From Candidatus Omnitrophota bacterium (lineage in GTDB: Bacteria; Omnitrophota; Gorgyraeia; Zapsychrales; Zapsychraceae), in contig JAGQKV010000026.1 in NCBI GenBank assembly GCA_020429915.1, forward strand, positions 2,217 through 66,216: 64,000 bases of DNA. The letters are read 5' to 3'. How positions within the stretch are numbered: position 1 is the stretch's first letter; each line of letters starts with the position of its first letter. A model generated the notes under the pieces. The model was given only the letters and a program-made list of their open reading frames with translations. It made no database searches and was not told where the DNA came from. The position numbers and the translations under genes are program-made. Of this stretch, positions 1-64,000 are shown piece after piece.

Positions 1-23
1 ACGACAATCCGGATCCGGACCGC

Positions 24-3000
24 ATGGCTAACCGCAGGCGACAATTCAATGTTCGCGTCGCGCTGATCACGCTCTTCGCGTGTGTTATGGGGATGGTGTG
101 TCCGCGGGCCGCCTTTACGGTCGCGCCGTGGTTTGATTCCAACTGGAATTACCGCAAACAAATTACGGTCGATGAGACTAAGGTGGCGTCCGACCTGACT
201 GATTTCCCGATGCTCATCAACCTGTCGGCCGACAGTGGCCTGGCCGGCCATGCCCAGGCGGACGGGGACGACATCCTGTTCACGGCAAGCGACGGGACCA
301 CACAGCTCGATCATGAGATCGAACGCTATGATGCCGGTACCGGCGCACTGGTCGCCTGGGTGGAGGTCCCGCTGCTGACGTCCACCACCGGGACCATCGT
401 GTATATGTATTACGGCAACGGTGCGGCCGCTAATCAGGAGAATGTCGCGGGGACCTGGTCGTCGACTTACCAGGGCGTTTGGCACATGGCGGAAGACCCG
501 TCGATTGATACCGACGGCGACTGCGGCGGCGGCACGTCCGAGGAGTGCGATTCGACCAACAATGACCTGGATGGCGAATCATTCGGTTCGATGACGAATA
601 CCGATCTGGTCACCGGGCAGATCAACGGCGCTCTTGAATTGGACGGCAATGACGATTACATCGGCGTGGCCGACAGCGGGACGTTGGATATCACCGATGA
701 CCTGTCGCTGTCGACCTGGATCCGGCCGGAACTGCAGGCGGCCGGCGGGGCGGGAAGCATCGCGGTAATGGCGGTCGAACAGCGCGTCTTCGGCGACAAG
801 CAGGGGACCATGCCGGAGATGGTGCATGTGGCGGGAGAAATTTATGCCATCGCCTACGCGGGTAACGGCAACGACGGATTCCTGACCACGATACGGGTGG
901 CCGACGACGGGACGATCACCGCCAGCGAAATCATCGATACGCTGGAATTCGACGCCATCCAGGGTCTTAATCCCGAGATTATCCCGGTCAGCGGGAACAT
1001 TTACGCGGTGGCCTATCAGGGGCAGGGCAATGACGGATTTCTGATCAGTGTGTCCATCTCCAGCGCCGGCGTCATATCGGCCGTGATCGACTCGATCGAG
1101 TTTGCTCCGGTCGACGGGATCACGCCCAAAATCGTCGAGTTGTCCACCGGGGTGTTCGCTATCGCCGTGAACGGCGGAGCCCAGGACGACGACCTCTTTA
1201 CGGTCACTATCAGCGGCGCCGGCGCGATCAGCAGCTCCCCGGTGGAGGAGATGGTCTTTGGTGACATCACCGCATTTGAGCCGGAGATAATTCACATCGC
1301 GGGCGATATTTACGCGGTTGTATTCCGCGGGTCGGCCAATGACGGTTACGTTTCTACGATTGAGATCGGCACCGACGGGACGATTCAATCCGGAACCATC
1401 ATCGATACCCTGGAGTTTGATACTTTCTATGCCGAGGATCCGGAGATCATCCTGGTCAACGGCGATGTCTACGCGATCGCGTATGAAGGGGACGGCAACG
1501 ACGGGTTCGTGACTACGGTCGAAATCGACAGCAACGGCCAGATTACCGATACGATCCTGGACACCTTTGAGTTCGATTCCACCGGTGCCGACAACGCCCA
1601 GATCGTCAATGTCACCGGTAACATCTATGCGATCGCGTACGACGCGGGGACGGGCGGTAACGACTTTGCCACGATTACCATCGCCAATGACGGCAATATC
1701 GGTCCGACCGTACTGGACCGGCTGGTCTTCGGCGATGTGCAGGCGAATGAGGCGGAGATTATCCACATTTCCGGTGATATCTATGCGGTGGTCTACCGGG
1801 GCGCGGGCAGCGACGGTTACGTGACGACGGTGGACATTTCCGCTGCGGGCAGCATCGATGCCGGGGTCATTCTCGATGTCCTGGAATTCGATACGGATAA
1901 CGCCCAAAATCCCGAGATCATCCCGGTCTCCGGTGATATTTACGCGATCGTCTACCGCGGGTCCGGGAATGACGGTTTTGTCGTGACCGTCGACATTGAT
2001 TCCGCCGGTAACATCCAGGATACTTTGGTCGATTCCGCGGAAATCGTGACGACCGACATCAACTATCCCAGCATCGTGCATATTTCAGGCGATGTCTACG
2101 CGGTCGTCTACACGGACTCGGCGAATGACGGGGTGGCGGTTACCGTGGATATCGCGGCCGACGGCACGATCACCACGCCGGTCATCGATTCCTTCGAATT
2201 CGACACGGTCAGCGGTCTGTATCCGCGGATTATTCATGTGTCCGGTGACGTCTACGCGATTGTCTACGCCGGTTCGGGCAGCGACGGGTTTATCGTCACG
2301 CTGGATATCGACACGGACGGGACCATCAACACGCCGGTTATCGATTCCTTTGAATACGATACATCTGCCGGGATATTTCCGGACATCCAAAATATCACGG
2401 GTGACATCTTTGGGGTCGTTTATCGCGGCGCCGGAAACGACGGGTTTGCCGTGACCCTGGACATCGACACGGACGGGACTATCAACACGCCGGTCATCGA
2501 CAGCCTGGAATTCGATACGACGTTTGCCAACACGCCGAAGCTGATCGATGTGACCGGCACATTGTACGCCGCCGCTTATGAGGACAGTACCGGAGACGGA
2601 CAGATCGTCACCTTTACCATCTCGAATGCCGGCGCGATATCTGCGGTGATCGACTCGTTCGAGTATGAAGTTGAAGACGGGGATGCGCCCGATCTGATCC
2701 AGGTATCCGGTACGATGTTCGCCGTGGCCTACACGTCCCAGGGGGTGGCCAAGCTCTCCACGTTCACGATTTCGAATGCCGGGACGTTCACCGGCAGCCT
2801 GGTCGACCAGGGCGGGTTCGGTTTTGGGGCCGAACACAATGACGCGGATCCCAAACTGGTGCGTCTGGCCAGCGACATGCTGGCGGTCGTCTTTACCGGG
2901 GTCGGGAATGACGGGACGATCAAGACGATACAGATCAATTCGTCCGGGGTCATCACCGACGGTTGGTTCGATTATTTTGAATACGACACCGCGCAGGGGG

Positions 3001-6000
3001 ATGACCCCGACATCATCAATCTCTCCGGGAGCGACTACGCCATCGTTCATGAAAACGGCAGCAGCGTCGGTCAGGTAACGACCCTGGATATCAACAGTGA
3101 CGGGACGATCCCCAAGGTCATCAATGATACCTTGGTGCTCAACGCCACGGCCACGGTCTTCCCCAAGATTACCAACGTCAACGGGACTTTGTATGCCGTG
3201 GTCTATGAAGACGTCGACAATGACGGCGTGATTCAAACGCTCACCATTTCGAGTGCCGGTGCGATCTCCGGCAGCGTGATCGACACCCTCGAATATGAGG
3301 TGGCGGACGGCGACACGCCGGACCTGCTGTCTATTGACAGCGACACGGTGGCCATTCCTTATGCCAAGGCTGGTGTCGCGCGCCTGGCCACGGTCGATAT
3401 CGACGGCAGCGGTATGATGGCAGCCTCCGTAACGGACATCTCCGATTTCGGTTACGGAAGCGTCCATATCGATTCGTCGCCGGAATTAATTCATATCTCA
3501 GGGGAATATTACGCGGTGATCTACGGCGGGACGAGCAACGACGGGATGATTAAGACCATTCGCCTGGATAGCAGCGGAAACGTGGTCGACGGGTTCGTCG
3601 ACTTCTTCGAGTATGCCACCGCCCAGGGGCTCGATCCGAGTGCAGTTCATGTTTCCGGCGATATTTACGCGATCACCTATCGCGGGCCGGGAAATGACGG
3701 TTTTGTGGCCACGGTCGACATCTCGGTGACCGGTACGATCCAGCAGGCGGTGGTCGATGAATGGGAATTTTCAACCACGGATATCATCACCCCGAAGATG
3801 ATTAACATTTCCGGCACCACTTACGCCATCGTGTATGAAGACGAGAACGGGGACGGTCAGCTGGTGACGCTGAGCATCTCCAATGCCGGAGCAATCACCA
3901 CGTCACTGATCGACACCTTTGAATTCGATGTCATCGACGGCGAAACACCGGAGATCATTCCGATCAGCGGGGATATTTACGCGATTGCCTACGACCGCGG
4001 AGAGTTTTCACAAATGAAGACCGTGGAAATATCCGCGGCCGGCGCTATCACGGAGCCCGCCGTCGACCGCGGCGACTACGGCGCGGGCGGGATCCATACC
4101 AATACAGGGCCGGCGCTGTTCCATCTGACCGGGGATATTTGGGGGGTCTTGTATACCGGTGTGGGCGGGGACGGTAAGATCAAGACCATGGAAATCGATG
4201 CCGCCGGGACCGTGGTGGACGGTTTCCGCGACGGTTTTGAATTTGATGAAGTGAACGGGAATCAGTTTGACTTATCCACGGTCTCGGGCGACATCTACGC
4301 GGTGGCGTACCGCGGTGATGCGAATGACGGCTTCCTGGTCACGCTGGATATCTCCACGACCGGGACGATCGCGCAGGCTGTGGTCGATTCCTGGGAGTTT
4401 TCGACCGTTGATATCCAGACGCCGCGCATTCTCAAGATTTCCGGAACGACTTATGCCATGGTTTATGAGAACAGCGCCGGCGCCGGGCAATTGGTCACCT
4501 TGACCATCGCCAATGACGGTTCCATCACGACGTCGTTTATCGACACGCTGACGTTTGACGCCAGCGTCGGCGATACGCCTACCATAATGAATGTCTCCGG
4601 GGACATCTATGCCATAGCCTACAGCGGGGTGGACACGGACGGCTTCCTTGTGACCGTGGATATCGACGCGGCCGGAAACATAACCCCGGTCATCGATACG
4701 TTTGAATTCGACGGGACGGAGGCGCAGACTCCTGAATTGGTTTCGATCACCGGCACCATGGTGGCGGTCGCCTATGATGGGTCGGGCAATGACGGGTTCG
4801 TGTCGACAATCGGTATCGACGCGGCCGGAAATATTGACGCCGCGGTCACCGACACCCTCGAGTTCGATGCGGGGCAGGGTGAGACGCCGGAAATTCGCTA
4901 CCTGGGCAGCGATATCTATGTGATTGCCTACTCCGGGCCCGCGGATGACGGCTTCCTGGTCACCGTCTCTATCGCGTCCGACGGCAATATCGGTCCCGCC
5001 GTGCTCGATTCTCTGGAATTCGACGATCAGAATGCGTTGACGCCTTCGGTACGGACTCTCGGCGACAGCAAGGTCATCATTGCTTATGACGGGGTCGACG
5101 GGGTGACAGGGTACGATCTGCAGATTATCGATGTGCTCTCAGACGCCAATCGCGGGATCTATAAAGGCAATGCTTATCAGATCGACGGCACCAGCGGCAC
5201 CATCTTCGCGACGATCAATACCACGACCATCACCGGTACCAGTACGGTGTCCGGCGCCGACTGGGAACACGTGGTCCTGACCTATGACCGCGACGCCGGC
5301 AGTAATCAGATGAAGCTGTACCTGAGCGGTTCGCTGGCCATAGCCACCGGGTTGACGGATTTCATCAATACGAACAGCGGCTCTTTCAACATCGGTGAGG
5401 CGTTCTTCGGCGGAGTGGACGAAGTGCGCATCGCCGACGGTGCCGTCCTGTCGGCCGACTGGATCGCCACCGAATTCGCCAACCAGAATGATCCCGATAC
5501 GTTCTACACCCTCGGACCGGAGCGGGTGGAAGGGATCAAGACCTGGGGAGACGGAACAAACGTCCCGCCCACCGGGTTCTGGAATGTCGGGGCCAACTGG
5601 ACTGGCAATACCGTTCCGACCGGTGTGGACCTGGTCAACTTCGATGATACCGCTGTCACTGACTGTGTGGTCGATGTGACGGTCGACATCGCGGGTCTCG
5701 ACATCAATACCGGTTATACCGGGTCGATCATCCAGGGATCCAATGTGATCACCATCGGCACCTTCGGATTCAATCAGGCCGACGGGACCTTTACCGGCGG
5801 TGACGCGGATATCGACGTCAACGGAGCGTTCATTCTCAACACCGGGACATTCACCGCGACCAGCGGCACGCTCGCCGTGGCCGAGGACTTCACAATTCTG
5901 ACCAACGGGACCTTTGCTGACAACGGCGGGACCGTAGCGATCGAAGGCTCGATGGATATGAGTGTGACGACCAACGGCGCGACCTTCCATCACCTGACCT

Positions 6001-9000
6001 TCAACAAGATCACGGGTCCGGCGGCGACCGTCACCTTGGAGGACAGCTTCACCGTTCGGCGATTGCTAACCGTGGATAAGGCGGATGCGGATAACTTCAT
6101 CATAACGCCCAACGGAACGCTGACCATCACGGCCCAGGGTTCCTTCGCCATGGCCAACACCAGCGGAAGCGGCAACCTGACCTTCGGTACTTCAGACATG
6201 CTTCTCGATCTGTCCGGGACGCTGGACCAGGATATCACCCAGACCGCGGGGACCTTTGCCGCCGCTTTTGAGAATATCCGGACGACAGGCGTTACCATGT
6301 TGCAGTCCGCATTCACCACCGTCGGCAGCGGGGCGGATTGTACGTTGGTAGAAGGGGTGTTCGCGCTCAACGGCTTTGACTTCACCTGCGGCGGAGACTT
6401 TACCGTGGAGGACGGAGTGACCTTGCGGCTGGACGGAACGGAAACCGTGAGCACGCCCGCGATCAGCCCGACGTCCACGGTCGAGTATGTAGGCACGACC
6501 GCGCTCGGAGTGTTGCAAGCGTGGGACTATGACTTTTTGGTGATCAACGGCACCGGCGGTACCGTGACACAGCAAACGGATGTGGCCGTCGCTGCGGACG
6601 TGACCATCAGCGCGGGGACACTGGACGTCAACGGTTATGAGTTGGCGGTCTCCGGATCGATGGACATCGACGGCGCCCTCGACGCCTCACCGGGCAGCGG
6701 CGGGGATTCACGGATTATCGTGGGGGCGGATTGGGATGCCGCCGGCGGAACGTTCACGCAAACCGATTCTACGGTCATGTTTGTGACCACGACCACGGCC
6801 GGCATTACCTCCGCCGGGGAGGCGTTCGATAACATTGTGATCAACGACGGGCTTATCGGCTACTGGAAGTTTGATGACACGGTGACGTCCTCGGCCGACT
6901 CCAGCGGTTACGGGCATACCGGATCATGGTCGGGTAACCCGTCGCCGTCGACCGACCGGCCGCTGCTTAAGATGCGCAACCGGTACAGTCTGGATTTCAA
7001 CGGTTCCACCGACTTCATTAATGCAGGGGATCAGGATATTTACCGCGGTCTGGATGAATTGACCTTATCGGTTTGGGTCAAGCAAAGCGCGACCGGTCCG
7101 AACCAGGCGGTCATCGGCCACTGGGGCAACACCACACCCCGGGACAGCCGCAAGTTCCTGATCCGCATCAATGACGGTGACATCCAGGGGTTTGTGTATA
7201 CGACACAACCGGCTCAGGAAGGCGGGACCTTCTCGACCACCGACCTGACCGATGCCTGGCACCATTTGGCGCTCACCTGGGACGGATCGACTTTACGCAT
7301 GTACATCGACGGCGCGGTCAGCGGCACCACTTTCTCCGGATCGGGCGCGCTCAATGACACGTCTCAGAATAATTTCTATATCGGTAACGATGAAGGCGGT
7401 TCCGGGACCTTCTTCAACGGGTTGCTCGATGACGTGCGCGTCTATGACCGCGCCCTGACGGCCACGGAGATCGGGAAACTGGCCGACGGCCGTCATCCGT
7501 TGACGTCGCTGGGTACCGTGACCTTGCAGGACGCGTTGGATGTGGACGGCACGTTATTCCTTAACGCCGGCGCGCTGAACACCGGCAGTGACCGGGCAAT
7601 CACCGTGGCCACGGGCTGGGAAAATAACGGCGGAGTCTTCCTGGCCAATACCGGGACGGTCACCTTTGACGGCGGAGATCAGGCCATCCCGGGATCCGAG
7701 ACGTTCTATAACTTCGAGATGTCCGTGACATCGACCGGGACACTCACCTTCGGGAAACGTTCGGTGACCGCCACGACCGGGACGCTCACGTTGCAGGGGG
7801 CGGCCGGAAACCTGCTGGCGTTGCGCAGTTCGGAGGATGCGATACGCTCCGAGATCAATCCCGCCGGCGGCCGGGTGATCGGATTCCTGGATGTTCATGA
7901 TAATTCCAATATCAGCGGGGCCGTGATCGACTGTACCAACAATTGTACGGACTCGGGGAACAATATTGAGTGGGACTTCGGCGGCGGCACCAACACCCTG
8001 AGCGGAACGCTTTACACGGACGAGGGGATTACGCCGTTGACCAGCACGAACTTGGCCGTTTCCATCGACGGGGATACGGCGATACTCACGGCGACGTCCA
8101 ACGCGGTCACCGGGACGTTCCTGATCAATTACACGGCGTCCAGCATCACGGCAGGCGACATCTTAACCTTCTATATCGATGGTGAGACCGAGAAGGGCGT
8201 CACTGTGACCATTTCAGACGGCCATTCGTTGGCCGGCATTCCGATTTATCAAAATTATCTCATCGTGCGCAGCGAAAACGGGCCGAGTCTGACGACGAAT
8301 GATCTGGACGTGGCGAATAACAGCGGGGACGCGGACATCGCTGCCATTTACACCATGACCGGCAGTCTGTTGTTTATGGAATCGGGCACGGAGTTGTTCA
8401 TCCCGTCCGGAGAAACCTTGGCGCCGGACGCGACCATCCGGGTCCACGACATCGACATCAACGGGACGTTGAGCATGAACAGTCTGACGGTGTTCGTGGA
8501 CGGGTCGTGGGACGCGAGTAGCGGTACGTATAGCCAGTCCGCCGCCGGGGTCGTCTTCACCGGGACCGGAACGGAGTCCATCACTGCCGCCAGTCAGTCG
8601 TTCTACGATATGTACTTTAATAACGGCCTGATGGCTTATTGGCGCTTTGAGGAGAGCAGTTCGCCGGCCGTTGACAGCAGCGGCCGCGGCAATCACGGGG
8701 TCTGGAATTCCGACACGGCTTCATCGGCGGACGTCCCGGCCCTGAATTTTACCAATGACCGGTCGATCGAATTCTTTGGGGATGACGATTATGTGGATAT
8801 CATCGATTCACAGGTCGCCGGCCGCGACTTTAAGAATCTCGGCAGCAACAACAACTACACATTGGCCGCGTGGATTCAAACCACCGGCGGCACCGGATCA
8901 GGGACCACCTGGACCGTTAATGCCGTGGTTGTCGAGTTGGGTTCGGAAGGTGCCAGCGCGACCCGTGTGCCGTTCAGTTTCGGGGTGGATTCGGATTTTG

Positions 9001-9860
9001 TAGCGCTCGGACGCACGGCGAACTACACGACATCCGATGAGATCGAAGTTGGGTCCGTAGCCGTCAACGACGGAACGTGGCACCATATCGCCGCCGTTGT
9101 CATGGGCGATACGGTTGATTTCTATGTGGACGGGACCTTCGACGTCTCGCGGACATTCACGGTGGCCACCGGAGACGTGTCGACCAATAACCGGACCGTC
9201 AACTTCCAGATCGGTGTCGGCGCGACGAACTTCGGGGTCAAGAATTTGAGTGATTTTAACGGTCTGATTGATGATGTCCGGATCTATTCGCGGGCGATCT
9301 CGGCCGCGGAGGTCCGCATGCTGGCCGACGGGTATCATGACGGGAACAATCTGGGGATGTGGTCGTTGAATGATGATCTGGACATCAACAACAACTTTAC
9401 GCTGTTCGACGGGACCGTGTCGGCCGGTACCCGTGACATCACCATCGCCGGTGACTGGCAAAACTTCGGCGGCCAGTTCAGTCCGGGTACCGGCCGGGTG
9501 ACTTTTGACGGGACGGCGCAGGCCATCCCGGCTTCGTCCACTTTCTATCAGTTCGACAAGACAGTGGCGGCCACGGATACCCTGACCTTCGGGGAAGGAT
9601 CGACCCTGGTGGTCACCGGATCGGTGCGGATGCAGGGTGCATCCGGCAACTTGTTATTGCTGCGCTCATCAGACAGCGGGACGCAGTGGCGTATTACCCC
9701 GCCGGCGACCAAGCCAATTCGTTTTGTGAATGTCCAAGACTCATTCAATACCTCGCCGAGTGACATCAACCCGGCCGACTCGGTCGATAGCGGTAATAAT
9801 GTCCGCTGGTTCCCGACCCGGACCGGTCCGCTGAAGGGGGCGATCATCTTCGTTGACTAG
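24..9860 (+). CDS. Giant secreted surface protein (3278 aa): N-terminal signal peptide, DUF2341-like domain, several LamG/concanavalin-A-like domains, about 21 tandem 68-aa repeats and Gly/Thr-rich beta-helix-like segments. It resembles an MshQ-like adhesin.
   Basis: Uninterrupted 9.8-kb ORF with no competing long ORFs except antisense junk. N-terminus MANRRRQFNVRVALITLFACVMGMV is signal-like. LamG-type motifs recur (DDVRVYDRALTATEI, DDVRIYSRAISAAEV, SADWIATEF). Repeat consensus is PEIIhvSGDIYAvvYrGsGNDGFv.TvDI...G.I...vIDs.EFD. Confidence 0.75.
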   Translation: MANRRRQFNVRVALITLFACVMGMVCPRAAFTVAPWFDSNWNYRKQITVDETKVASDLTDFPMLINLSADSGLAGHAQADGDDILFTASDGTTQLDHEIERYDAGTGALVAWVEVPLLTSTTGTIVYMYYGNGAAANQENVAGTWSSTYQGVWHMAEDPSIDTDGDCGGGTSEECDSTNNDLDGESFGSMTNTDLVTGQINGALELDGNDDYIGVADSGTLDITDDLSLSTWIRPELQAAGGAGSIAVMAVEQRVFGDKQGTMPEMVHVAGEIYAIAYAGNGNDGFLTTIRVADDGTITASEIIDTLEFDAIQGLNPEIIPVSGNIYAVAYQGQGNDGFLISVSISSAGVISAVIDSIEFAPVDGITPKIVELSTGVFAIAVNGGAQDDDLFTVTISGAGAISSSPVEEMVFGDITAFEPEIIHIAGDIYAVVFRGSANDGYVSTIEIGTDGTIQSGTIIDTLEFDTFYAEDPEIILVNGDVYAIAYEGDGNDGFVTTVEIDSNGQITDTILDTFEFDSTGADNAQIVNVTGNIYAIAYDAGTGGNDFATITIANDGNIGPTVLDRLVFGDVQANEAEIIHISGDIYAVVYRGAGSDGYVTTVDISAAGSIDAGVILDVLEFDTDNAQNPEIIPVSGDIYAIVYRGSGNDGFVVTVDIDSAGNIQDTLVDSAEIVTTDINYPSIVHISGDVYAVVYTDSANDGVAVTVDIAADGTITTPVIDSFEFDTVSGLYPRIIHVSGDVYAIVYAGSGSDGFIVTLDIDTDGTINTPVIDSFEYDTSAGIFPDIQNITGDIFGVVYRGAGNDGFAVTLDIDTDGTINTPVIDSLEFDTTFANTPKLIDVTGTLYAAAYEDSTGDGQIVTFTISNAGAISAVIDSFEYEVEDGDAPDLIQVSGTMFAVAYTSQGVAKLSTFTISNAGTFTGSLVDQGGFGFGAEHNDADPKLVRLASDMLAVVFTGVGNDGTIKTIQINSSGVITDGWFDYFEYDTAQGDDPDIINLSGSDYAIVHENGSSVGQVTTLDINSDGTIPKVINDTLVLNATATVFPKITNVNGTLYAVVYEDVDNDGVIQTLTISSAGAISGSVIDTLEYEVADGDTPDLLSIDSDTVAIPYAKAGVARLATVDIDGSGMMAASVTDISDFGYGSVHIDSSPELIHISGEYYAVIYGGTSNDGMIKTIRLDSSGNVVDGFVDFFEYATAQGLDPSAVHVSGDIYAITYRGPGNDGFVATVDISVTGTIQQAVVDEWEFSTTDIITPKMINISGTTYAIVYEDENGDGQLVTLSISNAGAITTSLIDTFEFDVIDGETPEIIPISGDIYAIAYDRGEFSQMKTVEISAAGAITEPAVDRGDYGAGGIHTNTGPALFHLTGDIWGVLYTGVGGDGKIKTMEIDAAGTVVDGFRDGFEFDEVNGNQFDLSTVSGDIYAVAYRGDANDGFLVTLDISTTGTIAQAVVDSWEFSTVDIQTPRILKISGTTYAMVYENSAGAGQLVTLTIANDGSITTSFIDTLTFDASVGDTPTIMNVSGDIYAIAYSGVDTDGFLVTVDIDAAGNITPVIDTFEFDGTEAQTPELVSITGTMVAVAYDGSGNDGFVSTIGIDAAGNIDAAVTDTLEFDAGQGETPEIRYLGSDIYVIAYSGPADDGFLVTVSIASDGNIGPAVLDSLEFDDQNALTPSVRTLGDSKVIIAYDGVDGVTGYDLQIIDVLSDANRGIYKGNAYQIDGTSGTIFATINTTTITGTSTVSGADWEHVVLTYDRDAGSNQMKLYLSGSLAIATGLTDFINTNSGSFNIGEAFFGGVDEVRIADGAVLSADWIATEFANQNDPDTFYTLGPERVEGIKTWGDGTNVPPTGFWNVGANWTGNTVPTGVDLVNFDDTAVTDCVVDVTVDIAGLDINTGYTGSIIQGSNVITIGTFGFNQADGTFTGGDADIDVNGAFILNTGTFTATSGTLAVAEDFTILTNGTFADNGGTVAIEGSMDMSVTTNGATFHHLTFNKITGPAATVTLEDSFTVRRLLTVDKADADNFIITPNGTLTITAQGSFAMANTSGSGNLTFGTSDMLLDLSGTLDQDITQTAGTFAAAFENIRTTGVTMLQSAFTTVGSGADCTLVEGVFALNGFDFTCGGDFTVEDGVTLRLDGTETVSTPAISPTSTVEYVGTTALGVLQAWDYDFLVINGTGGTVTQQTDVAVAADVTISAGTLDVNGYELAVSGSMDIDGALDASPGSGGDSRIIVGADWDAAGGTFTQTDSTVMFVTTTTAGITSAGEAFDNIVINDGLIGYWKFDDTVTSSADSSGYGHTGSWSGNPSPSTDRPLLKMRNRYSLDFNGSTDFINAGDQDIYRGLDELTLSVWVKQSATGPNQAVIGHWGNTTPRDSRKFLIRINDGDIQGFVYTTQPAQEGGTFSTTDLTDAWHHLALTWDGSTLRMYIDGAVSGTTFSGSGALNDTSQNNFYIGNDEGGSGTFFNGLLDDVRVYDRALTATEIGKLADGRHPLTSLGTVTLQDALDVDGTLFLNAGALNTGSDRAITVATGWENNGGVFLANTGTVTFDGGDQAIPGSETFYNFEMSVTSTGTLTFGKRSVTATTGTLTLQGAAGNLLALRSSEDAIRSEINPAGGRVIGFLDVHDNSNISGAVIDCTNNCTDSGNNIEWDFGGGTNTLSGTLYTDEGITPLTSTNLAVSIDGDTAILTATSNAVTGTFLINYTASSITAGDILTFYIDGETEKGVTVTISDGHSLAGIPIYQNYLIVRSENGPSLTTNDLDVANNSGDADIAAIYTMTGSLLFMESGTELFIPSGETLAPDATIRVHDIDINGTLSMNSLTVFVDGSWDASSGTYSQSAAGVVFTGTGTESITAASQSFYDMYFNNGLMAYWRFEESSSPAVDSSGRGNHGVWNSDTASSADVPALNFTNDRSIEFFGDDDYVDIIDSQVAGRDFKNLGSNNNYTLAAWIQTTGGTGSGTTWTVNAVVVELGSEGASATRVPFSFGVDSDFVALGRTANYTTSDEIEVGSVAVNDGTWHHIAAVVMGDTVDFYVDGTFDVSRTFTVATGDVSTNNRTVNFQIGVGATNFGVKNLSDFNGLIDDVRIYSRAISAAEVRMLADGYHDGNNLGMWSLNDDLDINNNFTLFDGTVSAGTRDITIAGDWQNFGGQFSPGTGRVTFDGTAQAIPASSTFYQFDKTVAATDTLTFGEGSTLVVTGSVRMQGASGNLLLLRSSDSGTQWRITPPATKPIRFVNVQDSFNTSPSDINPADSVDSGNNVRWFPTRTGPLKGAIIFVD
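774..5100 (+). repeat. Array of about 21 tandem, divergent coding repeats of about 204 bp (68 aa) inside the giant CDS
   Basis: The motif SGDIYA[IV]xY.G.GNDGF recurs at a regular spacing of about 68 aa through residues 250-1690 of the translated ORF. Confidence 0.7.
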
Positions 9861-9978
9861 CACCCGGCGTATCATGTACATTCATATATATAATGCATAC
9901 CTGTCCGCCGGACGTTGACCACAGACGGCGTTGTGACAAAGTGCAATTCGCAAAGATACCAAATCAGGGAGAAGGCAT

Positions 9979-10539
9979 ATGAAAAACAGTTTCTTTGTGT
10001 CATGGATATTGGCAGGCGTACTGGCCTCGGCCGCCTTACCGGCGCGGGCCGCTGAAGGGGCGAACGTCCATTCCTTTGCCATGGAGAATATGGACGGCGA
10101 ACAGGTCAGTCTGTCGCAATATAAAGGGAAGGCGCTGTTGATCGTGAATACGGCCTCCCGCTGTGGATACACGCCGCAGTATGCCTCGCTGGAACAGCTG
10201 TACCAGAAATACAAAGACCGCGGCTTTGAAGTGCTGGCCTTTCCCGCCAATAATTTCGGCGGACAGGAGCCCGGGTCCAATGAGCAGATTCAGGAGTTCT
10301 GTCTGATAAAGTACCGCACCACGTTCCCGCTGTTTGCCAAGAGCAGTGTGAAGGGCGCGGACATCAACCCGCTGTACGCCTACCTGACCGCCGACAGCCC
10401 TTTCAGCGGACCGATCAAATGGAACTTCAATAAGTTTCTGGTGGACCCCGCCGGGGAGGTGGTAGCGCGGTATGATTCGCCGGTGGACCCGTTGTCCGAC
10501 CAAATCGTCACCAAGTTGGAAACAATCCTGCCCCAATAA
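9979..10539 (+). CDS. Glutathione peroxidase family protein (Cys-type, with signal peptide)
   Basis: GPx motifs LIVNTASRCGYTPQY and LAFPANNFGGQEPG and WNFNKFLVD are present. The N-terminal hydrophobic signal is MKNSFFVSWILAGVLASAALPARA. Confidence 0.9.
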   Translation: MKNSFFVSWILAGVLASAALPARAAEGANVHSFAMENMDGEQVSLSQYKGKALLIVNTASRCGYTPQYASLEQLYQKYKDRGFEVLAFPANNFGGQEPGSNEQIQEFCLIKYRTTFPLFAKSSVKGADINPLYAYLTADSPFSGPIKWNFNKFLVDPAGEVVARYDSPVDPLSDQIVTKLETILPQ

Positions 10540-10568
10540 CATAAATTCTCACCGTAAAGGAGATACCC

Positions 10569-11051
10569 ATGGCTTTGAAAGAAAACGATAAGGCGCCCGA
10601 CTTCAAGCTGCCTAATCAGGACGGTGAAAAGGTCAAGCTCGCCGATTTCAAAGGGAAGTGGCTGCTGCTGTATTTTTATCCCAAGGACAACACGCCCGGC
10701 TGCACCAAAGAGGCGTGCGCGATGCAGGAGAGCCTCAGGCAGTTCAACAAACTCGACTTTGCCGTCGTCGGCGCCAGCACCGATTCCGTAGCCAGCCACA
10801 AGAAGTTTGCCGAGAAGTTCGGCCTCACTTTTGATCTGCTCGCCGATGAGGACAAGGCCCTGGTCAAGGACTACGGCGTGTGGGGCAAGAAGAAATTTAT
10901 GGGCAAAGAGTACTTGGGGATCAACCGCAGTTCCTTTTTGATCGATCCGAAGGGGAAGATCGTCAAGATTTATGCGAAGGTGAAGCCGGCGGAGCATGCG
11001 GATGAAGTTCTTGCGGATTTGAAGGAGCTTCAATCGCAAGTAAAAGTATAG
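10569..11051 (+). CDS. bcp: Thiol peroxidase / peroxiredoxin Bcp (AhpC/TSA family)
   Basis: Classic Bcp motif YFYPKDNTPGCTKEAC. The protein is 160 aa and has an RBS-like AAAGGAGA upstream. Confidence 0.9.
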   Translation: MALKENDKAPDFKLPNQDGEKVKLADFKGKWLLLYFYPKDNTPGCTKEACAMQESLRQFNKLDFAVVGASTDSVASHKKFAEKFGLTFDLLADEDKALVKDYGVWGKKKFMGKEYLGINRSSFLIDPKGKIVKIYAKVKPAEHADEVLADLKELQSQVKV

Positions 11052-11060
11052 GTAACTTGA

Positions 11061-11160
11061 GGTGGGATTGGTGATTTGTGATTGGTGGACGGCCCGTTAT
11101 TTTATTCCCAAACTTGGGCCCGCAAGCTATTCAAATCCCCAATAACTAATTACCCCTACA
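11061..11160. repeat. Heptamer tandem repeat inverted pair (GGGATTG GTGATTT GTGATTG ... AATCCCCAATAAC)
   Basis: Direct 7-mer repeats with a partially complementary downstream arm. Located after bcp. Confidence 0.5.
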
Positions 11161-11184
11161 GTATATAGTTGGCAAGTTCTCAGC

Positions 11185-11790
11185 GTGCGCGATATAATGC
11201 CAAGCGTTATGAAACGCGTCGTTTATCTGCCAATTCTACTGATCCTCCTCACACCAATTCAAGCCATTGCCGACACACTGGGCGACGTCCTGGAGCGTCA
11301 GGACATGAGCGGTTACCTGGCTGACATTCCCGCCGCGCAACCCGTTACCAGTTATGCTGCCTATCAGGACCGGACGACCTTCCTGTTGGCGTATTATCAC
11401 GCCTATCCCCAAGATCAGAATTTCCTTGAGGACACCCTGCGCGTGCTTCACATCGACCTTCCCGCCCGGCAGGTGACACGTAAGGAAATCCTGTTGCCCG
11501 TTAAGTTGAATGCGTATGAGCCGACTTACCTGGGATCCGTCCTCGAAGTCCGCAAGATCGGTCCGCGTTTTTATTTGAAAGGCCACCTCAGCCCGTCCGC
11601 CAGTCCGACCCTCGTGTTAACGGAGGAATTGGATGTGTGGGATGTCCTGCCCGGCTGGGTGACAGAGACGGATGAGGGGGGCGGCATCATATACCAGCAC
11701 AATGCGGTGCATTTCGGCGTGCCGTCAACACCGCCACGGTTTTTCCGCTATGATCCGGCTGGCCGGACATCCGTCGCTATAAAAAATTAG
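11185..11790 (+). CDS. Hypothetical exported protein
   Basis: ORF with an N-terminal hydrophobic signal (VVYLPILLILLTPIQA). No recognisable domain. The exact start is uncertain (alternative Met at 11197 or 11209). Confidence 0.45.
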   Translation: MRDIMPSVMKRVVYLPILLILLTPIQAIADTLGDVLERQDMSGYLADIPAAQPVTSYAAYQDRTTFLLAYYHAYPQDQNFLEDTLRVLHIDLPARQVTRKEILLPVKLNAYEPTYLGSVLEVRKIGPRFYLKGHLSPSASPTLVLTEELDVWDVLPGWVTETDEGGGIIYQHNAVHFGVPSTPPRFFRYDPAGRTSVAIKN

Positions 11791-11838
11791 GCACACATGC
11801 TCCGGTGATCACGGATTTATGATATCGTAGTACGGAAT

Positions 11839-13299
11839 ATGCGATCTTCTCTAGCAGACAGTTGGCTGACAATCATGTGGCGCCCCATGGGCCGCTGGCG
11901 CACGGAGGTGTTGTGGCGGTTGTTCGGGATCGTGCTGATTCAGTATGTCACCATCCAGGCGCAGGATTATGACTGGGCGACATTTATGAGTCTGCCGCGG
12001 GGATTGCATTGGGCGGGACTGGCGGGTTTGATGTTGGTTGTTCTGGGCGCGCGGCTCATCTGTCTGATTATTGCCGCGGGTGTCCTGCTTTGTTATCTGC
12101 TTCCCATCTATTTTTACGTCGTGACCCTGCAGGTCTCCGAGGAGTACCTGCTTTTTTTGTGCTTGCCGTTGACGGCGATCCTGCTCAGCGTGATCGTCAT
12201 GCTGACGCACTCAGGAATCGATGAGCGCCGCCGCGAGATAATCGATGACGCGCACTGCGCATTGTTTCGGGTCAGCGCGTTGATGATGATGAGTTTCGCG
12301 GCCTTTCACAAAATCAACAGCGATTTTCTCAATCCTGATGTCTCCTGCGCCGCCGGGTTGTTCGCCAATCTCACCGACTGGTGGAACATTCCGTTCCTGG
12401 CCGTTCTCAGGAACGCGCCGCCGGCCATGGGGATCGTCACCGAGGCCTTGGTGCCGGTATTGCTGGCGATCAGTCCGCCGCTCGGTTTGATCTACACGAT
12501 TTTCCTGATGGCATTCATCGGCCTTCTCGGAGCGACGGCCTTCACCCTGATTGTGATTGTGATGGCCTGCGGCTTTCTCCGGGATGAGGACGGGACCGTG
12601 ATCCGCGCGGGCTTTAGTAAGTACAAATGGATCATCGGTGGGATCACGGCGGCTGTAGCGGTGATTTCATTCTTAACCTATACAGGTAAACCGCACTGGT
12701 TCGGATTTCTGCTGTTTCAGTCGACAACGCTGATGGTTTTAGGCGCGGCGATCCTGCCGGTCATTGGCGGCGCACCGCGGCGTCAACCGCTACGCCTGTT
12801 GCCTTCGCCGGCGGCGGTGCGTGTGACGCTGACGGTCTACCTGATCGCCGGGGTCGTCAACGGGTTCAGCCCGTACCTGGGGTGGAAGTTCCGCAGCAGT
12901 TTTGCCATGCTGAGCAACTTGCGCACCGATCATGCACGTTGGAACCATCTGCTCGTCCCCAAGGCCTTTTTTCTGCGCGAACATGATCATTTTATCCGCA
13001 TTACCAAGGTCGACATGAACGCTCCCGCCTACCGGCGCCAGCAGGCCCTAGGCCGGCGCGCGGCCAAAGAGGGAATGGTCGTCGGTCTGGTTTCGCCGAT
13101 GAGCTTGGCGCTACGTTTGAAACGTTTTAACGGTGAGGACACGCAGGTCGACCTGCATGTGACTTACAAAGGAGCCGACTACTTTTTTCCCGACGCCACG
13201 CGCAGCGTCCGTTTAAAGGCCTGGCTCGCCGGCCTGCCGCACAACAAACTCTTCCAGGAATGGCTCGTCAGTGAAGGGCCTCAGCCGTGTTATCACTGA
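11839..13299 (+). CDS. Polytopic integral membrane protein of unknown function
   Basis: 486-aa ORF with at least 8 hydrophobic helices. The start codon is uncertain and no motif could be assigned confidently. Confidence 0.5.
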   Translation: MRSSLADSWLTIMWRPMGRWRTEVLWRLFGIVLIQYVTIQAQDYDWATFMSLPRGLHWAGLAGLMLVVLGARLICLIIAAGVLLCYLLPIYFYVVTLQVSEEYLLFLCLPLTAILLSVIVMLTHSGIDERRREIIDDAHCALFRVSALMMMSFAAFHKINSDFLNPDVSCAAGLFANLTDWWNIPFLAVLRNAPPAMGIVTEALVPVLLAISPPLGLIYTIFLMAFIGLLGATAFTLIVIVMACGFLRDEDGTVIRAGFSKYKWIIGGITAAVAVISFLTYTGKPHWFGFLLFQSTTLMVLGAAILPVIGGAPRRQPLRLLPSPAAVRVTLTVYLIAGVVNGFSPYLGWKFRSSFAMLSNLRTDHARWNHLLVPKAFFLREHDHFIRITKVDMNAPAYRRQQALGRRAAKEGMVVGLVSPMSLALRLKRFNGEDTQVDLHVTYKGADYFFPDATRSVRLKAWLAGLPHNKLFQEWLVSEGPQPCYH

Positions 13300-14061
13300 T
13301 TACTTTTCGAGGATGGCATAAATATTAATCGAGAGATACTCCCGCAGGAACGGCAGGGCGCGCAGGGCGTTGAGGACCGGGACCAAGGGGTGGGCGGCGG
13401 TATTGACCCGGTAGGAGATCTTTTTCAACCCGCAGTCATCGATCATACGTTCATAATCCGCGTAGTCGAGACCGTTCAGGCCGAGATCGTTCAATGAAGA
13501 AATATTCTCGCCGGGATGGCGGCGGTTATAAGAGGAGATTTTCTGCGCGTGCGTTCCGCTTACATGCGCCCACGGAAAATATTTCTGGGCCGGTAAATTG
13601 AGCCGGCGGTGATCGCCGAACGGTGCGTTATAAAGCGGGCCGAAACCGAGATAAAAACGGCCGCCGGCTGACAAATTATTATTTACTGCCGCCAAACAGC
13701 TGGCCGGATCCTCGATGTGTTCGAACGTCGCCTGCGACAGGACAATATCGAACGGCTGTTCGTTTAAATCCTCAATAGTCCTGTGCCGGAACGAGACACG
13801 CGGCCGCAAGTCTGTGAAGCGTTCATCCAATAGTTCATCGGCCATGCCGATCAGTTTCGCGTTGACGTCCAGGCCGACCACCTCTTTTGCGCCGGCACCG
13901 GCCGCGTGAAACGTGAGCGCACCGTGCCCGCAGCCGATGTCCAGCACGCGTTTGCCGGTGAAGTCGATGCCGCCCGGAAAACGGCCCACGAATTCACGGG
14001 CCTTGTCCTGCCGGTGTTCGAAGTACTTCAGGTCTTTGGCGGTAAGTTCCATGGTTAACAT
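13300..14061 (-). CDS. Class I SAM-dependent methyltransferase
   Basis: SAM-binding motif VLDIGCGHGALTF. The longer ORF reaching 14217 has a non-protein-like N-terminus, so the likely true start is M-L-T-M-E-L-T at 14061. Confidence 0.75.
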   Translation of the reverse strand: MLTMELTAKDLKYFEHRQDKAREFVGRFPGGIDFTGKRVLDIGCGHGALTFHAAGAGAKEVVGLDVNAKLIGMADELLDERFTDLRPRVSFRHRTIEDLNEQPFDIVLSQATFEHIEDPASCLAAVNNNLSAGGRFYLGFGPLYNAPFGDHRRLNLPAQKYFPWAHVSGTHAQKISSYNRRHPGENISSLNDLGLNGLDYADYERMIDDCGLKKISYRVNTAAHPLVPVLNALRALPFLREYLSINIYAILEK

Positions 14062-14374
14062 TCTAGCAAAGATCAGGCGAAAGGCATCCGAAATGTTTGC
14101 CGCCAAATAAACAGCACCTGTCATGGATTCTGTTGGATTGACATGTTTGTGGAAGCTGAGATATAGTAAGCAAGCGATAAAGGGAGGTGGGTGATGAGTG
14201 ATGGGTGGCGACAGCAAGGACGTCTCCCGGACAATCTTTGAAGGAATGACTCTTCACCATTATGGCAGTGATTTCGGTCCCGATATTGATTTAATGAAGC
14301 GGTTAGCCCATGAGCTTCTGGATAGAAATTGCAGCACATAGCCGGATCATCACCCAAAGCAGGAATTAAGTCCC

Positions 14375-17300
14375 ATGAAGGAAACCATGCAAGTCTGGAT
14401 CGACCGCGGAGGCACCTTCACCGACTGCCTCGGTGTCTTCCCCTGCGGGGAGATGGCCTGTGCCAAGGTGCTGTCATCGGATTCCGCACCGTTGCAAGGG
14501 ATCCGCGTCCTGCTCAGTCTCCGCCGTAACGAACGCATCCCACCGTGCGAGATCAAGATGGGTACGACCATCGCGACCAATGCCCTGCTCGAACGCAAGG
14601 GCGTTCGCCAGGCGCTTTTGATCACCAGAGGATTTAAGGACACGCTCGCCATCGGAACCCAGCAACGGCCCGATCTGTTTGATTTGCGCATCACCCTGCC
14701 GTCCGTCCTGCCGGATAAAATCATCGAGGTGGACGAGCGTCTGGCCGCCAACGGGCGCGTGTTGCAGCCGGCCGATCCCGCCGTCATCCGCCGGGAACTG
14801 GACCGGTTGCGCCGTGACGGCTATCGCAATGTGGCCGTGGTCCTGTTGCACGGCTACGCGCATCCCCGGCACGAGAAACTCATTGCCGGCCTGGCACGGC
14901 AGGCCGGGATGACGCACGTCGCCTGTTCGCATGAAGTCTGTCCCGAGATCGGACTGACCGGACGCGGCGATACCACCACCGTGGACGCCTATCTGACTCC
15001 GCTACTTATCAATTACATGAATGTCCTGCACGCTGACCTGCCCGGTTCCACACTGATGATGATGCAGTCCAGCGGCGGCCTGATCGACGCCGCGCATTTT
15101 CGCGGCGCCAACGCGATCATGTCGGGCCCGGCTGCCGGGGTGGTGGCCTGCGCCCGGCTTGGAGAATGGTTCGGTTACGACAAACTGATCGGCTTCGATA
15201 TGGGCGGGACGTCGACCGATGTCTCGCGCTATGACGGCGCCTTCGAATATACCTACGAAACGGTCACCGCGGGCGTGCGCATCAAGGCCCCGATGGTACG
15301 TATTCATACCGTGGCCGCCGGCGGCGGATCGATCTGCCGTTGTCTCGCCGGCCGGCTGACCGCCGGGCCGGACAGCGCCGGCGCGGATCCCGGTCCGTTG
15401 TGTTACGGTTTGACGGACAAGAACGGCCGGCCCAAGGCCCGCGAACTGACCGTCACCGATATCAATTGTTTCCTCGGCCGCGTCATCGAGGATAACTTTC
15501 CCATGAACCTGCACAAACCGCCGGTCGCGGTTCGGCTGCGTGCCGTTCAGGCCGAATTGAAGAAGCACAAGCAGGACCTCGGCCTGGCGCGCATCGCTGA
15601 AGGATTCCTCGAGGTGATCAATCTGCAAATGGCCCAGGCGGTCAAGGAAATCTCCGTCGCGCAGGGCCGTGATGTGCGTGAATATACGTTGTGCAGTTTC
15701 GGCGGGGCCGGGGGACAGCACGCCTGCGCGGTGGCCCGTCATCTTGGGATTCAGAAAGTCTTGCTCCATCCGTACGGCGGTGTTCTTTCGGCCTACGGTA
15801 TCGGCCTGGCCGATACCGTGTGGAGCGGTTCGGCGCCGGTGAAACACCAGCCGCTGAACGATGTCACCCGTAAGAATCTCGGCCCGATCTTCGCCCGGCT
15901 GATGCGTAAGGGCGGACGCCTGCTCAAGAAGCAGGGTTTCAATCCGGTGGATATGTATTACGTCCTGAAATTCGATCTGCGGTACACGGGCACCGACAAC
16001 GCGATCACGGTCAGCGAACCCAAGGATATGAATTATCTCCGTGCTTTTACGGAAGAACACCGTAAGCTTTACGGATACGTGCGCGAGAACCGTCCGGTCG
16101 AAATCCTGCAGGTCCGCGTCGATGTCATCGGCAGGACGCCGCATCCGCGGCCGCCCAAATTGCCGCGGACGGGGAGAGGGAAGACGCCGGCGCCGGTGCG
16201 TATCGGCCAAACGATCTTTGACGGACGCATGCTGCGCACGCCGGTGTATCAACGCGACGGCTTGACCCCCGGCGCTTGCATCAAGGGGCCCGCCCTGATC
16301 CTGGAAAAAATCGGCACTATCGTGGTGGAACCGGGATTCCGGGCGGCCGTCGATGACTATGGAAACATTGTTCTCGAACAGACGATACGAGCCGGAGCGA
16401 AAAAGTACGGCAGCCGGGCCGATCCGGTGGCGCTGGAGGTCTTCAATAATCTGTTTATGTCGACGGCTCAGCAGATGGGCAAGGCCTTGCAGCGCACGGC
16501 CGTGTCAACCAACATCAAGGAACGGCTCGACTTTTCCTGCGCGCTGTTCGATGCCCGCGGCGACCTGGTCGCCAACGCGCCGCACATCCCGGTGCATCTC
16601 GGGGCGATGGGACAGAGCGTGCGCGCCGTCATGGTCGCACATCCGCGGATGAAGCCGGGCGACGTCTTTGTGACCAACAATCCCTTTGACGGAGGGACGC
16701 ACCTGCCGGATATCACGGTGGTGACGCCGGTGTTTTACAAGAAGACGGACCGGCGCCCGGCGTTTTTTACCGCCAGCCGGGCGCATCACGCCGACGTCGG
16801 CGGCGTCACGCCGGGGTCGATTCCGCCATTTTCGCGGACGATCGCGGAGGAAGGCGTCCTGCTCGATCACGTCAAACTGGTCAGCTGCGGCCGTTTTCAG
16901 GAACAACTTTTTGAACGGATGTTCTCCTCCGGCGACTATCCGGCACGAAACCTCGCCGACAATCTCGCCGACCTACAGGCTCAAATCGCGGCCAACCGTC
17001 TCGGCGCGCGGCTGCTGGAGGAAATGTGCGGTCATTACGGCATCAAAACAGTGCTGGCCTACATGCGTCATGTCCGCGACAATGCCGCCCGCCAGGTGCG
17101 CGACGCCCTGGCCCGCATTCCCGACGGCGTGCATGAGTTTGAGGACGCGCTCGACAACGGCGCGCCGATCTGCGCGCGGATCACGGTGCGCGGTCGCCGG
17201 GCCGCGATCAGTTTTAAGGGAAGCGCTCCGCAACAGGACGACAACCTCAACGCGCCGCCCGCCGTGGTGCGCTCGTGCGTGCTGTACGTCCTGCGCAGTC

Positions 17301-17950
17301 TGGTGAAAGAACCGATCCCGTTGAATGACGGCTGCCTGGCCCCGGTCAGTATTACCATTCCCCCGGGGTCGGTATTGAATCCGTCGCCGGGCCGGGCGGT
17401 GGTCGGCGGAAACGTGGAGACCTCGCAACGCGTGGTGGACTGTCTGCTCGGCGCGTTGGGCCTGGCCGCGGCCAGTCAGGGCACGATGAACAACCTGGCC
17501 TTCGGCGACCGGCACTTCGGTTATTATGAAACGATCGCTGGAGGAGTCGGCGCGGCCGACGGCTATCACGGGGCCGACGCGGTGCACACGCACATGACCA
17601 ATACCCGCATTACCGATCCCGAGGTCCTGGAGACGCGCTTTCCGGTCCGGCTGGCGGAATTCCGGATCCGTCCATTATCCGGAGGAAAGGGGCTTTTCCG
17701 CGGCGGATGCGGCGCGGTGCGGTCTTTTATTTTTCTGAAGGATCTGGACGTCTCTTTATTGACCGAGCGCCGCGTGCGCGCGCCGTTCGGATTAAAGGGG
17801 GGAAGCGCTGGTCAACCCGGGCGAAACGTGCTAGTGTTAGCGAACGGCACGAAAAAGATATTGAACGGCAAGGTTTCCCTGCGGGTCAAGCGGGGCGACC
17901 GGCTCGAGGTCCACACGCCCGGCGGCGGTGGATTCGGCAGAAAGACGTGA
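14375..17950 (+). CDS. Fused hydantoinase A/B family enzyme (5-oxoprolinase-like, ATP-dependent)
   Basis: N-terminal [14 protein letters not shown] (HyuA / Hydant_A N-terminus) and a C-terminal HyuB-like half, 1191 aa, as seen in 5-oxoprolinases. Confidence 0.9.
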
Positions 17951-17953
17951 TCC

Positions 17954-20872
17954 ATGACAGAGCCTTCCCGGGAACAGAGGATCCAGGACACCGGCCGGCG
18001 CCTGCTTGAGCTGGCGCGCCGGGAGGAAGCGGTCCTCGCCAAGAAATACCGCTTTGAGTACGCGCTGCTCGACTGGTGCATGGCCAATGACGAGCTGAAG
18101 ACTCGCGTATTCCGTTTTATTGACGTCTTCCCGCAGCTGCGGACGGCCGATCAGGTCGTCCGGCACATCCGTGAATATTTCCCGCAATCCGAACACCGCA
18201 TCCCGGCCTCCATCCGCGCCGGACTGACGCTGACCCGTGCGCCGTTACTGACGAAGAATGTCCTCAATACCATTACCCGTTCAATGTTCGCGCGGATCGC
18301 GCGGCTGTTTATTGCCGCGCAGGATACCGCGCAGGTGATGAAGGTCCTGGACGGTCTCGACGAGCGCGAGGTAACCGCTTCCATCGACTTGCTGGGTGAG
18401 CGGACGCTCAGTGACAGCGAAGCCGAAGACTATTTTCATCGCTATTACGCGCTGATCGAGGCCTTCGGCCGGCGCGGGGGTGACATCAGCCGGCAGAATA
18501 TCTCGGTAAAGCTTTCGGCCTTGGACCCGCTCTTTGATCCGATCGATCCCGAAGGTTCCAGCCAGCGCGTACGCCGCCGGTTGAGCGAACTGCTGCGTGC
18601 GGCACGGGCGGCAAACGTCTTTGTTCACATTGATATGGAAGAGTACGCGGTGCGCGACCTGACCCTCACCGTGGTACGCGATGTCCTGCAGGACGCGGAG
18701 TTCCTCAACGGGATCGATATCGGCATCGTGTTGCAGGCCTATTTGCGTGACGCCGACGAATGTCTTGATGACATCCTCGGCTGGGCACGCACGCTATCGC
18801 GGCCGGTGACGGTCCGGTTGGTGCGCGGCGCTTATTGGGACCAAGAGATCATGCTGGCGCGGGCCAATCACTGGACGTCTCCGGTTTTTCATAACAAACA
18901 GGAAACCGACTTGATGTTCGAACGGCTTATCGACCGGATCCTGGATGAACCGGAGTGTCTGCGGCTGGCCGTGGCCACGCATAATGTGCGTTCCATCGCC
19001 TGCGCGATGACCATGGCCGAGGAAAAAGGCGTGAGCCATGACAGTTTCGAGTTTCAGTTGCTCTACGGGATGGGCGCGCCGCTGGTGGAGGCCCTGCGGC
19101 AACTGGACTACACCCCGCGGGTGTACATGCCGATCGGCGACGCCGTTCTGGGGATGTCGTATTTGGTCCGTCGGCTTCTGGAGAATGTCTCTTCGCAATC
19201 GTTCGTCCGCCGCGGGATCCATGAAAAGGCGGACCCGCAGACCGTGCTGGCACCGCCGGAGGAAATCGACACGCCGCCGATCAACGAGGAGTCCGGCGGT
19301 TTTGAACCCTGTCCACCGCTTGAGTTTTTTGAGGAGGCCCCGCGCATCCATTTCATCGCGACGCTGGCCCGCACGATCAGCGAAGGCCCGGTCGAGGTGC
19401 CGTTGATTATCAACGGTAACGAAATCTTCAAGCCGTCGCCATTAACTGTCTTGTCGCCGAATGACGGAAAGACGCCGGTGGTTCGCGCGACCATGGCTGA
19501 GGCCGGTGACGTGGAGCAGGCTCTGAGTGCAGCGCAGTTGCAGTTTCCCGCGTGGTCGCGGCGTCCGATGTCCGAACGGGCGGATTATTTGCGCAAAGCG
19601 GCGCAGTGGATGTCCGATCACCGCAGCCGGCTAGCCGCGTCGGCGGTGATTGAGGTCGGCAAACCATTGCGGGAGGCGGACGCAGACGTGAAGGAAGCGA
19701 TCGACTTCCTCAATTACTATGCGTGGGCCGCCGAACGAATGGACCGCACGGCGGATGTGATGTCGTTGGCTGACGAAATCAATACGGTCGTTCCGGTCGG
19801 GCGCGGGGTGACCGCGGTCATCGCTCCCTGGAATTTTCCGCTGGCGATTTTGACCGGGATGAGCGCCGCGGCCTTGGTTATGGGCAATACGGTCATCCTG
19901 AAACCCGCCGAACAGTCGATGCTGTGCGGTCTGGAGGTGATGAACGCCTACCGGGGGGCCGGGATCCCGGCGGGGGTGGTCAATTTTCTGCCCGGCCGCG
20001 GCGAGGACGTCGGCGTTCGGCTGACGGATGATGAACGCGTGAAGATTATCGCGTTTACCGGCTCGCGCACCGTCGGGACCGGGATTATCGAACGGGTCCA
20101 CCGCGATCTCGGCGGCCGGCGGGATATCAAGAAGCTGATTGTTGAGATGGGCGGCAAGAACGCCGCGATCGTGGACGGCAGCGCCGACTTTGATCAGGCC
20201 ATTCCCGCCGTACTTGCCTCCGCCTTCGGTTTTGCCGGACAAAAGTGCTCGGCGTTATCGCGACTGATCGTTCTCGACGATATTTACGATGATTTCGTGG
20301 CCCGCCTGTGCCGCGCCGCGCCGTCGGTCTTGACCGGCAGCGCCCTGGACCCTTTGACCGGATGCGGGCCGGTCATCGATCCGGACGCCTTGCAGCGGAT
20401 CCGCAAGGTGTTAACGGACGCTCGGGATTCGGGAACCGTGGCGTACCAGGCGGCATTGCCGGAGGGGATGCCCGGATACTTTATTCCGCCGACGATCATT
20501 ACCGGCCTGCCCGCGGCCTCGCCGCTCTTGCGTGAAGAGATCTTCGGGCCCGTCCTGGCCGTGTTGCGCGCCGGCACGCTCGCCGAAGCGCTGCGCATCG
20601 CCAATGACAGCGACTATGCACTTACCGGCGGGATCTTCAGCCGAACGCCGTCGTCGATCGCGCGCGCCAAACGGGACCTGCAGGTTGGGAATCTGTATGT
20701 GAACCGGATCATTACCGGCGCACTCGTTGGCCGGCATCCCTTCGGGGGATACAAAATGTCAGGGACCGGGACCAAGGCCGGCGGAGCCGCGTATTTACGC
20801 GAATTCTGTGTGGAGCGGACGATTAGCGAGAATGTTATGCGACACGGCTTTGCGCCGTTGGGTGAAGATTAG
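17954..20872 (+). CDS. putA: Bifunctional proline dehydrogenase / L-glutamate gamma-semialdehyde (P5C) dehydrogenase PutA (short form without DNA-binding domain)
   Basis: PRODH motif [10 protein letters not shown] in the N-terminal half and ALDH motifs [11 protein letters not shown] and GQKCSA in the C-terminal half, 972 aa. The start lies 4 nt after the hydantoinase stop. Confidence 0.9.
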
Positions 20873-20879
20873 TCACAAG

Positions 20880-20975
20880 GGTGATGAGTGCTGTGTGATG
20901 AGTGATGATCGTATTAGGCGCCTCGTATGCGGCACCGGATACTGCCATCACCCATCACTTCATGCACCTCCTGAA
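20880..20975. repeat. Heptamer tandem repeat inverted pair (GTGATGA GTGCTGT GTGATGA GTGATGA ... CATCACCCATCAC)
   Basis: Located between putA and the ATPase gene. Confidence 0.5.
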
Positions 20976-21001
20976 AACAGCACTTACAGGCGAGCTGACC
21001 A

Positions 21002-21544
21002 ATGATCCATACACTAAAACTATGCGCAAGACACTCCGGCCGCGTCAGCGGTCCGGATGAAATGTCGTTCCCATCGGGGTACACGGTCATCGCCGGGCCC
21101 AACGGTTCGGGGAAATCAACACTGCTGCGGGCCATTCACGAATGTGAGGAGTGCCGGTGGGAGGGAGACGAGGACAGCGCGTTTTTTTATTTCGACAGCG
21201 AAACCATGAACCCGCACCGCTCGGACGACGCGCACAGCGGCTGGCCGGGATCACTGATTAAGGTCCGCGCCATGTTTTCTTCACACGGGGAAACCATGCG
21301 CGACGTCCTCAGTCTGGTCAAGTTTAAGCCGGGCGACACCTTGTTGCTGGACGAACCGGAAAGCGGCCATGATTTGGACTGGGCCATCCGGATTCACAAG
21401 GGCGTACTGCGGATCGTCCGCGGCGGGGTGCAGGTGATCGCGGCGTCGCACCATCCCGTTTTTTGGCAGAAGGCCCATCTGATCGAGTTACGCAAGGATT
21501 ATGTAGAGCGGGCGCGGCTTAAATGGCGCGACCGTTTGTCATAG
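21002..21544 (+). CDS. Small standalone P-loop ATPase (ABC/AAA_21-like)
   Basis: Walker A GPNGSGKST and Walker B LLLDEPESGHD in 180 aa. No partner genes are adjacent. Confidence 0.55.
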   Translation: MIHTLKLCARHSGRVSGPDEMSFPSGYTVIAGPNGSGKSTLLRAIHECEECRWEGDEDSAFFYFDSETMNPHRSDDAHSGWPGSLIKVRAMFSSHGETMRDVLSLVKFKPGDTLLLDEPESGHDLDWAIRIHKGVLRIVRGGVQVIAASHHPVFWQKAHLIELRKDYVERARLKWRDRLS

Positions 21545-21698
21545 AGTTGGTTCGTCGATTTCGCTGATTGAGCGCGGGGTTCCCGAGGAGTTATCGATAT
21601 GCAATTGACCATGGATTACAACCTGTTGACCGGTGTCGTGCTCGGGCCGCTTGGTTCCGGCCGAAGCACTGGCATGAAGGACATGCTCTGGAAGCGCT

Positions 21699-23000
21699 AT
21701 GAAGAACATCCATAAAATCAGCATCTACTTTGTCATCCTGATTGTCCTGTTCATAACAGGCGGCGGCTTGATCCTCGGCCGTATCCATGTGATGACCATC
21801 GCCCACGAGCGGTTGATCGAGGAGCATCATGAGATCGATCAGATCACCGCCTTCCTTACGCGGATCGACACCCTGATGGGCTTGCTGGTCCAGCAGCAGG
21901 ACCGGACGGAATTCAGCGCGCCCGAGTTAAGCTTGATCGATAAATTAGCCAAGGACCTCGAACAGATTCGCGGGACGTCGGTACGGGGCGAGGAATTCGA
22001 GGAGTCGGGACACAGCCTGGCCGAGAGCCGTCGTTTTGTGAGCCTGTTCGAGCGGTTTCAGCGGTTTCTGACGAGTGTCGGTCAGCGGCCGGAAGGGCGG
22101 GAGGAACTCCTGGACCGGCTGGAATCCCTGCGCCAGGCCGGCGCGGACTTGCAGGCCTTCTATATGCGCGAAATGGGCGAGGCCGCCGATCACGCACAAC
22201 TCATCGAGGTGCAGGTGATGCATCGGATCGCGGTGATCGGGCTGGTGTTCCTGCTTTTGCTGTGCGCGGCGGCGGTGTGGTTTGTCTATCTGATTAACCG
22301 CAGCACGTTGATGCTGATCGAACGCGAGAAGAATTTGACGATCGGGCTGTTGGCCCAAAGCCTGTCTCACGAAATCCGCAATCCGTTGAGCATTATCAAG
22401 TCTTCGACCTCGGTCATACGCAGGAAGCTGCCGCCGGATTCGGAAGAGTACGAGATCACCGGCTATCTGCGCGACGAGGCGGACCGGATCAGCAATCTGG
22501 TCGACCAGTTGTTGCAGCTACGCGCCGAAGAAAGGCCGCAGCTGGCGGCGGAAAATCCCGCCGAGATCATCGGTCAGGTTTCGCAACTGGTGTCGGGTTT
22601 TGCGGCCAAAGCCGGCGTGGCGGTCTCATTCAAGGATGAGGTCGGTCCCCAGACCGTGACGTGCGACCGCAATCAGATCAAGCAGGTGTTGATCAACGTG
22701 ATTATCAACGCGATCGAGGCCTCCGACGGTACCGGCGTCACCATCGAAACGCAGACGTCGGGCCGGGTTTATGATATTCTGGTCAGTGACAGGGGCATGG
22801 GCATGGATCCCCGCACCCTGCGTGAGGCCTACACGCCGTTCTTTACCACAAAAGAAAACGGATCCGGTCTCGGGCTGTTCGTTGCCCGCAAGATTATGGA
22901 AGGCAACGGCGGGGGGATCGCTATTAAATCAGCGCCGGGTGCGGGGACGACGGTGACCATCACCCTGCGCAAACAACCGGAGAACTCTCATGGCGGATGA
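21699..23000 (+). CDS. Sensor histidine kinase (membrane-anchored)
   Basis: N-terminal TM helix, H-box LSHEIRNPLS, G-box GSGLGLFVARKIMEGNGG. Confidence 0.85.
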   Translation: MKNIHKISIYFVILIVLFITGGGLILGRIHVMTIAHERLIEEHHEIDQITAFLTRIDTLMGLLVQQQDRTEFSAPELSLIDKLAKDLEQIRGTSVRGEEFEESGHSLAESRRFVSLFERFQRFLTSVGQRPEGREELLDRLESLRQAGADLQAFYMREMGEAADHAQLIEVQVMHRIAVIGLVFLLLLCAAAVWFVYLINRSTLMLIEREKNLTIGLLAQSLSHEIRNPLSIIKSSTSVIRRKLPPDSEEYEITGYLRDEADRISNLVDQLLQLRAEERPQLAAENPAEIIGQVSQLVSGFAAKAGVAVSFKDEVGPQTVTCDRNQIKQVLINVIINAIEASDGTGVTIETQTSGRVYDILVSDRGMGMDPRTLREAYTPFFTTKENGSGLGLFVARKIMEGNGGGIAIKSAPGAGTTVTITLRKQPENSHGG

Positions 23001-23541
23001 ACCCGTACATATCCTAATCGTCGATGACGAAGACCGCTTGCTGCGGATTCTGCGTCTCGGCCTGCGCAATGCCGGTTTTAACGTGACGACCGCGGGCAGC
23101 GGCGAGGAAGCCCTCGACATATTGCTTAAGAAAGATATCGATCTGCTGCTGACGGATATCCGGTTGGGCGGCATGTCGGGCGTGGACCTGATTTATGAGT
23201 TGGAGCGGTTGGACGTGCAGCTGCCCATAATCGTTATGACGGCGCACGCCGATGTCGACACGGCGGTGAAGTCGCTGAAACACGGCGCCAATGACTATAT
23301 TCAAAAACCTTTTACCGTTGAAGAGGTGGAAAAACTGATTCGCGATCTGCTGGCCAAGATGCCGTCCGCCGAATCCCCGGGGCCGCTGCCGTCGCTGGAC
23401 GAAGGCGTCTCCCAGACGGAAAAAGAGCTGATCCTCAAGGCCCTCGAGCAGTCCGGGTACGTCAAGGCGAAGGCCGCCAAGCTGTTGAAGGTCTCCGAAC
23501 GGACCCTGTGGAACAAGCTAAAAAAGTACGATATTTCGTGA
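22990..23541 (+). CDS. Response regulator with receiver domain plus Fis-type HTH, lacking a sigma-54 AAA+ domain
   Basis: ILIVDDEDRLLRIL and LLLTDIRLGGMSG form the receiver. The C-terminal LKVSERTLWNKLKKYDI is a Fis-family HTH. The gene overlaps the HK stop. Confidence 0.85.
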   Translation: MADEPVHILIVDDEDRLLRILRLGLRNAGFNVTTAGSGEEALDILLKKDIDLLLTDIRLGGMSGVDLIYELERLDVQLPIIVMTAHADVDTAVKSLKHGANDYIQKPFTVEEVEKLIRDLLAKMPSAESPGPLPSLDEGVSQTEKELILKALEQSGYVKAKAAKLLKVSERTLWNKLKKYDIS

Positions 23542-23668
23542 TTTTCACGGACTGTCTCCCGACCCTGCACGTATTTTCATGGTTTTAACTTCCCGCTGAA
23601 GCATTTTTCCTTTATTTCCGGCCGGATTGCGTTTCCTGCTGATGAAATTCCCTCTCCGATAAGGCACA

Positions 23669-24283
23669 ATGTGTCGTAAGGAGGTTGTCATGAATCAAAC
23701 ATTTTCTCGGTGCCTCGGGGCGATGGCCGCCCTGACGGTGCTTACCGCCGGACCCGCTTGGTGCGACGAAGCGGTCTATCACATTGATCCCGCGCAGAGC
23801 CGCATTGAATTTTCCTTCCGGTCCACCCTCCACAAGGTGGAGGGAGAAGTTCACCGCTTCGCCGGAACGTTCGCCGGCCGGTCCGGACTGATGAACCACA
23901 TCCGTGAGGGAGAAGTCATCGTAGATACCGAATCCCTCGATACCTTCCACCCCAAACGCAATCAAAACATGTTGGCGATGTTCGACAGCACGGAGTATCC
24001 GCGAATCCGTTATCGCATTACGGAAGTCATCGGGGTGCCCGCGGTGGACGGCCCGGAGGGGCGTATTACTCTGAAAGGCGTGCTTACGATACGCGATCGG
24101 GAACAGCCGATCGAGATCCCGGCGGACATCACTGAGACCGAAGAGGGGTTGCGGTTGAACGGCAGTGTCGATCTCAGCCTTAAAGATTTTGACCTGAAGC
24201 CGCCGTCGGTGGCCATGGTCATCCGTGTCTTTGACGCGGTGCATATTGACTTTACCGCCTTACTCAAGGAGCAGCAGACATGA
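23669..24283 (+). CDS. YceI-like family periplasmic protein (polyisoprenoid/lipid-binding)
   Basis: Signal peptide followed by the YceI-like motif IDPAQSRIEFSFRSTLHKVEGEVHRFAGTF. Confidence 0.8.
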   Translation: MCRKEVVMNQTFSRCLGAMAALTVLTAGPAWCDEAVYHIDPAQSRIEFSFRSTLHKVEGEVHRFAGTFAGRSGLMNHIREGEVIVDTESLDTFHPKRNQNMLAMFDSTEYPRIRYRITEVIGVPAVDGPEGRITLKGVLTIRDREQPIEIPADITETEEGLRLNGSVDLSLKDFDLKPPSVAMVIRVFDAVHIDFTALLKEQQT

Positions 24284-25422
24284 CACATTATGACGCGTTG
24301 GTGATCGGGGCGGGTCCGGCGGGGATCGCCGCCGCCATCGAATTATCTTTAGCCGGCTGGGAAGTCTTGCTGATTGACAAGGCCGGTTTTCCCCGCGGAA
24401 AGGTATGCGGCGGTTTCGTCGGACCGGAGAACAAGGCCATCCTCGCCGAGTACGGATTGCTGGATGCCTTGGAGCGTCGCGGCGCCAAGTACGTAACGCA
24501 TCTGCAGATCAGCGCCGCCAACAATATCTCGGTGCGGGTCCCGATCTACTTCAACGGCCGGCCGGACTACGGATTGGGCATCAGCCGCTCCGCGATGGAC
24601 GAACTCCTTTTGGCCAAGGCCCTGGATATCGGCGTCAATTTTGAGGGCGGGATAACCGCCCAACACATGGTCCATCGCGGCGGCCACAGTACCTTCACGT
24701 TGGTGGGCCGGGACGGCCGCGCGCCCGCGGAGGCATCGGCAACGCACGTGATATATGCCAACGGGGGAGCCGTCAAAGGAAAAAGCCCGGCTTCCCGTTT
24801 ATACGGGGCATCATGCCTCTTTGATTCCATCGGCGACAGCGGGGCCGATGTGATCATGCATTTTCTCGATCAAGGCCACGCCGGGATCAACCGCTTCGAG
24901 GACGGATCGGTCAATGTCTGTTACGTCATTAAAGACGCGCTGTTTCGCCGGTTCAAAGGAGATTTTGACCAGGTGTGGCGGCATATGCTGGGAGCTAACC
25001 GAAACCTGTACCGGCAGATGAAGAACGCCCGTCCGCTGACCAGGTGGCACGGGACATTTGTCGATATGGACCGTCCGCTGCGGTTCTTTGACGGCCATGC
25101 CTTTTACACGGGGGACGCCTCTGCGGTGATTCATCCGGTGGCCGGCGGCGGGATAACGCTGGCGTTGAGCGGCGGAATCTTGCTGGGTTCCCTACTCGGC
25201 CGGCATCATCCGGAAGACGTCTTCCGTGCGGCCGAGGCAGAGGCATACGCGAAGGCCTTTCGCCGACGGTTTGCCTGGCCGTTACGGGCCTCACGGATGA
25301 TCGGGGCGGCGGGCCATACGGCGCCCGTGGCCAACTCCGTGATTCGCCTCCTGAAATGGAGGGAAGCCCATTTGCATCAGCTCTTCGATATTTTTCATCA
25401 ACCCGCCGTGTTACAAGCGTAA
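24280..25422 (+). CDS. FAD-dependent oxidoreductase (geranylgeranyl-reductase-like flavoprotein)
   Basis: Rossmann FAD motif YDALVIGAGPAGIAAA followed by GKVCGG. The ATGA start overlaps the YceI stop. Confidence 0.85.
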   Translation: MTHYDALVIGAGPAGIAAAIELSLAGWEVLLIDKAGFPRGKVCGGFVGPENKAILAEYGLLDALERRGAKYVTHLQISAANNISVRVPIYFNGRPDYGLGISRSAMDELLLAKALDIGVNFEGGITAQHMVHRGGHSTFTLVGRDGRAPAEASATHVIYANGGAVKGKSPASRLYGASCLFDSIGDSGADVIMHFLDQGHAGINRFEDGSVNVCYVIKDALFRRFKGDFDQVWRHMLGANRNLYRQMKNARPLTRWHGTFVDMDRPLRFFDGHAFYTGDASAVIHPVAGGGITLALSGGILLGSLLGRHHPEDVFRAAEAEAYAKAFRRRFAWPLRASRMIGAAGHTAPVANSVIRLLKWREAHLHQLFDIFHQPAVLQA

Positions 25423-25440
25423 TTTGTTAAGGAGTATACC

Positions 25441-26550
25441 ATGTCATCAATCAAGATTGTCGATATCGCGACCGCGAACCCGCCGTTGAAACTTACTCAG
25501 GAGGAGATTCTCAACCGGATCCTGAAGTCTCCCTTGCGTTCGGCTCGCGAAAAAAAGTTGTACACCAAGTTCCTCACCGAACCGTCCATCCGGACGCGCT
25601 ACGTCGCGATCGAAGACCAACCGGAGAAATTGTTTGAGGAAACCCAGGACGAAGCCATCGATCGTTTTCAGGTCCAGGCGACCCGTCTGGGTGCACAGGC
25701 CGTCAAGAAGCTGCTGCGCCGGACCGGGCTTAAGCCGCACGACATCGACGGCATCATCATCACCACCTGCACCGGATATCTGTGTCCCGGATTGACATCC
25801 TATATCTCCCAGGCCGTCGGTCTGCGTGAGGATATTTACGCGCTGGATATGGTGGGGACCGGATGCGGGGCGGCCTTGCCGGGGATGAAGTCCGCTTGGC
25901 AATATCTGACCGCCCATCCCGATTCGCGGGTCATTGTGCTGGCGGTGGAAATCTGCACGGCCACTTCCTATTGGAATGAAGATTTGGACCTCATTATTTC
26001 CAATTCGATATTCGGTGACGGAGCCGCCGCCTGCCTGTTGACGAACCGCGGGGAGAGTGCCGGTCTGGAAATCCGGGAGTTCCAATCGGTATTGTGGCCG
26101 CAGTACCGGGACGAGCTGCGTTACGTGACCAGGAACGGACGGCTGCTCAATGTCCTCAAGAAAGATGTGCCTTCGCTGGCGGCCTCCGCGTTTCACCGGA
26201 TTTATCAGCGTCTGACCAAGGACTTCACGGTCAAGATCGACCGGATGGCCGTGCATCCCGGCGGCCGCAAAATCCTCGATGAAATCGAGGCCATTTCTCC
26301 GTTCGGCGGCGATGCCTTGCGCCGTTCACGGTCGGTGCTGGCCCGCTACGGCAATATGTCTTCACCCAGCGTCCTGTATGTGCTGCGCGATATCCTGCAT
26401 AAAGATAACTGTCAGTCCGGCGAGACGGTCGGTATCTTTGCCTTCGGCGCGGGGATGACGGCCTTCGGTTGTCTCGCCGTGTATCGCGCGGCGGCCGTGC
26501 CCGACCGTTCCGTGAACCGTAAGGAGGTGTGCGATGGCGCTGTCGTCTGA
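25441..26550 (+). CDS. Type III polyketide synthase (chalcone/stilbene synthase-like)
   Basis: 369-aa thiolase-fold protein with a CHS-like N-terminus and a Cys-containing active-site region ITTCTGYLCPG. It is co-operonic with the oxidoreductase and the methyltransferase. Confidence 0.75.
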   Translation: MSSIKIVDIATANPPLKLTQEEILNRILKSPLRSAREKKLYTKFLTEPSIRTRYVAIEDQPEKLFEETQDEAIDRFQVQATRLGAQAVKKLLRRTGLKPHDIDGIIITTCTGYLCPGLTSYISQAVGLREDIYALDMVGTGCGAALPGMKSAWQYLTAHPDSRVIVLAVEICTATSYWNEDLDLIISNSIFGDGAAACLLTNRGESAGLEIREFQSVLWPQYRDELRYVTRNGRLLNVLKKDVPSLAASAFHRIYQRLTKDFTVKIDRMAVHPGGRKILDEIEAISPFGGDALRRSRSVLARYGNMSSPSVLYVLRDILHKDNCQSGETVGIFAFGAGMTAFGCLAVYRAAAVPDRSVNRKEVCDGAVV

Positions 26551-27292
26551 AAAAAAGGATTTAATCCGGCGGGCGGGTTTTCAGGAGCACTTCCAGGCGG
26601 ATTCCTGGTCGGACTTCAACCGGCAGTTCTTCAACGGGTTGGCTCCCAAGTATGACGCCCTGAATGAGGTGCTGACCTTCGGGCAGCAAAAGCGCTACAA
26701 AACCCGCGCGGTCCGCCGTTCCGGGATTACCCCCGGGGATCTGGTGCTGGATATCTGTACCGGGACCGGTGATATGGCCTTTTTGATTGCCGACGAATTC
26801 GAGCGCAGCACGGTGATCGGCATCGATGTTGCCGAATCAATGTTGCATATCGCCCGCCGGCGTGCGGCCGGGCGGCCGGATGTCGAATTTCGTGTGGGAG
26901 ACGCCATGGCCCTGCCGTTTACGGACGGTATGTTTGATGCGGCTGTCATGAGCTACGGGTTGCGAAACCTGGATGATTTGCAAAAAGGTATTGATGAGGT
27001 CCGACGGGTCGTGAGGCCCGGGGGGAAGATAACCTTCATCGATCTCGGAAAACCCGAGGGAGCCCTGCGTCAGTTGATTTATCGTGCGTACTTTGAAAAT
27101 CTTTTGCCGTTCCTCGGCCGCCACCTCTTTCACCGGGGCGAGTTCAATTCCTTCCGGTATTTACCGGAATCGAACAAGAATTTTCCCACACCCACCCAAC
27201 TGCGTGCGACGCTGACTGCCAGCGGACTGCGCGACATCCAAACCTACACTTATATGGGAGGGACGGTCCTGCAGCTGACCGCCGTCCGCTGA
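26534..27292 (+). CDS. UbiE/COQ5-family SAM-dependent methyltransferase
   Basis: DLVLDICTGTGDMAF and MSYGLRNLDD motifs. It overlaps the PKS gene by 17 nt. Confidence 0.85.
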   Translation: MALSSEKKDLIRRAGFQEHFQADSWSDFNRQFFNGLAPKYDALNEVLTFGQQKRYKTRAVRRSGITPGDLVLDICTGTGDMAFLIADEFERSTVIGIDVAESMLHIARRRAAGRPDVEFRVGDAMALPFTDGMFDAAVMSYGLRNLDDLQKGIDEVRRVVRPGGKITFIDLGKPEGALRQLIYRAYFENLLPFLGRHLFHRGEFNSFRYLPESNKNFPTPTQLRATLTASGLRDIQTYTYMGGTVLQLTAVR

Positions 27293-27413
27293 CGGGGCGC
27301 GTCCCCGCGGGATGTCACTCTCAATTCCTCATGAAAAACTGGGCTTCATCCGGATTTTTGGTAGTATAATACGTGCAAGCAATCCAATCATGCAGAAACA
27401 AAGGAGCAGAACA

Positions 27414-27875
27414 ATGAGTCGCAAGTTTCTTGTGTTGGTCGTATCCGTCTTATTGCTGATGCCGGTCGGCACAGTCCGGGCCGCTAATGATGGTGAAAAG
27501 GGGGCCAGCGCTATGGCTCAGGAGAAGGCGTCGGATCAGGCCGTGTTTAATCGTGTCGGCGATTGGTTCGCGACCGTGGGCAAGTCGGACGCTGAAAAAG
27601 AAGCCATTAAGGCGGAACGCAAGGCCAAACGGGCCGCAAAAAAAGCCGAAAAAGAGGCCCGGAAAAAAGCGAAGATGGCGGAAATGGATGCCAAGAAGGC
27701 CATGGGCGACGCAGAAGGCGAGATGAAAGAAAAGTCCGAAAAAGCGAAAGAGAAGGCCGCCGGAATGGACAAGGATGCCAAGAAGAAAATGAAAGGCGCC
27801 AAGAAAGATATGGACGACAAGATGGACAAGACCGGTAAGGAATGGAAGAATAAAATGAAAGGCATGGACAAGTAA
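27414..27875 (+). CDS. Secreted low-complexity Lys/Ala/Glu/Met-rich protein
   Basis: RBS AAGGAG 8 nt upstream of the ATG. Signal peptide MSRKFLVLVVSVLLLMPVGTVRA, followed by KKAEKEARKKAK-type repeats. The 5'-extended track ORF at 27312 is not supported. Confidence 0.6.
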   Translation: MSRKFLVLVVSVLLLMPVGTVRAANDGEKGASAMAQEKASDQAVFNRVGDWFATVGKSDAEKEAIKAERKAKRAAKKAEKEARKKAKMAEMDAKKAMGDAEGEMKEKSEKAKEKAAGMDKDAKKKMKGAKKDMDDKMDKTGKEWKNKMKGMDK

Positions 27876-27891
27876 CCGAAGGGGGGAGATT

Positions 27892-28059
27892 ATGGACATC
27901 GTAAGGATAGTTTTGGCTGTTTTTTTGCCGCCGGTGGCGGCCTACATGCAGGTCGGGGTGACCCAGCATTTTTGGATCAATATCGTGCTGACCATTCTCG
28001 GCGGGTTGCCGGGTATGATCCACGCACTGTGGCTGGTCGTCTCGAAAAAGACGGCTTAA
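27892..28059 (+). CDS. Pmp3/YqaE (UPF0057) family small hydrophobic membrane protein, 55 aa
   Basis: [22 protein letters not shown]...[24 protein letters not shown] matches the Pmp3/YqaE family signature. It is absent from the ORF track because it is under 60 aa. Confidence 0.8.
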
Positions 28060-28132
28060 CAAGAATCCCGCGCCTGCGGTGCGGTTGATCCCCATACTCC
28101 CGGCCGGAGGAGTCCCGTTCCCGGTCTCAGCT

Positions 28133-28453
28133 ATGAAAAAATGTCCTTACTGTGCTGAAGATATCCAGGACGACGCGGTCAAGTGCAAGCATTGCGGCGA
28201 GTTTCTCGACAAGGCTCCTGTCGCCAAAAAGCCTTGGTACTTCCGCACCTCGGCGCTGGTGATAGCCATCCTGTGCGTCGGGCCGCTGGCGCTCCCGTTG
28301 CTGTGGTTTAATCCTGCCTATTCCCGGGTGACCAAGATCCTGGTGACCCTCATACTTCTGGTATTATCTTATTTTCTTTATGAGGCCACGTTACAGGCGT
28401 TGGCCACGTTGCAACAGTATTACGGCATCATCTTCGAGAATTACGGCGGATAA
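28133..28453 (+). CDS. Zinc-ribbon domain membrane protein
   Basis: The N-terminus carries CPYC...CKHCG (zinc ribbon), followed by two hydrophobic helices. A start at 28133 is preferred over the track start at 28079. Confidence 0.6.
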
Positions 28454-28569
28454 CGTCGTCTGGTCCTCATTTTATTTAGACATCAACACATTCGGGACGC
28501 GCACCTAATCGTGCGCCGGTAGATGCCGGCCCCGTCACAATCATTCCTTTTGGCATCTGCGCGGCAAAG

Positions 28570-28597
28570 AATCCCTATTGACTTTTTTCACGGACAT
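28570..28597 (+). promoter_or_regulatory. Sigma-70-like promoter with extended -10 (TTGACT-16 nt-TGaTATTAT)
   Basis: TTGACT at 28570-28575 and TGaTATTAT ending at 28597, in an AT-rich intergenic stretch. Confidence 0.4.
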
Positions 28598-28603
28598 GAT
28601 ATT

Positions 28604-28810
28604 ATTCCATTAATATTTCAGGAGTAAATATTTTCGCTGCCGTCCCCGTCGGGAAACCGGCGTTAAAAACGGTCTAATGTCGGCTGGGCGTCCCAGCCGC
28701 TTCGCGGAAAAGAAAGCCTAACGCATTCTAGTTTATATTGTTTTTCGTGCCGGAAAGCAATTTTACTGGGATGCGTTTTTTTATGCCCGGCCGCCGGCCG
28801 GCCGGTTTTG
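28604..28810 (+). ncRNA. Candidate small RNA of about 200 nt, bounded by a promoter and an intrinsic terminator
   Basis: Lies between the promoter at 28570-28597 and a GC-rich hairpin plus T-tract at 28785-28809. It contains an internal perfect hairpin GGCTGGGCGTCCCAGCC. No convincing ORF is present (longest 14 aa). Confidence 0.3.
28785..28809 (+). terminator. Rho-independent terminator-like GC hairpin followed by TTTT
   Basis: GCCCGGCCGCCGGCCGGCCGG followed by TTTT. Confidence 0.4.
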
Positions 28811-28996
28811 AGAATTTCTTTGCCGAGAATCTTAAACTCAATGCGACCGTGGAAGGTATGGGCAAGCTGCTCAAAGACCGCTACGGTATTATCATGTTAT
28901 AGCTATTATCCCGATCGACGGGATGCGATGATCCTTCCGGGAGCGACTCAATAAGTGGGTTCGCCGGAAAGGATATCGATCAAGGAGGTGAGAGAC

Positions 28997-29089
28997 GTGA
29001 AACCTGCAAGCAACAAGAGCAAACCAGAAGCCAAACAAGCCGCCAAGCCCCAAACAGCCAAACCGGCCGGAAAATCCAAGACCAAATAG
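28997..29089 (+). CDS. Possible 30-aa Lys/Pro/Ala-rich micro-protein
   Basis: Strong RBS AAGGAGGTG 6 nt before a GTG start. Translation is MKPASNKSKPEAKQAAKPQTAKPAGKSKTK. Speculative. Confidence 0.25.
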   Translation: MKPASNKSKPEAKQAAKPQTAKPAGKSKTK

Positions 29090-29462
29090 GTCTTCGGTTG
29101 GACATTGTAGAGAAGAATCATCCATGATTATCCGGCAGGCCGGTCGGGACATCCGTCCGGGCCGCCTGCCGGAACAGCCCCGCCCTTATGCCCATTAAAC
29201 TTTCCTGCTTGACAAATCGAACCATCTGAATAAAATAAGTCATTAATAAACGTATTTGACTGATGTGGTTGACGCATTTTATTGCAAGAAAGAGGTTTAT
29301 TTCCCTGCTAAAGACGTCATTGGAAATATGCCCAGCTGATTAAATCAAATACGTAAAAAAGTTACTGATTAATCTTCGAAGCCGGAAACCCTGAGTTCAG
29401 AGCTCGTCTCGCTTAATTGCGGGGCGGGCTTTTTTTATGCAGCGGCCAGCGTTGAGCGGAAA

Positions 29463-29936
29463 GTGAATAGACAGGGTTTTGCGGTGGTGGCCGAGCCGGC
29501 CGCCGTAGTGCGCCGCGTTGAACAGCAGCGGGAGTTGAAAGGCGTAAATAAGGAGAAAGAAGGTCACGGCCGCGATCTCCCCGCGCCGGCCGAAACGGGC
29601 GGTGAAACGTTGGCACAGAAATACGTACAGCAGAAAGATCCCGGTCAGGATGCAGAAACCCAGGCGGGCCTGCTCCGCCAGCCGGTAATGGACATCTCGC
29701 GTGTCGATACCGCCGGGAAAGTAAAGGAGGTCATGATCCTGGATTACTACGAAATCCGCGGCAAACCGGCGGCCAAGCGTCGTTTCTTGAAACAGTACCG
29801 CGGCAAGGGCGTGAGCGATCCGATCCGGTTGCGCAAGGACATCGACGGTGTGACCGGCGCGACCATCACGTCGCGTTCGTTGACCGACGGTGTGCGCAAG
29901 GCCGTGCATGTCCATGCCTTGATAAGCTCAAAATGA
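29463..29936 (+). CDS. FMN-binding domain protein (FMN_bind, NosR/RnfG-like C-terminal module)
   Basis: C-terminal FLKQYRGKGVSDPIRLRKDIDGVTGATITSRSLTDGVRKA matches the FMN_bind signature. The overlapping minus-strand ORF has no motifs. The N-terminal boundary is uncertain. Confidence 0.55.
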   Translation: MNRQGFAVVAEPAAVVRRVEQQRELKGVNKEKEGHGRDLPAPAETGGETLAQKYVQQKDPGQDAETQAGLLRQPVMDISRVDTAGKVKEVMILDYYEIRGKPAAKRRFLKQYRGKGVSDPIRLRKDIDGVTGATITSRSLTDGVRKAVHVHALISSK

Positions 29937-30001
29937 GTGGCGCCCGGACAGCGGGACAATAATGCTACCTCCCTAAGGCCAAGAGTGGTATACTACCTCC
30001 C

Positions 30002-31372
30002 ATGGCAACCTACAAAACGATCGCCAAGACCGTTAAGGCGGAGGACGGGCGCGAGATTCATTACTCCGAAGTCTTGACGGGACTGACTTATGCCTTGGAC
30101 CTGCCGCTCGCTCAACCCGCGGGCCACACCCTGCGCACTTGCTGGATCGGCATGCATATCGGCCGCCAGTTGGAATTACCCCCCGACCAGCTTTGGGAAC
30201 TCTATTATACGCTTCTGCTGAAGGACGCGGGCGGCAGCCGCATCGGCTCGCGGCTGTTCGAACTGTTTTACAACGATGATTTGGTGGTCCAGAATGCCTA
30301 TCGCAAACTCAACCGGCAGCAGTTTAAGGACGTCCTGCGGTTTCTCAATAAGCACGCCGGGATCTATGAAGGGACGTTCGGCCAGTTAAGCCGGATCATC
30401 AACCTGCTGATTCAATGGAAAGCCGTGACCGCGGAATTGAGCAAGGTCAAAGGTGAAGCCGGTGCCGAGATCGTAAAGAATCTCGATCTTCCCGAAGCCG
30501 TTGCCGCGGCCGTATGCGCCGTCGATGAGCATTTTAACGGCAAGGGCCAGCCGCAGGGCTTGGAAGGGGACAAGATTCCCCTGTACGCGCGCATCGCCCT
30601 GCTCACTCAAGTCGTGGACGCCATCCAGGCCGAGGACGGCAAGGACGCCGCGCTGGCCGAGGCCGAAGGCCGCAGCGGCACTTGGTTTGATCCCCAGATT
30701 GTTGCCGCCTTCAAATCCGTTGCCGAAGAGGATGCCTTTTGGGCGGGATTGACCTGTGCCGAACTGCGCGCAGCGGTCATCAAGCTGGAACCGAAGGATA
30801 AGGTGATAATTCTCACCGAGGAAAAGCTGGATGATCTCGCCCAGGCGTTTGCCGTCATCATCGATAACAAAAGCGACTTTACCAAAGGACACAGCGCGCG
30901 CGTGGCCGAGTATGCCGAGGCCGTGGGTAAGCTGGACGGCATGGATATGCCGTCTTTGCGTCAATTGAAACGCGCCGCGCTGCTACATGATCTCGGCCGG
31001 CTGGGCATCAGTAACGCTATCCTTGACAAACCGGTGGCCATCACCAAGACGGAACATGAGATGACGCAAAAACATGCGGTGTGGTCGGAAGAAATTCTCG
31101 GACGCATTTCCATATTCCGTCAACTGGCCGTGGTGGCCGGTGCCCATCACGAACGCCTGGACGGACTCGGCTATCCCAACGGCAAGAAGAAAGATGATAT
31201 TCCCGGTGACTCCCGCATCATCACCGTGGCCGACATATACGACGCCCTGACCACCACCCGGCCACACCGGGAGCGCATGGACAACCCCAAGGCCTTTGAG
31301 ATCCTCAACGGTATGCGCGACGGCGCGTTGGAAGGCAAGTATGTGGATCTGTTGCGGAAGAATGTCGAATAA
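30002..31372 (+). CDS. HD-GYP domain phosphodiesterase (c-di-GMP) with an N-terminal degenerate HD-like domain
   Basis: HSARVAEYAE...LLHDLGRLGI...GAHHERLDGLGYPNG is a canonical HD-GYP signature. The N-terminal half has HTLRT...LLLKDAG, a degenerate HD. Confidence 0.85.
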   Translation: MATYKTIAKTVKAEDGREIHYSEVLTGLTYALDLPLAQPAGHTLRTCWIGMHIGRQLELPPDQLWELYYTLLLKDAGGSRIGSRLFELFYNDDLVVQNAYRKLNRQQFKDVLRFLNKHAGIYEGTFGQLSRIINLLIQWKAVTAELSKVKGEAGAEIVKNLDLPEAVAAAVCAVDEHFNGKGQPQGLEGDKIPLYARIALLTQVVDAIQAEDGKDAALAEAEGRSGTWFDPQIVAAFKSVAEEDAFWAGLTCAELRAAVIKLEPKDKVIILTEEKLDDLAQAFAVIIDNKSDFTKGHSARVAEYAEAVGKLDGMDMPSLRQLKRAALLHDLGRLGISNAILDKPVAITKTEHEMTQKHAVWSEEILGRISIFRQLAVVAGAHHERLDGLGYPNGKKKDDIPGDSRIITVADIYDALTTTRPHRERMDNPKAFEILNGMRDGALEGKYVDLLRKNVE

Positions 31373-31410
31373 CCGCGCGGACCGATCCCTCTCTACCAAG
31401 GAATTTTATC

Positions 31411-31806
31411 ATGATCAGTAAACGAATACTCAAGGCCGCCCTGGGCTGTGCCGTGCTGGCGGCCGGTTGCGCCGGCGATCCCGAGGTCAAGATTGTACCT
31501 GAGACGCAGGTCGTCATCAGCACAAGCGGCGACGACCGGATCACCATCTCCGATAGCGACGGCATCCGGGGGGTGGTCGGCCTGCAGCGCATCCCCGTGG
31601 GAACGGAATACCGGGATCTGCCCGTTGATTTTCAATTCGATCAGACCGGGGCTCTCCGCTACGATATCAAAGTGGGTGACACCTTCAAGGTCCCGGGCAC
31701 GGTGTTGCACGTGGAAGTGACTGATATGAACGGCAACCAGAGCTTTCATTTTATCCGCTCCACACCCCAGGGTTTCCAGACCGGGACCTTTACCAAGAAC
31801 GGTTAG
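31411..31806 (+). CDS. Hypothetical lipoprotein
   Basis: Lipobox-like signal sequence AALGCAVLAAGCAG. No recognisable domain. Confidence 0.5.
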   Translation: MISKRILKAALGCAVLAAGCAGDPEVKIVPETQVVISTSGDDRITISDSDGIRGVVGLQRIPVGTEYRDLPVDFQFDQTGALRYDIKVGDTFKVPGTVLHVEVTDMNGNQSFHFIRSTPQGFQTGTFTKNG

Positions 31807-31958
31807 CCATCCGGGTGCGCCGGATAATTAAAGCGAGTAACACAAAGCGAAGTCGTCACCGTTCTGATGAATTGCCTTTATGCGGAGGCTTGAGATTGTG
31901 GCCGGCGAGTGACAAAAGATGATGTACAAACTGACGGATATGAGTATAATACGGCGAC

Positions 31959-33935
31959 ATGTCGGGGATAGCCGCTGCTATACATAACAATCTTGCAACA
32001 TCACTGCTCTTGGAACCACGGAGGCGGACACGTATTGTTTGTGCGGCTTGTCTGATTCTGTCCGCCTGTCCGACCGTAGTCCCGAGGGCTGCCGCGAACG
32101 AAGTTTCCCAAGATAACGAATCGGTATACCTGCCGAATGATTCCTACCCGACAGTGATGACTCACGACACGGTTGTCGTCTCGGCCACACGCATGCCCGC
32201 GCTCGTGGGCGAGATTTCACAGGATGTCTATATCATCTCAGGGGACGCGGTCCGCGATTTGCCTGCGCGTGATATTGCCGAGGCCCTGACGTACACTCCT
32301 GCCGTCGATGTTCAATTAAACGGTTTTCCCGGACGTCCCACTTCCTTATCAATTAATGGTTCCAGTGCGCGCCATGTCCGGTTGCTGGTCGACGGGATCC
32401 CCTTCAACACACAGCTCTCGGGCCAGGCCAATCCGGCCCAGATTCCGGTGGATTATGTCGGCAGTGTTGAAATCATAAAGGGCCCGGCGTCCAGTGCTTG
32501 GGGCTCGGCCTTGGGCGGAGTGGTTAATGTGATCTCCAGACCTGTCGGATCGGCCGCACAGCCGCAGGGGGCCGTCACCACTTCTTTTGCCGAGTTCGGA
32601 ACCTTCCGTCACAGCCTCGAATTGGCCGGCGCCGTCGATACGGCAGGCTATTTCTTTACGGGAAGCCACTTTGAGACCGACGGTCCGCGGCCCGTGTCCG
32701 ACGTCAAAGAAAGTAACGGTTTCGGGAAGATCAGCATTCCGCTGGCGGACGCTATGGCGATCACGGGACAGTTCGGATACGTCAACTCCGACTCGCAATA
32801 CAGAGGGCCCACAGACGCCGTTATCTCCGCTCAGCCTTACCGCTCGCGGTTCGGGAAGCTGCAAATCCAGTCTGAGGACGATGACCTGCAATGGTCGGCC
32901 GCCGTCAAATTCAATGATCAGGATATTCGCACCGACTCCATCAGTCCGATGACCGGGGACACGCTGTTCTCCACTATCAGCAGTGACTGGTACAAAGGCA
33001 TCAGTCTGAACGGCAAACTCGATCTCGACGACTACGGCAGCCTGGTGGCCGGCGTCGATTATGAGTATCACCGGTTGAAATCCAACAATTTCCTGGCGAG
33101 CAGTGAGGATCTGACGACGCAGGCTCCCTATATCAACTATTCCATCGGCCGTCGGAATTGGGACGTCGATCTGGGATTGCGCTTCGATCATAATGACCGC
33201 TTCGGATCCCAAGTCAGCCCCAGTCTGGGGGCGGTGTATTATTTTCATGATCCGGCGCGAACGTCCGTGCGTGCCCGGGTGGCCCGCGGTTTCAACGCGC
33301 CGCCATTGTTGTGGTTGTACAATGACGATCCGGCCCTGTTTGTCGGCGCCAATCCCGACCTTAAGGCGGAACGCGCCGTGGTCTATGAGGTCGGACTTAA
33401 ATCCCACTGGCAGAGGCTGCAATTTCAGTTGAATCTGTACCGGGCCAATGTTCGCGACGCGATCGCGCTGATGTTCGACGCGGACGATTTTGTGTTCCGG
33501 CAACGCAACTTCGAAGAGTTCCGGCGGCAGGGTGCGGAGATTTTGATCGATTACCGGCTGACCGATCAAATCACCCTGTATACCAGCGGCGCGTTCAATG
33601 ACGTTGAGAACCGGCAGACCGGTGAGACGGTGCGGGATCAGGGCATCGCCCGGCAGAAATTTACGTTCGGGACCCGCTATCGTAACACGCACGGTTTTTC
33701 CTGTTACCTTCTGGGGTACTATAACCGCTGGAGTTCTCCTCCCGACCTTAATCCCAATGACCGTAAACCCATCTTCGATCTGCGCATGTCCCAGGCCGTA
33801 AAGAAAGAAGGACGGGGGCCGGGGTTGGAAGTTTTCCTGAACGTCCACAATCTGACCAACAGCAAATATTGGTCCAGCGAGTCCTTTCCGTTAGCGAAAC
33901 GGTACTTTGAAGGCGGTATGACCATCCGTTTTTAG
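31959..33935 (+). CDS. TonB-dependent outer-membrane receptor
   Basis: Plug-domain motifs DTVVVSATR...LLVDGIPFN and a C-terminal terminal Phe (GMTIRF). The start is uncertain (in-frame TTG at 32010 would give a better signal peptide). Confidence 0.8.
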   Translation: MSGIAAAIHNNLATSLLLEPRRRTRIVCAACLILSACPTVVPRAAANEVSQDNESVYLPNDSYPTVMTHDTVVVSATRMPALVGEISQDVYIISGDAVRDLPARDIAEALTYTPAVDVQLNGFPGRPTSLSINGSSARHVRLLVDGIPFNTQLSGQANPAQIPVDYVGSVEIIKGPASSAWGSALGGVVNVISRPVGSAAQPQGAVTTSFAEFGTFRHSLELAGAVDTAGYFFTGSHFETDGPRPVSDVKESNGFGKISIPLADAMAITGQFGYVNSDSQYRGPTDAVISAQPYRSRFGKLQIQSEDDDLQWSAAVKFNDQDIRTDSISPMTGDTLFSTISSDWYKGISLNGKLDLDDYGSLVAGVDYEYHRLKSNNFLASSEDLTTQAPYINYSIGRRNWDVDLGLRFDHNDRFGSQVSPSLGAVYYFHDPARTSVRARVARGFNAPPLLWLYNDDPALFVGANPDLKAERAVVYEVGLKSHWQRLQFQLNLYRANVRDAIALMFDADDFVFRQRNFEEFRRQGAEILIDYRLTDQITLYTSGAFNDVENRQTGETVRDQGIARQKFTFGTRYRNTHGFSCYLLGYYNRWSSPPDLNPNDRKPIFDLRMSQAVKKEGRGPGLEVFLNVHNLTNSKYWSSESFPLAKRYFEGGMTIRF

Positions 33936-33961
33936 CGTTTTTTTGAGTTTCCGCCCGTAAA

Positions 33962-33978
33962 GGTAGAAAAAAGTCAGT
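33962..33978 (+). promoter_or_regulatory. Copy 1 of the shared upstream motif GGTAGAAAAAAGTCAGT, with ATTTACA 18 nt downstream
   Basis: An identical 17-mer recurs at 40905-40921. Both lie about 96-100 nt upstream of a start codon (SBP gene and the AraC-type RR gene). Confidence 0.35.
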
Positions 33979-34061
33979 CCTTTGGCGGGTAATGTCATTT
34001 ACAACGGCGGCAATTCATGTACAGTACTATCAGCTAGCCTAATTCTACTTCTCCGAATATT

Positions 34062-35696
34062 ATGTCAGTTAAATCGCAGTTGACTTTACCGTTGGTGATC
34101 CTGTCCATGTCGACTCTATTGATATCATTTGCTGCCTCCGCGGCCGTGCCCGTACCCGCAGTACAAACCCGTTCCCGCAATGATCCTGCCTGGAAGTCTC
34201 ACCCGTACGGAGGGACGCTGGTCTGGGGAAGCGTCTTTCCCCCGACGGCATTCAATCCCACCCGGAACTATACCGGTATTACCACGGCCCTGCAGGATCT
34301 TATTTTTAACCGGCTGGTCCGCCTCAACGCGGACGGTGAAATGGAACCGGACCTGGCCCGGTCCTGGGATATTTCCGATGACGGACGGGTGTATACTTTC
34401 CATCTGCGCGAAGGGGTCCGTTTTCATGACGGGGTGGAACTGACGGCCGAGGACATCCGCTTTACCTACGAACGCATTCTTGACGAAGCCCATGAGTCGC
34501 CGTACCGGCCGGACCTGATTCCGGTGGAGCGTCTCGAATGCCCGGACCGCTATACCTTTCGGGTTGTTTTTAAGACTCCCGATCCGTTATGGCTGAGGCG
34601 TATGGTGCGGGAGGTCCTGCCGAAGCATTTGCTTTCAGGTGACAGTGATCAAGCGGCGGCTTTTTATGACCGTCCGGTGGGAACCGGACCGTTTCGATTT
34701 GATTTTTGGGACAAGGAAAAGCGAACGCTGGGACTGAAAGCCAATACGGACTATTTTGAAGGCCGGCCGTATCTTGACGCGGTTCGCGTCAGGATCTATC
34801 CCGACAATTCGACATTATGGGCGGCGTTTATGCGCCGCGAGGTCGACCTGGTCCAGTTTATCAACCGCGAGGACTTTATGGTCGCCGCCGAGGATGCGTC
34901 GTTCCGGACGTATGCCGTCGAGTGGGGCATGTACAGTGCCTTGCTGTTTAATACCGAGGATCCGATATGGCACAATCCGCAACTCCGCAGGGCCGTGGCC
35001 CATGCGATCGATACGCGGCAGTTCCGGGAGACCTTCGACGTTCAGGACGGGAGATCGCCGGCAATTCCGGCTTCGGAGCGGACGATTCGGCCGTATCCGT
35101 TCGATCCGTCGCGGGCGGCGGCGATCCTGGATGAGGAGGGGTGGCGGATGGGGGGCTCCGGCATACGGCAAAAGGACGGCGAGGAATTGGAATTGCGTAT
35201 CCTGATCGATGAGCGCAGCCGTATGGACCGGATCGCGGCCCGCATTATTCGTCAAAATCTTGCCGAGGTGGGTGTGCGCGCCAAGGTTTTGCTTTACTCG
35301 GACGAGAAAGAACTCACAATGCCTCTTTGGCAAGAGCGCAGGCCGCAGGCCTGGGTGAGGCTCGTTCCCGATCCAGATTTCTTGGGTGTCCTGGCGCTGG
35401 AATTTTGGTATTCCTATTCCCACAACCGTGGCAAGATATGGAAATATCGTAATCAGCGAGCGGATATGCTGTTCGAACGTATCGAGAAGGAAAAGTCGGC
35501 GGCAAAAATTGCCATGTTGACGCAGGAGATGTGTGGTTCCATTTATGAGGATCAGCCCGCTAGTTATTTGTTTCTGCCTAAGAGCCTCTTCGCCGTGAGC
35601 GCTCGTTTTGCAAATACATCCGCGTACTTTACCAATAGCCAACCGACATTTACGATCAAAGACTGGTACATTACACCAACGAACACGCAGCCTTAA
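34062..35696 (+). CDS. ABC transporter substrate-binding protein, family 5 (peptide/nickel type), orphan
   Basis: SBP_bac_5 features GVRFHDGVELTAEDIRFTYERI and RPVGTGPFRF, plus a signal peptide. No permease or ATPase genes are adjacent. Confidence 0.85.
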   Translation: MSVKSQLTLPLVILSMSTLLISFAASAAVPVPAVQTRSRNDPAWKSHPYGGTLVWGSVFPPTAFNPTRNYTGITTALQDLIFNRLVRLNADGEMEPDLARSWDISDDGRVYTFHLREGVRFHDGVELTAEDIRFTYERILDEAHESPYRPDLIPVERLECPDRYTFRVVFKTPDPLWLRRMVREVLPKHLLSGDSDQAAAFYDRPVGTGPFRFDFWDKEKRTLGLKANTDYFEGRPYLDAVRVRIYPDNSTLWAAFMRREVDLVQFINREDFMVAAEDASFRTYAVEWGMYSALLFNTEDPIWHNPQLRRAVAHAIDTRQFRETFDVQDGRSPAIPASERTIRPYPFDPSRAAAILDEEGWRMGGSGIRQKDGEELELRILIDERSRMDRIAARIIRQNLAEVGVRAKVLLYSDEKELTMPLWQERRPQAWVRLVPDPDFLGVLALEFWYSYSHNRGKIWKYRNQRADMLFERIEKEKSAAKIAMLTQEMCGSIYEDQPASYLFLPKSLFAVSARFANTSAYFTNSQPTFTIKDWYITPTNTQP

Positions 35697-35765
35697 TATG
35701 ACAGAATCATGACGGAGAGTCGCCTTTTTGGGACACCCAAACCAAATCCGAAAGGAGGTGAGGAT

Positions 35766-35876
35766 ATGGACATTATCCAAGAAGGTAAAACTGACATAAA
35801 GGAAATGGCTGCCTTGGGCTGTTGTTGGCCGCCGGGAACACAAAACATGCAACTAACCGAACCCGAAGAGGATTAA
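35766..35876 (+). CDS. Candidate RiPP precursor peptide (36 aa): MDIIQEGKTDIKEMAALGCCWPPGTQNMQLTEPEED
   Basis: Strong RBS AAAGGAGGTG 5 nt upstream of the ATG. It lies immediately upstream of a radical SAM/SPASM enzyme with an RRE-like N-terminus and an ABC exporter, and it contains a GCCWPPG core. Confidence 0.45.
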   Translation: MDIIQEGKTDIKEMAALGCCWPPGTQNMQLTEPEED

Positions 35877-35898
35877 TTATTTCTTTACCCACTAAAAG

Positions 35899-35930
35899 CT
35901 GTGCCGGGGACGCTTGCGTCCCCGGCACAG
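35899..35930 (+). terminator. Perfect 15-bp inverted repeat hairpin between the precursor ORF and the rSAM gene (attenuator/transcript-stabilising hairpin, no U-tract)
   Basis: CTGTGCCGGGGACGC tt GCGTCCCCGGCACAG. Confidence 0.45.
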
Positions 35931-35951
35931 CGGCCAAAGGGAGGGTAAATT

Positions 35952-37316
35952 ATGCGGCTTTCGCATCACACTATCGTCGTCAAAGACTATCCGTCCAAAG
36001 GTGAACACCTCCTTTACAGTACGCGGACCCAGGCCCTGGTCAAGATTGAGGACGCACTGCGTTTGCTGCTGGACCGGCTTCCCTCCGCGGGGCCGGCCGA
36101 TACGGTCCCCTACCAACAGGAAATCAAACAATTGCACGACATGGGCCTGATCGTCACCGGCGATGCGGAAGAACAGTCCCGGTTGCGCGAGCATCTGAAC
36201 CAGATCAAATTTAGTCATGACGAGTCCTGTCTCCCGGTCACCATCCTGACCACCTATGGCTGCAATTTTAAATGCACTTATTGTTTTGAGGAGTCCACCC
36301 GTACGAACGACAGGTTGAGTGCCGAACATCAGCAAAAGATCATCCGCTGGCTGAAAGACCGGGTCAGGACGTTGGGATATCGAAGCCTTTACTTGAACTA
36401 CTACGGCGGCGAACCGTTGTTGAATCAACCGGCCATCGAACAGATCTCCACGGAAATGAGACGTTGGTGCCGGGAGTCAGGCGTCGGCTTCGGCATGGCA
36501 TTGCAGACCAACGGCTACCTGCTGACTCCGCAAGTGGTTCGTAAATTTCTTGAGTTGAATCTGGTCGGCGTGCGGGTCAGCCTGGACGGGGTCGGAGAGG
36601 ACCATGACCGCTACCGCCCGCTGCGCGGCGGCGGCGGGACGTTCACGCGCATCATGCGTAACATTGTCGACTGCGTGGACCTGGTGCCCATCGGAATCTC
36701 GATCGGCTTTGACAAAGGAGACGTGGAGCCCATCGAAAAACTGGTCAATCACTTCGAGGAACTCGGAATCCTGCATAAGCTCGGCCGGATCATCACCTCG
36801 CCCATTACACCCACGGTCGGACCGGCGGGCCGTCCGGAGGCCGTGCGGGGCTCCGAGTGCATGTGCCATTCGCAGGATGCCACTTTGGCTGCGGCGATGC
36901 GCCGCATTAACGCGCTGTTTGAGGCCAAGGGGATCAACAAGGTCAAAAGCGGCATGGCCACCAATGTGTGCCCGCTGACCCGTGAGAACGGCGGGGTCAC
37001 CATCGACCAGGAGGGCAGGCTTTATAAATGCAATTCGCTGCTCGGTCATCCGGAGTTTTCCGTCGGGCATGTTGACGACGCGCAATATAATGAGACGGGC
37101 CGCCGCTTCCGGGACCTGGACGTGTGGCGGCAGTGCCCGATCGACTGCACGTACCTGCCGATGTGCAGCGGCGGTTGCCGGTTAATGGCGTTTGTCGGCG
37201 AATCAAAAAGTTTCCGGGTGGCCGCCTGCAAAAAACCGTACTTAAATGAAATGGCGGCCGAATTTATCAAACGCGACTATGACCGTTTGACGGCGAAACA
37301 AAAGGCGGCGGTATGA
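35952..37316 (+). CDS. Radical SAM / SPASM-domain peptide-modifying enzyme with an N-terminal RRE (PqqD-like) domain
   Basis: CxxxCxxC motif CNFKCTYC at about residue 104, after a roughly 100-aa N-terminal extension resembling PqqD/RRE (HLLYSTRTQALVKIEDALRLLLDRL). The C-terminus is Cys-rich (CPLTRENGG...CNSLLGH...CPIDCTYLPMCSGGCRL), typical of SPASM. Confidence 0.85.
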   Translation: MRLSHHTIVVKDYPSKGEHLLYSTRTQALVKIEDALRLLLDRLPSAGPADTVPYQQEIKQLHDMGLIVTGDAEEQSRLREHLNQIKFSHDESCLPVTILTTYGCNFKCTYCFEESTRTNDRLSAEHQQKIIRWLKDRVRTLGYRSLYLNYYGGEPLLNQPAIEQISTEMRRWCRESGVGFGMALQTNGYLLTPQVVRKFLELNLVGVRVSLDGVGEDHDRYRPLRGGGGTFTRIMRNIVDCVDLVPIGISIGFDKGDVEPIEKLVNHFEELGILHKLGRIITSPITPTVGPAGRPEAVRGSECMCHSQDATLAAAMRRINALFEAKGINKVKSGMATNVCPLTRENGGVTIDQEGRLYKCNSLLGHPEFSVGHVDDAQYNETGRRFRDLDVWRQCPIDCTYLPMCSGGCRLMAFVGESKSFRVAACKKPYLNEMAAEFIKRDYDRLTAKQKAAV

Positions 37317-39043
37317 CATTCGGATCCCTGCTGCGGCCTTATCGCTGGCGTATCATCATTCTGGTGCTCTGTTTGTTTGCCATTAACGGTTTGGCATTGG
37401 CCCTGCCGTGGGGCATCAAATTGTTGATCGATGATGTCCTTATCCGGCGGGATATCCCCGGCCTGCATCGGCTCAGTATTTATTTGATCGTGATCCTGCT
37501 GGTGCGCGCCGGCCTGAATTTCTTCCGCTACCGGCAAAGCGCGTTGATGGGTGAGCGGATTATTTGTCGCGTCCGGGAACGGCTCTACGAGAAGGCGCTG
37601 CGCCTGGCCGTTCCTTCTTTCCGTGCGCAGGGGGCGGGCAGTTTATTAACCCGCATGACGGGCGATCTCGACAGCCTGCGCCGGTTTTTATTCGGCGAGG
37701 CAGTGGAATTTGTCTATTCCATCCTCGGCGTGGCCATGCTGCTGGCGGTACTTGTGGTCCTGAATGTCAAGCTGGCCGCGGTGGCGTTGCTGGGCGTGCC
37801 TGTTTTCTTAAGGATTTATTTTCGCCTGTTCCCGCAACTCCGTTCCAATTATCGTGCGGTGCGTGAATCCTGGGGCGCGCTGATCGCGCGGGCCGGCGAG
37901 GTCCTCAATGCCGTGATGACCGTCCGCACGCTTAACGGGCAGGACCGGGAGCGGGCGTATCTGCGGACCGGGCAGGAGGGCCTGTTGCATACGGCGGCAA
38001 GCGTCCACCATTTGAACGCCGGATTATGGATGGCGGTGGACCTGTTTTCCTCGTTGTGCACGGTGGCTGCTTTATGGCTGGGCGGGTTGGAGGTGATCCG
38101 CGACCGGATGACGCAGGGCGAGCTGGTGGCGTTCTACACTTACTTGGGGATGCTGCTTGCGCCGTTGGCCCGGCTGACCCTGATACAGGGAACGCAACAG
38201 GAGGCGGCGGCCGCATTGGAGCGGATCAACGAAATCATGGACATCCCGCATGTCGAGCCGCCCGATCGTCCGGGGGCCGCGGCGGAAGACATCGCCGGTC
38301 AGCTTTCATTCATGGGAGTGTCCTTCGGCTATGCGGAGGGCGGGCCGGTGTTGCGCGGCGTTAATTTTCAGGTCAGACAAGGGGAAACCGTCGGCATCGT
38401 GGGCGCCAGCGGTACGGGCAAAACCACCCTCGTCAATTTGTTGCTGCGCTTTTACCGCCCCGACGCGGGCCGCATTCTCCTCGACGGACGCCCGCTGGAT
38501 GACTTTGATCTGCACGGTTTTCGGCGGCAGGTGGCCGTGGTCCTGCAGGATGACGTCCTGCTCAGCGGTACGATCCGGGAAAACATTGCCTACGGACACG
38601 CAGCGGGTCCGGGTGCCGTGGAAGAGGCCGCCCGCCTGGCCTGCGCGCACGATTTTATCATGGCCTTACCGAAAGGCTATGAAACGGCGGTCGGCGAGAA
38701 AGGCGACGGTTTGTCCACGGGACAACGCCAGCGGATTGCCATCGCCCGCGCCTTGTTGCGCAGGCCGGCCGTGTTGATCCTTGATGAAGCGACCTCTGCT
38801 GTGGATGCCATGACCGAAAACCGGATCCAGGACGCCGTCCGGAGGGTCATGGCGGGGAAGACCACCCTCATCATCGCCCACCGCTTTTCCACGCTGGCCG
38901 ATGCGGACCGGATTATCGTTCTCGACGGCGGCAGGGTCGTCGAGTACGGGGACCACAGCTATCTTTTGAACAAAGGCGGGATTTATAGTAGCCTATATTG
39001 GGAGCAATTCCGTTCGGCGGACATCCCCGCCGGATCCGGTTAA
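37313..39043 (+). CDS. ABC transporter, fused permease/ATP-binding exporter, with no peptidase domain
   Basis: Six TM helices, then Walker A GASGTGKTT, signature LSTGQRQRIAIARAL and Walker B ILDEATS. It overlaps the rSAM stop by 4 nt. Confidence 0.9.
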   Translation: MTFGSLLRPYRWRIIILVLCLFAINGLALALPWGIKLLIDDVLIRRDIPGLHRLSIYLIVILLVRAGLNFFRYRQSALMGERIICRVRERLYEKALRLAVPSFRAQGAGSLLTRMTGDLDSLRRFLFGEAVEFVYSILGVAMLLAVLVVLNVKLAAVALLGVPVFLRIYFRLFPQLRSNYRAVRESWGALIARAGEVLNAVMTVRTLNGQDRERAYLRTGQEGLLHTAASVHHLNAGLWMAVDLFSSLCTVAALWLGGLEVIRDRMTQGELVAFYTYLGMLLAPLARLTLIQGTQQEAAAALERINEIMDIPHVEPPDRPGAAAEDIAGQLSFMGVSFGYAEGGPVLRGVNFQVRQGETVGIVGASGTGKTTLVNLLLRFYRPDAGRILLDGRPLDDFDLHGFRRQVAVVLQDDVLLSGTIRENIAYGHAAGPGAVEEAARLACAHDFIMALPKGYETAVGEKGDGLSTGQRQRIAIARALLRRPAVLILDEATSAVDAMTENRIQDAVRRVMAGKTTLIIAHRFSTLADADRIIVLDGGRVVEYGDHSYLLNKGGIYSSLYWEQFRSADIPAGSG

Positions 39044-39077
39044 ACACGTTCGGCAAAGATCGGCGATTCCGATAACA

Positions 39078-40883
39078 ATGAAGATTCTTTCCTCACCCAT
39101 TCAGCGACTGTTTCCCAAACGTATCTGGCACCAGATCTTCGCCGTTTTGGTGTGTGTCATCGTAATCCCGTTGATTGTTCTCGGTCTGCTGTTAATCCGG
39201 ACCGCGCACCAGGCCATCAAAACGACGGTCTTCCGTGACCACAAGGAGGTGGCTGTGCAGGCCACCGCTCAGGTTGCCGAACGGATTGAGGGGGCGCGGC
39301 AGTCGTTGCTGATCGCGGCTTCGGTATTATCGGCCCTGCCCGACGATCCCTGGCGGCAGGAAACCGTCATTGTCGAACTGTCCCTGAATAATCCGGCGTT
39401 TGAACGGGTCGCCGTCGTAAATCCGGACGGCCGGGAAACGGCCACATCGCAGTTGGGTACTGTTCTGCGGGACCGGTCGGCGGAACACGCCTTTCGCCGC
39501 GCCCTCACCGGTGACTCATTCCTGTCCAAAGTCCGTTTGACTGACGGCGATGTGCCGTATCTCACCCTGGCCGAACCCCTGCGTCAGGCGGGCAAGGTCG
39601 TCGGCGTGCTGATGGCCGATCTCAATGTGCGCGGCATCTGGGATAACGTGGACCAGATTCAATTCGGGGAACACGGTCTCGCCTATATTATCGACGGCAA
39701 AGGGCGCATCATCGCCCACCGGGACAAGAAGCTGGTCATGCAGGAGGCCTCCGTTCCCGATCCGCGGATTCTGCAAGACATCCTTTCCGGCCGTTCCGGT
39801 AACGTGGCCACGACCGGACCGGCGGGTGAGAAACTGCTGGTGTCCTACGCACCCATTCGCAACGTGAATTGGGGACTGGTGATCTCTCAGCCTGAGCGCG
39901 ATGCGTACGCTTACGCACAGACCATGCGCGCCCAGTCGTGGTTGATCATCTTGCTGGGGATCCTGGCCACGGTCCTGACCAGTTTTCTGCTGGCGCGGTT
40001 TGTCGGGCGTCCGATCAATGAGCTCATCTCGGCGACCGAGCGTCTTGCCAAAGGGGATTTTACGCAGCGTTTCCGCGTGCGTCAGCGCAATGAAATCGGC
40101 AGGTTGATGTTCTCGTTCAACCGCATGACGGCGCAGTTGCGCCGGGCGCGCGACATGCGCAATCTGTCGGTGATCGGCAACGCCGCCACCCGTCTGGCGC
40201 ATGAACTGAAGAATTCCCTCCAGATGGTAACCACCTTCGTCAAACTTTTACCGGAGCGTTCGCACGACAAAAAATTCCTGCAGGAGTTCGCGGACACCAT
40301 TCCCGGCGAACTGGACAGCTGGAATGCATCGTTGCGCAACATGATGATCTTCTCGCAGCGGGAATCGCCCTTTCCCACGACCGCCGTCGATATCAACGTC
40401 CTGCTCGGCGACATGGCCCTCCTGACCAAACTCAAGCTGCGCCAGATGGACATCCGGATCGTCACCGATCTGCCGCCGGGGCTCCCGCCGGTCGAAGGCA
40501 ATGAAGACAAACTGAAACAGGTTTTTCTCAACATGATGACCAACGCGCTGGAAAGCGCCCCGCGCGGTACGACCGTGGAAGTGACGGCATGCAGGCAGCC
40601 GGCAGGTGCGCCCGGGGGAAAGGATGCCGTGGAGATCATGATGAGCAATGCCTGCCTAAACCTCGAAGGTTTCGAGCCCGAACGGATCTTCGAGCCTTTT
40701 TATACCACCAAAACCGGAGGATTCGGCCTGGGGCTGTCGATCAGCCGCGAGGTGGTGGAGCGCCACGGCGGTTGCATGTGGGCGCAGGCCGATACCGTCC
40801 GGCAGCGTATTTCCTTCATTGTTCGTCTTCCCGAGGCCGGGGCCATGCGTCCAACAGGCCCTGATCCGGACCTGTCCCGCTGA
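39078..40883 (+). CDS. Sensor histidine kinase with periplasmic sensing domain and HAMP
   Basis: Two TM helices flank a periplasmic region of about 250 aa. HAMP (LAKGDFTQRFRV), H-box (ATRLAHELKNSLQ), HATPase (GGFGLGLSISREVVERHGG). Confidence 0.85.
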   Translation: MKILSSPIQRLFPKRIWHQIFAVLVCVIVIPLIVLGLLLIRTAHQAIKTTVFRDHKEVAVQATAQVAERIEGARQSLLIAASVLSALPDDPWRQETVIVELSLNNPAFERVAVVNPDGRETATSQLGTVLRDRSAEHAFRRALTGDSFLSKVRLTDGDVPYLTLAEPLRQAGKVVGVLMADLNVRGIWDNVDQIQFGEHGLAYIIDGKGRIIAHRDKKLVMQEASVPDPRILQDILSGRSGNVATTGPAGEKLLVSYAPIRNVNWGLVISQPERDAYAYAQTMRAQSWLIILLGILATVLTSFLLARFVGRPINELISATERLAKGDFTQRFRVRQRNEIGRLMFSFNRMTAQLRRARDMRNLSVIGNAATRLAHELKNSLQMVTTFVKLLPERSHDKKFLQEFADTIPGELDSWNASLRNMMIFSQRESPFPTTAVDINVLLGDMALLTKLKLRQMDIRIVTDLPPGLPPVEGNEDKLKQVFLNMMTNALESAPRGTTVEVTACRQPAGAPGGKDAVEIMMSNACLNLEGFEPERIFEPFYTTKTGGFGLGLSISREVVERHGGCMWAQADTVRQRISFIVRLPEAGAMRPTGPDPDLSR

Positions 40884-40904
40884 ATTCATCTAAATTTGTC
40901 CACA

Positions 40905-40921
40905 GGTAGAAAAAAGTCAGT
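40905..40921 (+). promoter_or_regulatory. Copy 2 of the shared upstream motif GGTAGAAAAAAGTCAGT, followed by the direct repeat ATTTACATTAA twice
   Basis: 17/17 identity to 33962-33978. ATTTACATTAA occurs at 40939 and 40965. Confidence 0.35.
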
Positions 40922-41000
40922 TGAAAGGCGTTCGCCCTATTTACATTAATGGCTGAATGTGAGAGATTTACATTAAACCTGCCGCAAAGGAAAGGGACCG

Positions 41001-41729
41001 ATGATGCTCTCCGAAGAAATCCTGGTTATTGATGACGATGACCGCGTCATTAAAAGTCTGAAGGTGGCCTTGCTGGAATACCGGATAACGGCCTTCATTC
41101 GCGGTCGGGAGGCGTTGACTTATTTGCGCAAACCCAATCTGATCCATTTGGTCCTGCTGGACGTGATGATGCCCGACATGGACGGGCTGTCCGTTCTGAG
41201 AGAAATCAAGGCCATCAACAGGGACATCGGTGTGATCATGATGACCGGTTACGGCTCCAAAGACGTGATTATCGAGGCCTTGCGGTTGCATGCGGATGAC
41301 TTTGTCGAGAAGCCCTTTGAGATCGAAGACATCAAGGCGAAGATCCGGACCGTCCTGCAGGAAAAAGTCAGCGATCCGCGGCATCAGGATGACGTCAACG
41401 GTCACCTCAGGAGGATTAAGAGTTTTGTTCGCCGTGATCCGAAGAACGCGTCGCTGGAATTGATCGCCGAACAAATGCAACTCAGTCCGCGGTACATCAG
41501 CCGGATGTTCATCAAGCACAACGGCGAGAGCTTTCGGGAATACAAAATGAAGATCAAGATGGAAAAGGCCCGCGAATTACTGACCCGGTCGCGTCTGTCC
41601 ATCAATGAAATAGCGATTAACCTCGGATATCAGAACGGAGAGTCATTCATGCGGTTGTTCAAGCGTGAGAATGCCATGACCCCCACCCAGTACCGGAGCA
41701 ATTACGGAGGCGGTAAACGCGGACAATGA
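41001..41729 (+). CDS. Response regulator with AraC-type HTH output domain
   Basis: Receiver motifs LVIDDDD, LLDVMMPDMDG, MMTG, VEKPF. The C-terminal INEIAINLGYQNGESFMRLFKRENAMTPTQYR is an HTH_AraC. Confidence 0.85.
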   Translation: MMLSEEILVIDDDDRVIKSLKVALLEYRITAFIRGREALTYLRKPNLIHLVLLDVMMPDMDGLSVLREIKAINRDIGVIMMTGYGSKDVIIEALRLHADDFVEKPFEIEDIKAKIRTVLQEKVSDPRHQDDVNGHLRRIKSFVRRDPKNASLELIAEQMQLSPRYISRMFIKHNGESFREYKMKIKMEKARELLTRSRLSINEIAINLGYQNGESFMRLFKRENAMTPTQYRSNYGGGKRGQ

Positions 41730-42133
41730 ATCCAACCCTGGAGCACATAATTTTGATCATCGATGCGCATCCGGTGTACGCGCTGAAATTGGAGGGTTTC
41801 CTGCGGGGGTTGACCTTTCGCCATATATCGCTGACGGAAAACGGCGGCGCCGGGATCGAAGCCGCGCGCGGGGACAAACCCGGTTTGGCGCTGGTCAGCG
41901 GCATGCTTCCGGATATGGACGCGACGGAATGCTGCCGGCAAATCCGCGCCGTGAGTCCTGCGACCAGGATTATTGTGCAGACCGGTCTTTTTACCGAAGA
42001 TGCGCAGATCGGGGCCCTGCGCGACAGCGGGGCCGATCATGTACTGCCGCGTCGGGAAAAGGACTGGTCGCCGCTGCAACGTGCCGTGGAAGATTGTCTC
42101 GGATTGCCCGCTGGTTCGCAAAAATCCGGCTGA
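41726..42133 (+). CDS. Atypical receiver-domain protein (pseudo-receiver with Ser in place of the phospho-acceptor Asp)
   Basis: Receiver fold (ILIIDAH...LALVSGMLPDMDA...IIVQTG), but the D57-equivalent is Ser (LVS) and the D13-equivalent is Ala. The ATGA start overlaps the upstream RR stop. Confidence 0.6.
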   Translation: MNPTLEHIILIIDAHPVYALKLEGFLRGLTFRHISLTENGGAGIEAARGDKPGLALVSGMLPDMDATECCRQIRAVSPATRIIVQTGLFTEDAQIGALRDSGADHVLPRREKDWSPLQRAVEDCLGLPAGSQKSG

Positions 42134-42152
42134 ACGGAGATGCCCTATTGTG

Positions 42153-42587
42153 ATGGAATCCTCGGATACCGTCATCCAACGGACCAGGCGCAATATTCTG
42201 GTGGTTGATGACGACGAACTTATGCGTAGAACTCTGCAGCGACTGCTGATGCTGCAACGGCATTATGATGTGCGGTGTCTGGCTGACGGGGCGCTGGTCA
42301 TGGACGAGATCCGGCAGTGGCGTCCGCATCTGATCGTGTTGGATACCCGGATGACGGGCAAGGACGGCCTGACGGTCTGCCGGGAAATACGGCAGGATGC
42401 CCGTCTGGACGAGATCCGCATCATCGTCCTGTCCGGGGCCCTTGATCAGGACCTCGAACACGTCGTGCTGGCCGCCGGTGCCGACGCCTATTTTGAGAAA
42501 CCGTTCGACAGTCAAGCGTTGTTATCAGCCATTAGAAACTTGGTTTTTCCTGACAATCCGGACCGCCCGCCGGCGACCGCAGAGTAA
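42153..42587 (+). CDS. Single-domain CheY-like response regulator
   Basis: LVVDDDE, LIVLDTRMTGKDG, IIVLSG, YFEKPF. A start at 42153 is preferred over the track start at 41973. Confidence 0.75.
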   Translation: MESSDTVIQRTRRNILVVDDDELMRRTLQRLLMLQRHYDVRCLADGALVMDEIRQWRPHLIVLDTRMTGKDGLTVCREIRQDARLDEIRIIVLSGALDQDLEHVVLAAGADAYFEKPFDSQALLSAIRNLVFPDNPDRPPATAE

Positions 42588-42597
42588 AAGTTAATCC

Positions 42598-42765
42598 GTG
42601 ACAGATGTGCCCCCCGATTCCCTGGTCATTCAAATCGAACCGGGCTCCGCTCCGGCCGAAGAGATCGCGTCATTACTGATCGATGTGTCGCGCCTGTACC
42701 GCTTGTGCGGCGGCAGCGGTCTTGGCTTTGAGGCCGGGACCGGATCAATAACCGAAGGTGAATAA
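42598..42765 (+). CDS. Possible 55-aa small protein (GTG start)
   Basis: Protein-like translation ...EEIASLLIDVSRLYRLCGGSGLGFE, packed between the RR stop and the next ATG. Speculative. Confidence 0.2.
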   Translation: MTDVPPDSLVIQIEPGSAPAEEIASLLIDVSRLYRLCGGSGLGFEAGTGSITEGE

Positions 42766-42767
42766 GT

Positions 42768-43175
42768 ATGAAAAATAACGGCATTCGATTTACGGCCCGG
42801 CCGGTTGCCGCCGGGGTGCGGGAAACCGAAACGTGGCACAGTTTCCGAAAGTGGTTCGTCCGGTCGCTGGAGTACCAGGCTACCCGCCGGCCGTACGGAT
42901 TGCGCGCGGACCGGAGGTCTTCCTCCGGCGGCGATGAAGACCGGGAGCGGTCGGAGGTGATCGTGCGGGAGGCGTGCGCGGCTGTGGCCGGCATCGAATC
43001 TCTGGAGAACGGAAATATCCGGCCGGTCCTTGACATCCGCCGCGCGCGGCAGATCGAGGTGGATATGAATGCCGCCGTCGACAGGCAGTTGACACAGATC
43101 GCGCGTTATCTGGACTATCTGGAGGATTGCTACGGGGTCCGCGTCGCGTTTCGCAACGGATGTGACGATGGGTGA
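42768..43175 (+). CDS. Hypothetical protein (135 aa)
   Basis: RBS GAAGGTGA upstream. Its stop overlaps the start of the next ORF. The antisense ORFs here are R/P-rich junk. Confidence 0.35.
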   Translation: MKNNGIRFTARPVAAGVRETETWHSFRKWFVRSLEYQATRRPYGLRADRRSSSGGDEDRERSEVIVREACAAVAGIESLENGNIRPVLDIRRARQIEVDMNAAVDRQLTQIARYLDYLEDCYGVRVAFRNGCDDG

Positions 43176-43575
43176 GTGTCTGTGGTGGGCCGCCGGCAGC
43201 GGCATCTTCGGGGTGATCGCGGGATTTCTGGGCGCGCGGTGGTGGCGGCAGCGGGCGTTGAGGCGCCGGCGCCGCGCCCGCAAGTTGATCCGGGGGCTGG
43301 ACCATCCCGCAGCGGCTTCCCGTGACCGGACGCCGTCGCCGGTTTCGCGGCCGGCCGTCACGGACACAGAACCCGCGTACGAATATCTGCTCGACATTAT
43401 GCTGGGCGGCGGGCTCAACCTTTTGCGGGAGGCCATGACGTCGCTGATCAATCGCTATGCCGCCGAGGGCTGGAGCTTCTATACGATCAGCAGTGATTTT
43501 AAGGGAGCGGGCGGCTGCTGGATCGTCTTCCGGCGCCGGCGGGAGTCCGGCAAGCGGGGGGAAGATGGTGAATAA
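43162..43575 (+). CDS. Hypothetical membrane-anchored protein (137 aa)
   Basis: N-terminal TM helix LWWAAGSGIFGVIAGFLGA followed by an Arg-rich stretch. Overlapping start and stop suggest translational coupling. Confidence 0.35.
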   Translation: MTMGECLWWAAGSGIFGVIAGFLGARWWRQRALRRRRRARKLIRGLDHPAAASRDRTPSPVSRPAVTDTEPAYEYLLDIMLGGGLNLLREAMTSLINRYAAEGWSFYTISSDFKGAGGCWIVFRRRRESGKRGEDGE

Positions 43576-43999
43576 AGGTTCGGCCATATCAAAGATGGAG
43601 CTCGCCGTCATGGTATTGGCGGCCGCGGGTCTCCTGGGCGCATCGGCGTATTTCCTGTTTCCCGACTCTATGCCGTCCGGCGGTACGGTCGATGCGAAGA
43701 TGAAGGCCGGGCAGCGCCGCACCGTCCCCGCCCTCTTGCGGGATGCCTACCGGGACTACAACCAGACCGTTAACAGCAACCGGGACACTTACGGTGTGTT
43801 GTACTATCCCTGTCCCGCCGGGTACGACTGCCGCGGTTTGATCCCGCCGGAATTATTGTTGCCCGCCGACGAGGTTGTCTTCGACTATTGCGGCGGAGAC
43901 CGCGAAGAATGCCTTATCCTCGCCATCGATATGCTGATCCGGTCGGGGATTGAGGATGTTGAGGCGTACCTCGCGGACCGGGGCGCGGCCGAAGGCTAG
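43565..43999 (+). CDS. Hypothetical membrane-anchored Cys-containing extracytoplasmic protein (144 aa)
   Basis: Internal start MVNKGS with RBS GGGGGAAG. TM helix LAVMVLAAAGLLGASAYFLF, then YYPCPAGYDCRGL...DYCGGDREECL. Confidence 0.4.
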   Translation: MVNKGSAISKMELAVMVLAAAGLLGASAYFLFPDSMPSGGTVDAKMKAGQRRTVPALLRDAYRDYNQTVNSNRDTYGVLYYPCPAGYDCRGLIPPELLLPADEVVFDYCGGDREECLILAIDMLIRSGIEDVEAYLADRGAAEG

Positions 44000-44126
44000 T
44001 CGGGGGAAGGGCAGCGACTAGCGGAAAGCGGCCAGGGAAGAGAAAGGGATCAGTGGATAGGAGATAGTGGGATTAGTGAACAGGAGGGGGTTAGTAAAAA
44101 GATTCATGAAAGAACTAACCGCTAAC

Positions 44127-45109
44127 TGTGTTATTCCAGGACATCGGTAACAGATTTAAAATAGTTGATTCTGCGCTGAACCGGTGTCAGGCCCTTTAGA
44201 CTTAAGTGAGGGCGATTAAAATTATAGTGTTGAACGAAGGCATCAAGAACCTGTGAGCGATGAAGACTATTGCGCAAGCGGATACGATTATAGCACTCAT
44301 CATCAATGGTTCTAAAAAAGCGCTCAACTTTGCCATTTGTTTCAGGATGATACGGTCGCAAAAGGTAATGCCGAATGCCTAAATCCCGGCACGTTTGGGC
44401 GAATAAAGTTAAACGACTGGCATGAGCGGCATAGCGCATCGAAAAACAAAAAGCATTATCGGTTAACACGGCCTTAACAGGATAATTGTAGTATTCTAAG
44501 GCCAAATATAAAAAATCTGTGGCCGCACGAGTAGTTGCGGCCGGATAAATGCGACAGAAAGCTTCTCTGGAGTAATCATCCAGAATAGCAAACTGATGCT
44601 CTTTGGGATGTCCTCGACGTAGCGGAACAAGCGTTTTAGTATCCAGATGTAAGAGTTCACCGGGATAAGTTTTTTCATATCGCTGGGGCTTCTTCCTCGG
44701 TTTTTTCGGCTGCAGGTACTGGAGGCCTTGCCGGCAAAGCGTACGATAAACGCTGCTGTGGCTTAAACCCAAACGTAATGCAATGCGAGCTGGGCCGATC
44801 TTCTCCTTTACTCGCAGGGATATGATCTGTTGTATGACATGATCCGATAATGCGCCAGGCGAATTCTGGGGCCGGGTAGAATGATCCTCAAGTCCCTCGA
44901 TGCCCAGTTTCTGATACCGATTTAACCATTTATAGATGGTCTTTCGGCTTAAATCAAAGAGCTTAGCGATATCGGTGACAGAATTACCGTTATTAATTAA
45001 TTCGATGCACCGTAACTTGACTTTACGTGATATTCGGGAATTCATCGGACACCCTCCTTTGGTGCAATTCTACCAAAGAAATGTGTTACCGATGTCCTGA
45101 AACATCACA
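44127..45109. mobile_element. Intact IS481-family insertion sequence (about 983 bp) with about 31-bp imperfect terminal inverted repeats (TGTG...CACA) and a 6-bp target site duplication GCTAAC
   Basis: Left end TGTGTTATTCCAGGACATCGGTAACAGATTT versus the reverse complement of the right end TGTGATGTTTCAGGACATCGGTAACACATTT. GCTAAC lies at 44121-44126 and 45110-45115. Confidence 0.8.
44131..45045 (-). CDS. IS481-family DDE transposase (HTH + rve integrase core)
   Basis: N-terminal HTH (VTDIAKLFDLSRKTIYKWLNRY) and an rve core with the DDE context LHLDTK...LTDNAFCF...HPETNGKVERF. Confidence 0.9.
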   Translation of the reverse strand: MNSRISRKVKLRCIELINNGNSVTDIAKLFDLSRKTIYKWLNRYQKLGIEGLEDHSTRPQNSPGALSDHVIQQIISLRVKEKIGPARIALRLGLSHSSVYRTLCRQGLQYLQPKKPRKKPQRYEKTYPGELLHLDTKTLVPLRRGHPKEHQFAILDDYSREAFCRIYPAATTRAATDFLYLALEYYNYPVKAVLTDNAFCFSMRYAAHASRLTLFAQTCRDLGIRHYLLRPYHPETNGKVERFFRTIDDECYNRIRLRNSLHRSQVLDAFVQHYNFNRPHLSLKGLTPVQRRINYFKSVTDVLE

Positions 45110-45233
45110 GCTAACCCCTAGTCCCGGGAGGGCGCTCCCTAAACACTCGCCGCTCATCGCTAACCGCTAGTATACAGTGTATCGGCGCCCATGGAGCTCT
45201 AACCATGCAGATTATCCATAATCTGGTACAATA

Positions 45234-46238
45234 ATGATCATGCCTAAAAGCCCATCCGAGACACGCGGCTATCCGGCACTGCTAAGAACATTGCGCGCCG
45301 AGGTCGCGTCGGCCAAAAGCGATATTGCGCGGCGCACCGTCGTGCTCTATTGGACGGTGGGCCGGCACATCAATCAGTTTCTTTCCTCGCAACCCGCGGA
45401 CGGTTCCTACCGGCGCGGGTTTTTTCATGGGTTGAGCGAGGACTTGGGCATCGATACCCGGACTTTATACCACGCGTCTTTGTTTGAACGGACATACCCC
45501 AAGCTCGACGCCAAGCTTGATTTGAGCTGGTCGCATTACCGCTATCTCTGCCAGCTGCCCACCGCTGCCGAGCGCCGCCGCTGGGAACGGCGCATTATTA
45601 AAGAGAAGATCAGTTCCCGCGACCTGTTGGCCTTGATGCATGAGGGCGAAACAGACATGCCCGGCGGAACGCTGGCAGAACCGGTGCGCGGACAGCTGTA
45701 CCATTACCGCCTGATCAAGAGCAGCAAGCTGGTGACCGGGCCTGATGTGATGCTGGTCGATTGCGGCTTCGAGAATTGCGTGGACGTCCCGCAGGCATCC
45801 GTCCGGCTGAACAACACGCACGTGTACCGGTCGGACAAACAGGACGGCGTCTACACGTTAAAGGCATCGAAGGTGACGCGCGACCGGCTGTACACGTACA
45901 AAGCCTATGTCGAGCGCGTGATCGACGCCGACACGCTGAAGGTGATCGTCGACTGCGGCTTCGGCATCCGCCACCGCCAGACCGTCCGGCTGAAAGGCAT
46001 CGACGCCCCCGAGCTCAAGACCATCCCAGGCACCCGCGCCGCCGCCTGGGTCAAAAACCAACTCAAAGAATGCCCCTTCATCATCCTGCGCACCCACAAG
46101 ACGGATAAGTATGCGCGGTATTTGGGGGATGTGTTTTATTTGGCGCATGAGCAAGACGCGGATGTGGTGGTGGCTCAGGGAGATTATCTGAATGGGGGGA
46201 TGGTGGAGATTGGTCATGCGCAGATATGGGAAAAGTAA
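45234..46238 (+). CDS. Fusion protein: DUF1016 (YhcG N-terminal-like) domain plus staphylococcal-nuclease-like (SNase/thermonuclease) domain
   Basis: N-terminal half RRTVVLYWTVGRHINQFL...FFHGLSEDLGIDTRTLYHASLFERTYP resembles YhcG_N. C-terminal half VIDADTLKVIV...VRLKGIDAPE...DKYARYLGDVF resembles the SNase fold. Confidence 0.7.
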   Translation: MIMPKSPSETRGYPALLRTLRAEVASAKSDIARRTVVLYWTVGRHINQFLSSQPADGSYRRGFFHGLSEDLGIDTRTLYHASLFERTYPKLDAKLDLSWSHYRYLCQLPTAAERRRWERRIIKEKISSRDLLALMHEGETDMPGGTLAEPVRGQLYHYRLIKSSKLVTGPDVMLVDCGFENCVDVPQASVRLNNTHVYRSDKQDGVYTLKASKVTRDRLYTYKAYVERVIDADTLKVIVDCGFGIRHRQTVRLKGIDAPELKTIPGTRAAAWVKNQLKECPFIILRTHKTDKYARYLGDVFYLAHEQDADVVVAQGDYLNGGMVEIGHAQIWEK

Positions 46239-46287
46239 CAAATAAATCGTATTGAAACAATAAAAGGAAATCAGAAAGGTTCAACGC

Positions 46288-47094
46288 ATGGTACGTATTC
46301 CCAAGAAAGTATCTGAACGGTTAAAGAAGGAAATGAGCAGATTTCAAAAGATTCTCAAGAAGGCCAAGGATCGGGATGTTAATGAGTCTGATACGGTGAC
46401 GATCATCACGGATATGTTGGCTGAAGTCTTTGGGTATGACAAATACTCCGAAATTACAAGCGAACAGGCTATAAGAGGGACTTATTGTGACTTGGCTATA
46501 AAGTTAGACGGAAAAATGAAGTTCTTGATTGAGGTTAAGGCCATCGGTCTCAATCTAAAGGATAATCATCTCCGGCAAGTTATCGGCTACGGGGCCACGA
46601 ACGGCATCCCGTGGGTTGTCCTGACAAATGGTATAGAGTGGCAGATATATCGCATCAAGTTTGAGAAACCGGTAAACTACGAATTGGTGTTTACACTTAA
46701 TTTTGCCGAAATAAGCACGCGTAAGCAGGAAGACCAGGACAAGGCATTTTTGCTATGTAAAGAAGGCCTTGAAAAGGCCGCCATTGAGGAATTTCATGAT
46801 CATGTGCAGAGTGTGAACAGATTTATGATCGGGGCAATTTTGCAGTCGGATACAGTGATATCCGTCATTAGACGAGAGTTGCGCAAGATGACCGATGGTG
46901 TGCGAGTCAAGGATGACGAAATTAGACGGATTTTGATTGAGGAGGTGCTTAAACGGGATACGGTGCAGGGTGAAATGGTAAAAGACGCGATGTCCAAGAT
47001 AAAGAAGGCTCATAAAAAGAAAGTTAAGAAAGCATCGAGGCGTAAGAAAATTGTGGCATCGGAGGAGCCTCAGCCTGATATTGAGCAAGGTTAA
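46288..47094 (+). CDS. HsdR_N-like / Mrr-like PD-(D/E)xK restriction-endonuclease-fold protein with a Lys-rich C-terminal tail
   Basis: YCDLAIKLDGKMKFLIEVKAIG...QVIGYGATNGIPWVVLTNGIEWQIY matches the D...(E/I)xK...Q..Y...TNG pattern of the type I R-subunit N-terminal nuclease domain. Confidence 0.6.
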   Translation: MVRIPKKVSERLKKEMSRFQKILKKAKDRDVNESDTVTIITDMLAEVFGYDKYSEITSEQAIRGTYCDLAIKLDGKMKFLIEVKAIGLNLKDNHLRQVIGYGATNGIPWVVLTNGIEWQIYRIKFEKPVNYELVFTLNFAEISTRKQEDQDKAFLLCKEGLEKAAIEEFHDHVQSVNRFMIGAILQSDTVISVIRRELRKMTDGVRVKDDEIRRILIEEVLKRDTVQGEMVKDAMSKIKKAHKKKVKKASRRKKIVASEEPQPDIEQG

Positions 47095-47124
47095 GATTGT
47101 TTCCGGAAGGTCTGTTTACGTATT

Positions 47125-47844
47125 ATGGCAATATCAAATAGTCTCACATGGATTAAGAATGTTGTCGAATGCACGGACACACCTGCGGGTCGACGTTTTG
47201 ACCTGTTCATTCAGTTCTTAATAATTTTGTCGATTGTGACATTTTCAATCGAAACCTTGCCGAATCTTGGTCAGCCAGTCAAGGCTGTCCTGCGCTACAT
47301 TGAAGTCGCCGTAGTGCTTGTATTTACTATGGAATATGCTCTGCGCATTTTAGTGTCTGGCCACAAGATAAGATTTATCTTCAGCTTTTTCGGATTGGTG
47401 GATTTTCTGGCGATTTTGCCATTCTATTTAGCCTTGGGGATAGATTTGAGGGCCATCCGGGCGCTGCGATTGTTTAGGCTTGTTTGGTTGATGAAGTTGG
47501 CACGATATGGCCGGGCAATAGAGCGTTTTCGGAAGGCCTTTGAGATTGCCAAGGAAGAAGTTGCCCTATATTTGATGTTCACTTTGATCCTGTTGTTCCT
47601 ATCTAGTGTCGGTATTTATTATTTTGAACACGATGCTCAACCGGATGAATTTCAGTCCGTGTTCCATGCAATGTGGTGGGCCGTTGCTACGCTTTCTACG
47701 GTGGGATATGGGGATATTTATCCGGTGACAGCCGGAGGGAAGGTGTTTACGTTTTTTGTCCTAATTTTGGGATTGGGGATTGTCTCGGTGCCATCGGGGT
47801 TGATTGCATCAGCGTTGATGCGAGTAAAGTCGGAAGAGTTGTAG
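47125..47844 (+). CDS. Minimal 6-TM voltage-gated potassium channel (Ion_trans; S4 voltage sensor plus GYGD selectivity filter)
   Basis: S4 RAIRALRLFRLVWLMKLARY with Arg at every third position. Pore TLSTVGYGDIYP. 239 aa, ending right after S6. Confidence 0.85.
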   Translation: MAISNSLTWIKNVVECTDTPAGRRFDLFIQFLIILSIVTFSIETLPNLGQPVKAVLRYIEVAVVLVFTMEYALRILVSGHKIRFIFSFFGLVDFLAILPFYLALGIDLRAIRALRLFRLVWLMKLARYGRAIERFRKAFEIAKEEVALYLMFTLILLFLSSVGIYYFEHDAQPDEFQSVFHAMWWAVATLSTVGYGDIYPVTAGGKVFTFFVLILGLGIVSVPSGLIASALMRVKSEEL

Positions 47845-47947
47845 GCGGTTGCAAAATGAAGCCGCTTTAAAGAAAAGCGTTCTTTTTCAGCTTGGATGGT
47901 TATTGCAACTATTATCGACTAGAACAGTAACAGTCTAAAGCATACAT

Positions 47948-48631
47948 TTGGAGGTGCAAATGGGACCAAACAGGATTATGGTATTTTATGATGGTGGATT
48001 CTTTAGGCATGGTCAAATTTACTTTAATTATAATGAGGGTCGTGGGTGGTTCAGTTTGCCACAACTACACATAACATTAGAAAAGTACGTGGCCAGTAAG
48101 ATCAAAACGCCTGTTGAAATTACTAAAGTCGTTGGGGCACACTATTATGATGGTAGACCTTCTACAAATGTGGCAGACTCGGATAGTTTAGAGAAAGATC
48201 GTAAATTTGAAATGAGCCTTATATCTGCGGGTGTGGTGCCACATTATTTAGCCCTTAGTGAGAAATTAAAAGGCTCGCCACCAGAAGAGTCATATTATTT
48301 GATGCAAAAGGGTGTGGATGTAAAGCTTGCATTGGATGCATTAGATTTTGCTCATGACAATAGATTTGACGTAGCGGTATTAATTGCAGGAGATGGCGAT
48401 TTTGTACCACTTGTTCGGAAGGTTACCTCCTTGGGTAAGCAGGTTCTGGTGGCCTATTTCGAATTCGATTCATGGAAGGACAACATAGGAAAGAATCATA
48501 AACCATGCTATGTATCACGAGAACTGATTGATGCTGCCACAGCATCACTAAACTTTAATCAATTAGTTAAGGATCGAGATTGGAAGAGTGAGATACGATC
48601 ATTGTTCTTTAAACCAAAAACTTCTGAGTGA
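47948..48631 (+). CDS. NYN-domain (LabA/YacP-like) putative ribonuclease
   Basis: IMVFYDGGFF...GVDVKLALDALDFAHDNRFDVAVLIAGDGDFVPLVRKVTSLGKQV matches the NYN signature. Confidence 0.75.
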   Translation: MEVQMGPNRIMVFYDGGFFRHGQIYFNYNEGRGWFSLPQLHITLEKYVASKIKTPVEITKVVGAHYYDGRPSTNVADSDSLEKDRKFEMSLISAGVVPHYLALSEKLKGSPPEESYYLMQKGVDVKLALDALDFAHDNRFDVAVLIAGDGDFVPLVRKVTSLGKQVLVAYFEFDSWKDNIGKNHKPCYVSRELIDAATASLNFNQLVKDRDWKSEIRSLFFKPKTSE

Positions 48632-48850
48632 CGACTTTGAACAGAACTCGAAGAATGTAGATATAAATTGTGCCAATAATAATAGGGGCCCTAATAAAAT
48701 CCGGGCACCGAAAAAAATAGATACCAAATATTACAGGGCAATCTGGAATCTTTGTTTACGGGTCCATTGACATTTTCTCATTAGAATTGGCTCCTTTCCT
48801 TGGAGCTCAATTCTACACAATTTACTCACTTGCACTCAAGAATATTTGAA

Positions 48851-49008
48851 AATCAGGGGACACAATACCTATATCCGTCAGTGCCGGGATGATTGTGTCA
48901 GAGGGTTACCAATAACAATCTGCAATCTATAATTAAAGTACTCCAAAATCCAAAATCGGGGGACACAATACCTATTTCGCGCGAGTTAAGTATTGTGTCC
49001 CCTGATTT
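48851..49008. repeat. Three copies of the element AATC(A/G)GGGGACACAATAC(C/T)T: two direct copies 100 bp apart, plus an inverted copy forming a 13-bp perfect hairpin with copy 2
   Basis: Copies at 48851-48870, 48953-48973 and, inverted, 48990-49008. Hairpin GGGGACACAATAC ... GTATTGTGTCCCC. Confidence 0.5.
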
Positions 49009-49052
49009 CCTGATTTTAGGAGTTGTGGAGTAAACAGTGAGAGGGTGAATTT

Positions 49053-49589
49053 ATGGATAAGAAAATCTTGATAGAAAAGTATTTTCAGATAGTCGTAGAT
49101 AAATTCTCTCAGTATATGGAGAGTAACGATTTTCTGTTAGAAACAAGGGAAATACAAAACAACTCGGCGCAAGTAGTTTTTCGCAGCGGAAGCCGTTATG
49201 TGAAACTGCTTATGAACCTCGACGAGAGAGATGGGCCGAACTACTTCAATATAGTCCTGGGTGAGGGCTTATCAACATATCCTGAAGCAGATTGGAACTC
49301 CATAGCATTATGGAAACTTATGGAGTCTCATAGCCATGATAATGTCGGCGAATATGCTATAAGATTGACGGATGTGAAGGATGTTGAAAAAGTTATTGAT
49401 TTGGGATTGCAGGATTTAGAGGGTTACGGAAACGAATTTATGTGCGGAAAGATATCAACATTTCGGAAAGTGCGAGGAAAATTAAACAGGGATAGGGAGC
49501 CATATATTATTCATAAGTTTGATAAAGATAAAGGCCGAGTTTCGGTTGTTGATCCCGAGTCCGAGAGGTTGCGAAAGAAGTTTAGTTGA
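49053..49589 (+). CDS. Hypothetical protein (178 aa), low GC, unknown function
   Basis: AT-rich ORF on the same strand as the upstream nuclease/channel genes. No recognisable motif. Confidence 0.5.
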   Translation: MDKKILIEKYFQIVVDKFSQYMESNDFLLETREIQNNSAQVVFRSGSRYVKLLMNLDERDGPNYFNIVLGEGLSTYPEADWNSIALWKLMESHSHDNVGEYAIRLTDVKDVEKVIDLGLQDLEGYGNEFMCGKISTFRKVRGKLNRDREPYIIHKFDKDKGRVSVVDPESERLRKKFS

Positions 49590-49730
49590 AGAAAAAATAG
49601 TGCCGTTTTCATAAGGCCCCCAAGAGCAATTCTTTATAGTATAAATCAATCGTAGTAAATGAATTAATTCATAAACCTAAGCCGTTCTCTTTCTCGTCTC
49701 TATCCGCTAAACGCTATCCGCTGAATTCGA

Positions 49731-50240
49731 TTAGAACAATGTCCCCACGGTCTTCATCGGCAGAAAAAGGCGTAAGGGTTGATCGGGGAAGGGGATGAAG
49801 CCGAATTTCAGGTAGAATCCGGCGGCCTTCTCATGGAGGGCATCGACGACCACGGCCATCGATCCGATTTGCTCTGACTGGTAGTAACTTCGCCTTAAGG
49901 CATCAATCAAAAGGCGTGGTCCTAATCCCCGCCCCGCGCAGCGTTGATCCACGGCCAACCGGCCCAGCAGGGTTGCCGGTTTGAGCTTATACGGCGACAG
50001 TTTCAGTTTCTTCAAGACCTCCGCAGAAAAATCCTCTCTGGGGACATGGAGCGCCGACAGGGTATAGTATCCCCGGACGCGACCGTCCTCATCACAATGG
50101 ACGAACACGGCTGTTTCTTTGCGTTCCATATCCAGGCGGGCGTATTTGTGCAGATAATCATTCAGGACCGGTTCAATGCAGGAAAAGGATTTTCTGTCAT
50201 GCCGTTTGTGCAGCGGCTCGGTGAGAAACTCCCCCGGCAT
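49731..50240 (-). CDS. GNAT-family acetyltransferase toxin (TacT/KacT/AtaT-like) of a type II TA system
   Basis: GNAT core LGRLAVDQRCAGRGLGPRLLIDAL. The gene sits immediately downstream of and abutting a DUF1778 gene. Confidence 0.8.
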   Translation of the reverse strand: MPGEFLTEPLHKRHDRKSFSCIEPVLNDYLHKYARLDMERKETAVFVHCDEDGRVRGYYTLSALHVPREDFSAEVLKKLKLSPYKLKPATLLGRLAVDQRCAGRGLGPRLLIDALRRSYYQSEQIGSMAVVVDALHEKAAGFYLKFGFIPFPDQPLRLFLPMKTVGTLF

Positions 50241-50507
50241 TCAGGAAACGACTTTCCGGTAATCTTGGGCGGCCTTTTTCAGGGCCTTGTTCGGCGCAGG
50301 CGGGTTGAGGAGGGCTTCAATAAAAACCTTTTGATCATTTTCACTCATGGCGAGCTCTTGGTGGCGCTGAATAATGTGGGCCGCTTCTTTGTCGGCGGCC
50401 GATGTGACGAACTCCGTTACTGAGGCAAAATTCCCCAGCGCGGCGGCCCGTGCGTAGAGCTTCTTTTTTTCTTCCGTGATCCTCGTATCCAGGCGGGCTT
50501 TTTTCAT
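50241..50507 (-). CDS. DUF1778 (RHH) antitoxin, TacA/KacA-like
   Basis: 88 aa, MKKARLDTRITEEKKKLYARAAALGNFASVTEFV, typical of the DUF1778 family. It lies upstream of the GNAT toxin. Confidence 0.8.
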   Translation of the reverse strand: MKKARLDTRITEEKKKLYARAAALGNFASVTEFVTSAADKEAAHIIQRHQELAMSENDQKVFIEALLNPPAPNKALKKAAQDYRKVVS

Positions 50508-50518
50508 AGTTCAAGTGT

Positions 50519-50550
50519 ACAACATATGTACGTACAAGTCAATGCCGGGG
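50519..50550. promoter_or_regulatory. Imperfect palindrome immediately upstream of the antitoxin start (candidate TA autoregulatory operator)
   Basis: TTCAAGTGTACAACATATGTACGTACAAGTC, with inverted TGTAC/GTACA half-sites around a central ATAT. Confidence 0.45.
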
Positions 50551-50562
50551 GGCAGCGGTTAG

Positions 50563-50710
50563 CGTATAGCGGCTAGCGGTTAGTCTCAGGCAGCGTCATT
50601 TGCGTTTAGGGCTAAGCGGTTAGTTTTCCCGGTTTGGTTCTTCACTGAATCCTCTATCCACTATTTTCTATGCACTCTCTATTCGCTAGCCGCTATACGC
50701 TAATCGCTGG
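50563..50710. repeat. Long imperfect inverted repeat built from TAGCGGT-type heptamers (AGCGGTT AGCGTAT AGCGGCT AGCGGTT ... CGCTAGC CGCTATA CGCTAAT CGCT)
   Basis: The left arm at 50563-50634 and the right arm at 50684-50710 are reverse complements over about 27 nt. Confidence 0.6.
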
Positions 50711-50878
50711 AAATAAGAGCATATACACCACATCAAAACTGACGTATACTACGCTATATCAGCCTATAAACATCAAAATTGATGGGATGTGTTGTTCCAT
50801 GTGATATTGACGCAAGGCATCATATGTGATATATTATGGGCGTATATAAGTGTAATAAATCAATAATGAGGTCTTATT

Positions 50879-51229
50879 ATGGAATGGAAAGGGATGTCGG
50901 ATGAGGCAATTCTGGAGGAGATCGGGGGGCGGATCGCCCGCTACCGGTTGAACCGGAATATGACGCAGGCGGCCTTGGCGACCGAGGCGGGGGTGTCGGT
51001 GCCGACCGTCCAGCGCGCCGAGGCGGGGCGCTCGATTCAGGGGATGAAACTCGTGCGGATCCTGCGCGTTTTGGGCCTGCTCGAAAACCTGGAGGCGCTC
51101 ATCCCCGAACCGGCCGCCAGCCCGCTGCAGCAATGGCAACAGGACGGCCGTGTGCGTCAACGGGCCTCCGGTTCCGGCCAGCCATCCGCGGATGCCGATG
51201 AGGAATGGACCTGGGGAGACGACCAGTGA
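50879..51229 (+). CDS. XRE-family HTH protein (HipB-like antitoxin)
   Basis: HTH LNRNMTQAALATEAGVSVPTVQRAE. It lies immediately upstream of and overlaps the HipA-like gene. Confidence 0.7.
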   Translation: MEWKGMSDEAILEEIGGRIARYRLNRNMTQAALATEAGVSVPTVQRAEAGRSIQGMKLVRILRVLGLLENLEALIPEPAASPLQQWQQDGRVRQRASGSGQPSADADEEWTWGDDQ

Positions 51230-52527
51230 GTGTCGCCGAGGTGCGGCTGTGGGGCCGGGCGATCGGCGCCGTGGCCTGGGATGAGGCGCGGGGGACCGCG
51301 CACTTTGAATACACCCCGGCCTTCGCGCGCAGTGCCATCGAGGTTGCGCCGTTGATGATGCCGCTTAAAGAGGGGATCTATTCGTTTCCGTCGCTGGCCC
51401 GCGAATCCTTTCACGGCCTGCCGGGACTGCTCGCCGATTCCCTGCCCGATAAATTCGGCAACGCGTTGATCGATGCCTGGCTGGCCGCACAGGGCCGTAC
51501 GCCCGCGGGATTCAATCCGGTGGAACGCCTGTGCTATATCGGGACCCGCGGCATGGGGGCGCTGGAGTTTCAGCCGGCGCGGGCGCCGTTTCGCGCGAGC
51601 GGCGAACCGCTGGACATCGCCGCGCTGGTGGAGCTGGCCTCGGCGATCCTCACCCAACGCGATTCCTTCCACGGATCGTTCGCGTCAGATGAAAAGGGAC
51701 AGGCCCTGCGCGACATCCTGCGGGTCGGGACATCCGCCGGCGGGGCGCGGGCCAAGGCGGTCATCGCCTGGAATCCGGACACCAACCAGGTCCGCTCCGG
51801 ACAGGCCGCCTCCCGGGACGGATTTCAGCATTGGATCCTCAAGTTCGACGGGGTCACCGGCAACCGCGACAAGGAGCTCGACGATCCGGCGGGCTACGGA
51901 CTGATCGAATACGCGTACGCGCTGATGGCCGCCGCGGCCGGGATCCATATGAGCGAATGCCGCTTGCTGAAAGAAGGCGGGCGCAGCCACTTCATGACGC
52001 GCCGCTTCGACCGTACCGCAGACGGGCACAAGGTCCACATGCAGTCGCTGGGCGCGCTGGCGCATTTTGATTTCAACCGGGCCGGCGCCTATTCGTATGA
52101 ACAGGCCGTGCAGGTGATCCGGCGGCTGGGCCTGCCGATGAGCGCGGTGGAAGAGCAGCTACGCCGCGCGGCCTTTAACATCGTGGCCCGCAATCAGGAC
52201 GACCACGTCAAGAACATCGCCTTTCTGATGAACAAGGCCGGACAGTGGCGGCTGTCGCCGGCCTTCGATGTGATCTACAGCTACAACCCCGACGGGGACT
52301 GGACCGCGCGGCATCAGATGTCGTTTAACGGCAAACGCGACGGCTTCACCGCCGCGGACTTCACCGCCTTCGGACGGACGGCGTCGATGAAAAAGGGACG
52401 GGCCGAAGAGATCCTCGCCGAGGTCTCCGCCGCGGTCAAACGCTGGCCCGAATTCGCCGCCGCGGCCGGGGTGGATGAGCGCACGGCGGGGAGGATCGGG
52501 AAGGCGCACCGGAAAATCAGCGGTTAG
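51205..52527 (+). CDS. HipA-family serine/threonine kinase toxin
   Basis: HipA C-terminal motif DDHVKNIAFLMNKAGQWRLSPAFDVIYS plus a HipA N-terminal-like region. A GTG start at 51226 overlapping the hipB stop is an equally likely start. Confidence 0.85.
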   Translation: MDLGRRPVSVAEVRLWGRAIGAVAWDEARGTAHFEYTPAFARSAIEVAPLMMPLKEGIYSFPSLARESFHGLPGLLADSLPDKFGNALIDAWLAAQGRTPAGFNPVERLCYIGTRGMGALEFQPARAPFRASGEPLDIAALVELASAILTQRDSFHGSFASDEKGQALRDILRVGTSAGGARAKAVIAWNPDTNQVRSGQAASRDGFQHWILKFDGVTGNRDKELDDPAGYGLIEYAYALMAAAAGIHMSECRLLKEGGRSHFMTRRFDRTADGHKVHMQSLGALAHFDFNRAGAYSYEQAVQVIRRLGLPMSAVEEQLRRAAFNIVARNQDDHVKNIAFLMNKAGQWRLSPAFDVIYSYNPDGDWTARHQMSFNGKRDGFTAADFTAFGRTASMKKGRAEEILAEVSAAVKRWPEFAAAAGVDERTAGRIGKAHRKISG

Positions 52528-52675
52528 CGTTTAGCGGTTAGGGAATAGAAAGTGAACATACGGTATCAGAACGCCTCAATCCCAAATCTTGCGCAAGACA
52601 GGGGTTCAAGTTTTTGCGGGCCGGCGCGGGGTCGAAATAGTTGACAGGTGAACTAACAGGTGATAATCTTGAAAC

Positions 52676-53377
52676 ATGTCCGTCGCCGTTAGTCCCAAGA
52701 AGATTATTCAAATCCTGATTCTCATTGCCGGTATCGGTTATTGCTGGAACGCCCTGCCGCATTCAATGGTGTGGGCGGACCTGAAGGCCAAGTTTCACGA
52801 TCCCACCGCTAACCTGGACATCCGTCCGGGGGACATCATTTTTCAGGACATCCACGGCAAGCTTTTTCGCGTGATCGAAGACGTCTCGGGCAGCCGCCTG
52901 ACGCATTGCGGGATCGTGGTCCGGCATGACGGCGATCTTTATGTGCTGGAGGCCATCGGCCCGGTGATGCTGACGCCGCTGAAGGCGTGGGTCCACCGCG
53001 GGATCGGCAGCCGTTTCGCCGTGGTGCGGCTGAAGGCGCCGTACCGGTCGCACGTCCCGGCGATCATCCGCGCCGGGTATGCCTACCTGAGCAAACCGTA
53101 TGACTTCCAGTATGAGATGACCGACGACAAGATCTACTGTTCGGAGCTGGTATACAAGGCGGTGGAGACCGCCACCGGCATCCGGCTCGGTCCGCTGCGC
53201 CGACTGGGTGATCTGAAGTGGCAGGGCCACGAAGCCTTTATCCGGGCGATGACCGGCGGGGAATTGCCGTTGGACCGCAAGATCATCACGCCCGGCGATC
53301 TGGCCGCATCCGATAAAGCGGATGTCGTCTTCTCAAACTTTATACACACCCCATCACGCAAAAAGATTCTCCGATAG
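52676..53377 (+). CDS. YiiX-family (DUF830) permuted papain-like putative hydrolase
   Basis: GDIIFQD...LTHCGIVV...DKIYCSELVYKA, with an N-terminal TM/signal. Confidence 0.65.
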   Translation: MSVAVSPKKIIQILILIAGIGYCWNALPHSMVWADLKAKFHDPTANLDIRPGDIIFQDIHGKLFRVIEDVSGSRLTHCGIVVRHDGDLYVLEAIGPVMLTPLKAWVHRGIGSRFAVVRLKAPYRSHVPAIIRAGYAYLSKPYDFQYEMTDDKIYCSELVYKAVETATGIRLGPLRRLGDLKWQGHEAFIRAMTGGELPLDRKIITPGDLAASDKADVVFSNFIHTPSRKKILR

Positions 53378-53570
53378 TTTTCCGTCCCGCCTTTCCCGGT
53401 TCACTCCGGTAATTTGATTGAATCCGCAAAATAAGAATATGTTGAACTAACTGTTTTCTCGGTAAGTAAAGGTGATACAATACCTCATGGCTCCGGGAAA
53501 GTCATAATCCCGCTCGCGTCCCAGCTTCGGTTAACGGTGTTGTCGCCTTTCCGTCATAGCCCCGGGGGAA

Positions 53571-54185
53571 ATGTCCGTTCATCTCAAAATTGCGATGAAG
53601 ACACGACTCGGCTTATTGCCCATTCTGTTAGCTGTTTTCCTAAGCTGTCCCGCCGTCTGCCCGGCGCAAGAATATCTTCCCGCCAAGGTATCCGCCGCCC
53701 TAATATTTAAAATCCTGACCTACGACCGGTCATTGCCGGAACGTTTCGGCAAGGAGGTACGTATTGGTGTCCTGTATGACCGGCAGCAGTCCGCGGAGGA
53801 GGCATTTGCCCGCGAATTTATCGAAGGTATGCAGGCCGGGGCGGCCAAGTTCAAATCCGACGGGCTTACCGCACGTGTTGAAAAGCTGGCGTACGACGGG
53901 GGGATTTCTCCGGACGAAGTGGCGGCCCTTATTCGTGAGCAGAATATCGGTGTGATCGTCACCCTTAGTAACGATGGGGCGGTCTTGCGGGACGTGGCGG
54001 CCGCCACCCGTGCGGCCAAAGTGAATTCCGTCTGCTTGCAGCAGGGGTGCCTCGATCACGGGATCGCGTTCGGTGTGCTGATCAAGGGCGCCAAGCCAAA
54101 GATGTTTGTGAATGTCCCGCGGACGCGGGAGGAAGGCAGCAATTACAGCAGCAAGTTATTGACGCTCTGCGAGAAAGTCAATTGA
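53571..54185 (+). CDS. Periplasmic DUF4154/YfiR-like protein
   Basis: Signal peptide, then KVSAALIFKILTYDRSLP, which resembles the DUF4154 family. It sits directly upstream of a sensor kinase. Confidence 0.5.
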   Translation: MSVHLKIAMKTRLGLLPILLAVFLSCPAVCPAQEYLPAKVSAALIFKILTYDRSLPERFGKEVRIGVLYDRQQSAEEAFAREFIEGMQAGAAKFKSDGLTARVEKLAYDGGISPDEVAALIREQNIGVIVTLSNDGAVLRDVAAATRAAKVNSVCLQQGCLDHGIAFGVLIKGAKPKMFVNVPRTREEGSNYSSKLLTLCEKVN

Positions 54186-54195
54186 TGGCCAAGAG

Positions 54196-55752
54196 ATGAA
54201 GAGAATTACACACCAGAAGAGTTTGCGCGTCAAGTTCGTCGTCTATGTGATGGTCATGGTTACGCTGTTGATCGGGATGTCGACATTTGTGGTGTCTCTG
54301 GCTTACCAGAGTTACGCCAAGCAGACCCTGCTCGACAATGCCACCGGCACCATCCGCGCCTTAAGCTACGGGATCAGCGCCGCCCTCGAGTTCGGTGATA
54401 AGGAGCTGATTGCCGAGTCCCTGGGACTCCTGCGCAATACCGACGAGTTTGTCTCGGCGGCCGTGTACAGTCAAAGCGGGGAATCTATTGTGGAGGTTCG
54501 CTTGAAAGAGCACGTCAGTACGCATGATTTTCGTCAGCATATGGTTCCGTTGGCTGTCCCGGTCGTAAACGAAACCGATACCATGATCGGTTCCATCGAG
54601 GCCAAAATCACGACCTCTTATCTGGAAGATGAGATGGTCACCAATATCAAGCGGATCGTCATCGGCGGATTGATATTCCTGATGGCCTCGGCCTTCTTGA
54701 CATTTACCCTGGCCGGTCGTTTTCTGACGCCGTTGCTCGAACTCAAGAAGAGGATTGAGTCCATGGCCGCGCATGGAAAGTTCGAGCAGGTCCCGGTCAA
54801 TTCCTCCGATGAGATCGGCGACCTGGCCGCCAGCTTTAATCAAATGAGCGATGCTCTGAAGAAGACCATGACCAGCCGTGACCTGTTGCAGGAGGAGGTC
54901 GAGCGCCGCAAGCAGGCCCAGCAGGAATTGCAGGAGACGCAGGACCAACTGATCCAGTCGGAAAAGATGGCGTCGATCGGACAGTTGGCCGCCGGTGTGG
55001 CCCATGAAATCAATAATCCTATCGGCTATGTCAACGGCAACGTACAGGCCCTGGTCGAATACGTGGCGATCCAGAAAAAATGGCGGGAGAAGGTGGGCGC
55101 CCTGAAGGAGTCGGTGACGAACGACGATTGGGAAAAGGCCCGGGAGACGATCACCGCGTTGAAGGAGTTCGAAGAAGAGGAACAGCTGGCCCACATCTGG
55201 AAAGATACCGACGCCTTGTTAACGGAATCCCTGGAAGGGTTGAGTCGTGTGGCCAAGATCGTGCTGGATTTAAAGACATTTTCCCGGACGGACCAGGGTA
55301 CGGACGAGGCCGTCCAGGTGGACGATGTGATCAACGGTGTGTTGAATATTGTCCACAACGAAATTAAGTACAAGTGTCAACTCGAACAGGACCTGCAGCC
55401 GGTTCCGCCTGTCCGGTGCGGTTATCAGAAACTGAGTCAGGTCCTGGTCAATCTCATCATAAATGCCGCTCAGGCGTGTGAGAAAAAAGGCACGATCCGG
55501 ATTAGGACTTTCGAGAAACAGGGGAAGGTTTGTATAGAAATCGACGATAACGGTGAGGGGATCCCGCCGGACCGGTTACCCAAGATATTCGATCCCTTTT
55601 TTACGACGAAGCCCGTCGGTGAGGGCACGGGTTTGGGGTTGAGTATCAGTTATGAAATCATTATGAAATGCGGCGGCGACATCAAAGTGCGGTCCGAGCC
55701 GGGGAAGGGGACGACCTTTACCGTTGTCCTGCCCTCCGCGGCGAAAGCATAA
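54196..55752 (+). CDS. Sensor histidine kinase (TM + HAMP + HisKA + HATPase)
   Basis: H-box AAGVAHEINNPIGYV. HATPase GTGLGLSISYEIIMKCGGDIKVRS. Confidence 0.85.
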   Translation: MKRITHQKSLRVKFVVYVMVMVTLLIGMSTFVVSLAYQSYAKQTLLDNATGTIRALSYGISAALEFGDKELIAESLGLLRNTDEFVSAAVYSQSGESIVEVRLKEHVSTHDFRQHMVPLAVPVVNETDTMIGSIEAKITTSYLEDEMVTNIKRIVIGGLIFLMASAFLTFTLAGRFLTPLLELKKRIESMAAHGKFEQVPVNSSDEIGDLAASFNQMSDALKKTMTSRDLLQEEVERRKQAQQELQETQDQLIQSEKMASIGQLAAGVAHEINNPIGYVNGNVQALVEYVAIQKKWREKVGALKESVTNDDWEKARETITALKEFEEEEQLAHIWKDTDALLTESLEGLSRVAKIVLDLKTFSRTDQGTDEAVQVDDVINGVLNIVHNEIKYKCQLEQDLQPVPPVRCGYQKLSQVLVNLIINAAQACEKKGTIRIRTFEKQGKVCIEIDDNGEGIPPDRLPKIFDPFFTTKPVGEGTGLGLSISYEIIMKCGGDIKVRSEPGKGTTFTVVLPSAAKA

Positions 55753-55788
55753 AAGATATCGAGAAACACTTAACAATCGGAGAGCCCC

Positions 55789-57774
55789 ATGAAAAATCAC
55801 ACTCTTATTTTCCTGGCTATTCTGGTGGCAGCATGGCCGGCTCCGGTCACCGCGGCGGAAGACGCCAGCGTCGAACAGATGATGGAAATGTCGCTGGAGG
55901 AATTGCTGGACATCACGGTGACATCGGCAGGCGGCCGCGAACAAAGGATGAAAGAGGTGTCGCACGCGATGTTCGTTATCTCGCGCGAAGACATCGAACG
56001 CTCCGGCGCGCGCAACGTGCCGGACCTGCTGGAAAAGGTCCCCGGGATGCATGTGCAGAGTATCGACGCCAACCGGTATCAGGTGTCCATCCGTGGGGTC
56101 CCTGACCTGGCAACTTTCAATTTGCTGGTGCTGGTCGACGGCGTGATTGTGTACAATCCGATCTTCAACGGGACGGTGTGGGAATCGATTTACGTGTCCC
56201 TGGACGAGATCGATCGCATTGAAGTCATCCGCGGCCCGGGAGGAGTGCTATACTCACAAAACTCGGTCAACGGGGTTATCAACATTATTACACGAGCGGC
56301 CACCGACACGGAAAACTATGTGAGCCTGCGCGCCGGGAACTTTGATTACCGCAGCGCCGTGTTCGGGGCTGGCCATCAAAACGATAAACTTTCCGTACGA
56401 ACATACGGTGACTTCAGTTTCGACAACGGATATGACAAAATCCGTTCGGTGGGCCGCCTGAACAACCGGGCTGAAGAGGAGGCCGCCGGTTTCAAGGTCC
56501 AGTATGACTTCACTCCGGACCGCAAGCTGGTCCTGGACGGGAAATACAAGAACTTCGACGGGAACAATCGCGGGATCCTGGGAATGTCCCAGGGGAAATG
56601 GCAGGCGGAGATGTACGGCGGGTCCGCACGGTTCGACCAAAGGGTCGACGACCGCTACGACTATTTTGCCAAGTTAGATGTGATTCAACATACGTTTTCG
56701 TTTCTATCGACGCATGACAGCGATGTCGTCGCCTTCAGCGGTCTGACTCAGCACAATCTCCATTACGACCTGGCCGGCCGGCACATAGCTTCGCTCGGTG
56801 CCGAGTTGCGCTTCAGCCAGGCCAATACCAACAAGCTGGTCTTTCCGGCGCCCGCCGCCGATGCGCAGCGGTCACAGCGGGTGCTCAGTTACTTTATTCA
56901 GGATGAGTATCGGCCGGCGGACAAATGGATCATCACGCCCGGATTGCGTGTTAATTCCAACGATATGGTCCCGGACCACGTCGATAAGTATTTGTTGGAA
57001 CCGCGGCTGGCGGTGTTGTACAAGCTTCATCCCAAACACAGCCTGTTGGTATCGGGAGGGCGCAGCTATCGCACGCCGAGCATGGTCGAGCGTTTTTCAC
57101 AGCTGCCGCTGCAGGGAGGGCTTACTTACGCGGGAACGCCCGATCTCGAACCCGAACGGATCCATAATTATGAAATCGGCTGGCGCGGACTGATGCTGGA
57201 GGACCGGTTGAGTCTCAATGCCACCGCCTTCAAGCGCAAGACCACCAATCTTCAGATCATTACCGAACTCCAGGGGACCAGTTTCCTGTTTGACAATAAC
57301 GGCAAGATGACGAGCACCGGCCTGGAACTTGATGGTCAATATTCTTGGAACGAACGCCTCACGCTGTACGGGGATTATACTTATCTGCATCAGCAAACTT
57401 ATCCGGACAACAACGCTCAATACTATTACTTCGATTTTCTGGAGCAGAAGTTCTCCAAGCATCAGATCGGATTGGGATTACGCTGGACCAAGGACCGCTG
57501 GAAATGCGACTTTTACGTTAAGTGGCATGAAGGATTCCGCCAGCCGGCCAGTGTCGACGGTTTGCTTTCCCCGTTGTCGGAGGAGTATTCGGATTACATC
57601 AAGACCAAGATCCGGATCGCTTATGCCTTTGCCTTTCCCGGCCTGCACATGGATGCCGACGACGCCGAGCTGGAACTGGTGATTAATGACCTGTTCGGCG
57701 ACAATATCAATGAATCCGAGGCGAATTATTATCGCGAGCCCGATGTGTGGCTGGGGTTGAAGGTGAAATTCTAA
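55789..57774 (+). CDS. TonB-dependent receptor (paralog A, 661 aa)
   Basis: Signal peptide, plug motifs and a C-terminal Phe (LGLKVKF). Confidence 0.85.
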   Translation: MKNHTLIFLAILVAAWPAPVTAAEDASVEQMMEMSLEELLDITVTSAGGREQRMKEVSHAMFVISREDIERSGARNVPDLLEKVPGMHVQSIDANRYQVSIRGVPDLATFNLLVLVDGVIVYNPIFNGTVWESIYVSLDEIDRIEVIRGPGGVLYSQNSVNGVINIITRAATDTENYVSLRAGNFDYRSAVFGAGHQNDKLSVRTYGDFSFDNGYDKIRSVGRLNNRAEEEAAGFKVQYDFTPDRKLVLDGKYKNFDGNNRGILGMSQGKWQAEMYGGSARFDQRVDDRYDYFAKLDVIQHTFSFLSTHDSDVVAFSGLTQHNLHYDLAGRHIASLGAELRFSQANTNKLVFPAPAADAQRSQRVLSYFIQDEYRPADKWIITPGLRVNSNDMVPDHVDKYLLEPRLAVLYKLHPKHSLLVSGGRSYRTPSMVERFSQLPLQGGLTYAGTPDLEPERIHNYEIGWRGLMLEDRLSLNATAFKRKTTNLQIITELQGTSFLFDNNGKMTSTGLELDGQYSWNERLTLYGDYTYLHQQTYPDNNAQYYYFDFLEQKFSKHQIGLGLRWTKDRWKCDFYVKWHEGFRQPASVDGLLSPLSEEYSDYIKTKIRIAYAFAFPGLHMDADDAELELVINDLFGDNINESEANYYREPDVWLGLKVKF

Positions 57775-57852
57775 TATCCGCGTACGGATGTTACGTAAGT
57801 CCATTGCCGTTCTGTATAAATTGCAATTAGCATATTCCCTTGGGGAGGTGTA

Positions 57853-59838
57853 ATGAACCTTCGTATCCTTTTGCTTGTGGTTGCCTTGCTGTGGACGGGA
57901 GGGGGGCCGGCTTGGGCTGGTGATGACGCCAGCGTTGAGCAGATGATGGAGATGTCGCTGGAAGAATTGCTGAACATCACGGTGACATCCGCGGGCGGCC
58001 GCGAGCAGAAGATGAAGGAGGTGTCGCACGCAATGTTCGTTATTTGGCGCGAGGACATCGAGCGTTCCGGCGCGCGCAACGTGCCGGATCTGCTGGAAAG
58101 GGTCCCGGGGATGCATGTTCAGAGCGTGGACGCTAATCGCTACAACGTCTCCATTCGCGGAGTGCCCGACGCCGGAGTCTTCAATCTGTTGGTTTTGGTG
58201 GACGGGGTCATTGTGTTTAATCCCATGTATAACGGGACTCTGTGGCAATCCGTCTACGTGACGCTGGATGAGATCGAACGCATCGAAATCATCCGCGGGC
58301 CCGGCGGGGTGTTGTATTCCTCCAATGCGGTCAATGGTGTCATCAATATTATTACCAAACCGGCGACGTCAAACGAAAATCACGTGACGATGCGGACGGG
58401 TAATCTCGATTACCGCAACGCCGCCTTCGGCGTCGGACACCGGCGCGACAAACTGTCGGTACGCACATTCGCGGACTTCAGTTACGACCGTGGCTACGAT
58501 AAGGTTAAGGGTGTCGGGGATGTGTCCGACCGCTCCGATGAAGAATCGGCCGGCTTCAAGGCGCAATATGATTTCAATGAAGACCGGAAAGTGGTGCTCG
58601 ATGCGAAGTACAAGGGTTTTGACGGAGATAATCGCGGTATTTTAGGCGCAAGCCAAGGCAAGTATCAAGAGAAAATGTACGGGGCTTCACTCAGGTTCGA
58701 CCACAAGGTCAGCGACAGCTATGACTACTTCGGTAAGCTCGATATTATCCAGCACACATGGTCGTTGGTCACGACCCATGACAGCGATATCCTTTCATTT
58801 AGCGGTCAAACCCAGCACAATTACCGCTTTATGTTCATTGGGGATCATATTTTGTCGGCCGGAGCGGAACTGCGCTTCAATCGCGCAAATATCGGCGCGC
58901 AGACATTTCCCCGGCCGTATGCCAATCCTCATGAGTCACAGCGGGTCCTCAGCTATTTTGTGCAAGACGAATACCGTCCGGGAAGCAAATGGATTATAAC
59001 GCCGGGGCTGCGCGTCAATTCTAATCAAATGATTCCGGACAGCCTCGATACCTATTTGCTCGAGCCGCGCCTGGCCGTCGTCTACGAAATCAATAAGCAA
59101 CACAATCTGCGTCTCGCCGCCACACGCAGCTACCGCACGCCAAGTATGGCCGAACGTTATATCAGGGTCGATCTCGGAGGAGGGATTTTCTATCAGGGTA
59201 GTCCTGATATTGAACCGGAACGGGTGCATACTTTTGAAGCGGGCTGGCGGGGGCTCATGCTCGATGATCGGCTCAGCCTAAATGCGGACGTTTTCCTTAT
59301 GAAGGTTCGGGATGCGTTGATCATCACGGATCTCGAGTTTCCCAATATCAACTTTGAAACCAACGGTGATATGAAGGTCAGCGGCTTCGAAATGGACGGG
59401 CAGTATGCACTGAACGAACAGTGGAGCGTCTACGGCGATTACACTTACCTGAACAACAAAACCGACGCCGACCACAACAGCCAGTACTACGCCTTCAAAC
59501 TCAAGGAACAAAAATACTCCAGGCATCAGCTGGGTATGGGGCTGCGCTGGACCAGGAGCCGGTTGAAACTGGATGCTTACGTAAAGTGGCTCGACGGCTA
59601 CACGCATCCGGCGAGCCTAGACGGCGTACTGCATCCGGTGAACGTCGAGTTTCCCTGTTTCTTTAAAACCAAGTTCCGCATCGCCTACGCGTTTAAGATG
59701 CCCGGTTTTGATATGGATGATTATGATGCCGAAGCGGAACTGGTCGTCAATGATGTCATCGGGGCGAATACGATAGAGGCCGAATCACTGTATTACCGCG
59801 AACCTGATGTGTGGCTGGGATTGAAGGTGAAATTCTAG
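57853..59838 (+). CDS. TonB-dependent receptor (paralog B, 661 aa, tandem duplicate of paralog A)
   Basis: Same length as paralog A. Long identical stretches (DASVEQMMEMSLEELL, ARNVPDLLE, YREPDVWLGLKVKF). Confidence 0.85.
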   Translation: MNLRILLLVVALLWTGGGPAWAGDDASVEQMMEMSLEELLNITVTSAGGREQKMKEVSHAMFVIWREDIERSGARNVPDLLERVPGMHVQSVDANRYNVSIRGVPDAGVFNLLVLVDGVIVFNPMYNGTLWQSVYVTLDEIERIEIIRGPGGVLYSSNAVNGVINIITKPATSNENHVTMRTGNLDYRNAAFGVGHRRDKLSVRTFADFSYDRGYDKVKGVGDVSDRSDEESAGFKAQYDFNEDRKVVLDAKYKGFDGDNRGILGASQGKYQEKMYGASLRFDHKVSDSYDYFGKLDIIQHTWSLVTTHDSDILSFSGQTQHNYRFMFIGDHILSAGAELRFNRANIGAQTFPRPYANPHESQRVLSYFVQDEYRPGSKWIITPGLRVNSNQMIPDSLDTYLLEPRLAVVYEINKQHNLRLAATRSYRTPSMAERYIRVDLGGGIFYQGSPDIEPERVHTFEAGWRGLMLDDRLSLNADVFLMKVRDALIITDLEFPNINFETNGDMKVSGFEMDGQYALNEQWSVYGDYTYLNNKTDADHNSQYYAFKLKEQKYSRHQLGMGLRWTRSRLKLDAYVKWLDGYTHPASLDGVLHPVNVEFPCFFKTKFRIAYAFKMPGFDMDDYDAEAELVVNDVIGANTIEAESLYYREPDVWLGLKVKF

Positions 59839-60070
59839 CGGCATAACTTTTTTGTATCAGAAACTTACCCAAGTGAAACTTTTTCCGTGCCGGGTTGTCT
59901 AAGCGACAAATGGCCGGAAAAACACGTCCCCTCAACTGCAAACAACCTCCCAGACTGAGAAAAATGACCGTTCCGCGCTTTTTGCCCCGCGGGCCCCGGT
60001 TTTCCGTCCATCCGAAACTCAAGTTACAACACTTTAAATTTCAACGCTTTATCAAACAAAGGAGTCTGTC

Positions 60071-60652
60071 ATGAAACATTCACGCTTTATTCTGATCCTC
60101 ACGGTGATCGCCTTCGCCGCCGTACCCGCGTCCACCGCTCTGGCCGGTCAAGGCGGCCGAGATGGCTGTCCGGGCTATGGCTTGAACGGCAAGGGCTTTG
60201 ACGGTCACGGCCGCGGCCACGGTCAGCGCCGTGGCAAACGGGACAAGGGTATGGACGGCATGCTCTATGCCAAGACCCATTTTCTCCTTAAACATCAAGA
60301 TGAGCTGGGACTGAGCGAAGACCAGGTGAAGCAGATCAAGAAGCTGAAACTCTCCACCAAGAAGGCGGTCATCGCCAAAGAGGCCGAGATCGATATCGTC
60401 ACGGTCGACCTGCACGCCGTCCTTTGGGAAGAATCCCCGGATGCCGCCGCGGTCCGCTCCCTGGTCTCCAAGAAGTACGACCTTAAAAAGGAAAAGGCAC
60501 TGACCGTCACCGACGCCTTCCTGCAGCTGAAGACGGTTTTGACCGCCGAACAAAAGGAGAAGGCCAAGGCGGTTTGGAAGAAGAAACGGGACGGTCAGCG
60601 CAAGTTCCGCCAGATGCCTTCCGCCATGCCCGAACCGATGAACGACGAATAA
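60071..60652 (+). CDS. Spy/CpxP/ZraP-like periplasmic LTxxQ-motif protein
   Basis: Signal peptide, Gly/His-rich stretch, then helical regions with LSEDQVKQIKKL and LTAEQKEKAKAV (LTxxQ-type). Confidence 0.55.
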   Translation: MKHSRFILILTVIAFAAVPASTALAGQGGRDGCPGYGLNGKGFDGHGRGHGQRRGKRDKGMDGMLYAKTHFLLKHQDELGLSEDQVKQIKKLKLSTKKAVIAKEAEIDIVTVDLHAVLWEESPDAAAVRSLVSKKYDLKKEKALTVTDAFLQLKTVLTAEQKEKAKAVWKKKRDGQRKFRQMPSAMPEPMNDE

Positions 60653-60941
60653 TCCGCCGTTAAAAATCAGTCATTGATAAAAAGTGCAAAGAGGACAGTC
60701 CCGCGGGGCTGTCCTCTTTTCTGGTGAGATGTTTCCCGCCATGCAGCTCCGTGAAATCAAACAACGGGCAGAATCCTCATTAACTCATATACTCATCTAC
60801 ATAGGTCGCAACCTGTGGTTGCGACCTTTCTCATCATATTTTAATGTTCCCTTAATCTTCTCTTAATCTACGCTTTGCTACACTGCCACTCAGTTGGTTG
60901 ACGCAAACAACGGATAATCACCAACCTAAAAAAGGAGGTAT

Positions 60942-61274
60942 GTGATGAAAACGTTAATGGGTATCACCCTGCTGGCCCTGATCATCGGATTGGCTGCGCC
61001 GTCATTCGCTTTCTTCGGCCTGCCGGAAACGGTGGAGGGGACGGTCGAGGAGGTCGATGAAGACATCCTGGCCGTGCACACGGTCAAGGGGAACACGGAG
61101 AAGATCATCCAGATCCTGCTGGGGCCGGAGACCGAATACACTGACATAGCGGCCGCGGACGAGCTCAAGCCCGGCGATGTGGTTCAAATCAAATACAAAG
61201 AAAAGGACGGCGACCGCATCGCCGTCTCCGTGACGAAGATCGCGGCGAAGGTGTCGAGGGAGTTGAAGATTTAG
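60942..61274 (+). CDS. Small exported protein of unknown function
   Basis: Signal peptide MMKTLMGITLLALIIGLAAPSFA. RBS AAAGGAGG upstream. Confidence 0.5.
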   Translation: MMKTLMGITLLALIIGLAAPSFAFFGLPETVEGTVEEVDEDILAVHTVKGNTEKIIQILLGPETEYTDIAAADELKPGDVVQIKYKEKDGDRIAVSVTKIAAKVSRELKI

Positions 61275-61285
61275 TTCCTGTGAAC

Positions 61286-61420
61286 GTGAGTCGGGATAAG
61301 GGATACGGGATAAGTGATAGGAACAGTTTACCGCCGTTTCACCGGAGTAGGCCCGGGAGGCAAACCTGATTTGCCGCAGACTGTTCTTATCCCGTATCAC
61401 GTATCCCTTATCCCGTTAGA
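61286..61420. repeat. Inverted pair of GGGATAA-type heptamer repeats (CGGGATA AGGGATA CGGGATA AGTGATA ... TTATCCC GTATCAC GTATCCC TTATCCC)
   Basis: The arms at 61286-61325 and 61388-61418 flank about 60 nt. Located upstream of the response-regulator gene. Confidence 0.6.
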
Positions 61421-61433
61421 AAAGGAGCGCATC

Positions 61434-61796
61434 ATGAAGAAAAGAATCCTCATTGTCGACGACGAAGAACGGATCCGTAAGGTCTACAAACGCTTCCTGT
61501 ACGCCGTCAGCATCAAGCTGTACGACGTCACCGACACAGCCGATGCCGAGGAGGCCACCGAATGCCTGATCCGCCACCAGTTCGACCTGGTGATCCTCGA
61601 TCTGCGTATGGCCGGTGTGGACGGCCGGGAGCTGTTTGCGATCATCAAGGAATGTAACCCGCAGCAGAAGGTGATCGTGGCCAGCGTCTATCCCATCGAC
61701 CGACAAAGGCGCATGGTGCCGGCCGCCGACGACTACTTTGACAAGGCCGACGGCCCGATCAGGCTGCTGGAGGCGGTTACGCGGAATATGGCTTGA
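61434..61796 (+). CDS. Single-domain response regulator receiver
   Basis: RBS AAAGGAG. ILIVDDEE, LVILDLRMAGVDG. A start at 61434 is preferred over the track start at 61314, which runs through a repeat hairpin. Confidence 0.75.
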   Translation: MKKRILIVDDEERIRKVYKRFLYAVSIKLYDVTDTADAEEATECLIRHQFDLVILDLRMAGVDGRELFAIIKECNPQQKVIVASVYPIDRQRRMVPAADDYFDKADGPIRLLEAVTRNMA

Positions 61797-61815
61797 GAGG
61801 CCGAGGCGGTGGGAA

Positions 61816-61975
61816 GGAAATTTAGTGGTGATTAGTGATTGGTGATTAGGGATTTGGGATTATGCCCGTTGGTCTATTTTGGCATTAGGGTATGAATCAA
61901 GGGTGGCACCCTGCTTAACCAATCAAGGTCGATAATTCAAATCCCCAATCCCTAATCACCAATCCCAAATAAGCA
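61816..61975. repeat. Inverted pair of GGTGATT-type heptamer repeats (GGTGATT AGTGATT GGTGATT AGGGATT TGGGATT ... AATCCCC AATCCCT AATCACC AATCCCA)
   Basis: The arms at 61816-61860 and 61932-61975 are separated by about 70 nt. Confidence 0.6.
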
Positions 61976-62290
61976 CTTCCTTGGCACCAAATATCTTTAC
62001 GCAAATTTCACAATTCTCCTCTTTACTCGACGGTAGTCCGGGATTATACTGATATCAAATCGTAGGCGCACCGGGGTTTTTAGCCATCCCGGCCGGCAGC
62101 CCTTTGTTGGTCCATCCCATTGCCGGAATAAGTCGCGCGCCGTATTTCCTGATCAATACCAATTGAATTCCGGAAACCTGCCCCTGGGTCACCGAGGGAT
62201 ATTCCTCTGTCCGCGGCCGTGTTTCCGGTCCCGAATACCGATTAACACAGATTTGTATCTGGTTTTTCACCTTCACGGAGGAGGACCATT

Positions 62291-62521
62291 ATGAGTGATT
62301 TACTTTGGATGAACATGCAATTGTCCGACCGCTGTGTCTCCCGGATGCTGGAAGAAGAGACGCAAACGCAGGAAGACAACAAGACCCTTTTCGAGATGCT
62401 GGCCGAGACCTACTTGGCGCCGTTCCAGCACAAAAGCGCTCCGGGCCGGGGCAAGGCTGCCAAGCGCATATTCGGTGATACGCCGGGAAGTTTCGGCGGC
62501 CGCGACAGATCACAGTGGTGA
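62291..62521 (+). CDS. Hypothetical small protein (76 aa)
   Basis: RBS GGAGGAGG 6 nt upstream of the ATG. No recognisable motif. Confidence 0.35.
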   Translation: MSDLLWMNMQLSDRCVSRMLEEETQTQEDNKTLFEMLAETYLAPFQHKSAPGRGKAAKRIFGDTPGSFGGRDRSQW

Positions 62522-62635
62522 CCGCGCGGGACACTTTTATTCCCGGGGACAAGTTCCGGCCGGACGTGTGTCGGGTCGATTTCCGGTAAAATCCGGGACG
62601 GGACGCTGATTATGGACTATAATGCCTGAAATGCA

Positions 62636-62797
62636 GCGGATAGCGTCTAGCGGTTGGGGTTGAGTAAGGGGGCAGCAATTAGGAAACAGTGAAATTGGGG
62701 AATAAACATTCCAGCCTCGTCAGTACTAACCACTCATCCCTAACCCCGAAATGGTGCCTCCTGAAACTAACCGCTAGCCGCTAAACGCTAACCGCTA
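62636..62797. repeat. Inverted pair of TAGCGGT-type heptamer repeats (GCGGATAGCGTCTAGCGGTTGGGGTT ... AACCGCTAGCCGCTAAACGCTAACCGCTAG)
   Basis: The arms flank about 100 nt. Related short copies occur at 45145-45170, 49699-49723 and 52518-52543. Confidence 0.6.
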
Positions 62798-62811
62798 GAA
62801 ATAAGTGCATC

Positions 62812-64000
62812 ATGAGCGATAGTATTTCTCCCTTAAAGAAACTCGCCTTTACAGTCATCGCCGTCATCCTGGCGCTGGTCATTATCCTGTCCGTCAATGA
62901 AGTTGTTTTCCGAATCGTGCGCGGCGCCCCCAATCCGCTGGGGGCGACGACCCAGCAGACCATGACGTCGCTGTTCGAACCGGGGACCGTCATGAAGGAC
63001 AAGACCAATCAGTTCAACGAGTACAACTACACCGCGCATATCAACAGCCACGGTTACCGCGGCCCCGAGTTTGTCACGCCCAAGCCCGCTGGGGTCAAGC
63101 GTGTCATGCTCATCGGTGATTCGTTCACCTTCGGTGTAGGCGCCGACGATGACGAGACCATTCCTGCCTTGGTGGGCGAGCGTTTAAAGAAGATCGATCC
63201 GGCGGTGGAGGTAATCAACGCCGGGGTCGGTCATGCCTCACCGATTTATCACTGGGTGAACCTGCAGAATTTTCATCTGAAACACCAGCCCGACATCGTG
63301 GTCCTGCTCCTGGACCTGACCGACATCCAGGACGACTGGCGGCATGAGGGGCAGGCCCGCTACGACAAGAAGGGGAATATCAAGGCCTTCGACGTCACCT
63401 ATGAAAACGGTAAGTGGTCGTGGTGGCGCTGGCTGACCTTTTATTGCGCCAGCTGGCTGCAGTTCGACAAGAAGGTGCTGCGGTCGTTCGAGAAGAAAAA
63501 CATCATCGGCTGGGAAAAGTACAAGGAGCTGAAGAAAGAAGGCATCCGCTCCAAGGCCTACATCGTCAATATGGAAGAGGGGAGCCTGCCGGAGAAGAAG
63601 CTGCTGGAGTTCGACGGGCTGCTGTTCCTGCGCGGGAAGACGCGCGAGCGCCTGATCCGCAAACAGTTCAAGCGCACCGCCGGTTATCTCGACAAGATCA
63701 AGGCCGAGCTCGACGCGCGCGGGATCCCGCTGGTCCTGGTCGCGTATCCGTACGGGATTTACGTCGGGGCCGACGAGTGGAACGAGGGACGTTACACCTG
63801 GGGCTTCGACAAAGACCGGCTCTATACCGACCACCTGCCTTTTGAAATCATCGGCGAGTACGCGCAGTCGCGCGGTATTCCCTATATCAACACCACCCCC
63901 GCTCTGATTGCGGCCCGCAAGGATTCCCGGGAACCGTTCTATTTCAAATGGGACGGTCACATGACCCCGGCGGCGAATCGTATCGTGGCGGATGTGCTTG
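62812..64000 (+). CDS. SGNH/GDSL-family hydrolase (AlgX/AlgJ-like), 3'-truncated at the window end
   Basis: N-terminal TM anchor, GDSL block MLIGDSFTFGVG and catalytic DGHMTPAAN near the window end. The ORF has no stop within the window and is not in the track. The antisense ORF 63238-63960 is rejected. Confidence 0.7.
   Translation, partial: MSDSISPLKKLAFTVIAVILALVIILSVNEVVFRIVRGAPNPLGATTQQTMTSLFEPGTVMKDKTNQFNEYNYTAHINSHGYRGPEFVTPKPAGVKRVMLIGDSFTFGVGADDDETIPALVGERLKKIDPAVEVINAGVGHASPIYHWVNLQNFHLKHQPDIVVLLLDLTDIQDDWRHEGQARYDKKGNIKAFDVTYENGKWSWWRWLTFYCASWLQFDKKVLRSFEKKNIIGWEKYKELKKEGIRSKAYIVNMEEGSLPEKKLLEFDGLLFLRGKTRERLIRKQFKRTAGYLDKIKAELDARGIPLVLVAYPYGIYVGADEWNEGRYTWGFDKDRLYTDHLPFEIIGEYAQSRGIPYINTTPALIAARKDSREPFYFKWDGHMTPAANRIVADVL

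Follow-up and report, generated by a model that had tools for sequence, protein, structure and literature searches.

The gene at positions 24..9860 of the window (the whole stretch of 64,000 nucleotides that was analysed) probably encodes an exported, very acidic giant multivalent adhesin of a diderm Omnitrophota bacterium, with four propellers of an uncatalogued family nested in a LamG domain. The center of the protein is an array of 28 blades, which, judging from structure prediction and from array sizes across the repeat family, most likely folds as four consecutive seven-bladed beta-propellers. More tentatively, the 52-residue repeat could represent a previously undescribed beta-propeller family, a portable and stackable binding head. 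It would sit at the distal end of type IV pilins in uncultured bacteria (Dehalococcoidia, Omnitrophota) and archaea, and would also have been grafted repeatedly into one LamG loop as whole-propeller quanta of 7 to 28 blades, with 49 in a pilin. The 3278-aa protein does not amount to a novel kind of molecular system.

The open reading frame and its split LamG domain

The open reading frame is complete and uninterrupted on the forward strand, with an ATG start and 3278 aa followed by a stop, as initially annotated. NCBI holds an identical protein, MCA9395329.1, named 'DUF2341 domain-containing protein' and assigned to a Candidatus Omnitrophota MAG. At least 23 contigs from different samples carry the exact 3278-aa protein, and a scan of GTDB genomes with the whole protein as query returned two distant relatives only. 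The window also encodes three TonB-dependent receptors, and because of these we regard the host as a diderm. The gene is laid out as follows.

24..116, + strand: N-terminal signal-like segment (residues 1-31, MANRRRQFNVRVALITLFACVMGMVCPRAAF)
261..455, + strand: DUF2341 domain (Pfam PF10102, residues 80-144, 40.6 bits against a cutoff of 23.4)
591..758, + strand: N-terminal half of LamG-1 (residues ~190-245, ending ...LSLSTWIRPELQAAGGAGSIAV)
759..5147, + strand: repeat array (residues 246-1708; a leading D-strand at ~250-258, 27 full 52-aa units and a truncated 28th, making 28 blades)
804..1901, + strand: units 1-7, putative propeller 1 (residues 261-626)
1902..2996, + strand: units 8-14, putative propeller 2 (residues 627-991; best stretch of the 7-blade profile, 611-975)
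2997..4100, + strand: units 15-21, putative propeller 3 (residues 992-1359)
4101..5147, + strand: units 22-28, putative propeller 4 (residues 1360-1708; unit 28 has strands A-C only)
5148..5528, + strand: C-terminal half of LamG-1 (residues 1709-1835; contains WEHVVLTYD, VDEVRIAD and SADWIATEF)
5529..6878, + strand: Gly/Thr-rich, beta-rich spacer 1 (residues 1836-2285; no family match)
6879..7493, + strand: LamG-2 (best Laminin_G_3 stretch at residues 2327-2483; site of a sub-threshold TafC match)
7494..8618, + strand: beta-rich spacer 2 (residues 2491-2865)
8619..9323, + strand: LamG-3 (Laminin_G_2 match at residues 3011-3087)
9324..9857, + strand: C-terminal beta-rich module (residues 3101-3278; resembles the start of spacer 2; no recognised sorting signal)

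Both Pfam families are matched, in keeping with the initial annotation, which had described a DUF2341 and LamG giant; the N-terminus is signal peptide-like. In a Kyte-Doolittle scan, residues 1-31 are the only strongly hydrophobic stretch of the protein. A homolog, the L004 protein, is 50% identical across residues 14-155 and has a classical signal peptide at the position aligned with residues 1-31. Neither Pfam nor NCBIfam gave an N_methyl or Pilin_N match, and the N-terminus reads as a signal peptide, not a prepilin. We infer the export route of the protein, as well as the cleavage site of the predicted signal segment and its use of Sec versus Tat. The acidic character shows in 228 D+E against 35 K+R, and Cys is absent from the array.

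The conserved DUF2341 module probably spans residues ~35-160. Laminin_G_3 (Pfam PF13385) matches the protein in three stretches at 169.3 bits, above its gathering score. Fusing residues 150-250 to 1710-1850 yields a match to Laminin_G_3 profile positions 1-151 of 151 (E=1.4e-13), and LamG-1 is full length only once the array is excised. A single BLASTP alignment to an uninterrupted homolog (P0293) likewise spans the LamG-1 junction. Because the full-length match is restored by fusion, the whole array is an insertion in a LamG loop, and the protein has three LamG domains, not four. The nesting, which the initial annotation had missed, is thus established by comparison of profiles and homologs. 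That annotation had listed an N-terminal LamG and three further LamG-like modules; the LamG assignment stands but the count does not, as its N-terminal piece belongs with the first of the further modules, the two being halves of one domain. The motif SADWIATEF, to which it had drawn attention, is present at residues 1808-1816.

Apart from its 1,460-residue loop insertion after ...STWIRPE, the DUF2341-LamG N-terminal module is of an ordinary, widespread type. Hundreds of DUF2341+Laminin_G_3 proteins align with 85-97% of the DUF2341-LamG fusion; uninterrupted relatives include the L004 protein and the L002 paralog. Without its insert, the module aligns end to end with MshQ-type and generic DUF2341-LamG proteins (PF10102 + PF13385) at 33-41% identity and 85-97% coverage. 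It shares with the MshQ-type proteins a WFDxxWxYRK start and a ...DEVRxxxxxxSxDWIxTxxxNQxxPxxFY end. Unlike those proteins, it has its LamG split by the 1,460-aa array, is not part of an msh or pilus operon and belongs to a polypeptide 6-8 times longer.

In the C-terminal half, the end of spacer 2 together with LamG-3 is a copy of the end of spacer 1 together with LamG-2, at 31% identity. The sole NCBIfam match to the protein is over LamG-2, to TafC of haloarchaeal Tat-fimbriae (NF052521; PMC11821415), and is sub-threshold, 119.7 bits being far below the 410-bit cutoff. Both are surface or surface-filament proteins with a LamG-type domain. The TafC match, however, is limited to that one domain and leaves the repeat array unmatched.

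Period, count and fold of the repeats

A regular central array had been recognized from the outset, and it spans about 1,460 aa. Its unit had been given as 68 aa and its copy number as about 21, and both values need revision. BLOSUM autocorrelation peaks at lag 52 (next at 210, 313 and 104), and DNA repeat families are spaced 153-159 nt and multiples thereof, which sets the period at 52 aa (156 nt). With a unit HMM built from the array itself, 27 units are detected (E = 1e-8 to 1e-27); a shortened last one, at residues 1671-1708, brings the total to 28 units over residues ~246-1708. The blade consensus is g.tPeIi.vSGDiYAiaY.G.gnDGflvTvdIs.aGtIt..viDtlEFDt... Chance cannot account for the array: all its units match the unit HMM, and relatives elsewhere are retrieved with a 7-unit profile.

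The earlier view of diverged repeat DNA in an old, stable array is upheld. Copies are 60-80% identical at the DNA level and share no long exact repeats, and Tandem Repeats Finder reported nothing on the repeat DNA. Two database variants, at 94.9% identity, have the same length and 28 units each with no indels, and their substitutions are evenly distributed, at 5.3% both in the array and in the C-terminal part. Within the array, units resemble each other most at lag 4, not lag 7. As similarity at lag 7 is not enriched, there is no support for the array having arisen by duplication of whole propellers.

An AlphaFold2 model of residues 246-993 has four strands per 52-aa unit (DSSP) and a pLDDT above 90 over seven blades. 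The model is confident only at units 5-11, where MAFFT stacked the 7-blade homologs. Confidence therefore tracks alignment depth, and the model supports the blade fold while being uninformative on register. For a 14-blade, LamG-nested homolog (P0148), the model has a mean pLDDT of 84, and its only intra-array confidence dip falls exactly at the 7/7 boundary. Foldseek's top matches are all beta-propellers, with a probability of 1.00. Four-stranded predicted blades and matches to propellers only bear out the initial guess of a beta-propeller, and at the level of the models they establish this fold for the repeat.

Among single propellers, the best structural matches are the seven-bladed Photorhabdus lectins PLL2 and PHL (PDB 6rgg, 6rfz, 6rg2, 5mxg), with TM scores of 0.61-0.66 normalised to the target. 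These are highly symmetric, with near-identical blades, and bind sugar multivalently according to their PDB entry titles. They differ in being single soluble propellers instead of nested tandem arrays, and at ~11% sequence identity there is no HMM-level relation. The 14-blade model matches tandem seven-bladed propeller proteins such as Elp2, Trm734 and DDB1. These eukaryotic tandem WD40 proteins (Elp2, Trm734, DDB1, SF3b130, Sro7) carry two or three separate seven-bladed propellers per chain. They are intracellular scaffolds with no sequence relation (8-12% identity), however, and the analogy is geometric only.

We infer the register of the four propellers from the family-wide sequence pattern 'D0 strand + 6 units + ABC'. 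Seven-fold packing of the array is strongly favored but, given the lag-4 similarity peak and the few arrays in the family that are off multiples of seven (9-13 or 24 units), not proven throughout. If it is correct, four propellers would need to fold as an insert inside a 190-residue jelly-roll, an extreme case of domain nesting.

The repeat family in other proteins

The repeat has no match in Pfam (E<=1 for the whole protein, E<=0.1 for segments, E<=10 over 26 family members). NCBIfam, PHROGs and PDB sequences likewise leave it unmatched, the best PDB E-value for the 7-blade profile, 0.36, being noise. WD40, FG-GAP/VCBS, Kelch, PQQ, NHL, RCC1, BNR, YVTN and TolB gave no Pfam match to the repeat at thresholds up to E<=10. 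The initial annotation had called the repeat unfamiliar and had named FG-GAP, PQQ and Kelch as known families that it might turn out to match; absent from all four collections, it remains unfamiliar. Searches of the literature on DUF2341, on LamG, propeller and pilin proteins, on long Omnitrophota proteins and on newly amplified propellers gave no description of the repeat or the nested composite.

The family itself is large. The 7-unit profile retrieves 2,055 cluster representatives at E<=1e-3 (~2,000 clusters at 50% identity). In a set of 278 family proteins, 7 units is by far the commonest array size (190-212 cases), followed by 14 (10), 21 (2), 28 (2) and 49 (1). The 7-blade profile gives four full-length matches in the 3278-aa protein, whose own segments were in the profile. 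About 35 other proteins have arrays nested in LamG, and that of the 3278-aa protein is the largest such array seen. A viral origin of a stand-alone class of 380 aa was considered, and it is unsupported by PHROG, IMG/VR, phage or plasmid searches: the class and its neighbors have no PHROG matches, an IMG/VR scan with a single protein of the class was empty, and tblastn of the class found no match in 50,697 phage or 72,556 plasmid records.

Some relatives are pilin-like. In bacterial type IV pilus operons, L006 places 7 blades behind a pilin-like N-terminus, and L012 places 49 blades behind one at the same operon position. Pilin-like N-termini are also present in the relatives P0004, P0141 and P0013. 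An archaeal pilus locus encodes a repeat array nested in LamG behind a Pilin_N domain. A close functional parallel is PilY1/PilC, with its C-terminal seven-bladed beta-propeller (PF05567). [quoted passage not shown] PilY1/PilC, however, is a separate protein docked on minor pilins, whereas the relatives have the propeller fused to a pilin-like N-terminus. The 3278-aa protein departs further from PilY1/PilC, with no pilin N-terminus, no pilus neighbors and four propellers nested in LamG.

These comparisons yield a searchable definition of an uncatalogued propeller family with ~2,000 clusters and a clear blade consensus. The tie to type IV pilus heads in bacteria and archaea provides a testable adhesion hypothesis. 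They also suggest an architectural rule, multiples of seven blades, up to 49, that can be nested in a LamG loop, which bears on the evolution and folding of repeat proteins.

Proposed role and alternative readings

Elsewhere, type IV pilin-like proteins carry the repeat family as their distal head, and it would therefore be an outward-facing binding module. From this pilus-head role, a multivalent adhesin is the most likely reading of the 3278-aa protein. Context and fold suggest adhesion, and the ligand is probably a glycan. Counting against this reading, neither secretion nor pilus genes were found near the gene, and the protein shows no recognisable signal for anchoring or sorting.

The reading nearest to this one is that the protein is an accessory or tip adhesin of a type IV (MSHA-type) pilus in the sense of MshQ or PilY1; the genes for that pilus would lie elsewhere in the genome, and the propellers would form the binding head at its tip. 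The occurrence of the family in bacterial and archaeal pilus operons speaks for it. So do the uninterrupted DUF2341-LamG relatives, which are auto-named 'MSHA biogenesis protein MshQ' or prepilin-type in JGI, some with Pilin_N. T2SS/T4P genes often flank Omnitrophota giant proteins, and DUF2341 giants at archaeal pilus loci have been proposed as tip adhesins (PMC4858521). However, the N-terminus is signal peptide-like and not that of a prepilin. The initial annotation had likened the protein to MshQ and ExbB-associated proteins and had pointed upstream for MSHA, type IV pilus or ExbBD genes; neither these nor any other pilus, secretin, ATPase or platform genes are present in the 10 kb upstream (L001-L003) or the 54 kb downstream. 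Neither the protein nor the neighboring genes match MotA_ExbB. PilY1/PilC (PF05567) is unmatched at E<=1 for the whole protein and at E<=10 over 26 family members, and no MshQ-named model was matched in Pfam or NCBIfam. What survives of the MshQ label is the DUF2341-LamG architecture and the automatic names of relatives. P0143 and other large nested-array proteins also lie outside pilus loci, and we consider a pilus accessory unlikely. Slightly harder to accept is a structural envelope or S-layer-like component, in which propellers and LamG domains self-associate into a surface lattice or sheath with no foreign ligand. The sole PDB sequence match of the C-terminal half, over the LamG-3 region, is the LamG domain of 4qvs, an 'S-layer domain-containing protein' (E=1.1e-6). 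The array keeps its length between strains, free of indels, and the protein is extremely acidic and Cys-poor, as S-layer proteins commonly are. On the other hand, Pfam finds no SLH or other cell-wall anchoring domain. In relatives the propeller sits at the far end of pilins, which points to binding, not lattice formation, and the giant multi-spacer architecture is more typical of adhesins.

An extracellular carbohydrate-active enzyme, with catalytic propellers such as those of 5- to 7-bladed glycoside hydrolases, lyases and sialidases and with LamG as carbohydrate-binding modules, is improbable. LamG does fall in the concanavalin A-like lectin/glucanase superfamily, a cell-wall-degrading effector role has been discussed for Omnitrophota giants, and single family members weakly match GH130, GH43_C, CBM53 and CHB_HEX. 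Those matches, however, all fall short of the gathering scores and involve 1-4 of 26 members. Catalytic propellers depend on asymmetric active sites, whereas the blades here follow one consensus as near-equivalent copies, none of them having conserved polar residues of its own, and a blade number of 7 to 49 among relatives fits avidity, not catalysis. A hypervariable or contingency locus, where fast change in repeat number would vary a surface antigen, might be expected from a long tandem array in a surface protein of a family whose array sizes differ widely. This reading is rejected, and retains next to no probability. The divergence of the DNA copies and the stability between strains essentially refute it, as the two variants differ by even substitutions and not in unit number, and the exact protein recurs in different samples.

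As a multivalent adhesin, the protein would be exported, after which long beta-rich spacers would present its four propellers together with three LamG domains of lectin fold, the nested array being followed by two modules of beta-rich spacer plus LamG. It may bind, multivalently, a polymeric ligand, probably a glycan, on another cell or surface. Long Omnitrophota proteins have been read in the literature as extracellular effectors aimed at other cells, and attachment to prey or host would be in line with proposals for this phylum. For the ultra-small, uncultured Omnitrophota, the main indication of how they attach to other cells comes from giant surface proteins, most of which are annotated 'DUF' or 'hypothetical'. 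If the repeat family binds glycans on host or prey surfaces, it could serve episymbiotic or predatory 'microbial dark matter' as a general means of attachment. Many conserved Asp residues lie in the loops of the repeat, and it is possible that they coordinate Ca2+.

Repeat array and its LamG host domain

The gene under study is a single uninterrupted open reading frame.

24..9860, + strand, ORF of 3278 aa with an ATG start (the window begins 23 nt upstream of the ATG)

Its product is an exact match to NCBI MCA9395329.1, a 'DUF2341 domain-containing protein' of a Candidatus Omnitrophota MAG, and the identical protein is present on at least 23 metagenome contigs. Pfam places DUF2341 at residues 80-144, Laminin_G_3 on three stretches (the best at 2327-2483) and Laminin_G_2 at 3011-3087, and leaves the central 1,460 residues without any match. 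The only NCBIfam match, TafC on the second LamG domain, is sub-threshold at 119.7 bits against a cutoff of 410 bits. The sole hydrophobic segment is an N-terminal signal-like stretch. Residues 1-12 (window 24-60), with the N-terminus MANRRRQFNV, contain an RRxF similar to the twin-arginine (Tat) motif, and TafC belongs to Tat-dependent fimbriae; Tat export of a 3278-aa protein seems unlikely.

The initial annotation had described the central region as 21 repeats of 68 aa. Motif spacing, autocorrelation and a unit HMM instead give 28 units with a 52-aa period. Copies of the anchor motif GDIYAxxY are spaced 51-54 residues apart, the BLOSUM autocorrelation computed for residues 241-1760 has its top lag at 52, followed by 210, 313 and 104, and a self-built unit HMM finds 27 copies between 261 and 1671 (E = 1e-8 to 1e-27). 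The 28th copy, at 1671-1708, is incomplete and has strands A-C only, while a single D-type strand (about 250-258) lies ahead of unit 1. Within each unit, conservation falls on the four strands and variation on the loops. The array is very acidic (228 D+E versus 35 K+R) and contains zero Cys. At the DNA level it has a 156-nt period and a 630-nt super-period. Identity between DNA copies is 60-80% and Tandem Repeats Finder returns no repeat for the array, consistent with the earlier view that it is old and diverged. A contingency locus with changing repeat number is essentially excluded. P0121 and P0122, variants of the protein in the database, share 94.9% identity, have 28 units each and show no indels, and their substitutions are evenly distributed (5.3% in the array, 5.3% in the C-terminal part), which argues against such a locus.

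The sequence before the array (…GALELDGNDDYIGV…LSLSTWIRPE) resembles the start of a LamG domain, and that after it (…WEHVVLTYD…LYLSG…VDEVRIAD…SADWIATEF) resembles the end of one. When residues 150-250 are joined to 1710-1850, the fusion covers positions 1-151 of the 151 in the Laminin_G_3 profile (E=1.4e-13). Hundreds of ordinary DUF2341+Laminin_G_3 proteins of 350-670 aa, from many bacterial and archaeal phyla, align over 85-97% of the fused DUF2341-LamG module, and P0293, an uninterrupted homolog, gives one alignment across the junction (39% identity, E=2e-67). Relatives without the insertion include a Bacteroidota protein on contig L004 and, on contig L002, a paralog that lies about 8 kb upstream. 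The distance from VWHM to VDEVR is 170 aa in the L004 protein versus 1,643 aa in the window protein. The two halves thus form one domain around the array, and the protein has three LamG domains rather than the four previously counted.

Repeat family and predicted propellers

Searches for WD40, FG-GAP, Kelch, PQQ, NHL, RCC1, BNR and PilY1 gave no match to the whole protein (E<=1) or its segments (E<=0.1), and none of these classical propeller families appeared at E<=10 in 26 family members scanned one by one. The repeat likewise has no match in NCBIfam, PHROGs or the PDB sequence set. With FG-GAP, PQQ and Kelch absent from the HMM searches, the repeat type is, in the domain libraries searched, as unfamiliar as first proposed. 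Two non-propeller Pfam DUFs give short, local, sub-threshold matches among the 26 members of alignment A2, DUF2844 in 13 (best E=1e-4) and DUF3471 in eight (best E=3e-7). They may lie behind sporadic precomputed Pfam labels among relatives found with an 8-unit query.

That 8-unit query retrieves at least 598 proteins. A 7-unit profile finds 2,055 representatives (50% identity clusters) among 1.84 billion proteins, 1,083 of them with E<=1e-30; almost all are annotated 'hypothetical', with names given only to a few Dehalococcoidia MAG proteins. Members comprise 380-aa proteins of seven units and nothing else, proteins of about 506 aa that pair seven units with a pilin-like N-terminus, proteins whose LamG is interrupted by seven units at the window protein's own insertion point (for example P0013, which also carries an archaeal Pilin_N domain, and P0097), and larger proteins. 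Among 278 retrieved proteins, 190-212 arrays have seven units, ten have 14, two have 21, two have 28 (the cluster of the window protein) and one has 49; other sizes are only scatter. LamG halves flank 37 arrays, in about 35 proteins, and these have 7, 14, 21 or 28 units. The stand-alone 380-aa class is without a signal peptide and has strikingly conserved termini (MAEGDIGAV... / ...KHLxxMGIG). One such protein, P0029 (L008:7061-8203), lies on an 11-kb contig with small same-strand unknown ORFs and ParB that looks like a virus or mobile element; the class has no PHROG matches, and tblastn of phage and plasmid collections was empty.

Structure prediction agrees with the earlier suggestion of beta-propeller units. 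In an AF2 model of residues 246-993 each unit has four strands, and pLDDT exceeds 90 across seven blades. Its confidence tracks alignment depth, so the blade register cannot be read from that model. Foldseek matches to it are exclusively beta-propellers, including the seven-bladed Photorhabdus lectins PLL2 and PHL (target-normalised TM 0.61-0.66, about 11% identity). The model of P0148, a 999-aa relative with 14 blades nested in LamG, has a mean pLDDT of 84.4 and a single intra-array confidence dip, at residues 527-529, the exact 7/7 boundary. Its top structural matches are proteins with two or three seven-bladed propellers in tandem (Trm734, Elp2, DDB1, SF3b130, Sro7). Because the models, structural matches and quantised unit counts agree, the window array most likely forms four consecutive seven-bladed propellers. 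The family-wide order is a D strand, n full units, then terminal A-C strands, as velcro-type ring closure predicts. Such closure would let a single-propeller insert start and finish side by side at the LamG loop.

Internal similarity of the array is highest at a lag of four units. Blocks from units 18-19 reach up to 55% identity with those four units downstream, where the background is about 40%, and lag-four blocks have about 60% DNA identity. This periodicity sits awkwardly beside the seven-fold module size and does not agree with simple whole-propeller duplication as the origin of the array. The super-repeat (630 nt / 210 aa) occupies window 2526-5033 (units 12-27). Units 12, 16, 20 and 24 are mutually 53-61% identical and units 19 and 23 are 65% identical; in units 13, 17 and 21, an atypical G.(F/Y)G.G..H ending replaces the usual D-strand.

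Function and gene neighbourhood

The best reading of the window protein is an exported multivalent adhesin, in which four propellers and three lectin-fold LamG domains would be exposed on beta-rich spacers. A glycan may be the class of ligand, and Ca2+ may have some role. This reading is consistent with the proposal that DUF2341 giants in archaea are pilus-tip adhesins (PMC4858521) and with the published view that long Omnitrophota proteins act on other cells. By function, the nearest known system is PilY1/PilC, the seven-bladed propeller adhesin of type IV pili, with no sequence match. The N-terminal module is architecturally like generic 'MshQ-type' DUF2341-LamG proteins, and the blades are structurally like symmetric propeller lectins, again with no sequence-level match. 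Beta-propeller adhesin modules are already known, and the window protein is not a new kind of system. What appears to be new is the repeat family, absent from Pfam (2025 copy), NCBIfam (2026), PHROGs, PDB and the literature searched; the organisation in whole-propeller quanta of up to 49 blades; and the repeated nesting in one LamG loop, the window protein being the largest case among those retrieved.

A pilus-associated, MshQ/PilY1-like role is possible, and several relatives lie in pilus loci. The 7-blade P0004 (contig L006) sits between pseudopilin-like genes and PilM, with an MshEN/T2SSE ATPase and a T2SSF platform upstream. P0141 (L012:6831-14903), a 2690-aa pilin-like protein with 49 blades (seven propellers), holds the same type IV pilus operon position and would be an extraordinarily large pilin head. 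The archaeal pilin P0013, with its LamG-nested propeller, directly follows T2SSE and T2SSF. The local neighbourhood of the window gene, however, gives this role no support. Downstream lie glutathione peroxidase, peroxiredoxin, two unknowns, a methyltransferase, hydantoinase/oxoprolinase and PutA, and the remainder of the window contains no pilus, secretion or ExbBD genes. The initial annotation had proposed a search of the upstream flank for MSHA/type IV pilus or ExbBD genes; contigs L001-L003, which carry the window gene, have none there, only a small MqsA/HTH_3 gene, an alpha/beta-hydrolase-like unknown, a ferredoxin-like gene and a GGACT gene. P0143, a 21-blade nested relative with NosD/beta-helix domains, is solitary, as is the window protein. 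A match to 4qvs is one weak pointer to an S-layer-like structural role. A catalytic role of the propellers is disfavoured, since the blades are near-equivalent and variable in number.

Neither Pfam nor NCBIfam matches two ORFs shortly downstream of the gene (window 11185-13299; 201 aa and 486 aa). The 486-aa ORF is absent as such from the protein collection, gene callers placing a shorter 474-aa start. Beyond the shared GGACT gene, the upstream region differs between strains (L001:1-7700 versus L002:1-7800). L001 carries an SbcC-like AAA_23 protein, two GmrSD proteins and an ADP-ribosylglycohydrolase, and looks like a defence island. On L002 the region encodes another DUF2341+LamG protein, of 1268 aa and with its LamG uninterrupted, together with two unknown proteins (220 aa and 979 aa), YjbQ and a PMT_2 glycosyltransferase.

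Other loci in the window

The window encodes three TonB-dependent receptors, including a pair of adjacent paralogs. They indicate a diderm envelope with an outer membrane; neither exbBD nor tonB genes were seen alongside them in the window.

31959-33935, TonB-dependent receptor
55789-57774, TonB-dependent receptor
57853-59838, TonB-dependent receptor

A low-GC island at 44000-50500 (GC 0.41-0.51 versus about 0.57 elsewhere) is, from its gene content, probably a mobile or defence island. The last entry of the list, a HipA-family gene, lies outside the island.

44131-45045, - strand, IS481-type transposase
45234-46238, DUF1016/SNase nuclease
within 44000-50500, HSDR_N_2 protein
47125-47844, ion-channel protein
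47948-48631, NYN-domain protein
51205-52527, HipA-family toxin kinase

A compact cluster at 24280-27292 encodes a FAD-binding monooxygenase-like protein, a type III polyketide synthase (chalcone/stilbene synthase-like) and a UbiE/COQ5 methyltransferase, and may be a small phenolic-lipid biosynthetic operon.

Follow-up and report, generated by a model that had tools for sequence, protein, structure and literature searches.

A conserved, uncharacterized Cys-Cys peptide and radical SAM/SPASM enzyme system in Omnitrophota with a possible metallophore role

Gene content of the locus

We analyzed a 64-kb stretch of Omnitrophota DNA (here, the window refers to this whole stretch). An earlier note had singled out positions 35700 to 39043 and read them as a RiPP precursor, a radical SAM (rSAM)/SPASM maturase with an N-terminal RiPP recognition element (RRE), and an ABC exporter. 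This reading was supported and the genes are real, but the conserved unit is larger than the interval proposed and also includes a TonB receptor, a solute-binding protein (SBP), a histidine kinase, and an AraC-type regulator. The features are as follows.

31959-33935, + strand, TonB-dependent outer-membrane receptor, Plug and beta-barrel (Pfam PF07715, PF00593)
34062-35696, + strand, periplasmic SBP, family 5 (peptide/nickel/opine type), with signal peptide (Pfam SBP_bac_5, E = 3.5e-70)
35754-35758, + strand, Shine-Dalgarno (SD) sequence GGAGG, 7 nt ahead of the precursor ATG (read from the sequence)
35766-35876, + strand, precursor peptide, 36 aa, MDIIQEGKTDIKEMAALGCCWPPGTQNMQLTEPEED (ORF read from the sequence; conserved homologues)
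35898-35931, + strand, perfect 15-bp G+C-rich hairpin between the precursor and rSAM genes (fold energy)
35952-37316, + strand, rSAM/SPASM peptide maturase, 454 aa, with N-terminal RRE at residues ~1-90 (Pfam, NCBIfam, AF2/Foldseek)
37313-39043, + strand, ABC half-transporter of exporter type, 576 aa, fused ABC_membrane and ABC_tran (TMD and NBD; Pfam)
39078-40883, + strand, sensor histidine kinase with periplasmic dCache, HAMP, HisKA, and HATPase domains (Pfam)
41001-41729, + strand, response regulator, REC and AraC-type HTH (Pfam)
41726-42133, + strand, stand-alone receiver-domain protein, REC only (Pfam)

The precursor ORF with its GGAGG ribosome-binding site was found where the earlier note had placed it, 75 nt ahead of the rSAM gene (read from the sequence). 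The rSAM and ABC genes overlap by 4 nt (37313-37316), also as described, and no C39 or other peptidase domain was detected in the ABC protein by Pfam.

Conservation of the precursor peptide

The precursor consists of a leader (MDIIQEGKTDIKEMAALG), the core CCWPPGT, and a variable acidic tail, and is the only SD-preceded ORF of 20 to 70 aa containing "CC" in the whole window. Of 20 orthologous loci, whose rSAM proteins are 37 to 75% identical, 19 encode a homologous peptide in the corresponding position, so the micro-ORF is retained rather than absent among orthologues. In all 16 loci examined, a strong purine-rich SD (mostly GGAGG; two GGGGG) stands a few nucleotides before the homologous start codon. 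Conserved features of the homologous peptides are the leader (M-E/D-I/V-I..G) and the Cys-Cys-aromatic-Pro core: M1, C19, and P22 are invariant in 19 distinct peptides, conservation reaches at least 90% at G7 and C20, and the invariant core in the alignment spans just four to six residues. The core consensus of this clade is CC-[W/F/Y]-P-[P/A/V]-[G/M/S], with Phe or Tyr in place of Trp in six of the 19 peptides, in a sister clade.

At the conserved Cys, Pro, and Gly positions, the codons vary synonymously (TGT/TGC; CCG/CCA/CCT/CCC; GGA/GGG/GGC). The homologous placement, the uniqueness of the SD-preceded ORF, and the synonymous variation indicate that the ORF is more than a chance occurrence and that the precursor is a real gene under amino-acid selection. 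On 42 public contigs, an ORF encoding exactly this 36-aa peptide has been called but not named.

The Lys residues upstream of the core, to which the earlier note had drawn attention, are present in the window peptide (K8 and K12) but are not conserved in the alignment, and are therefore a trait of this window only. Because the leader Lys is not conserved and Trp is swapped for Phe or Tyr, the Lys-Trp crosslink that had been proposed is disfavored.

The window hairpin (fold energy, -42.8 kcal/mol; z = -6.4) is not followed by a U-tract on the + strand. The same gap contains a 10- to 18-bp hairpin of unrelated sequence in 16 of 16 loci examined, several then with a T-run. The hairpin is a candidate attenuator or mRNA-stabilizing stem-loop.

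An rSAM/SPASM peptide maturase

The enzyme matches Pfam Radical_SAM (PF04055; E = 2.9e-19). Its CX3CX2C cluster motif in the partial TIM barrel, CNFKCTYC, which the earlier note had located, lies at C104, C108, and C111, each invariant in 75 of 75 homologues. The Cys-rich C terminus assigned to SPASM was likewise confirmed; the eight conserved Cys residues of this region are C340-X14-G-X4-C360, C395-X3-C399-X5-C405-X3-C409, and C426 (each in 75 of 75 homologues) and C303 (74 of 75). The seven-Cys SPASM motif, associated with two auxiliary Fe-S clusters, is thus present, with a first spacing of CX3C versus the canonical CX2C. The expected N-terminal RRE was recovered as a PqqD-like winged helix (b3-a3).

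The AF2 model of the enzyme (pLDDT, 93.9) had CteB as its top Foldseek match (TM score, 0.64 to 0.68 over 460 to 470 columns). CteB is also the nearest solved relative by profile (E = 1.5e-31), and the C terminus of the enzyme aligns to its SPASM region. CteB/SCIFF-type (PDB 5wgg, 5why) and PapB-type ranthipeptide maturases share the same architecture of RRE, rSAM barrel, and SPASM, and the CteB-type enzymes, which are the best match among solved structures in both sequence and fold, likewise act on a short Cys peptide encoded upstream. However, the window enzyme is only 17 to 19% identical to this class and scores 111.9 of 340 bits on the PapB model. The SCIFF maturase (TIGR03974) was rejected (87.5 of 425 bits): the precursor has two adjacent Cys, in contrast to the six spaced Cys in about 45 residues of SCIFF or the CxxxD repeats of ranthipeptide precursors. 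The nearest curated families (NCBIfam) are all Cys-peptide maturases, i.e., geopeptide, TIGR04463, CefB, and PapB. Together with the adjacent short precursor, whose leader and Cys-containing core recur in 19 of 20 orthologous loci, these features point to a peptide maturase.

The two enzyme types named beforehand as contrary to such an assignment were not found: the anaerobic sulfatase-maturating enzyme (anSME; TIGR03942) model gave 73.5 bits against a cutoff of 349.45, with an RRE present, and PqqE was outside the 25 best NCBIfam families. These results also bear on the explanation that the micro-ORF is fortuitous and that the enzyme modifies a protein, e.g., the SBP, as anSME or QhpD do. The low anSME score, the RRE, which is a hallmark of leader-peptide recognition, and the retention of ORF, SD, leader, and core in 19 of 20 loci despite synonymous codon change leave this explanation close to refuted. 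We conclude that the 36-codon gene and the adjoining rSAM enzyme represent a real, conserved, and uncharacterized modified-peptide system in Omnitrophota.

Relationship to geopeptides

The earlier note had described the precursor as unlike any family. This holds for curated families, but a subthreshold relative exists: the best and only match of the peptide is the geopeptide model TIGR04229 (13.3 bits, cutoff 30; E = 0.058). The enzyme in turn has its best NCBIfam match in the geopeptide maturase model TIGR04280, to which it aligns over its full length (246.6 bits, cutoff 400; E = 4.6e-73), i.e., both proteins fall short of the cutoffs. The geopeptide pair (TIGR04229 and TIGR04280) is a "hypoth_equivalog" of NCBIfam/TIGRFAMs, defined in silico only, and no paper on the system was found in the literature searched. 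Six true geopeptide maturases (L094, L095, L097, L098, L101, and L104) scored 534 to 602 bits on TIGR04280 and are only 25 to 29% identical to the window enzyme.

In both sets of peptides, a short leader bears a hydrophobic-hydrophobic-x-x-Gly motif, approximately 12 residues separate this motif from an invariant Cys-Cys, and the tail is short. This arrangement, in an ORF immediately ahead of an rSAM gene, is a resemblance to geopeptides rather than a curated criterion of membership. Profile-profile alignment (hhalign) placed the two sets in register (P = 0.0047; probability, 7.5%). After the Cys-Cys, geopeptide cores carry small or polar residues, whereas this clade carries aromatic-Pro. The true geopeptide relatives do not have this aromatic residue, so any chemistry shared by the two groups must center on Cys-Cys.

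A TonB receptor adjoins the loci of both groups and was present at five of five true geopeptide loci with upstream DNA. Across the superfamily it is thus the only invariable partner, a pattern that recapture of the ligand would predict. To the geopeptide layout, this clade adds the family-5 SBP, the dCache kinase, the REC-AraC regulator, and usually the ABC exporter. Three true geopeptide loci (L094, L095, and L098) consist of receptor, peptide, and rSAM gene and have no adjacent sensor; this minimal unit is probably ancestral. At the true geopeptide locus L104, the same position holds a nonhomologous SBP (PF04392), a kinase with a HAMP domain, and a sigma-54 regulator.

Uptake, export, and sensing genes

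All 16 related loci that include sufficient upstream sequence carry a receptor orthologue upstream of the SBP or rSAM gene, and in 19 of 20 loci the SBP gene immediately precedes the precursor. Of the 16 loci that reach far enough, 15 have a kinase orthologue after the rSAM or ABC gene; in the exception (L005), an IS3 transposase is inserted at the kinase position. The REC-AraC orthologue was present in all 11 loci extending that far, and REC-only orthologues were found in L001, L003, L004, L008, L162, and L164. The ABC exporter was kept in 15 of 18 related loci (missing from L001, L004, and L161) and is a less constant partner than the receptor, SBP, kinase, and AraC-type regulator. It is an accessory part of a conserved unit made up of TonB receptor, family-5 SBP, precursor, rSAM enzyme, usually ABC exporter, dCache kinase, and REC-AraC regulator. 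At one orthologous locus (L081), neither an SBP nor a precursor lies between the receptor and rSAM genes.

By Pfam, the receptor has no N-terminal signaling domain. All NCBIfam receptor models were far under cutoff, and its nearest solved proteins are YncD, PqqU, CirA, and BtuB. The best NCBIfam matches of the SBP are NikA (167.8 bits, cutoff 393) and CntA, i.e., nickel and metallophore binders; its PDB matches are 8efz, AppA, 4oet, and NikA proteins, with MbnE absent at E <= 1e-10. No cognate permease or ATPase genes were found near the SBP. For the ABC protein, MsbA-related and HlyB-type NCBIfam models were under cutoff, and its PDB relatives are ABCB1, TmrAB, Sav1866, MsbA, and PCAT1.

An antimicrobial RiPP, i.e., an ABC-exported sacti- or ranthipeptide-type bacteriocin, would fit both the precursor-rSAM/SPASM-ABC architecture and the closest structural relatives of the enzyme; the receptor, SBP, and two-component system would then serve immunity or regulation or be unrelated neighbors. 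Two-component autoregulation is common for bacteriocins and agrees with this explanation. We nevertheless regard it as improbable: the exporter is the least conserved part, there is no obvious reason for an uptake receptor and an SBP for the producer's own toxin, and the cluster has no immunity-type gene.

The main rival to the role proposed below, although unlikely in our view, is an autoinducing signal. The modified peptide would be a signal (quorum or kin) that porins are too small to admit. It would reenter the periplasm through the TonB receptor and be bound by the SBP and presented to the kinase (dCache), whereupon the REC-AraC regulator would activate the operon; an inner-membrane importer would be unneeded. 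The conserved kinase and AraC-type regulator and the SBP unaccompanied by a permease or ATPase are in line with this scheme, and L104, with a different SBP family in series with kinase and regulator, suggests SBP-kinase cosensing. An attenuating hairpin with the precursor is also typical of autoinduced RiPP operons such as those for lantibiotics. On the other hand, the minimal geopeptide unit lacks an adjacent sensor, and TonB receptors are overwhelmingly importers of nutrients and metal chelates. Two-component systems that sense a loaded siderophore in the periplasm are known (PfeRS/PirRS), so the kinase does not discriminate between a signal and a metallophore.

Comparison with known peptide systems

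The layout resembles that of the methanobactin operon, which encodes a Cys-containing precursor, the exporter MbnM, the TonB receptor MbnT, and the OppA/AppA-like periplasmic binder MbnE and has no known inner-membrane importer (PMC7558416). The methanobactin genes (MbnA, MbnB/C, MbnM, MbnT, and MbnE) and the present cluster alike provide a short Cys precursor, a maturase, an inner-membrane exporter, a TonB importer, and a periplasmic binder, and lack an inner-membrane importer. They differ in maturase (oxygen-independent rSAM/SPASM here; MbnBC in methanobactin), exporter (ABC here; MATE), and regulator (two-component system here; sigma/anti-sigma pair), and the precursors have no sequence relationship. 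A methanobactin operon proper was rejected: MbnB (DUF692)/MbnC were not encountered, and every gene of the cluster was assigned to another family, with the transport layout alone in common.

The PQQ system (PqqA, PqqD, and PqqE) also has a TonB receptor for its product, PqqU. Unlike it, the present cluster has no equivalents of PqqB, PqqC, or PqqF, and the precursor lacks the Glu/Tyr pair (Glu-X3-Tyr). PQQ biosynthesis was rejected on the missing motif, the absence of pqqB/C from the cluster, and the PqqE result above. A small peptide-derived cofactor, made in the manner of PQQ or mycofactocin by excision of the core and salvaged by receptor and SBP as PqqU salvages PQQ, would be consistent with an invariant core of just four to six residues and with PqqU among the nearest solved relatives of the receptor, over the plug region only (E = 1.3e-17). 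PqqE/PqqD and MftC/MftB share the rSAM/SPASM and RRE arrangement. Even so, this explanation is very improbable, as tailoring genes (peptidase, oxidase, or other) are absent from the cluster, its surroundings show no conserved dependent enzyme, and the PqqE and mycofactocin maturase models rank far under the best matches of the enzyme.

Triceptide (YhhB-type cyclophane) and streptide enzymes belong to the same superfamily, and the core here has an aromatic-X-X triplet (W/F/Y-P-P/A/V) with interchangeable aromatics, but the YhhB model scored 69 of 445 bits. A streptide-type Lys-Trp link was rejected, Lys and Trp in the core not being conserved.

Proposed mechanism and role

Based on the observed genes, their conservation and synteny, and the class and fold of the enzyme, we infer the following chemistry, transport, and function. 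The precursor would be translated in excess over the enzymes because the hairpin, as proposed, attenuates read-through into the rSAM gene. The conserved leader would dock as a beta-strand on the RRE, and a 5'-deoxyadenosyl radical with two auxiliary Fe-S clusters would modify the invariant Cys-Cys-aromatic-Pro core. The likeliest reaction, by analogy with the nearest characterized relatives, would be formation of one or two Cys-derived C-S links. Export of the product may fall to the ABC half-transporter or, where the ABC gene is missing, to a transporter encoded elsewhere; the TonB receptor would return it across the outer membrane, the family-5 SBP would capture it in the periplasm, and the dCache kinase and REC-AraC regulator would tune expression.

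Because the receptor, binding protein, and sensor kinase adjoin the precursor/rSAM pair, the peptide is probably secreted and then taken up again by the cell, as with a metal-scavenging peptide. Our favored reading, held tentatively and at slightly less than an even chance, is a RiPP that the producing cell secretes, captures again, and senses, with a sulfur-ligand metallophore as its most likely role; by analogy, this role would most likely be that of an oxygen-independent counterpart of the methanobactin layout. Recapture is suggested by the TonB receptor common to geopeptide loci and this clade and by the methanobactin-like layout, and metal binding by the NikA and CntA matches of the SBP. 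Several points count against a metallophore. Thioether formation would use up the thiols meant to bind metal, the SBP is a generic peptide/nickel/opine binder, and the conserved two-component system suits a signaling peptide equally well. Searches for metal-responsive elements gave neither a riboswitch nor, in the DNA preceding the receptor genes, a Fur-box-like or shared motif, the cluster contains no leader protease or outer-membrane exporter, and the receptor and rSAM gene of L081 lack an intervening SBP or precursor.

If the Cys-Cys peptides of this clade and of the geopeptide clade are metallophores, the producer would secrete them to pick up a thiophilic metal (Ni, Cu, Zn, Co, or Mo/W) of which little is available in sulfidic habitats, and a dedicated TonB receptor would bring them back in; in the Omnitrophota clade, the loaded peptide would be sensed through the SBP and dCache kinase. 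The wider proposal, which we consider rather doubtful, is that this rSAM/SPASM clade and the geopeptide clade form a widespread, unrecognized class of RiPP metallophores that anaerobes make independently of oxygen and that parallel methanobactin in function.

The precursor gene and its conservation

The center of the cluster comprises the following features.

Precursor, maturase, and exporter region of the window
35766-35876 (+): precursor ORF of 36 codons, MDIIQEGKTDIKEMAALGCCWPPGTQNMQLTEPEED, with GGAGG 7 nt 5' of the ATG
35898-35931: hairpin with a perfect 15-bp stem between the precursor and radical SAM genes (fold energy, -42.8 kcal/mol; z, -6.4)
35952-37316 (+): radical SAM (rSAM) protein of 454 aa (Pfam Radical_SAM and Fer4_12)
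37313-39043 (+): fused ABC permease/ATPase of 576 aa (Pfam ABC_membrane and ABC_tran)

The 36-codon ORF with a near-consensus ribosome-binding site described in the earlier note was thus present, separated from the rSAM gene by a 75-nt gap. The DNA belongs to a Candidatus Omnitrophota MAG, the source given for a protein identical to the rSAM enzyme. Its conservation was assessed in 20 related loci (with L-numbered handles) for which upstream DNA was available and whose rSAM enzymes are 37 to 75% identical to that of the window. A homologous small ORF was located directly 5' of the rSAM gene in 19 of these loci. The sole exception among the orthologous loci found was L081 (1-3987; rSAM 53% identical), in which a TonB receptor gene is followed by 139 AT-rich nt and then the rSAM gene, with neither a solute-binding protein (SBP) gene nor a precursor ORF in the 139-nt gap.

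Alignment of 19 distinct peptides yielded the consensus MEII..G.D.V.....L.CCWPPGT, followed by a variable tail. M1, C19, and P22 were invariant, and G7 and C20 were at least 90% conserved. A subclade with enzymes 37 to 40% identical to that of the window carries CCFPPG, CCFPAG, CCFPVG, or CCYPPG cores and a basic tail; a variant precursor on a short contig (L088, 265-360) has a TCSFPVG core with a single Cys. The codons of the conserved Cys, Pro, and Gly residues differ synonymously between loci, and a strong purine-rich Shine-Dalgarno sequence (mostly GGAGG) precedes the same start in all 16 loci examined in detail. A strong hairpin, unrelated in sequence between loci and followed by a T-run in several, separates the peptide and enzyme genes in 16 of 16. 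A hairpin in this position is how RiPP operons usually maintain an excess of precursor. A fortuitous ORF is the least likely of the explanations considered here: the homologues, the codon variation, the Shine-Dalgarno sequence, and the hairpin all support the micro-ORF, which is a real gene.

The precursor is seldom called as a gene in public annotation and is never named. A peptide database search with a 55-aa version from an upstream start returned only two unnamed peptides, since with a query of this length the required number of exact 5-residue word matches is reached by few sequences. No other Shine-Dalgarno-preceded ORF of 20 to 70 aa in the 64-kb window contains CC, and a second precursor copy within the window was ruled out.

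The maturase and its leader-binding domain

The reading of the enzyme as an rSAM protein with a Cys-rich SPASM region was borne out by 75 homologues: all 75 carry the rSAM residues C104, C108, and C111 together with seven cysteines of the SPASM region (C340, C360, C395, C399, C405, C409, and C426), and C303 occurs in 74 of them. The nearest NCBIfam family is TIGR04280, the geopeptide radical SAM maturase, which matched over the full length at a score below its cutoff (E, 4.6e-73; 246.6 bits; cutoff, 400). The next matches, all below cutoff, are other Cys-peptide maturases (TIGR04463, CefB, FlmE/OhkG, Clo7bot, and PapB). A sulfatase-maturating, PQQ-type, or Moa-type enzyme, which the earlier note had raised as its refuting case, is contradicted by the scores: the anSME model gave 73.5 of 349 bits, and PqqE and MoaA-type assignments were likewise ruled out by NCBIfam.

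Among solved structures, CteB (PDB 5wgg; E, 1.5e-31) gave the best sequence-profile match. With an AlphaFold2 model built on the 75 homologues (pLDDT, 93.9; pTM, 0.90), Foldseek also retrieved CteB first (TM, 0.64 to 0.68; 460 to 470 columns), followed by ChlB, anSME, and SuiB. The N-terminal 90 residues are modeled as three strands followed by three helices. Pfam detected no PqqD match in the whole enzyme or in 23 N-terminal domains, and a profile of the domain had no meaningful match among PDB sequences. Because a RiPP recognition element (RRE) was undetectable by sequence, fold comparison was needed. The model of the isolated domain (pLDDT, 92.8) matched almost only RREs (TbiB1, TigE, LynD, CteB, and SuiB), and the N-terminal RRE proposed in the earlier note is therefore correct at the fold level.

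A conserved unit with a receptor, a binding protein, and a sensor

Synteny was analyzed by tblastn of the window proteins against the related loci and from Pfam annotation already computed for three long contigs. The recurrent gene order was TonB-dependent receptor, family-5 SBP, precursor, rSAM enzyme, ABC exporter, dCache-HAMP histidine kinase, REC-AraC regulator, and REC protein.

Presence of components among loci extending far enough
TonB-dependent receptor: 16 of 16 loci
Family-5 SBP: 19 of 20 loci
dCache histidine kinase: 15 of 16 loci
REC-AraC regulator: 11 of 11 loci
ABC exporter: 15 of 18 loci

The exporter, missing from L001, L004, and L161, is accessory, and the receptor, binder, and sensor are the core. 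In L005, the sole kinase exception, an IS3-type transposase pair (4045-5123, -) directly follows the ABC gene at the usual histidine kinase site. Reading of the sequence and Pfam agreed with the exporter as previously described, i.e., a fused permease/ATPase with no peptidase domain by Pfam, whose gene overlaps the rSAM gene by 4 nt. The genes originally placed in a cluster at 35700-39043 stand; its boundaries do not, as the conserved unit spans 31959-42133.

The cluster contains no permease/ATPase genes for the SBP. The best curated matches of the SBP were NikA and CntA, which are nickel and metallophore binders, although it is a peptide/nickel/opine binder of generic type with no particular resemblance to MbnE. 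No k-mer common to most loci was found 5' of the receptor genes, and the stretch from the SBP gene to the precursor gene showed no sigma-70-like promoter.

Relationship to geopeptides

The precursor had been thought to resemble no recognized family, a view that requires correction, as it has subthreshold relatives in the geopeptide models (peptide, TIGR04229; maturase, TIGR04280). TIGR04229 was the sole NCBIfam match of the window peptide (13.3 bits; E, 0.058; cutoff, 30). Distant rSAM genes from a metagenome scan (25 to 29% identical) scored 534 to 602 bits, above the TIGR04280 cutoff. These true geopeptide rSAM genes adjoin peptides such as MSDVVVILDEGVKEEELAQTACCPSSTSRA, and some peptides at geopeptide loci come near the TIGR04229 cutoff (19.9 to 23.5 bits). 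In geopeptides, as in the window-clade peptides, the leader contains a hydrophobic-hydrophobic-x-x-Gly motif that precedes Cys-Cys by about 12 residues. The two sets were aligned in register by hhalign, at a P value (0.0047) that is suggestive only. On the basis of the subthreshold matches to both models and the common leader motif, the window system is a clade sister to a family known solely from curated in silico models. We found no paper on geopeptides, TIGR04280, TIGR04229, or a CCWPPG core (the "gageopeptides" of Bacillus are unrelated), and nothing relevant on radical SAM RiPPs with TonB or a metallophore or on Omnitrophota ranthipeptides.

A TonB receptor adjoins all five true geopeptide loci with upstream sequence, as a tandem pair in L095. 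Given its presence in both the Omnitrophota clade and these loci, an outer-membrane importer is the only component that accompanies peptide and enzyme consistently throughout the superfamily. This pairing, maintained across approximately 25 to 75% enzyme identity, is an unusually concrete functional clue for a RiPP of an uncultured phylum, to which the binding protein and sensor kinase add in the Omnitrophota clade. The true geopeptide loci otherwise lie among housekeeping genes, except for L104 (9416-13211; rSAM, 534 bits on TIGR04280), where the rSAM gene is followed by genes for a PF04392 binding protein, a HAMP histidine kinase, and a sigma-54 response regulator. This module is a nonhomologous version of the SBP, kinase, and regulator of the window.

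Three geopeptide-like precursors (L099, 691-906; L102, 258-575; L103, 184-363) have long Lys/Ala-rich repeat leaders (KKKATKKKVAKKK...) resembling a histone H1 tail, an unusual type for a RiPP, and end in ..CCRGLAMMIR, ..CCAYGIYRPGR, or ..CCSIGAIKFLH. Candidate peptides were also observed downstream of the enzyme gene in L090 (9375-9455; MKLQVVKKGTRKDDKKTLYCFWFVTA; rSAM, 288 bits on TIGR04280) and L116 (9495-9587; MKVIKVGKKYGRVHPMGCCWYIYGGYMLGW; rSAM, 337 bits).

Proposed chemistry and function

The observation in the earlier note is confirmed and its interpretation supported, with corrections; the system is an rSAM/SPASM-RRE RiPP system. Its Cys-Cys-aromatic-Pro core is not known from any experimentally described RiPP family, and its nearest relatives, the geopeptides, are database models only. 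The small, near-invariant core and the confidently predicted enzyme make an easy coexpression target.

Since the nearest characterized enzymes form S-C thioethers at Cys and no residue other than Cys is conserved throughout the superfamily, the parsimonious guess is a link or a ligand group derived from Cys. The previously suggested Trp/Lys crosslink, which would be streptide-like, is disfavored, since the Lys residues vary and Phe or Tyr takes the place of the Trp elsewhere. In the window clade, the aromatic-Pro-Pro triplet could carry a three-residue cyclophane, but the aromatic residue is missing from geopeptides, so such a ring cannot be the chemistry common to both.

The genes present, their conservation and arrangement, and the class and fold of the enzyme are established here. 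Beyond these, we propose that the leader would dock on the RRE, that the rSAM/SPASM enzyme would modify the Cys-Cys-aromatic-Pro core, and that the product would be exported and then return through the TonB receptor, with the SBP binding it and the kinase sensing it. Methanobactin operons encode a TonB receptor (MbnT), an OppA/AppA-like binder (MbnE), an exporter (MbnM), and a Cys-containing precursor, with no known inner-membrane importer (PMC7558416). The window cluster matches this layout (i.e., receptor, binder, exporter, and Cys precursor without an SBP permease/ATPase).

The interpretation as a whole falls a little short of an even chance. Within it, the methanobactin-like layout and the NikA/CntA matches of the SBP lead us to favor, tentatively and at somewhat lower confidence, a sulfur-ligand metallophore. 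Against a metallophore, neither a riboswitch nor a Fur-like box was found: the Rfam scan of the window detected no family at gathering score (a relaxed scan matched only the hairpin to a miRNA model, by chance), and the best Fur-box candidates 5' of the receptor genes had 7 to 9 mismatches of 19. Thioether formation would also consume thiols. The two-component system fits signaling equally, and a TonB-imported signaling peptide is the main rival, although we consider it rather unlikely. An antimicrobial is less probable still, and a cofactor precursor even less so. A metallophore, if that reading is true, would be the radical-chemistry answer of anaerobes to the oxygen-dependent MbnBC of methanotrophs and would explain trace-metal acquisition in Omnitrophota; a signal would provide a rare example of a bacterium with an outer membrane that uses a TonB receptor for peptide signaling.

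Other genes in the window and related loci

Downstream in the window, a CHASE8 histidine kinase gene is followed by two tandem TonB-dependent receptor genes with 65% mutual identity (54196-59838, +). These two receptors (55789-59838) were rejected as parts of the system, being only 22% identical to the cluster receptor. In L162 (2061-6137), receptor, DUF4154, CHASE8 kinase, and REC genes form a module just 5' of the CCWPP cluster. Receptor-kinase pairs seem to recur in these genomes.

HD-GYP-type (HD_5) phosphodiesterase genes adjoin the cluster in three loci (window, 30002-31372, +; L164, 147-3358; L090, 9606-10127) and were not seen beside it in L001 to L008; the association is weak. ZnuA and ABC-3 metal-uptake genes precede the HD-GYP-type gene in L164. 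An IS481-like transposase gene (HTH and rve; 44131-45045, -) lies approximately 1.5 kb past the cluster in the window, which also contains a single 3278-aa ORF (24-9860, +) and, at 51205-52527 (+), a gene for a toxin kinase of the HipA type in which both the N- and C-terminal HipA domains are present. Adjacent genes for an FAD-dependent oxidoreductase, a type III polyketide synthase (chalcone-synthase-like), and a UbiE/COQ5-type methyltransferase (24280-27292, +) form a small second biosynthetic cluster.

Follow-up and report, generated by a model that had tools for sequence, protein, structure and literature searches.

Recurrent adjacency of an HsdR_N-type nuclease gene and a minimal Kv channel gene at a Candidatus Omnitrophota locus and in other lineages

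The RexAB device of phage lambda consists of two genes that lie by the repressor in the lysogeny region of the prophage and that specify a cytoplasmic nucleic-acid sensor and a membrane ion channel, the opening of which collapses the membrane potential. Hailong (Tan et al. 2025) is a two-gene anti-phage operon in which the HalB nucleotidyltransferase makes oligo-dA that holds the HalA ion channel closed; HalA is a tetrameric K-channel-like effector that has IRK/pentapeptide features and carries a DNA-binding crown in the cytoplasm, and the output of the system is membrane depolarisation (PMC13434031, PMC13586616). In Zorya, a membrane complex that conducts ions is coupled to effectors that degrade DNA where the phage enters (PMC13434031).

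The locus described here lies in a window of 64,000 nucleotides from contig JAGQKV010000026.1 of a Candidatus Omnitrophota bacterium and includes two adjacent genes, g2 and g3, for a nuclease and a channel. Homologs of g2 share the genomic niche of RexAB and g3 encodes an ion channel, but no homology between the two systems was detected and PADLOC returned no Rex match; g3 is predicted to be a 6TM, voltage-gated and K+-selective channel as opposed to the 4TM RexB, the active site of the PD-(D/E)xK nuclease g2 is intact, and in most genomes the channel is absent beside g2 homologs. The resemblance to Hailong is that of a channel and a nucleic-acid enzyme encoded by two genes, but the partner here is a nuclease and g3 has a canonical voltage sensor; an assignment of g2-g3 to Hailong was rejected, there being no NTase domain in g1 to g5 and no cytoplasmic domain in g3. 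Zorya likewise joins membrane conductance to DNA degradation, through the ZorAB ion-driven membrane motor and the ZorC/D nuclease-helicase, but it is a four-gene system, its ZorAB components are MotAB-like proton stators rather than Kv channels, and no sequence relationship to g2-g3 was detected.

Among restriction systems, the closest comparison is with the solitary Type IV / HsdR_N nucleases, and some sources label relatives of g2 in this way (COG2810, "predicted type IV restriction endonuclease"). The g2 enzyme is solitary, with an intact D...ExK motif and no adjoining cognate methyltransferase, and it differs from them in having no helicase/ATPase motor, methyltransferase or specificity subunit. 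A Type I HsdR subunit was rejected as an identity for g2, which comprises a nuclease domain and a helical tail only, without the SF2 helicase/ATPase motor; the ORF and Pfam survey of the island found no motor, methyltransferase or S subunit. A recurrent channel partner is a feature of no described restriction type, and we found no matching description of an HsdR_N nuclease and Kv channel pair in the literature. Neither g2 nor g3 has a PADLOC match, and the PADLOC run on the region recognises no named system there, in agreement with the sequence-only reading from which the present analysis started.

Layout of the locus

The features of the locus are as follows, with coordinates in the window.

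44114..45122, minus strand: IS481-family insertion sequence (Pfam rve, rve_3, LZ_Tnp_IS481; inverted repeats)
45234..46238, plus strand: g1, DUF1016_N + staphylococcal-nuclease fusion, 334 aa (Pfam)
46288..47094, plus strand: g2, stand-alone HsdR_N-type PD-(D/E)xK nuclease, 268 aa, first gene of the pair (Pfam HSDR_N_2, E 1.4e-6)
47125..47844, plus strand: g3, minimal KvAP-like voltage-gated K+ channel, 239 aa, second gene of the pair (Pfam)
47863..47889, plus strand: terminator-like hairpin CGCTTT-AAAGA-AAAGCG, then TTCTTTTT (consensus scan and direct reading)
47960..48631, plus strand: g4, NYN/LabA-like single-domain protein, 223 aa (Pfam NYN, E 6e-16)
48851..49010, plus strand: structured repeat in the g4-g5 spacer, GGGGACACAATAC (two direct copies and one inverted; 13-bp perfect hairpin)
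49053..49589, plus strand: g5, hypothetical protein, 178 aa, end of the low-GC block (ORF)
49731..50507, minus strand: flanking GNAT toxin / TacA-type RHH antitoxin pair (Pfam Acetyltransf_1/7/10; TacA1, E 2.5e-23)
50879..52527, plus strand: flanking HipB-like HTH + HipA kinase toxin-antitoxin module (Pfam HTH_31/HTH_3, Couple_hipA/HipA_C)

The sequence-only reading had proposed a defence operon of four same-strand genes, separated by 49, 30 and 103 nt, in a low-GC island bounded by IS481 on one side and, on the other, by an unrelated hypothetical ORF with a GNAT/RHH pair and HipBA after it. The window's ORF list bears out the four plus-strand ORFs (45234-46238, 46288-47094, 47125-47844 and 47948-48631), the gap of 49 nt between g1 and g2 and the start of g3 30 nt past the end of g2; the boundary elements are present (the HipBA domains were taken from the precomputed Pfam annotation of the identical contig), and each of the domain calls (SNase, PD-(D/E)xK, K+ channel and NYN) is upheld by Pfam. 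The third gap had to be corrected to about 115 nt, as follows from the likeliest start of g4, the ATG at 47960, which has its own Shine-Dalgarno GGAGG at 47950-54; public gene calls for g4 give 223 or 217 aa. The low-GC block holds for g2-g5 only (about 46250-49700, GC 0.39-0.46), and g1 with its host-like GC of 0.58-0.61 resembles the flanking genome; the same g1/g2 step is seen in a sister species. The IS481 element, with a transposase ORF at 44131-45045 (minus strand) and inverted repeats of 44 nt each (44114-44157; 45079-45122), is missing from the orthologous site in that species (L167), and is a recent insertion that lies outside the module.

Pfam recognises both domains of g1 (DUF1016_N, E 1.7e-9; SNase, E 3.9e-6), and the SNase catalytic set VDxDT, R252, DAPE260 and R295 is invariant in its family; at E<1e-30, 340 representative clusters have the full-length architecture. 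Many PADLOC models of the DUF1016/YhcG single-gene candidate PDC-S02 match g1 (best E 3e-12), in its N-terminal domain only (residues ~3-136). A full PDC-S02 (DUF1016_N + PD-(D/E)xK) was rejected, as the matches are confined to the N-terminal ~135 residues and the YhcG-type C-terminal PD-(D/E)xK is replaced by SNase in a fusion that makes up its own family. We take g1 to be probably a solitary, independent single-gene nuclease family related to PDC-S02.

In the family alignment of g2, D68, E82 and K84 are invariant, and g2 has both fold and catalytic motif in common with the nuclease domains that occur in Type I HsdR and in BpuSI and DrdV, which are Type IIG/IIL enzymes; the C-terminal half is helical and the tail is Lys-rich. 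The g3 product (Pfam Ion_trans, E 3e-35; also Ion_trans_2) has an S1-S6 topology without a cytoplasmic domain, an Arg-repeat S4 (LRAIRALRLFRL, in which every third residue is Arg) and a TVGYGD filter that is invariant in the family alignment, and its residues 25-233 match Kv1-4, Shaker and KvAP (1orq, 2a0l) in a phmmer search of the PDB. By its Ion_trans fold, S4 Arg residues and TVGYGD it is predicted to be a channel of the 6TM Kv/KvAP type, belonging to a very large and conserved family of stand-alone channels of ~235 aa.

The hairpin that follows g3 is a weak consensus match in a region where site counts are no higher than shuffled expectation, and it is suggestive of a putative 3' end of a g2-g3 transcript. 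The g4 product shows weak partial matches to PADLOC models in residues 118-169 only (HEC-09, E 3e-8; NYN model, 9e-6) and its family numbers 273 matches; the neighbourhoods of its homologs, in which a transposase, an integrase and an HNH gene are found, have no conserved partner and contain neither a channel nor HsdR_N. It is apparently a solitary, independent NYN gene with its own ribosome-binding site. The motif in the g4-g5 spacer occurs in 3 copies versus 0.05 expected (fold z-score -4.9) and has no match in Rfam. No match to g5 was found in Pfam, NCBIfam, PADLOC or PHROG, nor were there relatives of g5 near g2, g3 or g4 homologs in the neighbourhoods compared.

Recurrence of the nuclease-channel pair

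Gene neighbourhoods were compared at 235 anchored loci: 80 g2-anchored genomes (80 homologs from GTDB species representatives), 75 g2-anchored viral contigs and 80 channel-anchored metagenome loci. An Ion_trans channel lies within 300 bp of the g2 homolog in seven of the 80 genomes, representing at least six phyla (L009, L011, L016, L037, L041, L050 and L065), and within 3 kb in 11 of the 80. Unbiased clustering of the neighbours identified the channel as the only recurrent family beside g2 homologs, and Ion_trans ranks first, with 6 members, in a Pfam census of 145 immediate g2 neighbours. Within 0-0.3 kb of g2, channel ORFs have a density of 14.7 per 100 kb, versus 0.3 at 3-6 kb, an enrichment of ~50-fold at <300 bp (binomial p=3e-6, with the 3-6 kb interval as internal control), and the Poisson probability of the adjacency is <3e-9 if 1-5 channels per genome are assumed. 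An HsdR_N-like gene occurs in five of the 80 channel-anchored loci (L107, L108, L143, L131 and L152), with the channel beginning 4 nt past the end of the nuclease in L107 and the nuclease located 29 nt downstream of the channel end in L108. Two of the 75 phage/prophage contigs carry the pair, next to a tape-measure gene in L230 and as overlapping genes in the order HTH-HSDR_N_2-Ion_trans in L246. In L011, L037, L041, L065, L107 and L246, the stop codon of one gene overlaps or adjoins the start codon of the other. The pairs are found in both gene orders and in convergent arrangement, their nucleases share 28 to 63% identity, and their channels are of at least three subtypes (GEYGD filter; TVGYGD with a CPHCG zinc ribbon; short forms). 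Adjacency of HsdR_N nuclease and Ion_trans genes thus occurs beyond chance and in independent lineages.

Pairing is a patchy minority state, seen at about 9-14% of g2 loci and at about 6% of channel loci; in round terms, about 5-10% of each family is paired. No pairing is seen in the nearest relatives, orthologs apart, of the window's g2 (P0008, 73%) and g3 (P0122, 66%), and the paired g2 homologs form no clade and have no special sequence features (in a nearest-neighbour test the score was 0/8, the nearest relatives being unpaired). Obligate co-inheritance of the pair in dedicated clades was rejected, the paired g2 homologs being polyphyletic; channel remnants at L016, L043/L044 and L050 suggest loss. 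What survives of the proposed partnership between nucleases and channel is g2-g3, which is recurrent and enriched across phyla and phages; the partnership does not extend to four genes. We think it likely that the linkage of g2 to g3 is functional and not fortuitous.

Homologs of g2 are carried by prophages and plasmids in many contexts. The g2 product matches phrog_17239 over its full length and g3 matches phrog_7872. A tyrosine integrase lies within 3 kb of the g2 homolog in 21 of the 75 viral contigs and a CI/S24 repressor within 3 kb in 15 of them, and in Thermus phage Riverbug the gene order is LexA-like regulator, g2 homolog, one intervening gene and integrase. Many other homologs lie amid housekeeping genes, and most copies in the neighbour census are chromosomal and solitary. 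Within prophages the homologs are located in lysogeny modules, and the g2-type nucleases may belong to the accessory gene content of prophages and further mobile elements.

Competing explanations

A single four-component defence system, composed of three nucleases and a depolarising channel, might be argued for from the common strand and short gaps of g1 to g4, from the weak matches of g4 and the g1 N-terminal domain to PADLOC candidate families and from the wealth of TA and IS elements in the neighbourhood. The sister species also keeps g1-g2-g3 (72-76% nucleotide identity), as the one genome elsewhere in which the three occur together, but because the flanks are common to both genomes this linkage can be attributed to vertical inheritance; a lineage-specific functional link of g1 to g2-g3 is conceivable, given that adjacency. 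No relatives of g1 lie beside g2 or g3 in any of the 80 genome, 75 viral and 80 channel-anchored loci, and a NYN gene does so in one of the 80 genomes (L023, 1.7 kb off and on the opposite strand) and in none of the 75 viral or 80 channel-anchored loci. The several neighbourhoods anchored on g1 and on g4 are all different, with the other genes of the set absent, and at the locus itself the GC breaks between g1 and g2 and the hairpin and separate Shine-Dalgarno precede g4. The sequence-only reading had itself named a failure of the four genes to co-occur elsewhere as grounds against its operon; the g1-g4 families do not co-occur, and by that criterion the four-component model is largely refuted. 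We consider it very improbable, and g1-g4 are very probably not a conserved four-gene system. The GC step, the terminator-like site, the separate Shine-Dalgarno and the membership of g1 and g4 in single-gene families of their own suggest that these two genes are separate from g2-g3.

We lean slightly towards a mosaic accretion islet of three independent units (g1; g2-g3; g4) with one genuine nuclease + Kv module. Three independently mobile units would have come to lie beside the TA modules, and IS481 would have inserted later; g2-g3 would be a bicistronic module of a restriction-type (HsdR_N / Type IIG-like) nuclease followed by a KvAP-like channel. Pure accretion of four independent genes, with g3 a housekeeping K+ channel and the adjacencies a product of hitch-hiking or of an insertion-site preference of the mobile nuclease, is in keeping with the lack of a partner at about 90% of the homologs of g2 and about 94% of those of the channel, with the polyphyly of the paired members, with the very large stand-alone family of the window channel and with the many contexts in which g2 lands. 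It is at odds with the local enrichment and the channel's standing as sole recurrent neighbour, and an insertion-site bias is disfavoured because it would not give overlapping genes, varied channel and nuclease subtypes and phage-borne pairs; we regard pure accretion as a possible but rather unlikely explanation. Quite unlikely, in our estimate, is that g2-g3 serves a phage or mobile element as an offensive or maintenance module, for instance with the nuclease degrading host or competitor DNA while the channel depolarises the cell so as to set the timing of lysis or to help DNA enter, or as a toxin-antitoxin-like addiction pair. The pairs in bona fide phage contigs, the PHROG matches, the integrase and repressor genes adjoining g2 and the TA modules around the window locus are all compatible with such a role, but genes that lie in lysogeny modules in the same orientation as the repressor are typically ones that the lysogen expresses rather than ones with lytic functions, most g2 copies are chromosomal and solitary, and there is no sign that g2 or g3 neutralises the other. 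Genes so placed typically serve exclusion or defence, as exemplified by rexAB and sieB of lambda.

For the bicistronic module that we favour, a role in anti-MGE defence or exclusion is proposed tentatively, and the pair would then most plausibly act in exclusion or abortive infection, in the manner of RexAB or Hailong. The g2-type nucleases might attack or sense incoming foreign DNA, and in a minority of lineages they may repeatedly have gained a membrane arm in the form of a Kv-type channel. This channel could be an effector, whose K+ efflux and depolarisation would lead to abortive infection or exclusion as with lambda RexAB or Hailong, or it could sense the depolarisation that occurs during phage DNA entry. 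It seems unlikely, though worth stating, that the pairs represent a previously unrecognised, widely scattered prophage-borne anti-MGE system with a voltage-gated K+ channel as an immune component; the channel of such a system might sense injection depolarisation and license the restriction-type nuclease, or might be opened downstream of nuclease or DNA sensing and so abort the infection.

Significance of the pairing

The locus carries a caution, in that tight clustering of defence-like domains on one strand of an island does not amount to an operon-level system. What voltage-gated K+ channels do physiologically in bacteria and archaea has, to our knowledge, been an unanswered question ever since KvAP. 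The linkage of a minimal Kv channel to a prophage-borne restriction-type nuclease offers the testable idea that such channels act in mobile-DNA conflicts, and the previously undescribed nuclease-Kv pairing may mean that bacterial Kv channels take part in them. If true, this would place a voltage-gated channel among the depolarising immune effectors (RexB, HalA, and the CBASS and CRISPR membrane effectors), would provide a first function for the phrog_17239 / PF13588-only proteins of phages and bacteria, a conserved and very large family that lacks annotation, and would assign to the Kv channels of prokaryotes a concrete role in physiology.

Gene content and borders of the locus

The sequence-only reading of this region had proposed that four genes on the plus strand (g1 to g4, listed below) form a novel defence operon within a low-GC island. 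The four same-strand ORFs are confirmed by ORF listing, Pfam upholds each of their domain calls, and the flanks are as had been described, with an IS481 element on one side and, on the other, a hypothetical ORF (g5), a GNAT/TacA pair and HipBA.

Features of the locus in the window
44114-44157 and 45079-45122: 44-nt inverted repeats of the IS481 element
44131-45045, minus strand: IS481-type transposase (Pfam rve, rve_3, LZ_Tnp_IS481)
45234-46238, plus strand: g1 (ORF listing), Pfam DUF1016_N (residues 25-134) and SNase (250-331)
46288-47094, plus strand: g2 (ORF listing), Pfam HSDR_N_2 / HSDR_N / MmeI_N
47125-47844, plus strand: g3 (ORF listing), Pfam Ion_trans (E 3e-35) and Ion_trans_2
47948-48631 as an ORF, plus strand: g4 (ORF listing), Pfam NYN (E 6e-16)
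49053-49589, plus strand: g5, following g4, an ORF without any family
Beyond g5: GNAT/TacA pair and HipBA

The low-GC island holds for only part of the proposed operon: GC falls to 0.39-0.46 exactly at the g1/g2 junction and stays there to about 49700, whereas g1 (0.58-0.61) is like the surrounding genome. The g4 gene is real, and its start is almost certainly the ATG at 47960, which has a GGAGG box in front of it and makes the g3-g4 spacer about 115 nt long rather than the 103 nt first counted; public gene calls give g4 a length of 223 or 217 aa. Within this spacer a hairpin with a T-run (47863-47889) looks like an intrinsic terminator, a reading that is only suggestive because the terminator scan overall was not above shuffled expectation. 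A promoter scan of the region returned sites no more numerous than in shuffled sequence, and an Rfam search of the island gave no match.

In a sister species (locus L167) the flanks are the same as in the window, at 72-76% nucleotide identity, the order of g1 (79% amino acid identity), g2 (90%) and the start of g3 (71%) is kept, and the GC step is found as in the window. This shared order is vertical inheritance and does not count as separate support for a system. Looking up the exact sequences of g2 and g3 gave the same organism and context alone, which says nothing on co-occurrence. The IS481 element and the region of an adjoining ORF (43457-43999) are missing at the orthologous site of the sister species (window 44114-45122 versus L167:2318-2570), and the element is therefore a recent insertion rather than a border of the original island.

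A dispersed repeat of ~70-85 nt, rich in CTAACCGCT units, occupies several intergenic sites (62721-62808; 50553-50625, reverse; remnants around 45100-45175 and 44017-44030; L167:2430-2518). The sister species has one copy of it upstream of g1, and the IS481 element of the window lies within or beside that copy. The g4-g5 spacer (48851-49010) holds three copies of GGGGACACAATAC, two direct and one inverted, which are absent from the rest of the window. This sequence makes a 13-bp perfect hairpin inside a very stable structure (-64.7 kcal/mol, z=-4.9); the spacer element has no Rfam match, and its possible identities include a regulatory RNA, an operator and the remnant of a MITE-like element.

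Conservation of the four genes as neighbours

Neighbourhoods were compared, by tblastn and iterated HMM searches, in 80 loci anchored on g2 from GTDB species representatives of many phyla. Relatives of g1 and of g5 were found in none of these genome loci, and an NYN gene was found in one, 1.7 kb off and on the opposite strand. The 80 metagenome loci anchored on g3 contained no relative of g1 or NYN. Three distinct contexts anchored on g1 contained no g2, g3 or g4, and five loci anchored on g4 (three distinct contexts) contained no channel, HsdR_N gene or g5. The four genes are thus not a conserved unit, and the proposal of a four-gene system is not supported.

Instead, g1 and g4 are members of independent single-gene families. 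The full-length DUF1016_N+SNase architecture of g1 is populous (340 clusters at 50% identity with E<1e-30, almost all of them 330-350 aa long) and its SNase catalytic set is invariant; the PDC-S02 models of PADLOC match g1 in its N-terminal domain only. The g4 product is a NYN/LabA-like protein with one domain, whose family numbers about 270 matches, and its PADLOC matches, to HEC-09 and NYN, are partial only. A conserved partner for the NYN gene, g5-like proteins included, was sought and ruled out, the neighbours being mutually unrelated. On one viral contig a g2 homolog has an SNase-like ORF (L178:4549-4824), 27% identical to the C-terminal domain of g1, directly upstream of it. Apart from the window, no further case of an SNase gene beside g2 was seen, and this one may be a coincidence.

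The nuclease and channel families and their association

The fold of the g2 product is that of a restriction-type nuclease, and its active site is intact: the PD-(D/E)xK signature (D68...E82-x-K84) is invariant. A g2 profile found nothing significant among PDB sequences (best E 0.36), so that the assignment needed a fold search. The C-terminal half of the protein consists of helices, with a Lys-rich tail at its end. The family is very large (>7500 matches, 50-75% identical across phyla), and its members are labelled in the sources as "HsdR N-terminal domain-containing protein" or "predicted type IV restriction endonuclease". Over its full length g2 also matches phrog_17239 (of unknown function). 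Membership of HsdR or of a Type I restriction-modification system is ruled out, because g2 has neither a motor nor an HsdM or HsdS partner. The g3 product, which matches eukaryotic Kv1-4, Shaker and archaeal KvAP over nearly its full length as well as phrog_7872, is a minimal Kv channel whose family, of ~235-aa proteins, is very large; with its Arg-repeat S4 and invariant TVGYGD filter, the predicted protein carries every sequence hallmark of a voltage-gated K+ channel.

These two families adjoin far above chance, in many lineages and phages. An Ion_trans channel occurs in 11 of the 80 genome loci anchored on g2, in seven of them within 80 bp, and the seven adjacent cases span at least six phyla. 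When all ORFs within 3 kb of g2 were clustered without bias, no neighbour family recurred except the channel and generic ABC ATPases, and in a Pfam census of 145 immediate neighbours Ion_trans led with 6, followed by HTH_3 (4), Peptidase_S24 (3) and singletons, housekeeping genes among them. In the first 300 bp around g2 homologs there are 14.7 channel ORFs per 100 kb, compared with 0.3 per 100 kb in the 3-6 kb zone of these loci (binomial p=3.4e-6). If a genome of 3500 genes is assumed to carry 1-5 Ion_trans genes, P(>=7 of 145) comes out at < 3e-9. Two of 75 viral loci anchored on g2 have an adjacent channel, one pair adjoining a tape-measure gene (L230) and the other in the order HTH-HSDR_N_2-Ion_trans with overlapping genes (L246). 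With an HsdR_N-domain HMM, a nuclease gene was found near the channel in 5 of the 80 metagenome loci; L107 has an HsdR_N-like gene (346 aa) whose end is 4 nt ahead of a channel 53% identical to g3, and in L108 the channel comes first, 29 nt before the nuclease gene. In L152 a g2-family gene and a channel lie 2.4 kb apart, with a 488-aa ORF (2414-3880, minus strand) between them whose N-terminal sequence looks hydrophobic.

Channels adjacent to g2 homologs belong to at least three subtypes, and those of the window, L107 and L108 represent a further, minimal type of ~235 aa.

Channels and channel remnants at g2 homologs
L037:387-1139, L041:5235-5999, L065:1769-2548: subtype 1, ~250 aa, TGEYGD filter (for TVGYGD), C-terminal coiled coil
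L009:6764-7642, L011:5181-6032: subtype 2, ~285 aa, TVGYGD, CPHCG zinc ribbon at the end
L050: subtype 3, short channel, convergent to g2
L016:5722-5922: remnant, 66-aa pore fragment, next to or near the g2 homolog
L043:4753-5202, L044:2981-3430: remnant, 149-aa voltage-sensor fragment, 1.2 kb from the g2 homolog
L050:11929-12159: remnant, 76-aa fragment, 5.2 kb from the g2 homolog

Two of the subtypes are unusual: the TGEYGD channels stand directly upstream of g2 with codons overlapping or abutting, and those with the CPHCG ribbon precede g2 in L011 and L016 and follow it in L009. A search for the GEYGD subtype, confined to viral contigs, gave matches 24-31% identical, none with an HsdR_N neighbour. 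The nuclease partners vary as well, from close relatives of g2 down to 28-32% identical proteins with different C-terminal regions. Such diversity on both sides argues for repeated recruitment, and therefore for function, and against a single inherited accident or a bias in insertion sites.

The pairing is nevertheless patchy: only some 9-14% of the g2 loci and some 6% of the channel loci have it, and neither g2 nor g3 has a paired gene as its closest non-orthologous relative (73% for g2, 66% for g3). That the channel-paired g2 homologs form a clade is ruled out, the nearest neighbour being paired in none of eight cases, and paired and unpaired members do not differ in sequence. Nor do the unpaired homologs have hidden divergent channels or dedicated membrane partners: their 12 other multi-TM neighbours are unrelated (transporters, enzymes or GYF-domain proteins) and occur at roughly background frequency. 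The truncated channels near g2 in L016, L043/L044 and L050 suggest that the channel has decayed repeatedly and frequently while the nuclease was kept. Since g2 is usually solitary and shows no sequence difference between paired and unpaired members, the channel is more likely an optional addition than an obligate subunit.

A proposed role for the nuclease-channel pair

The genomic niche of the g2 family can be seen on its viral contigs: of the 75 g2 loci there, 21 have a tyrosine integrase within 3 kb, 15 have a CI/S24-type repressor and about 12 have serine recombinases. In the temperate Thermus phage Riverbug (PQ109080.1, 31115-31909) the g2 homolog, annotated as "restriction endonuclease", comes after a LexA-like regulator and is followed by a periplasmic-domain protein and then an integrase, and on Leptospira weilii plasmids (for example pDO6) it lies between a PIN-type TA pair and IS5 copies. 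Prophages classically hold exclusion and defence genes in their lysogeny module, as with rexAB beside cI in lambda.

From the 30-nt gap between g2 and g3, the terminator-like site downstream and the translationally coupled arrangements elsewhere, we infer that the two genes are co-transcribed. The pair may act in conflicts with mobile DNA, and a two-part mechanism appears most likely, with moderate confidence. The g2 product would be a solitary nuclease borne on mobile elements that restricts or senses incoming DNA, and the channel would be its membrane arm, either as a depolarising abortive effector resembling RexB or HalA or as a sensor of the depolarisation tied to injection.

Hailong (the HalA channel with the HalB NTase) and Zorya are the described systems that come closest as precedents, each joining an ion-conducting membrane protein to a nucleic-acid enzyme, and RexAB is nearest to g2-g3 in logic and genomic niche. 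Membership of all three is ruled out: none is related to the pair in sequence, and the locus has neither an NTase, as in Hailong, nor a MotAB-like stator, as in Zorya. For g2 and g3 PADLOC gave a single weak PD-(D/E)xK match and no more, literature searches found no description of an HsdR_N nuclease paired with a Kv channel, and the module is thus not described in any library or literature searched.

A recurrent module of a restriction-type nuclease and a Kv channel is a smaller and better-founded lead that replaces the four-gene system. Cultured carriers of g2 homologs exist in phage Riverbug and the Leptospira plasmids and are open to experiment. Tempered as it is by a pairing that involves a minority of loci and is not bound to a clade, this lead bears on the unexplained role of Kv channels in prokaryotes.
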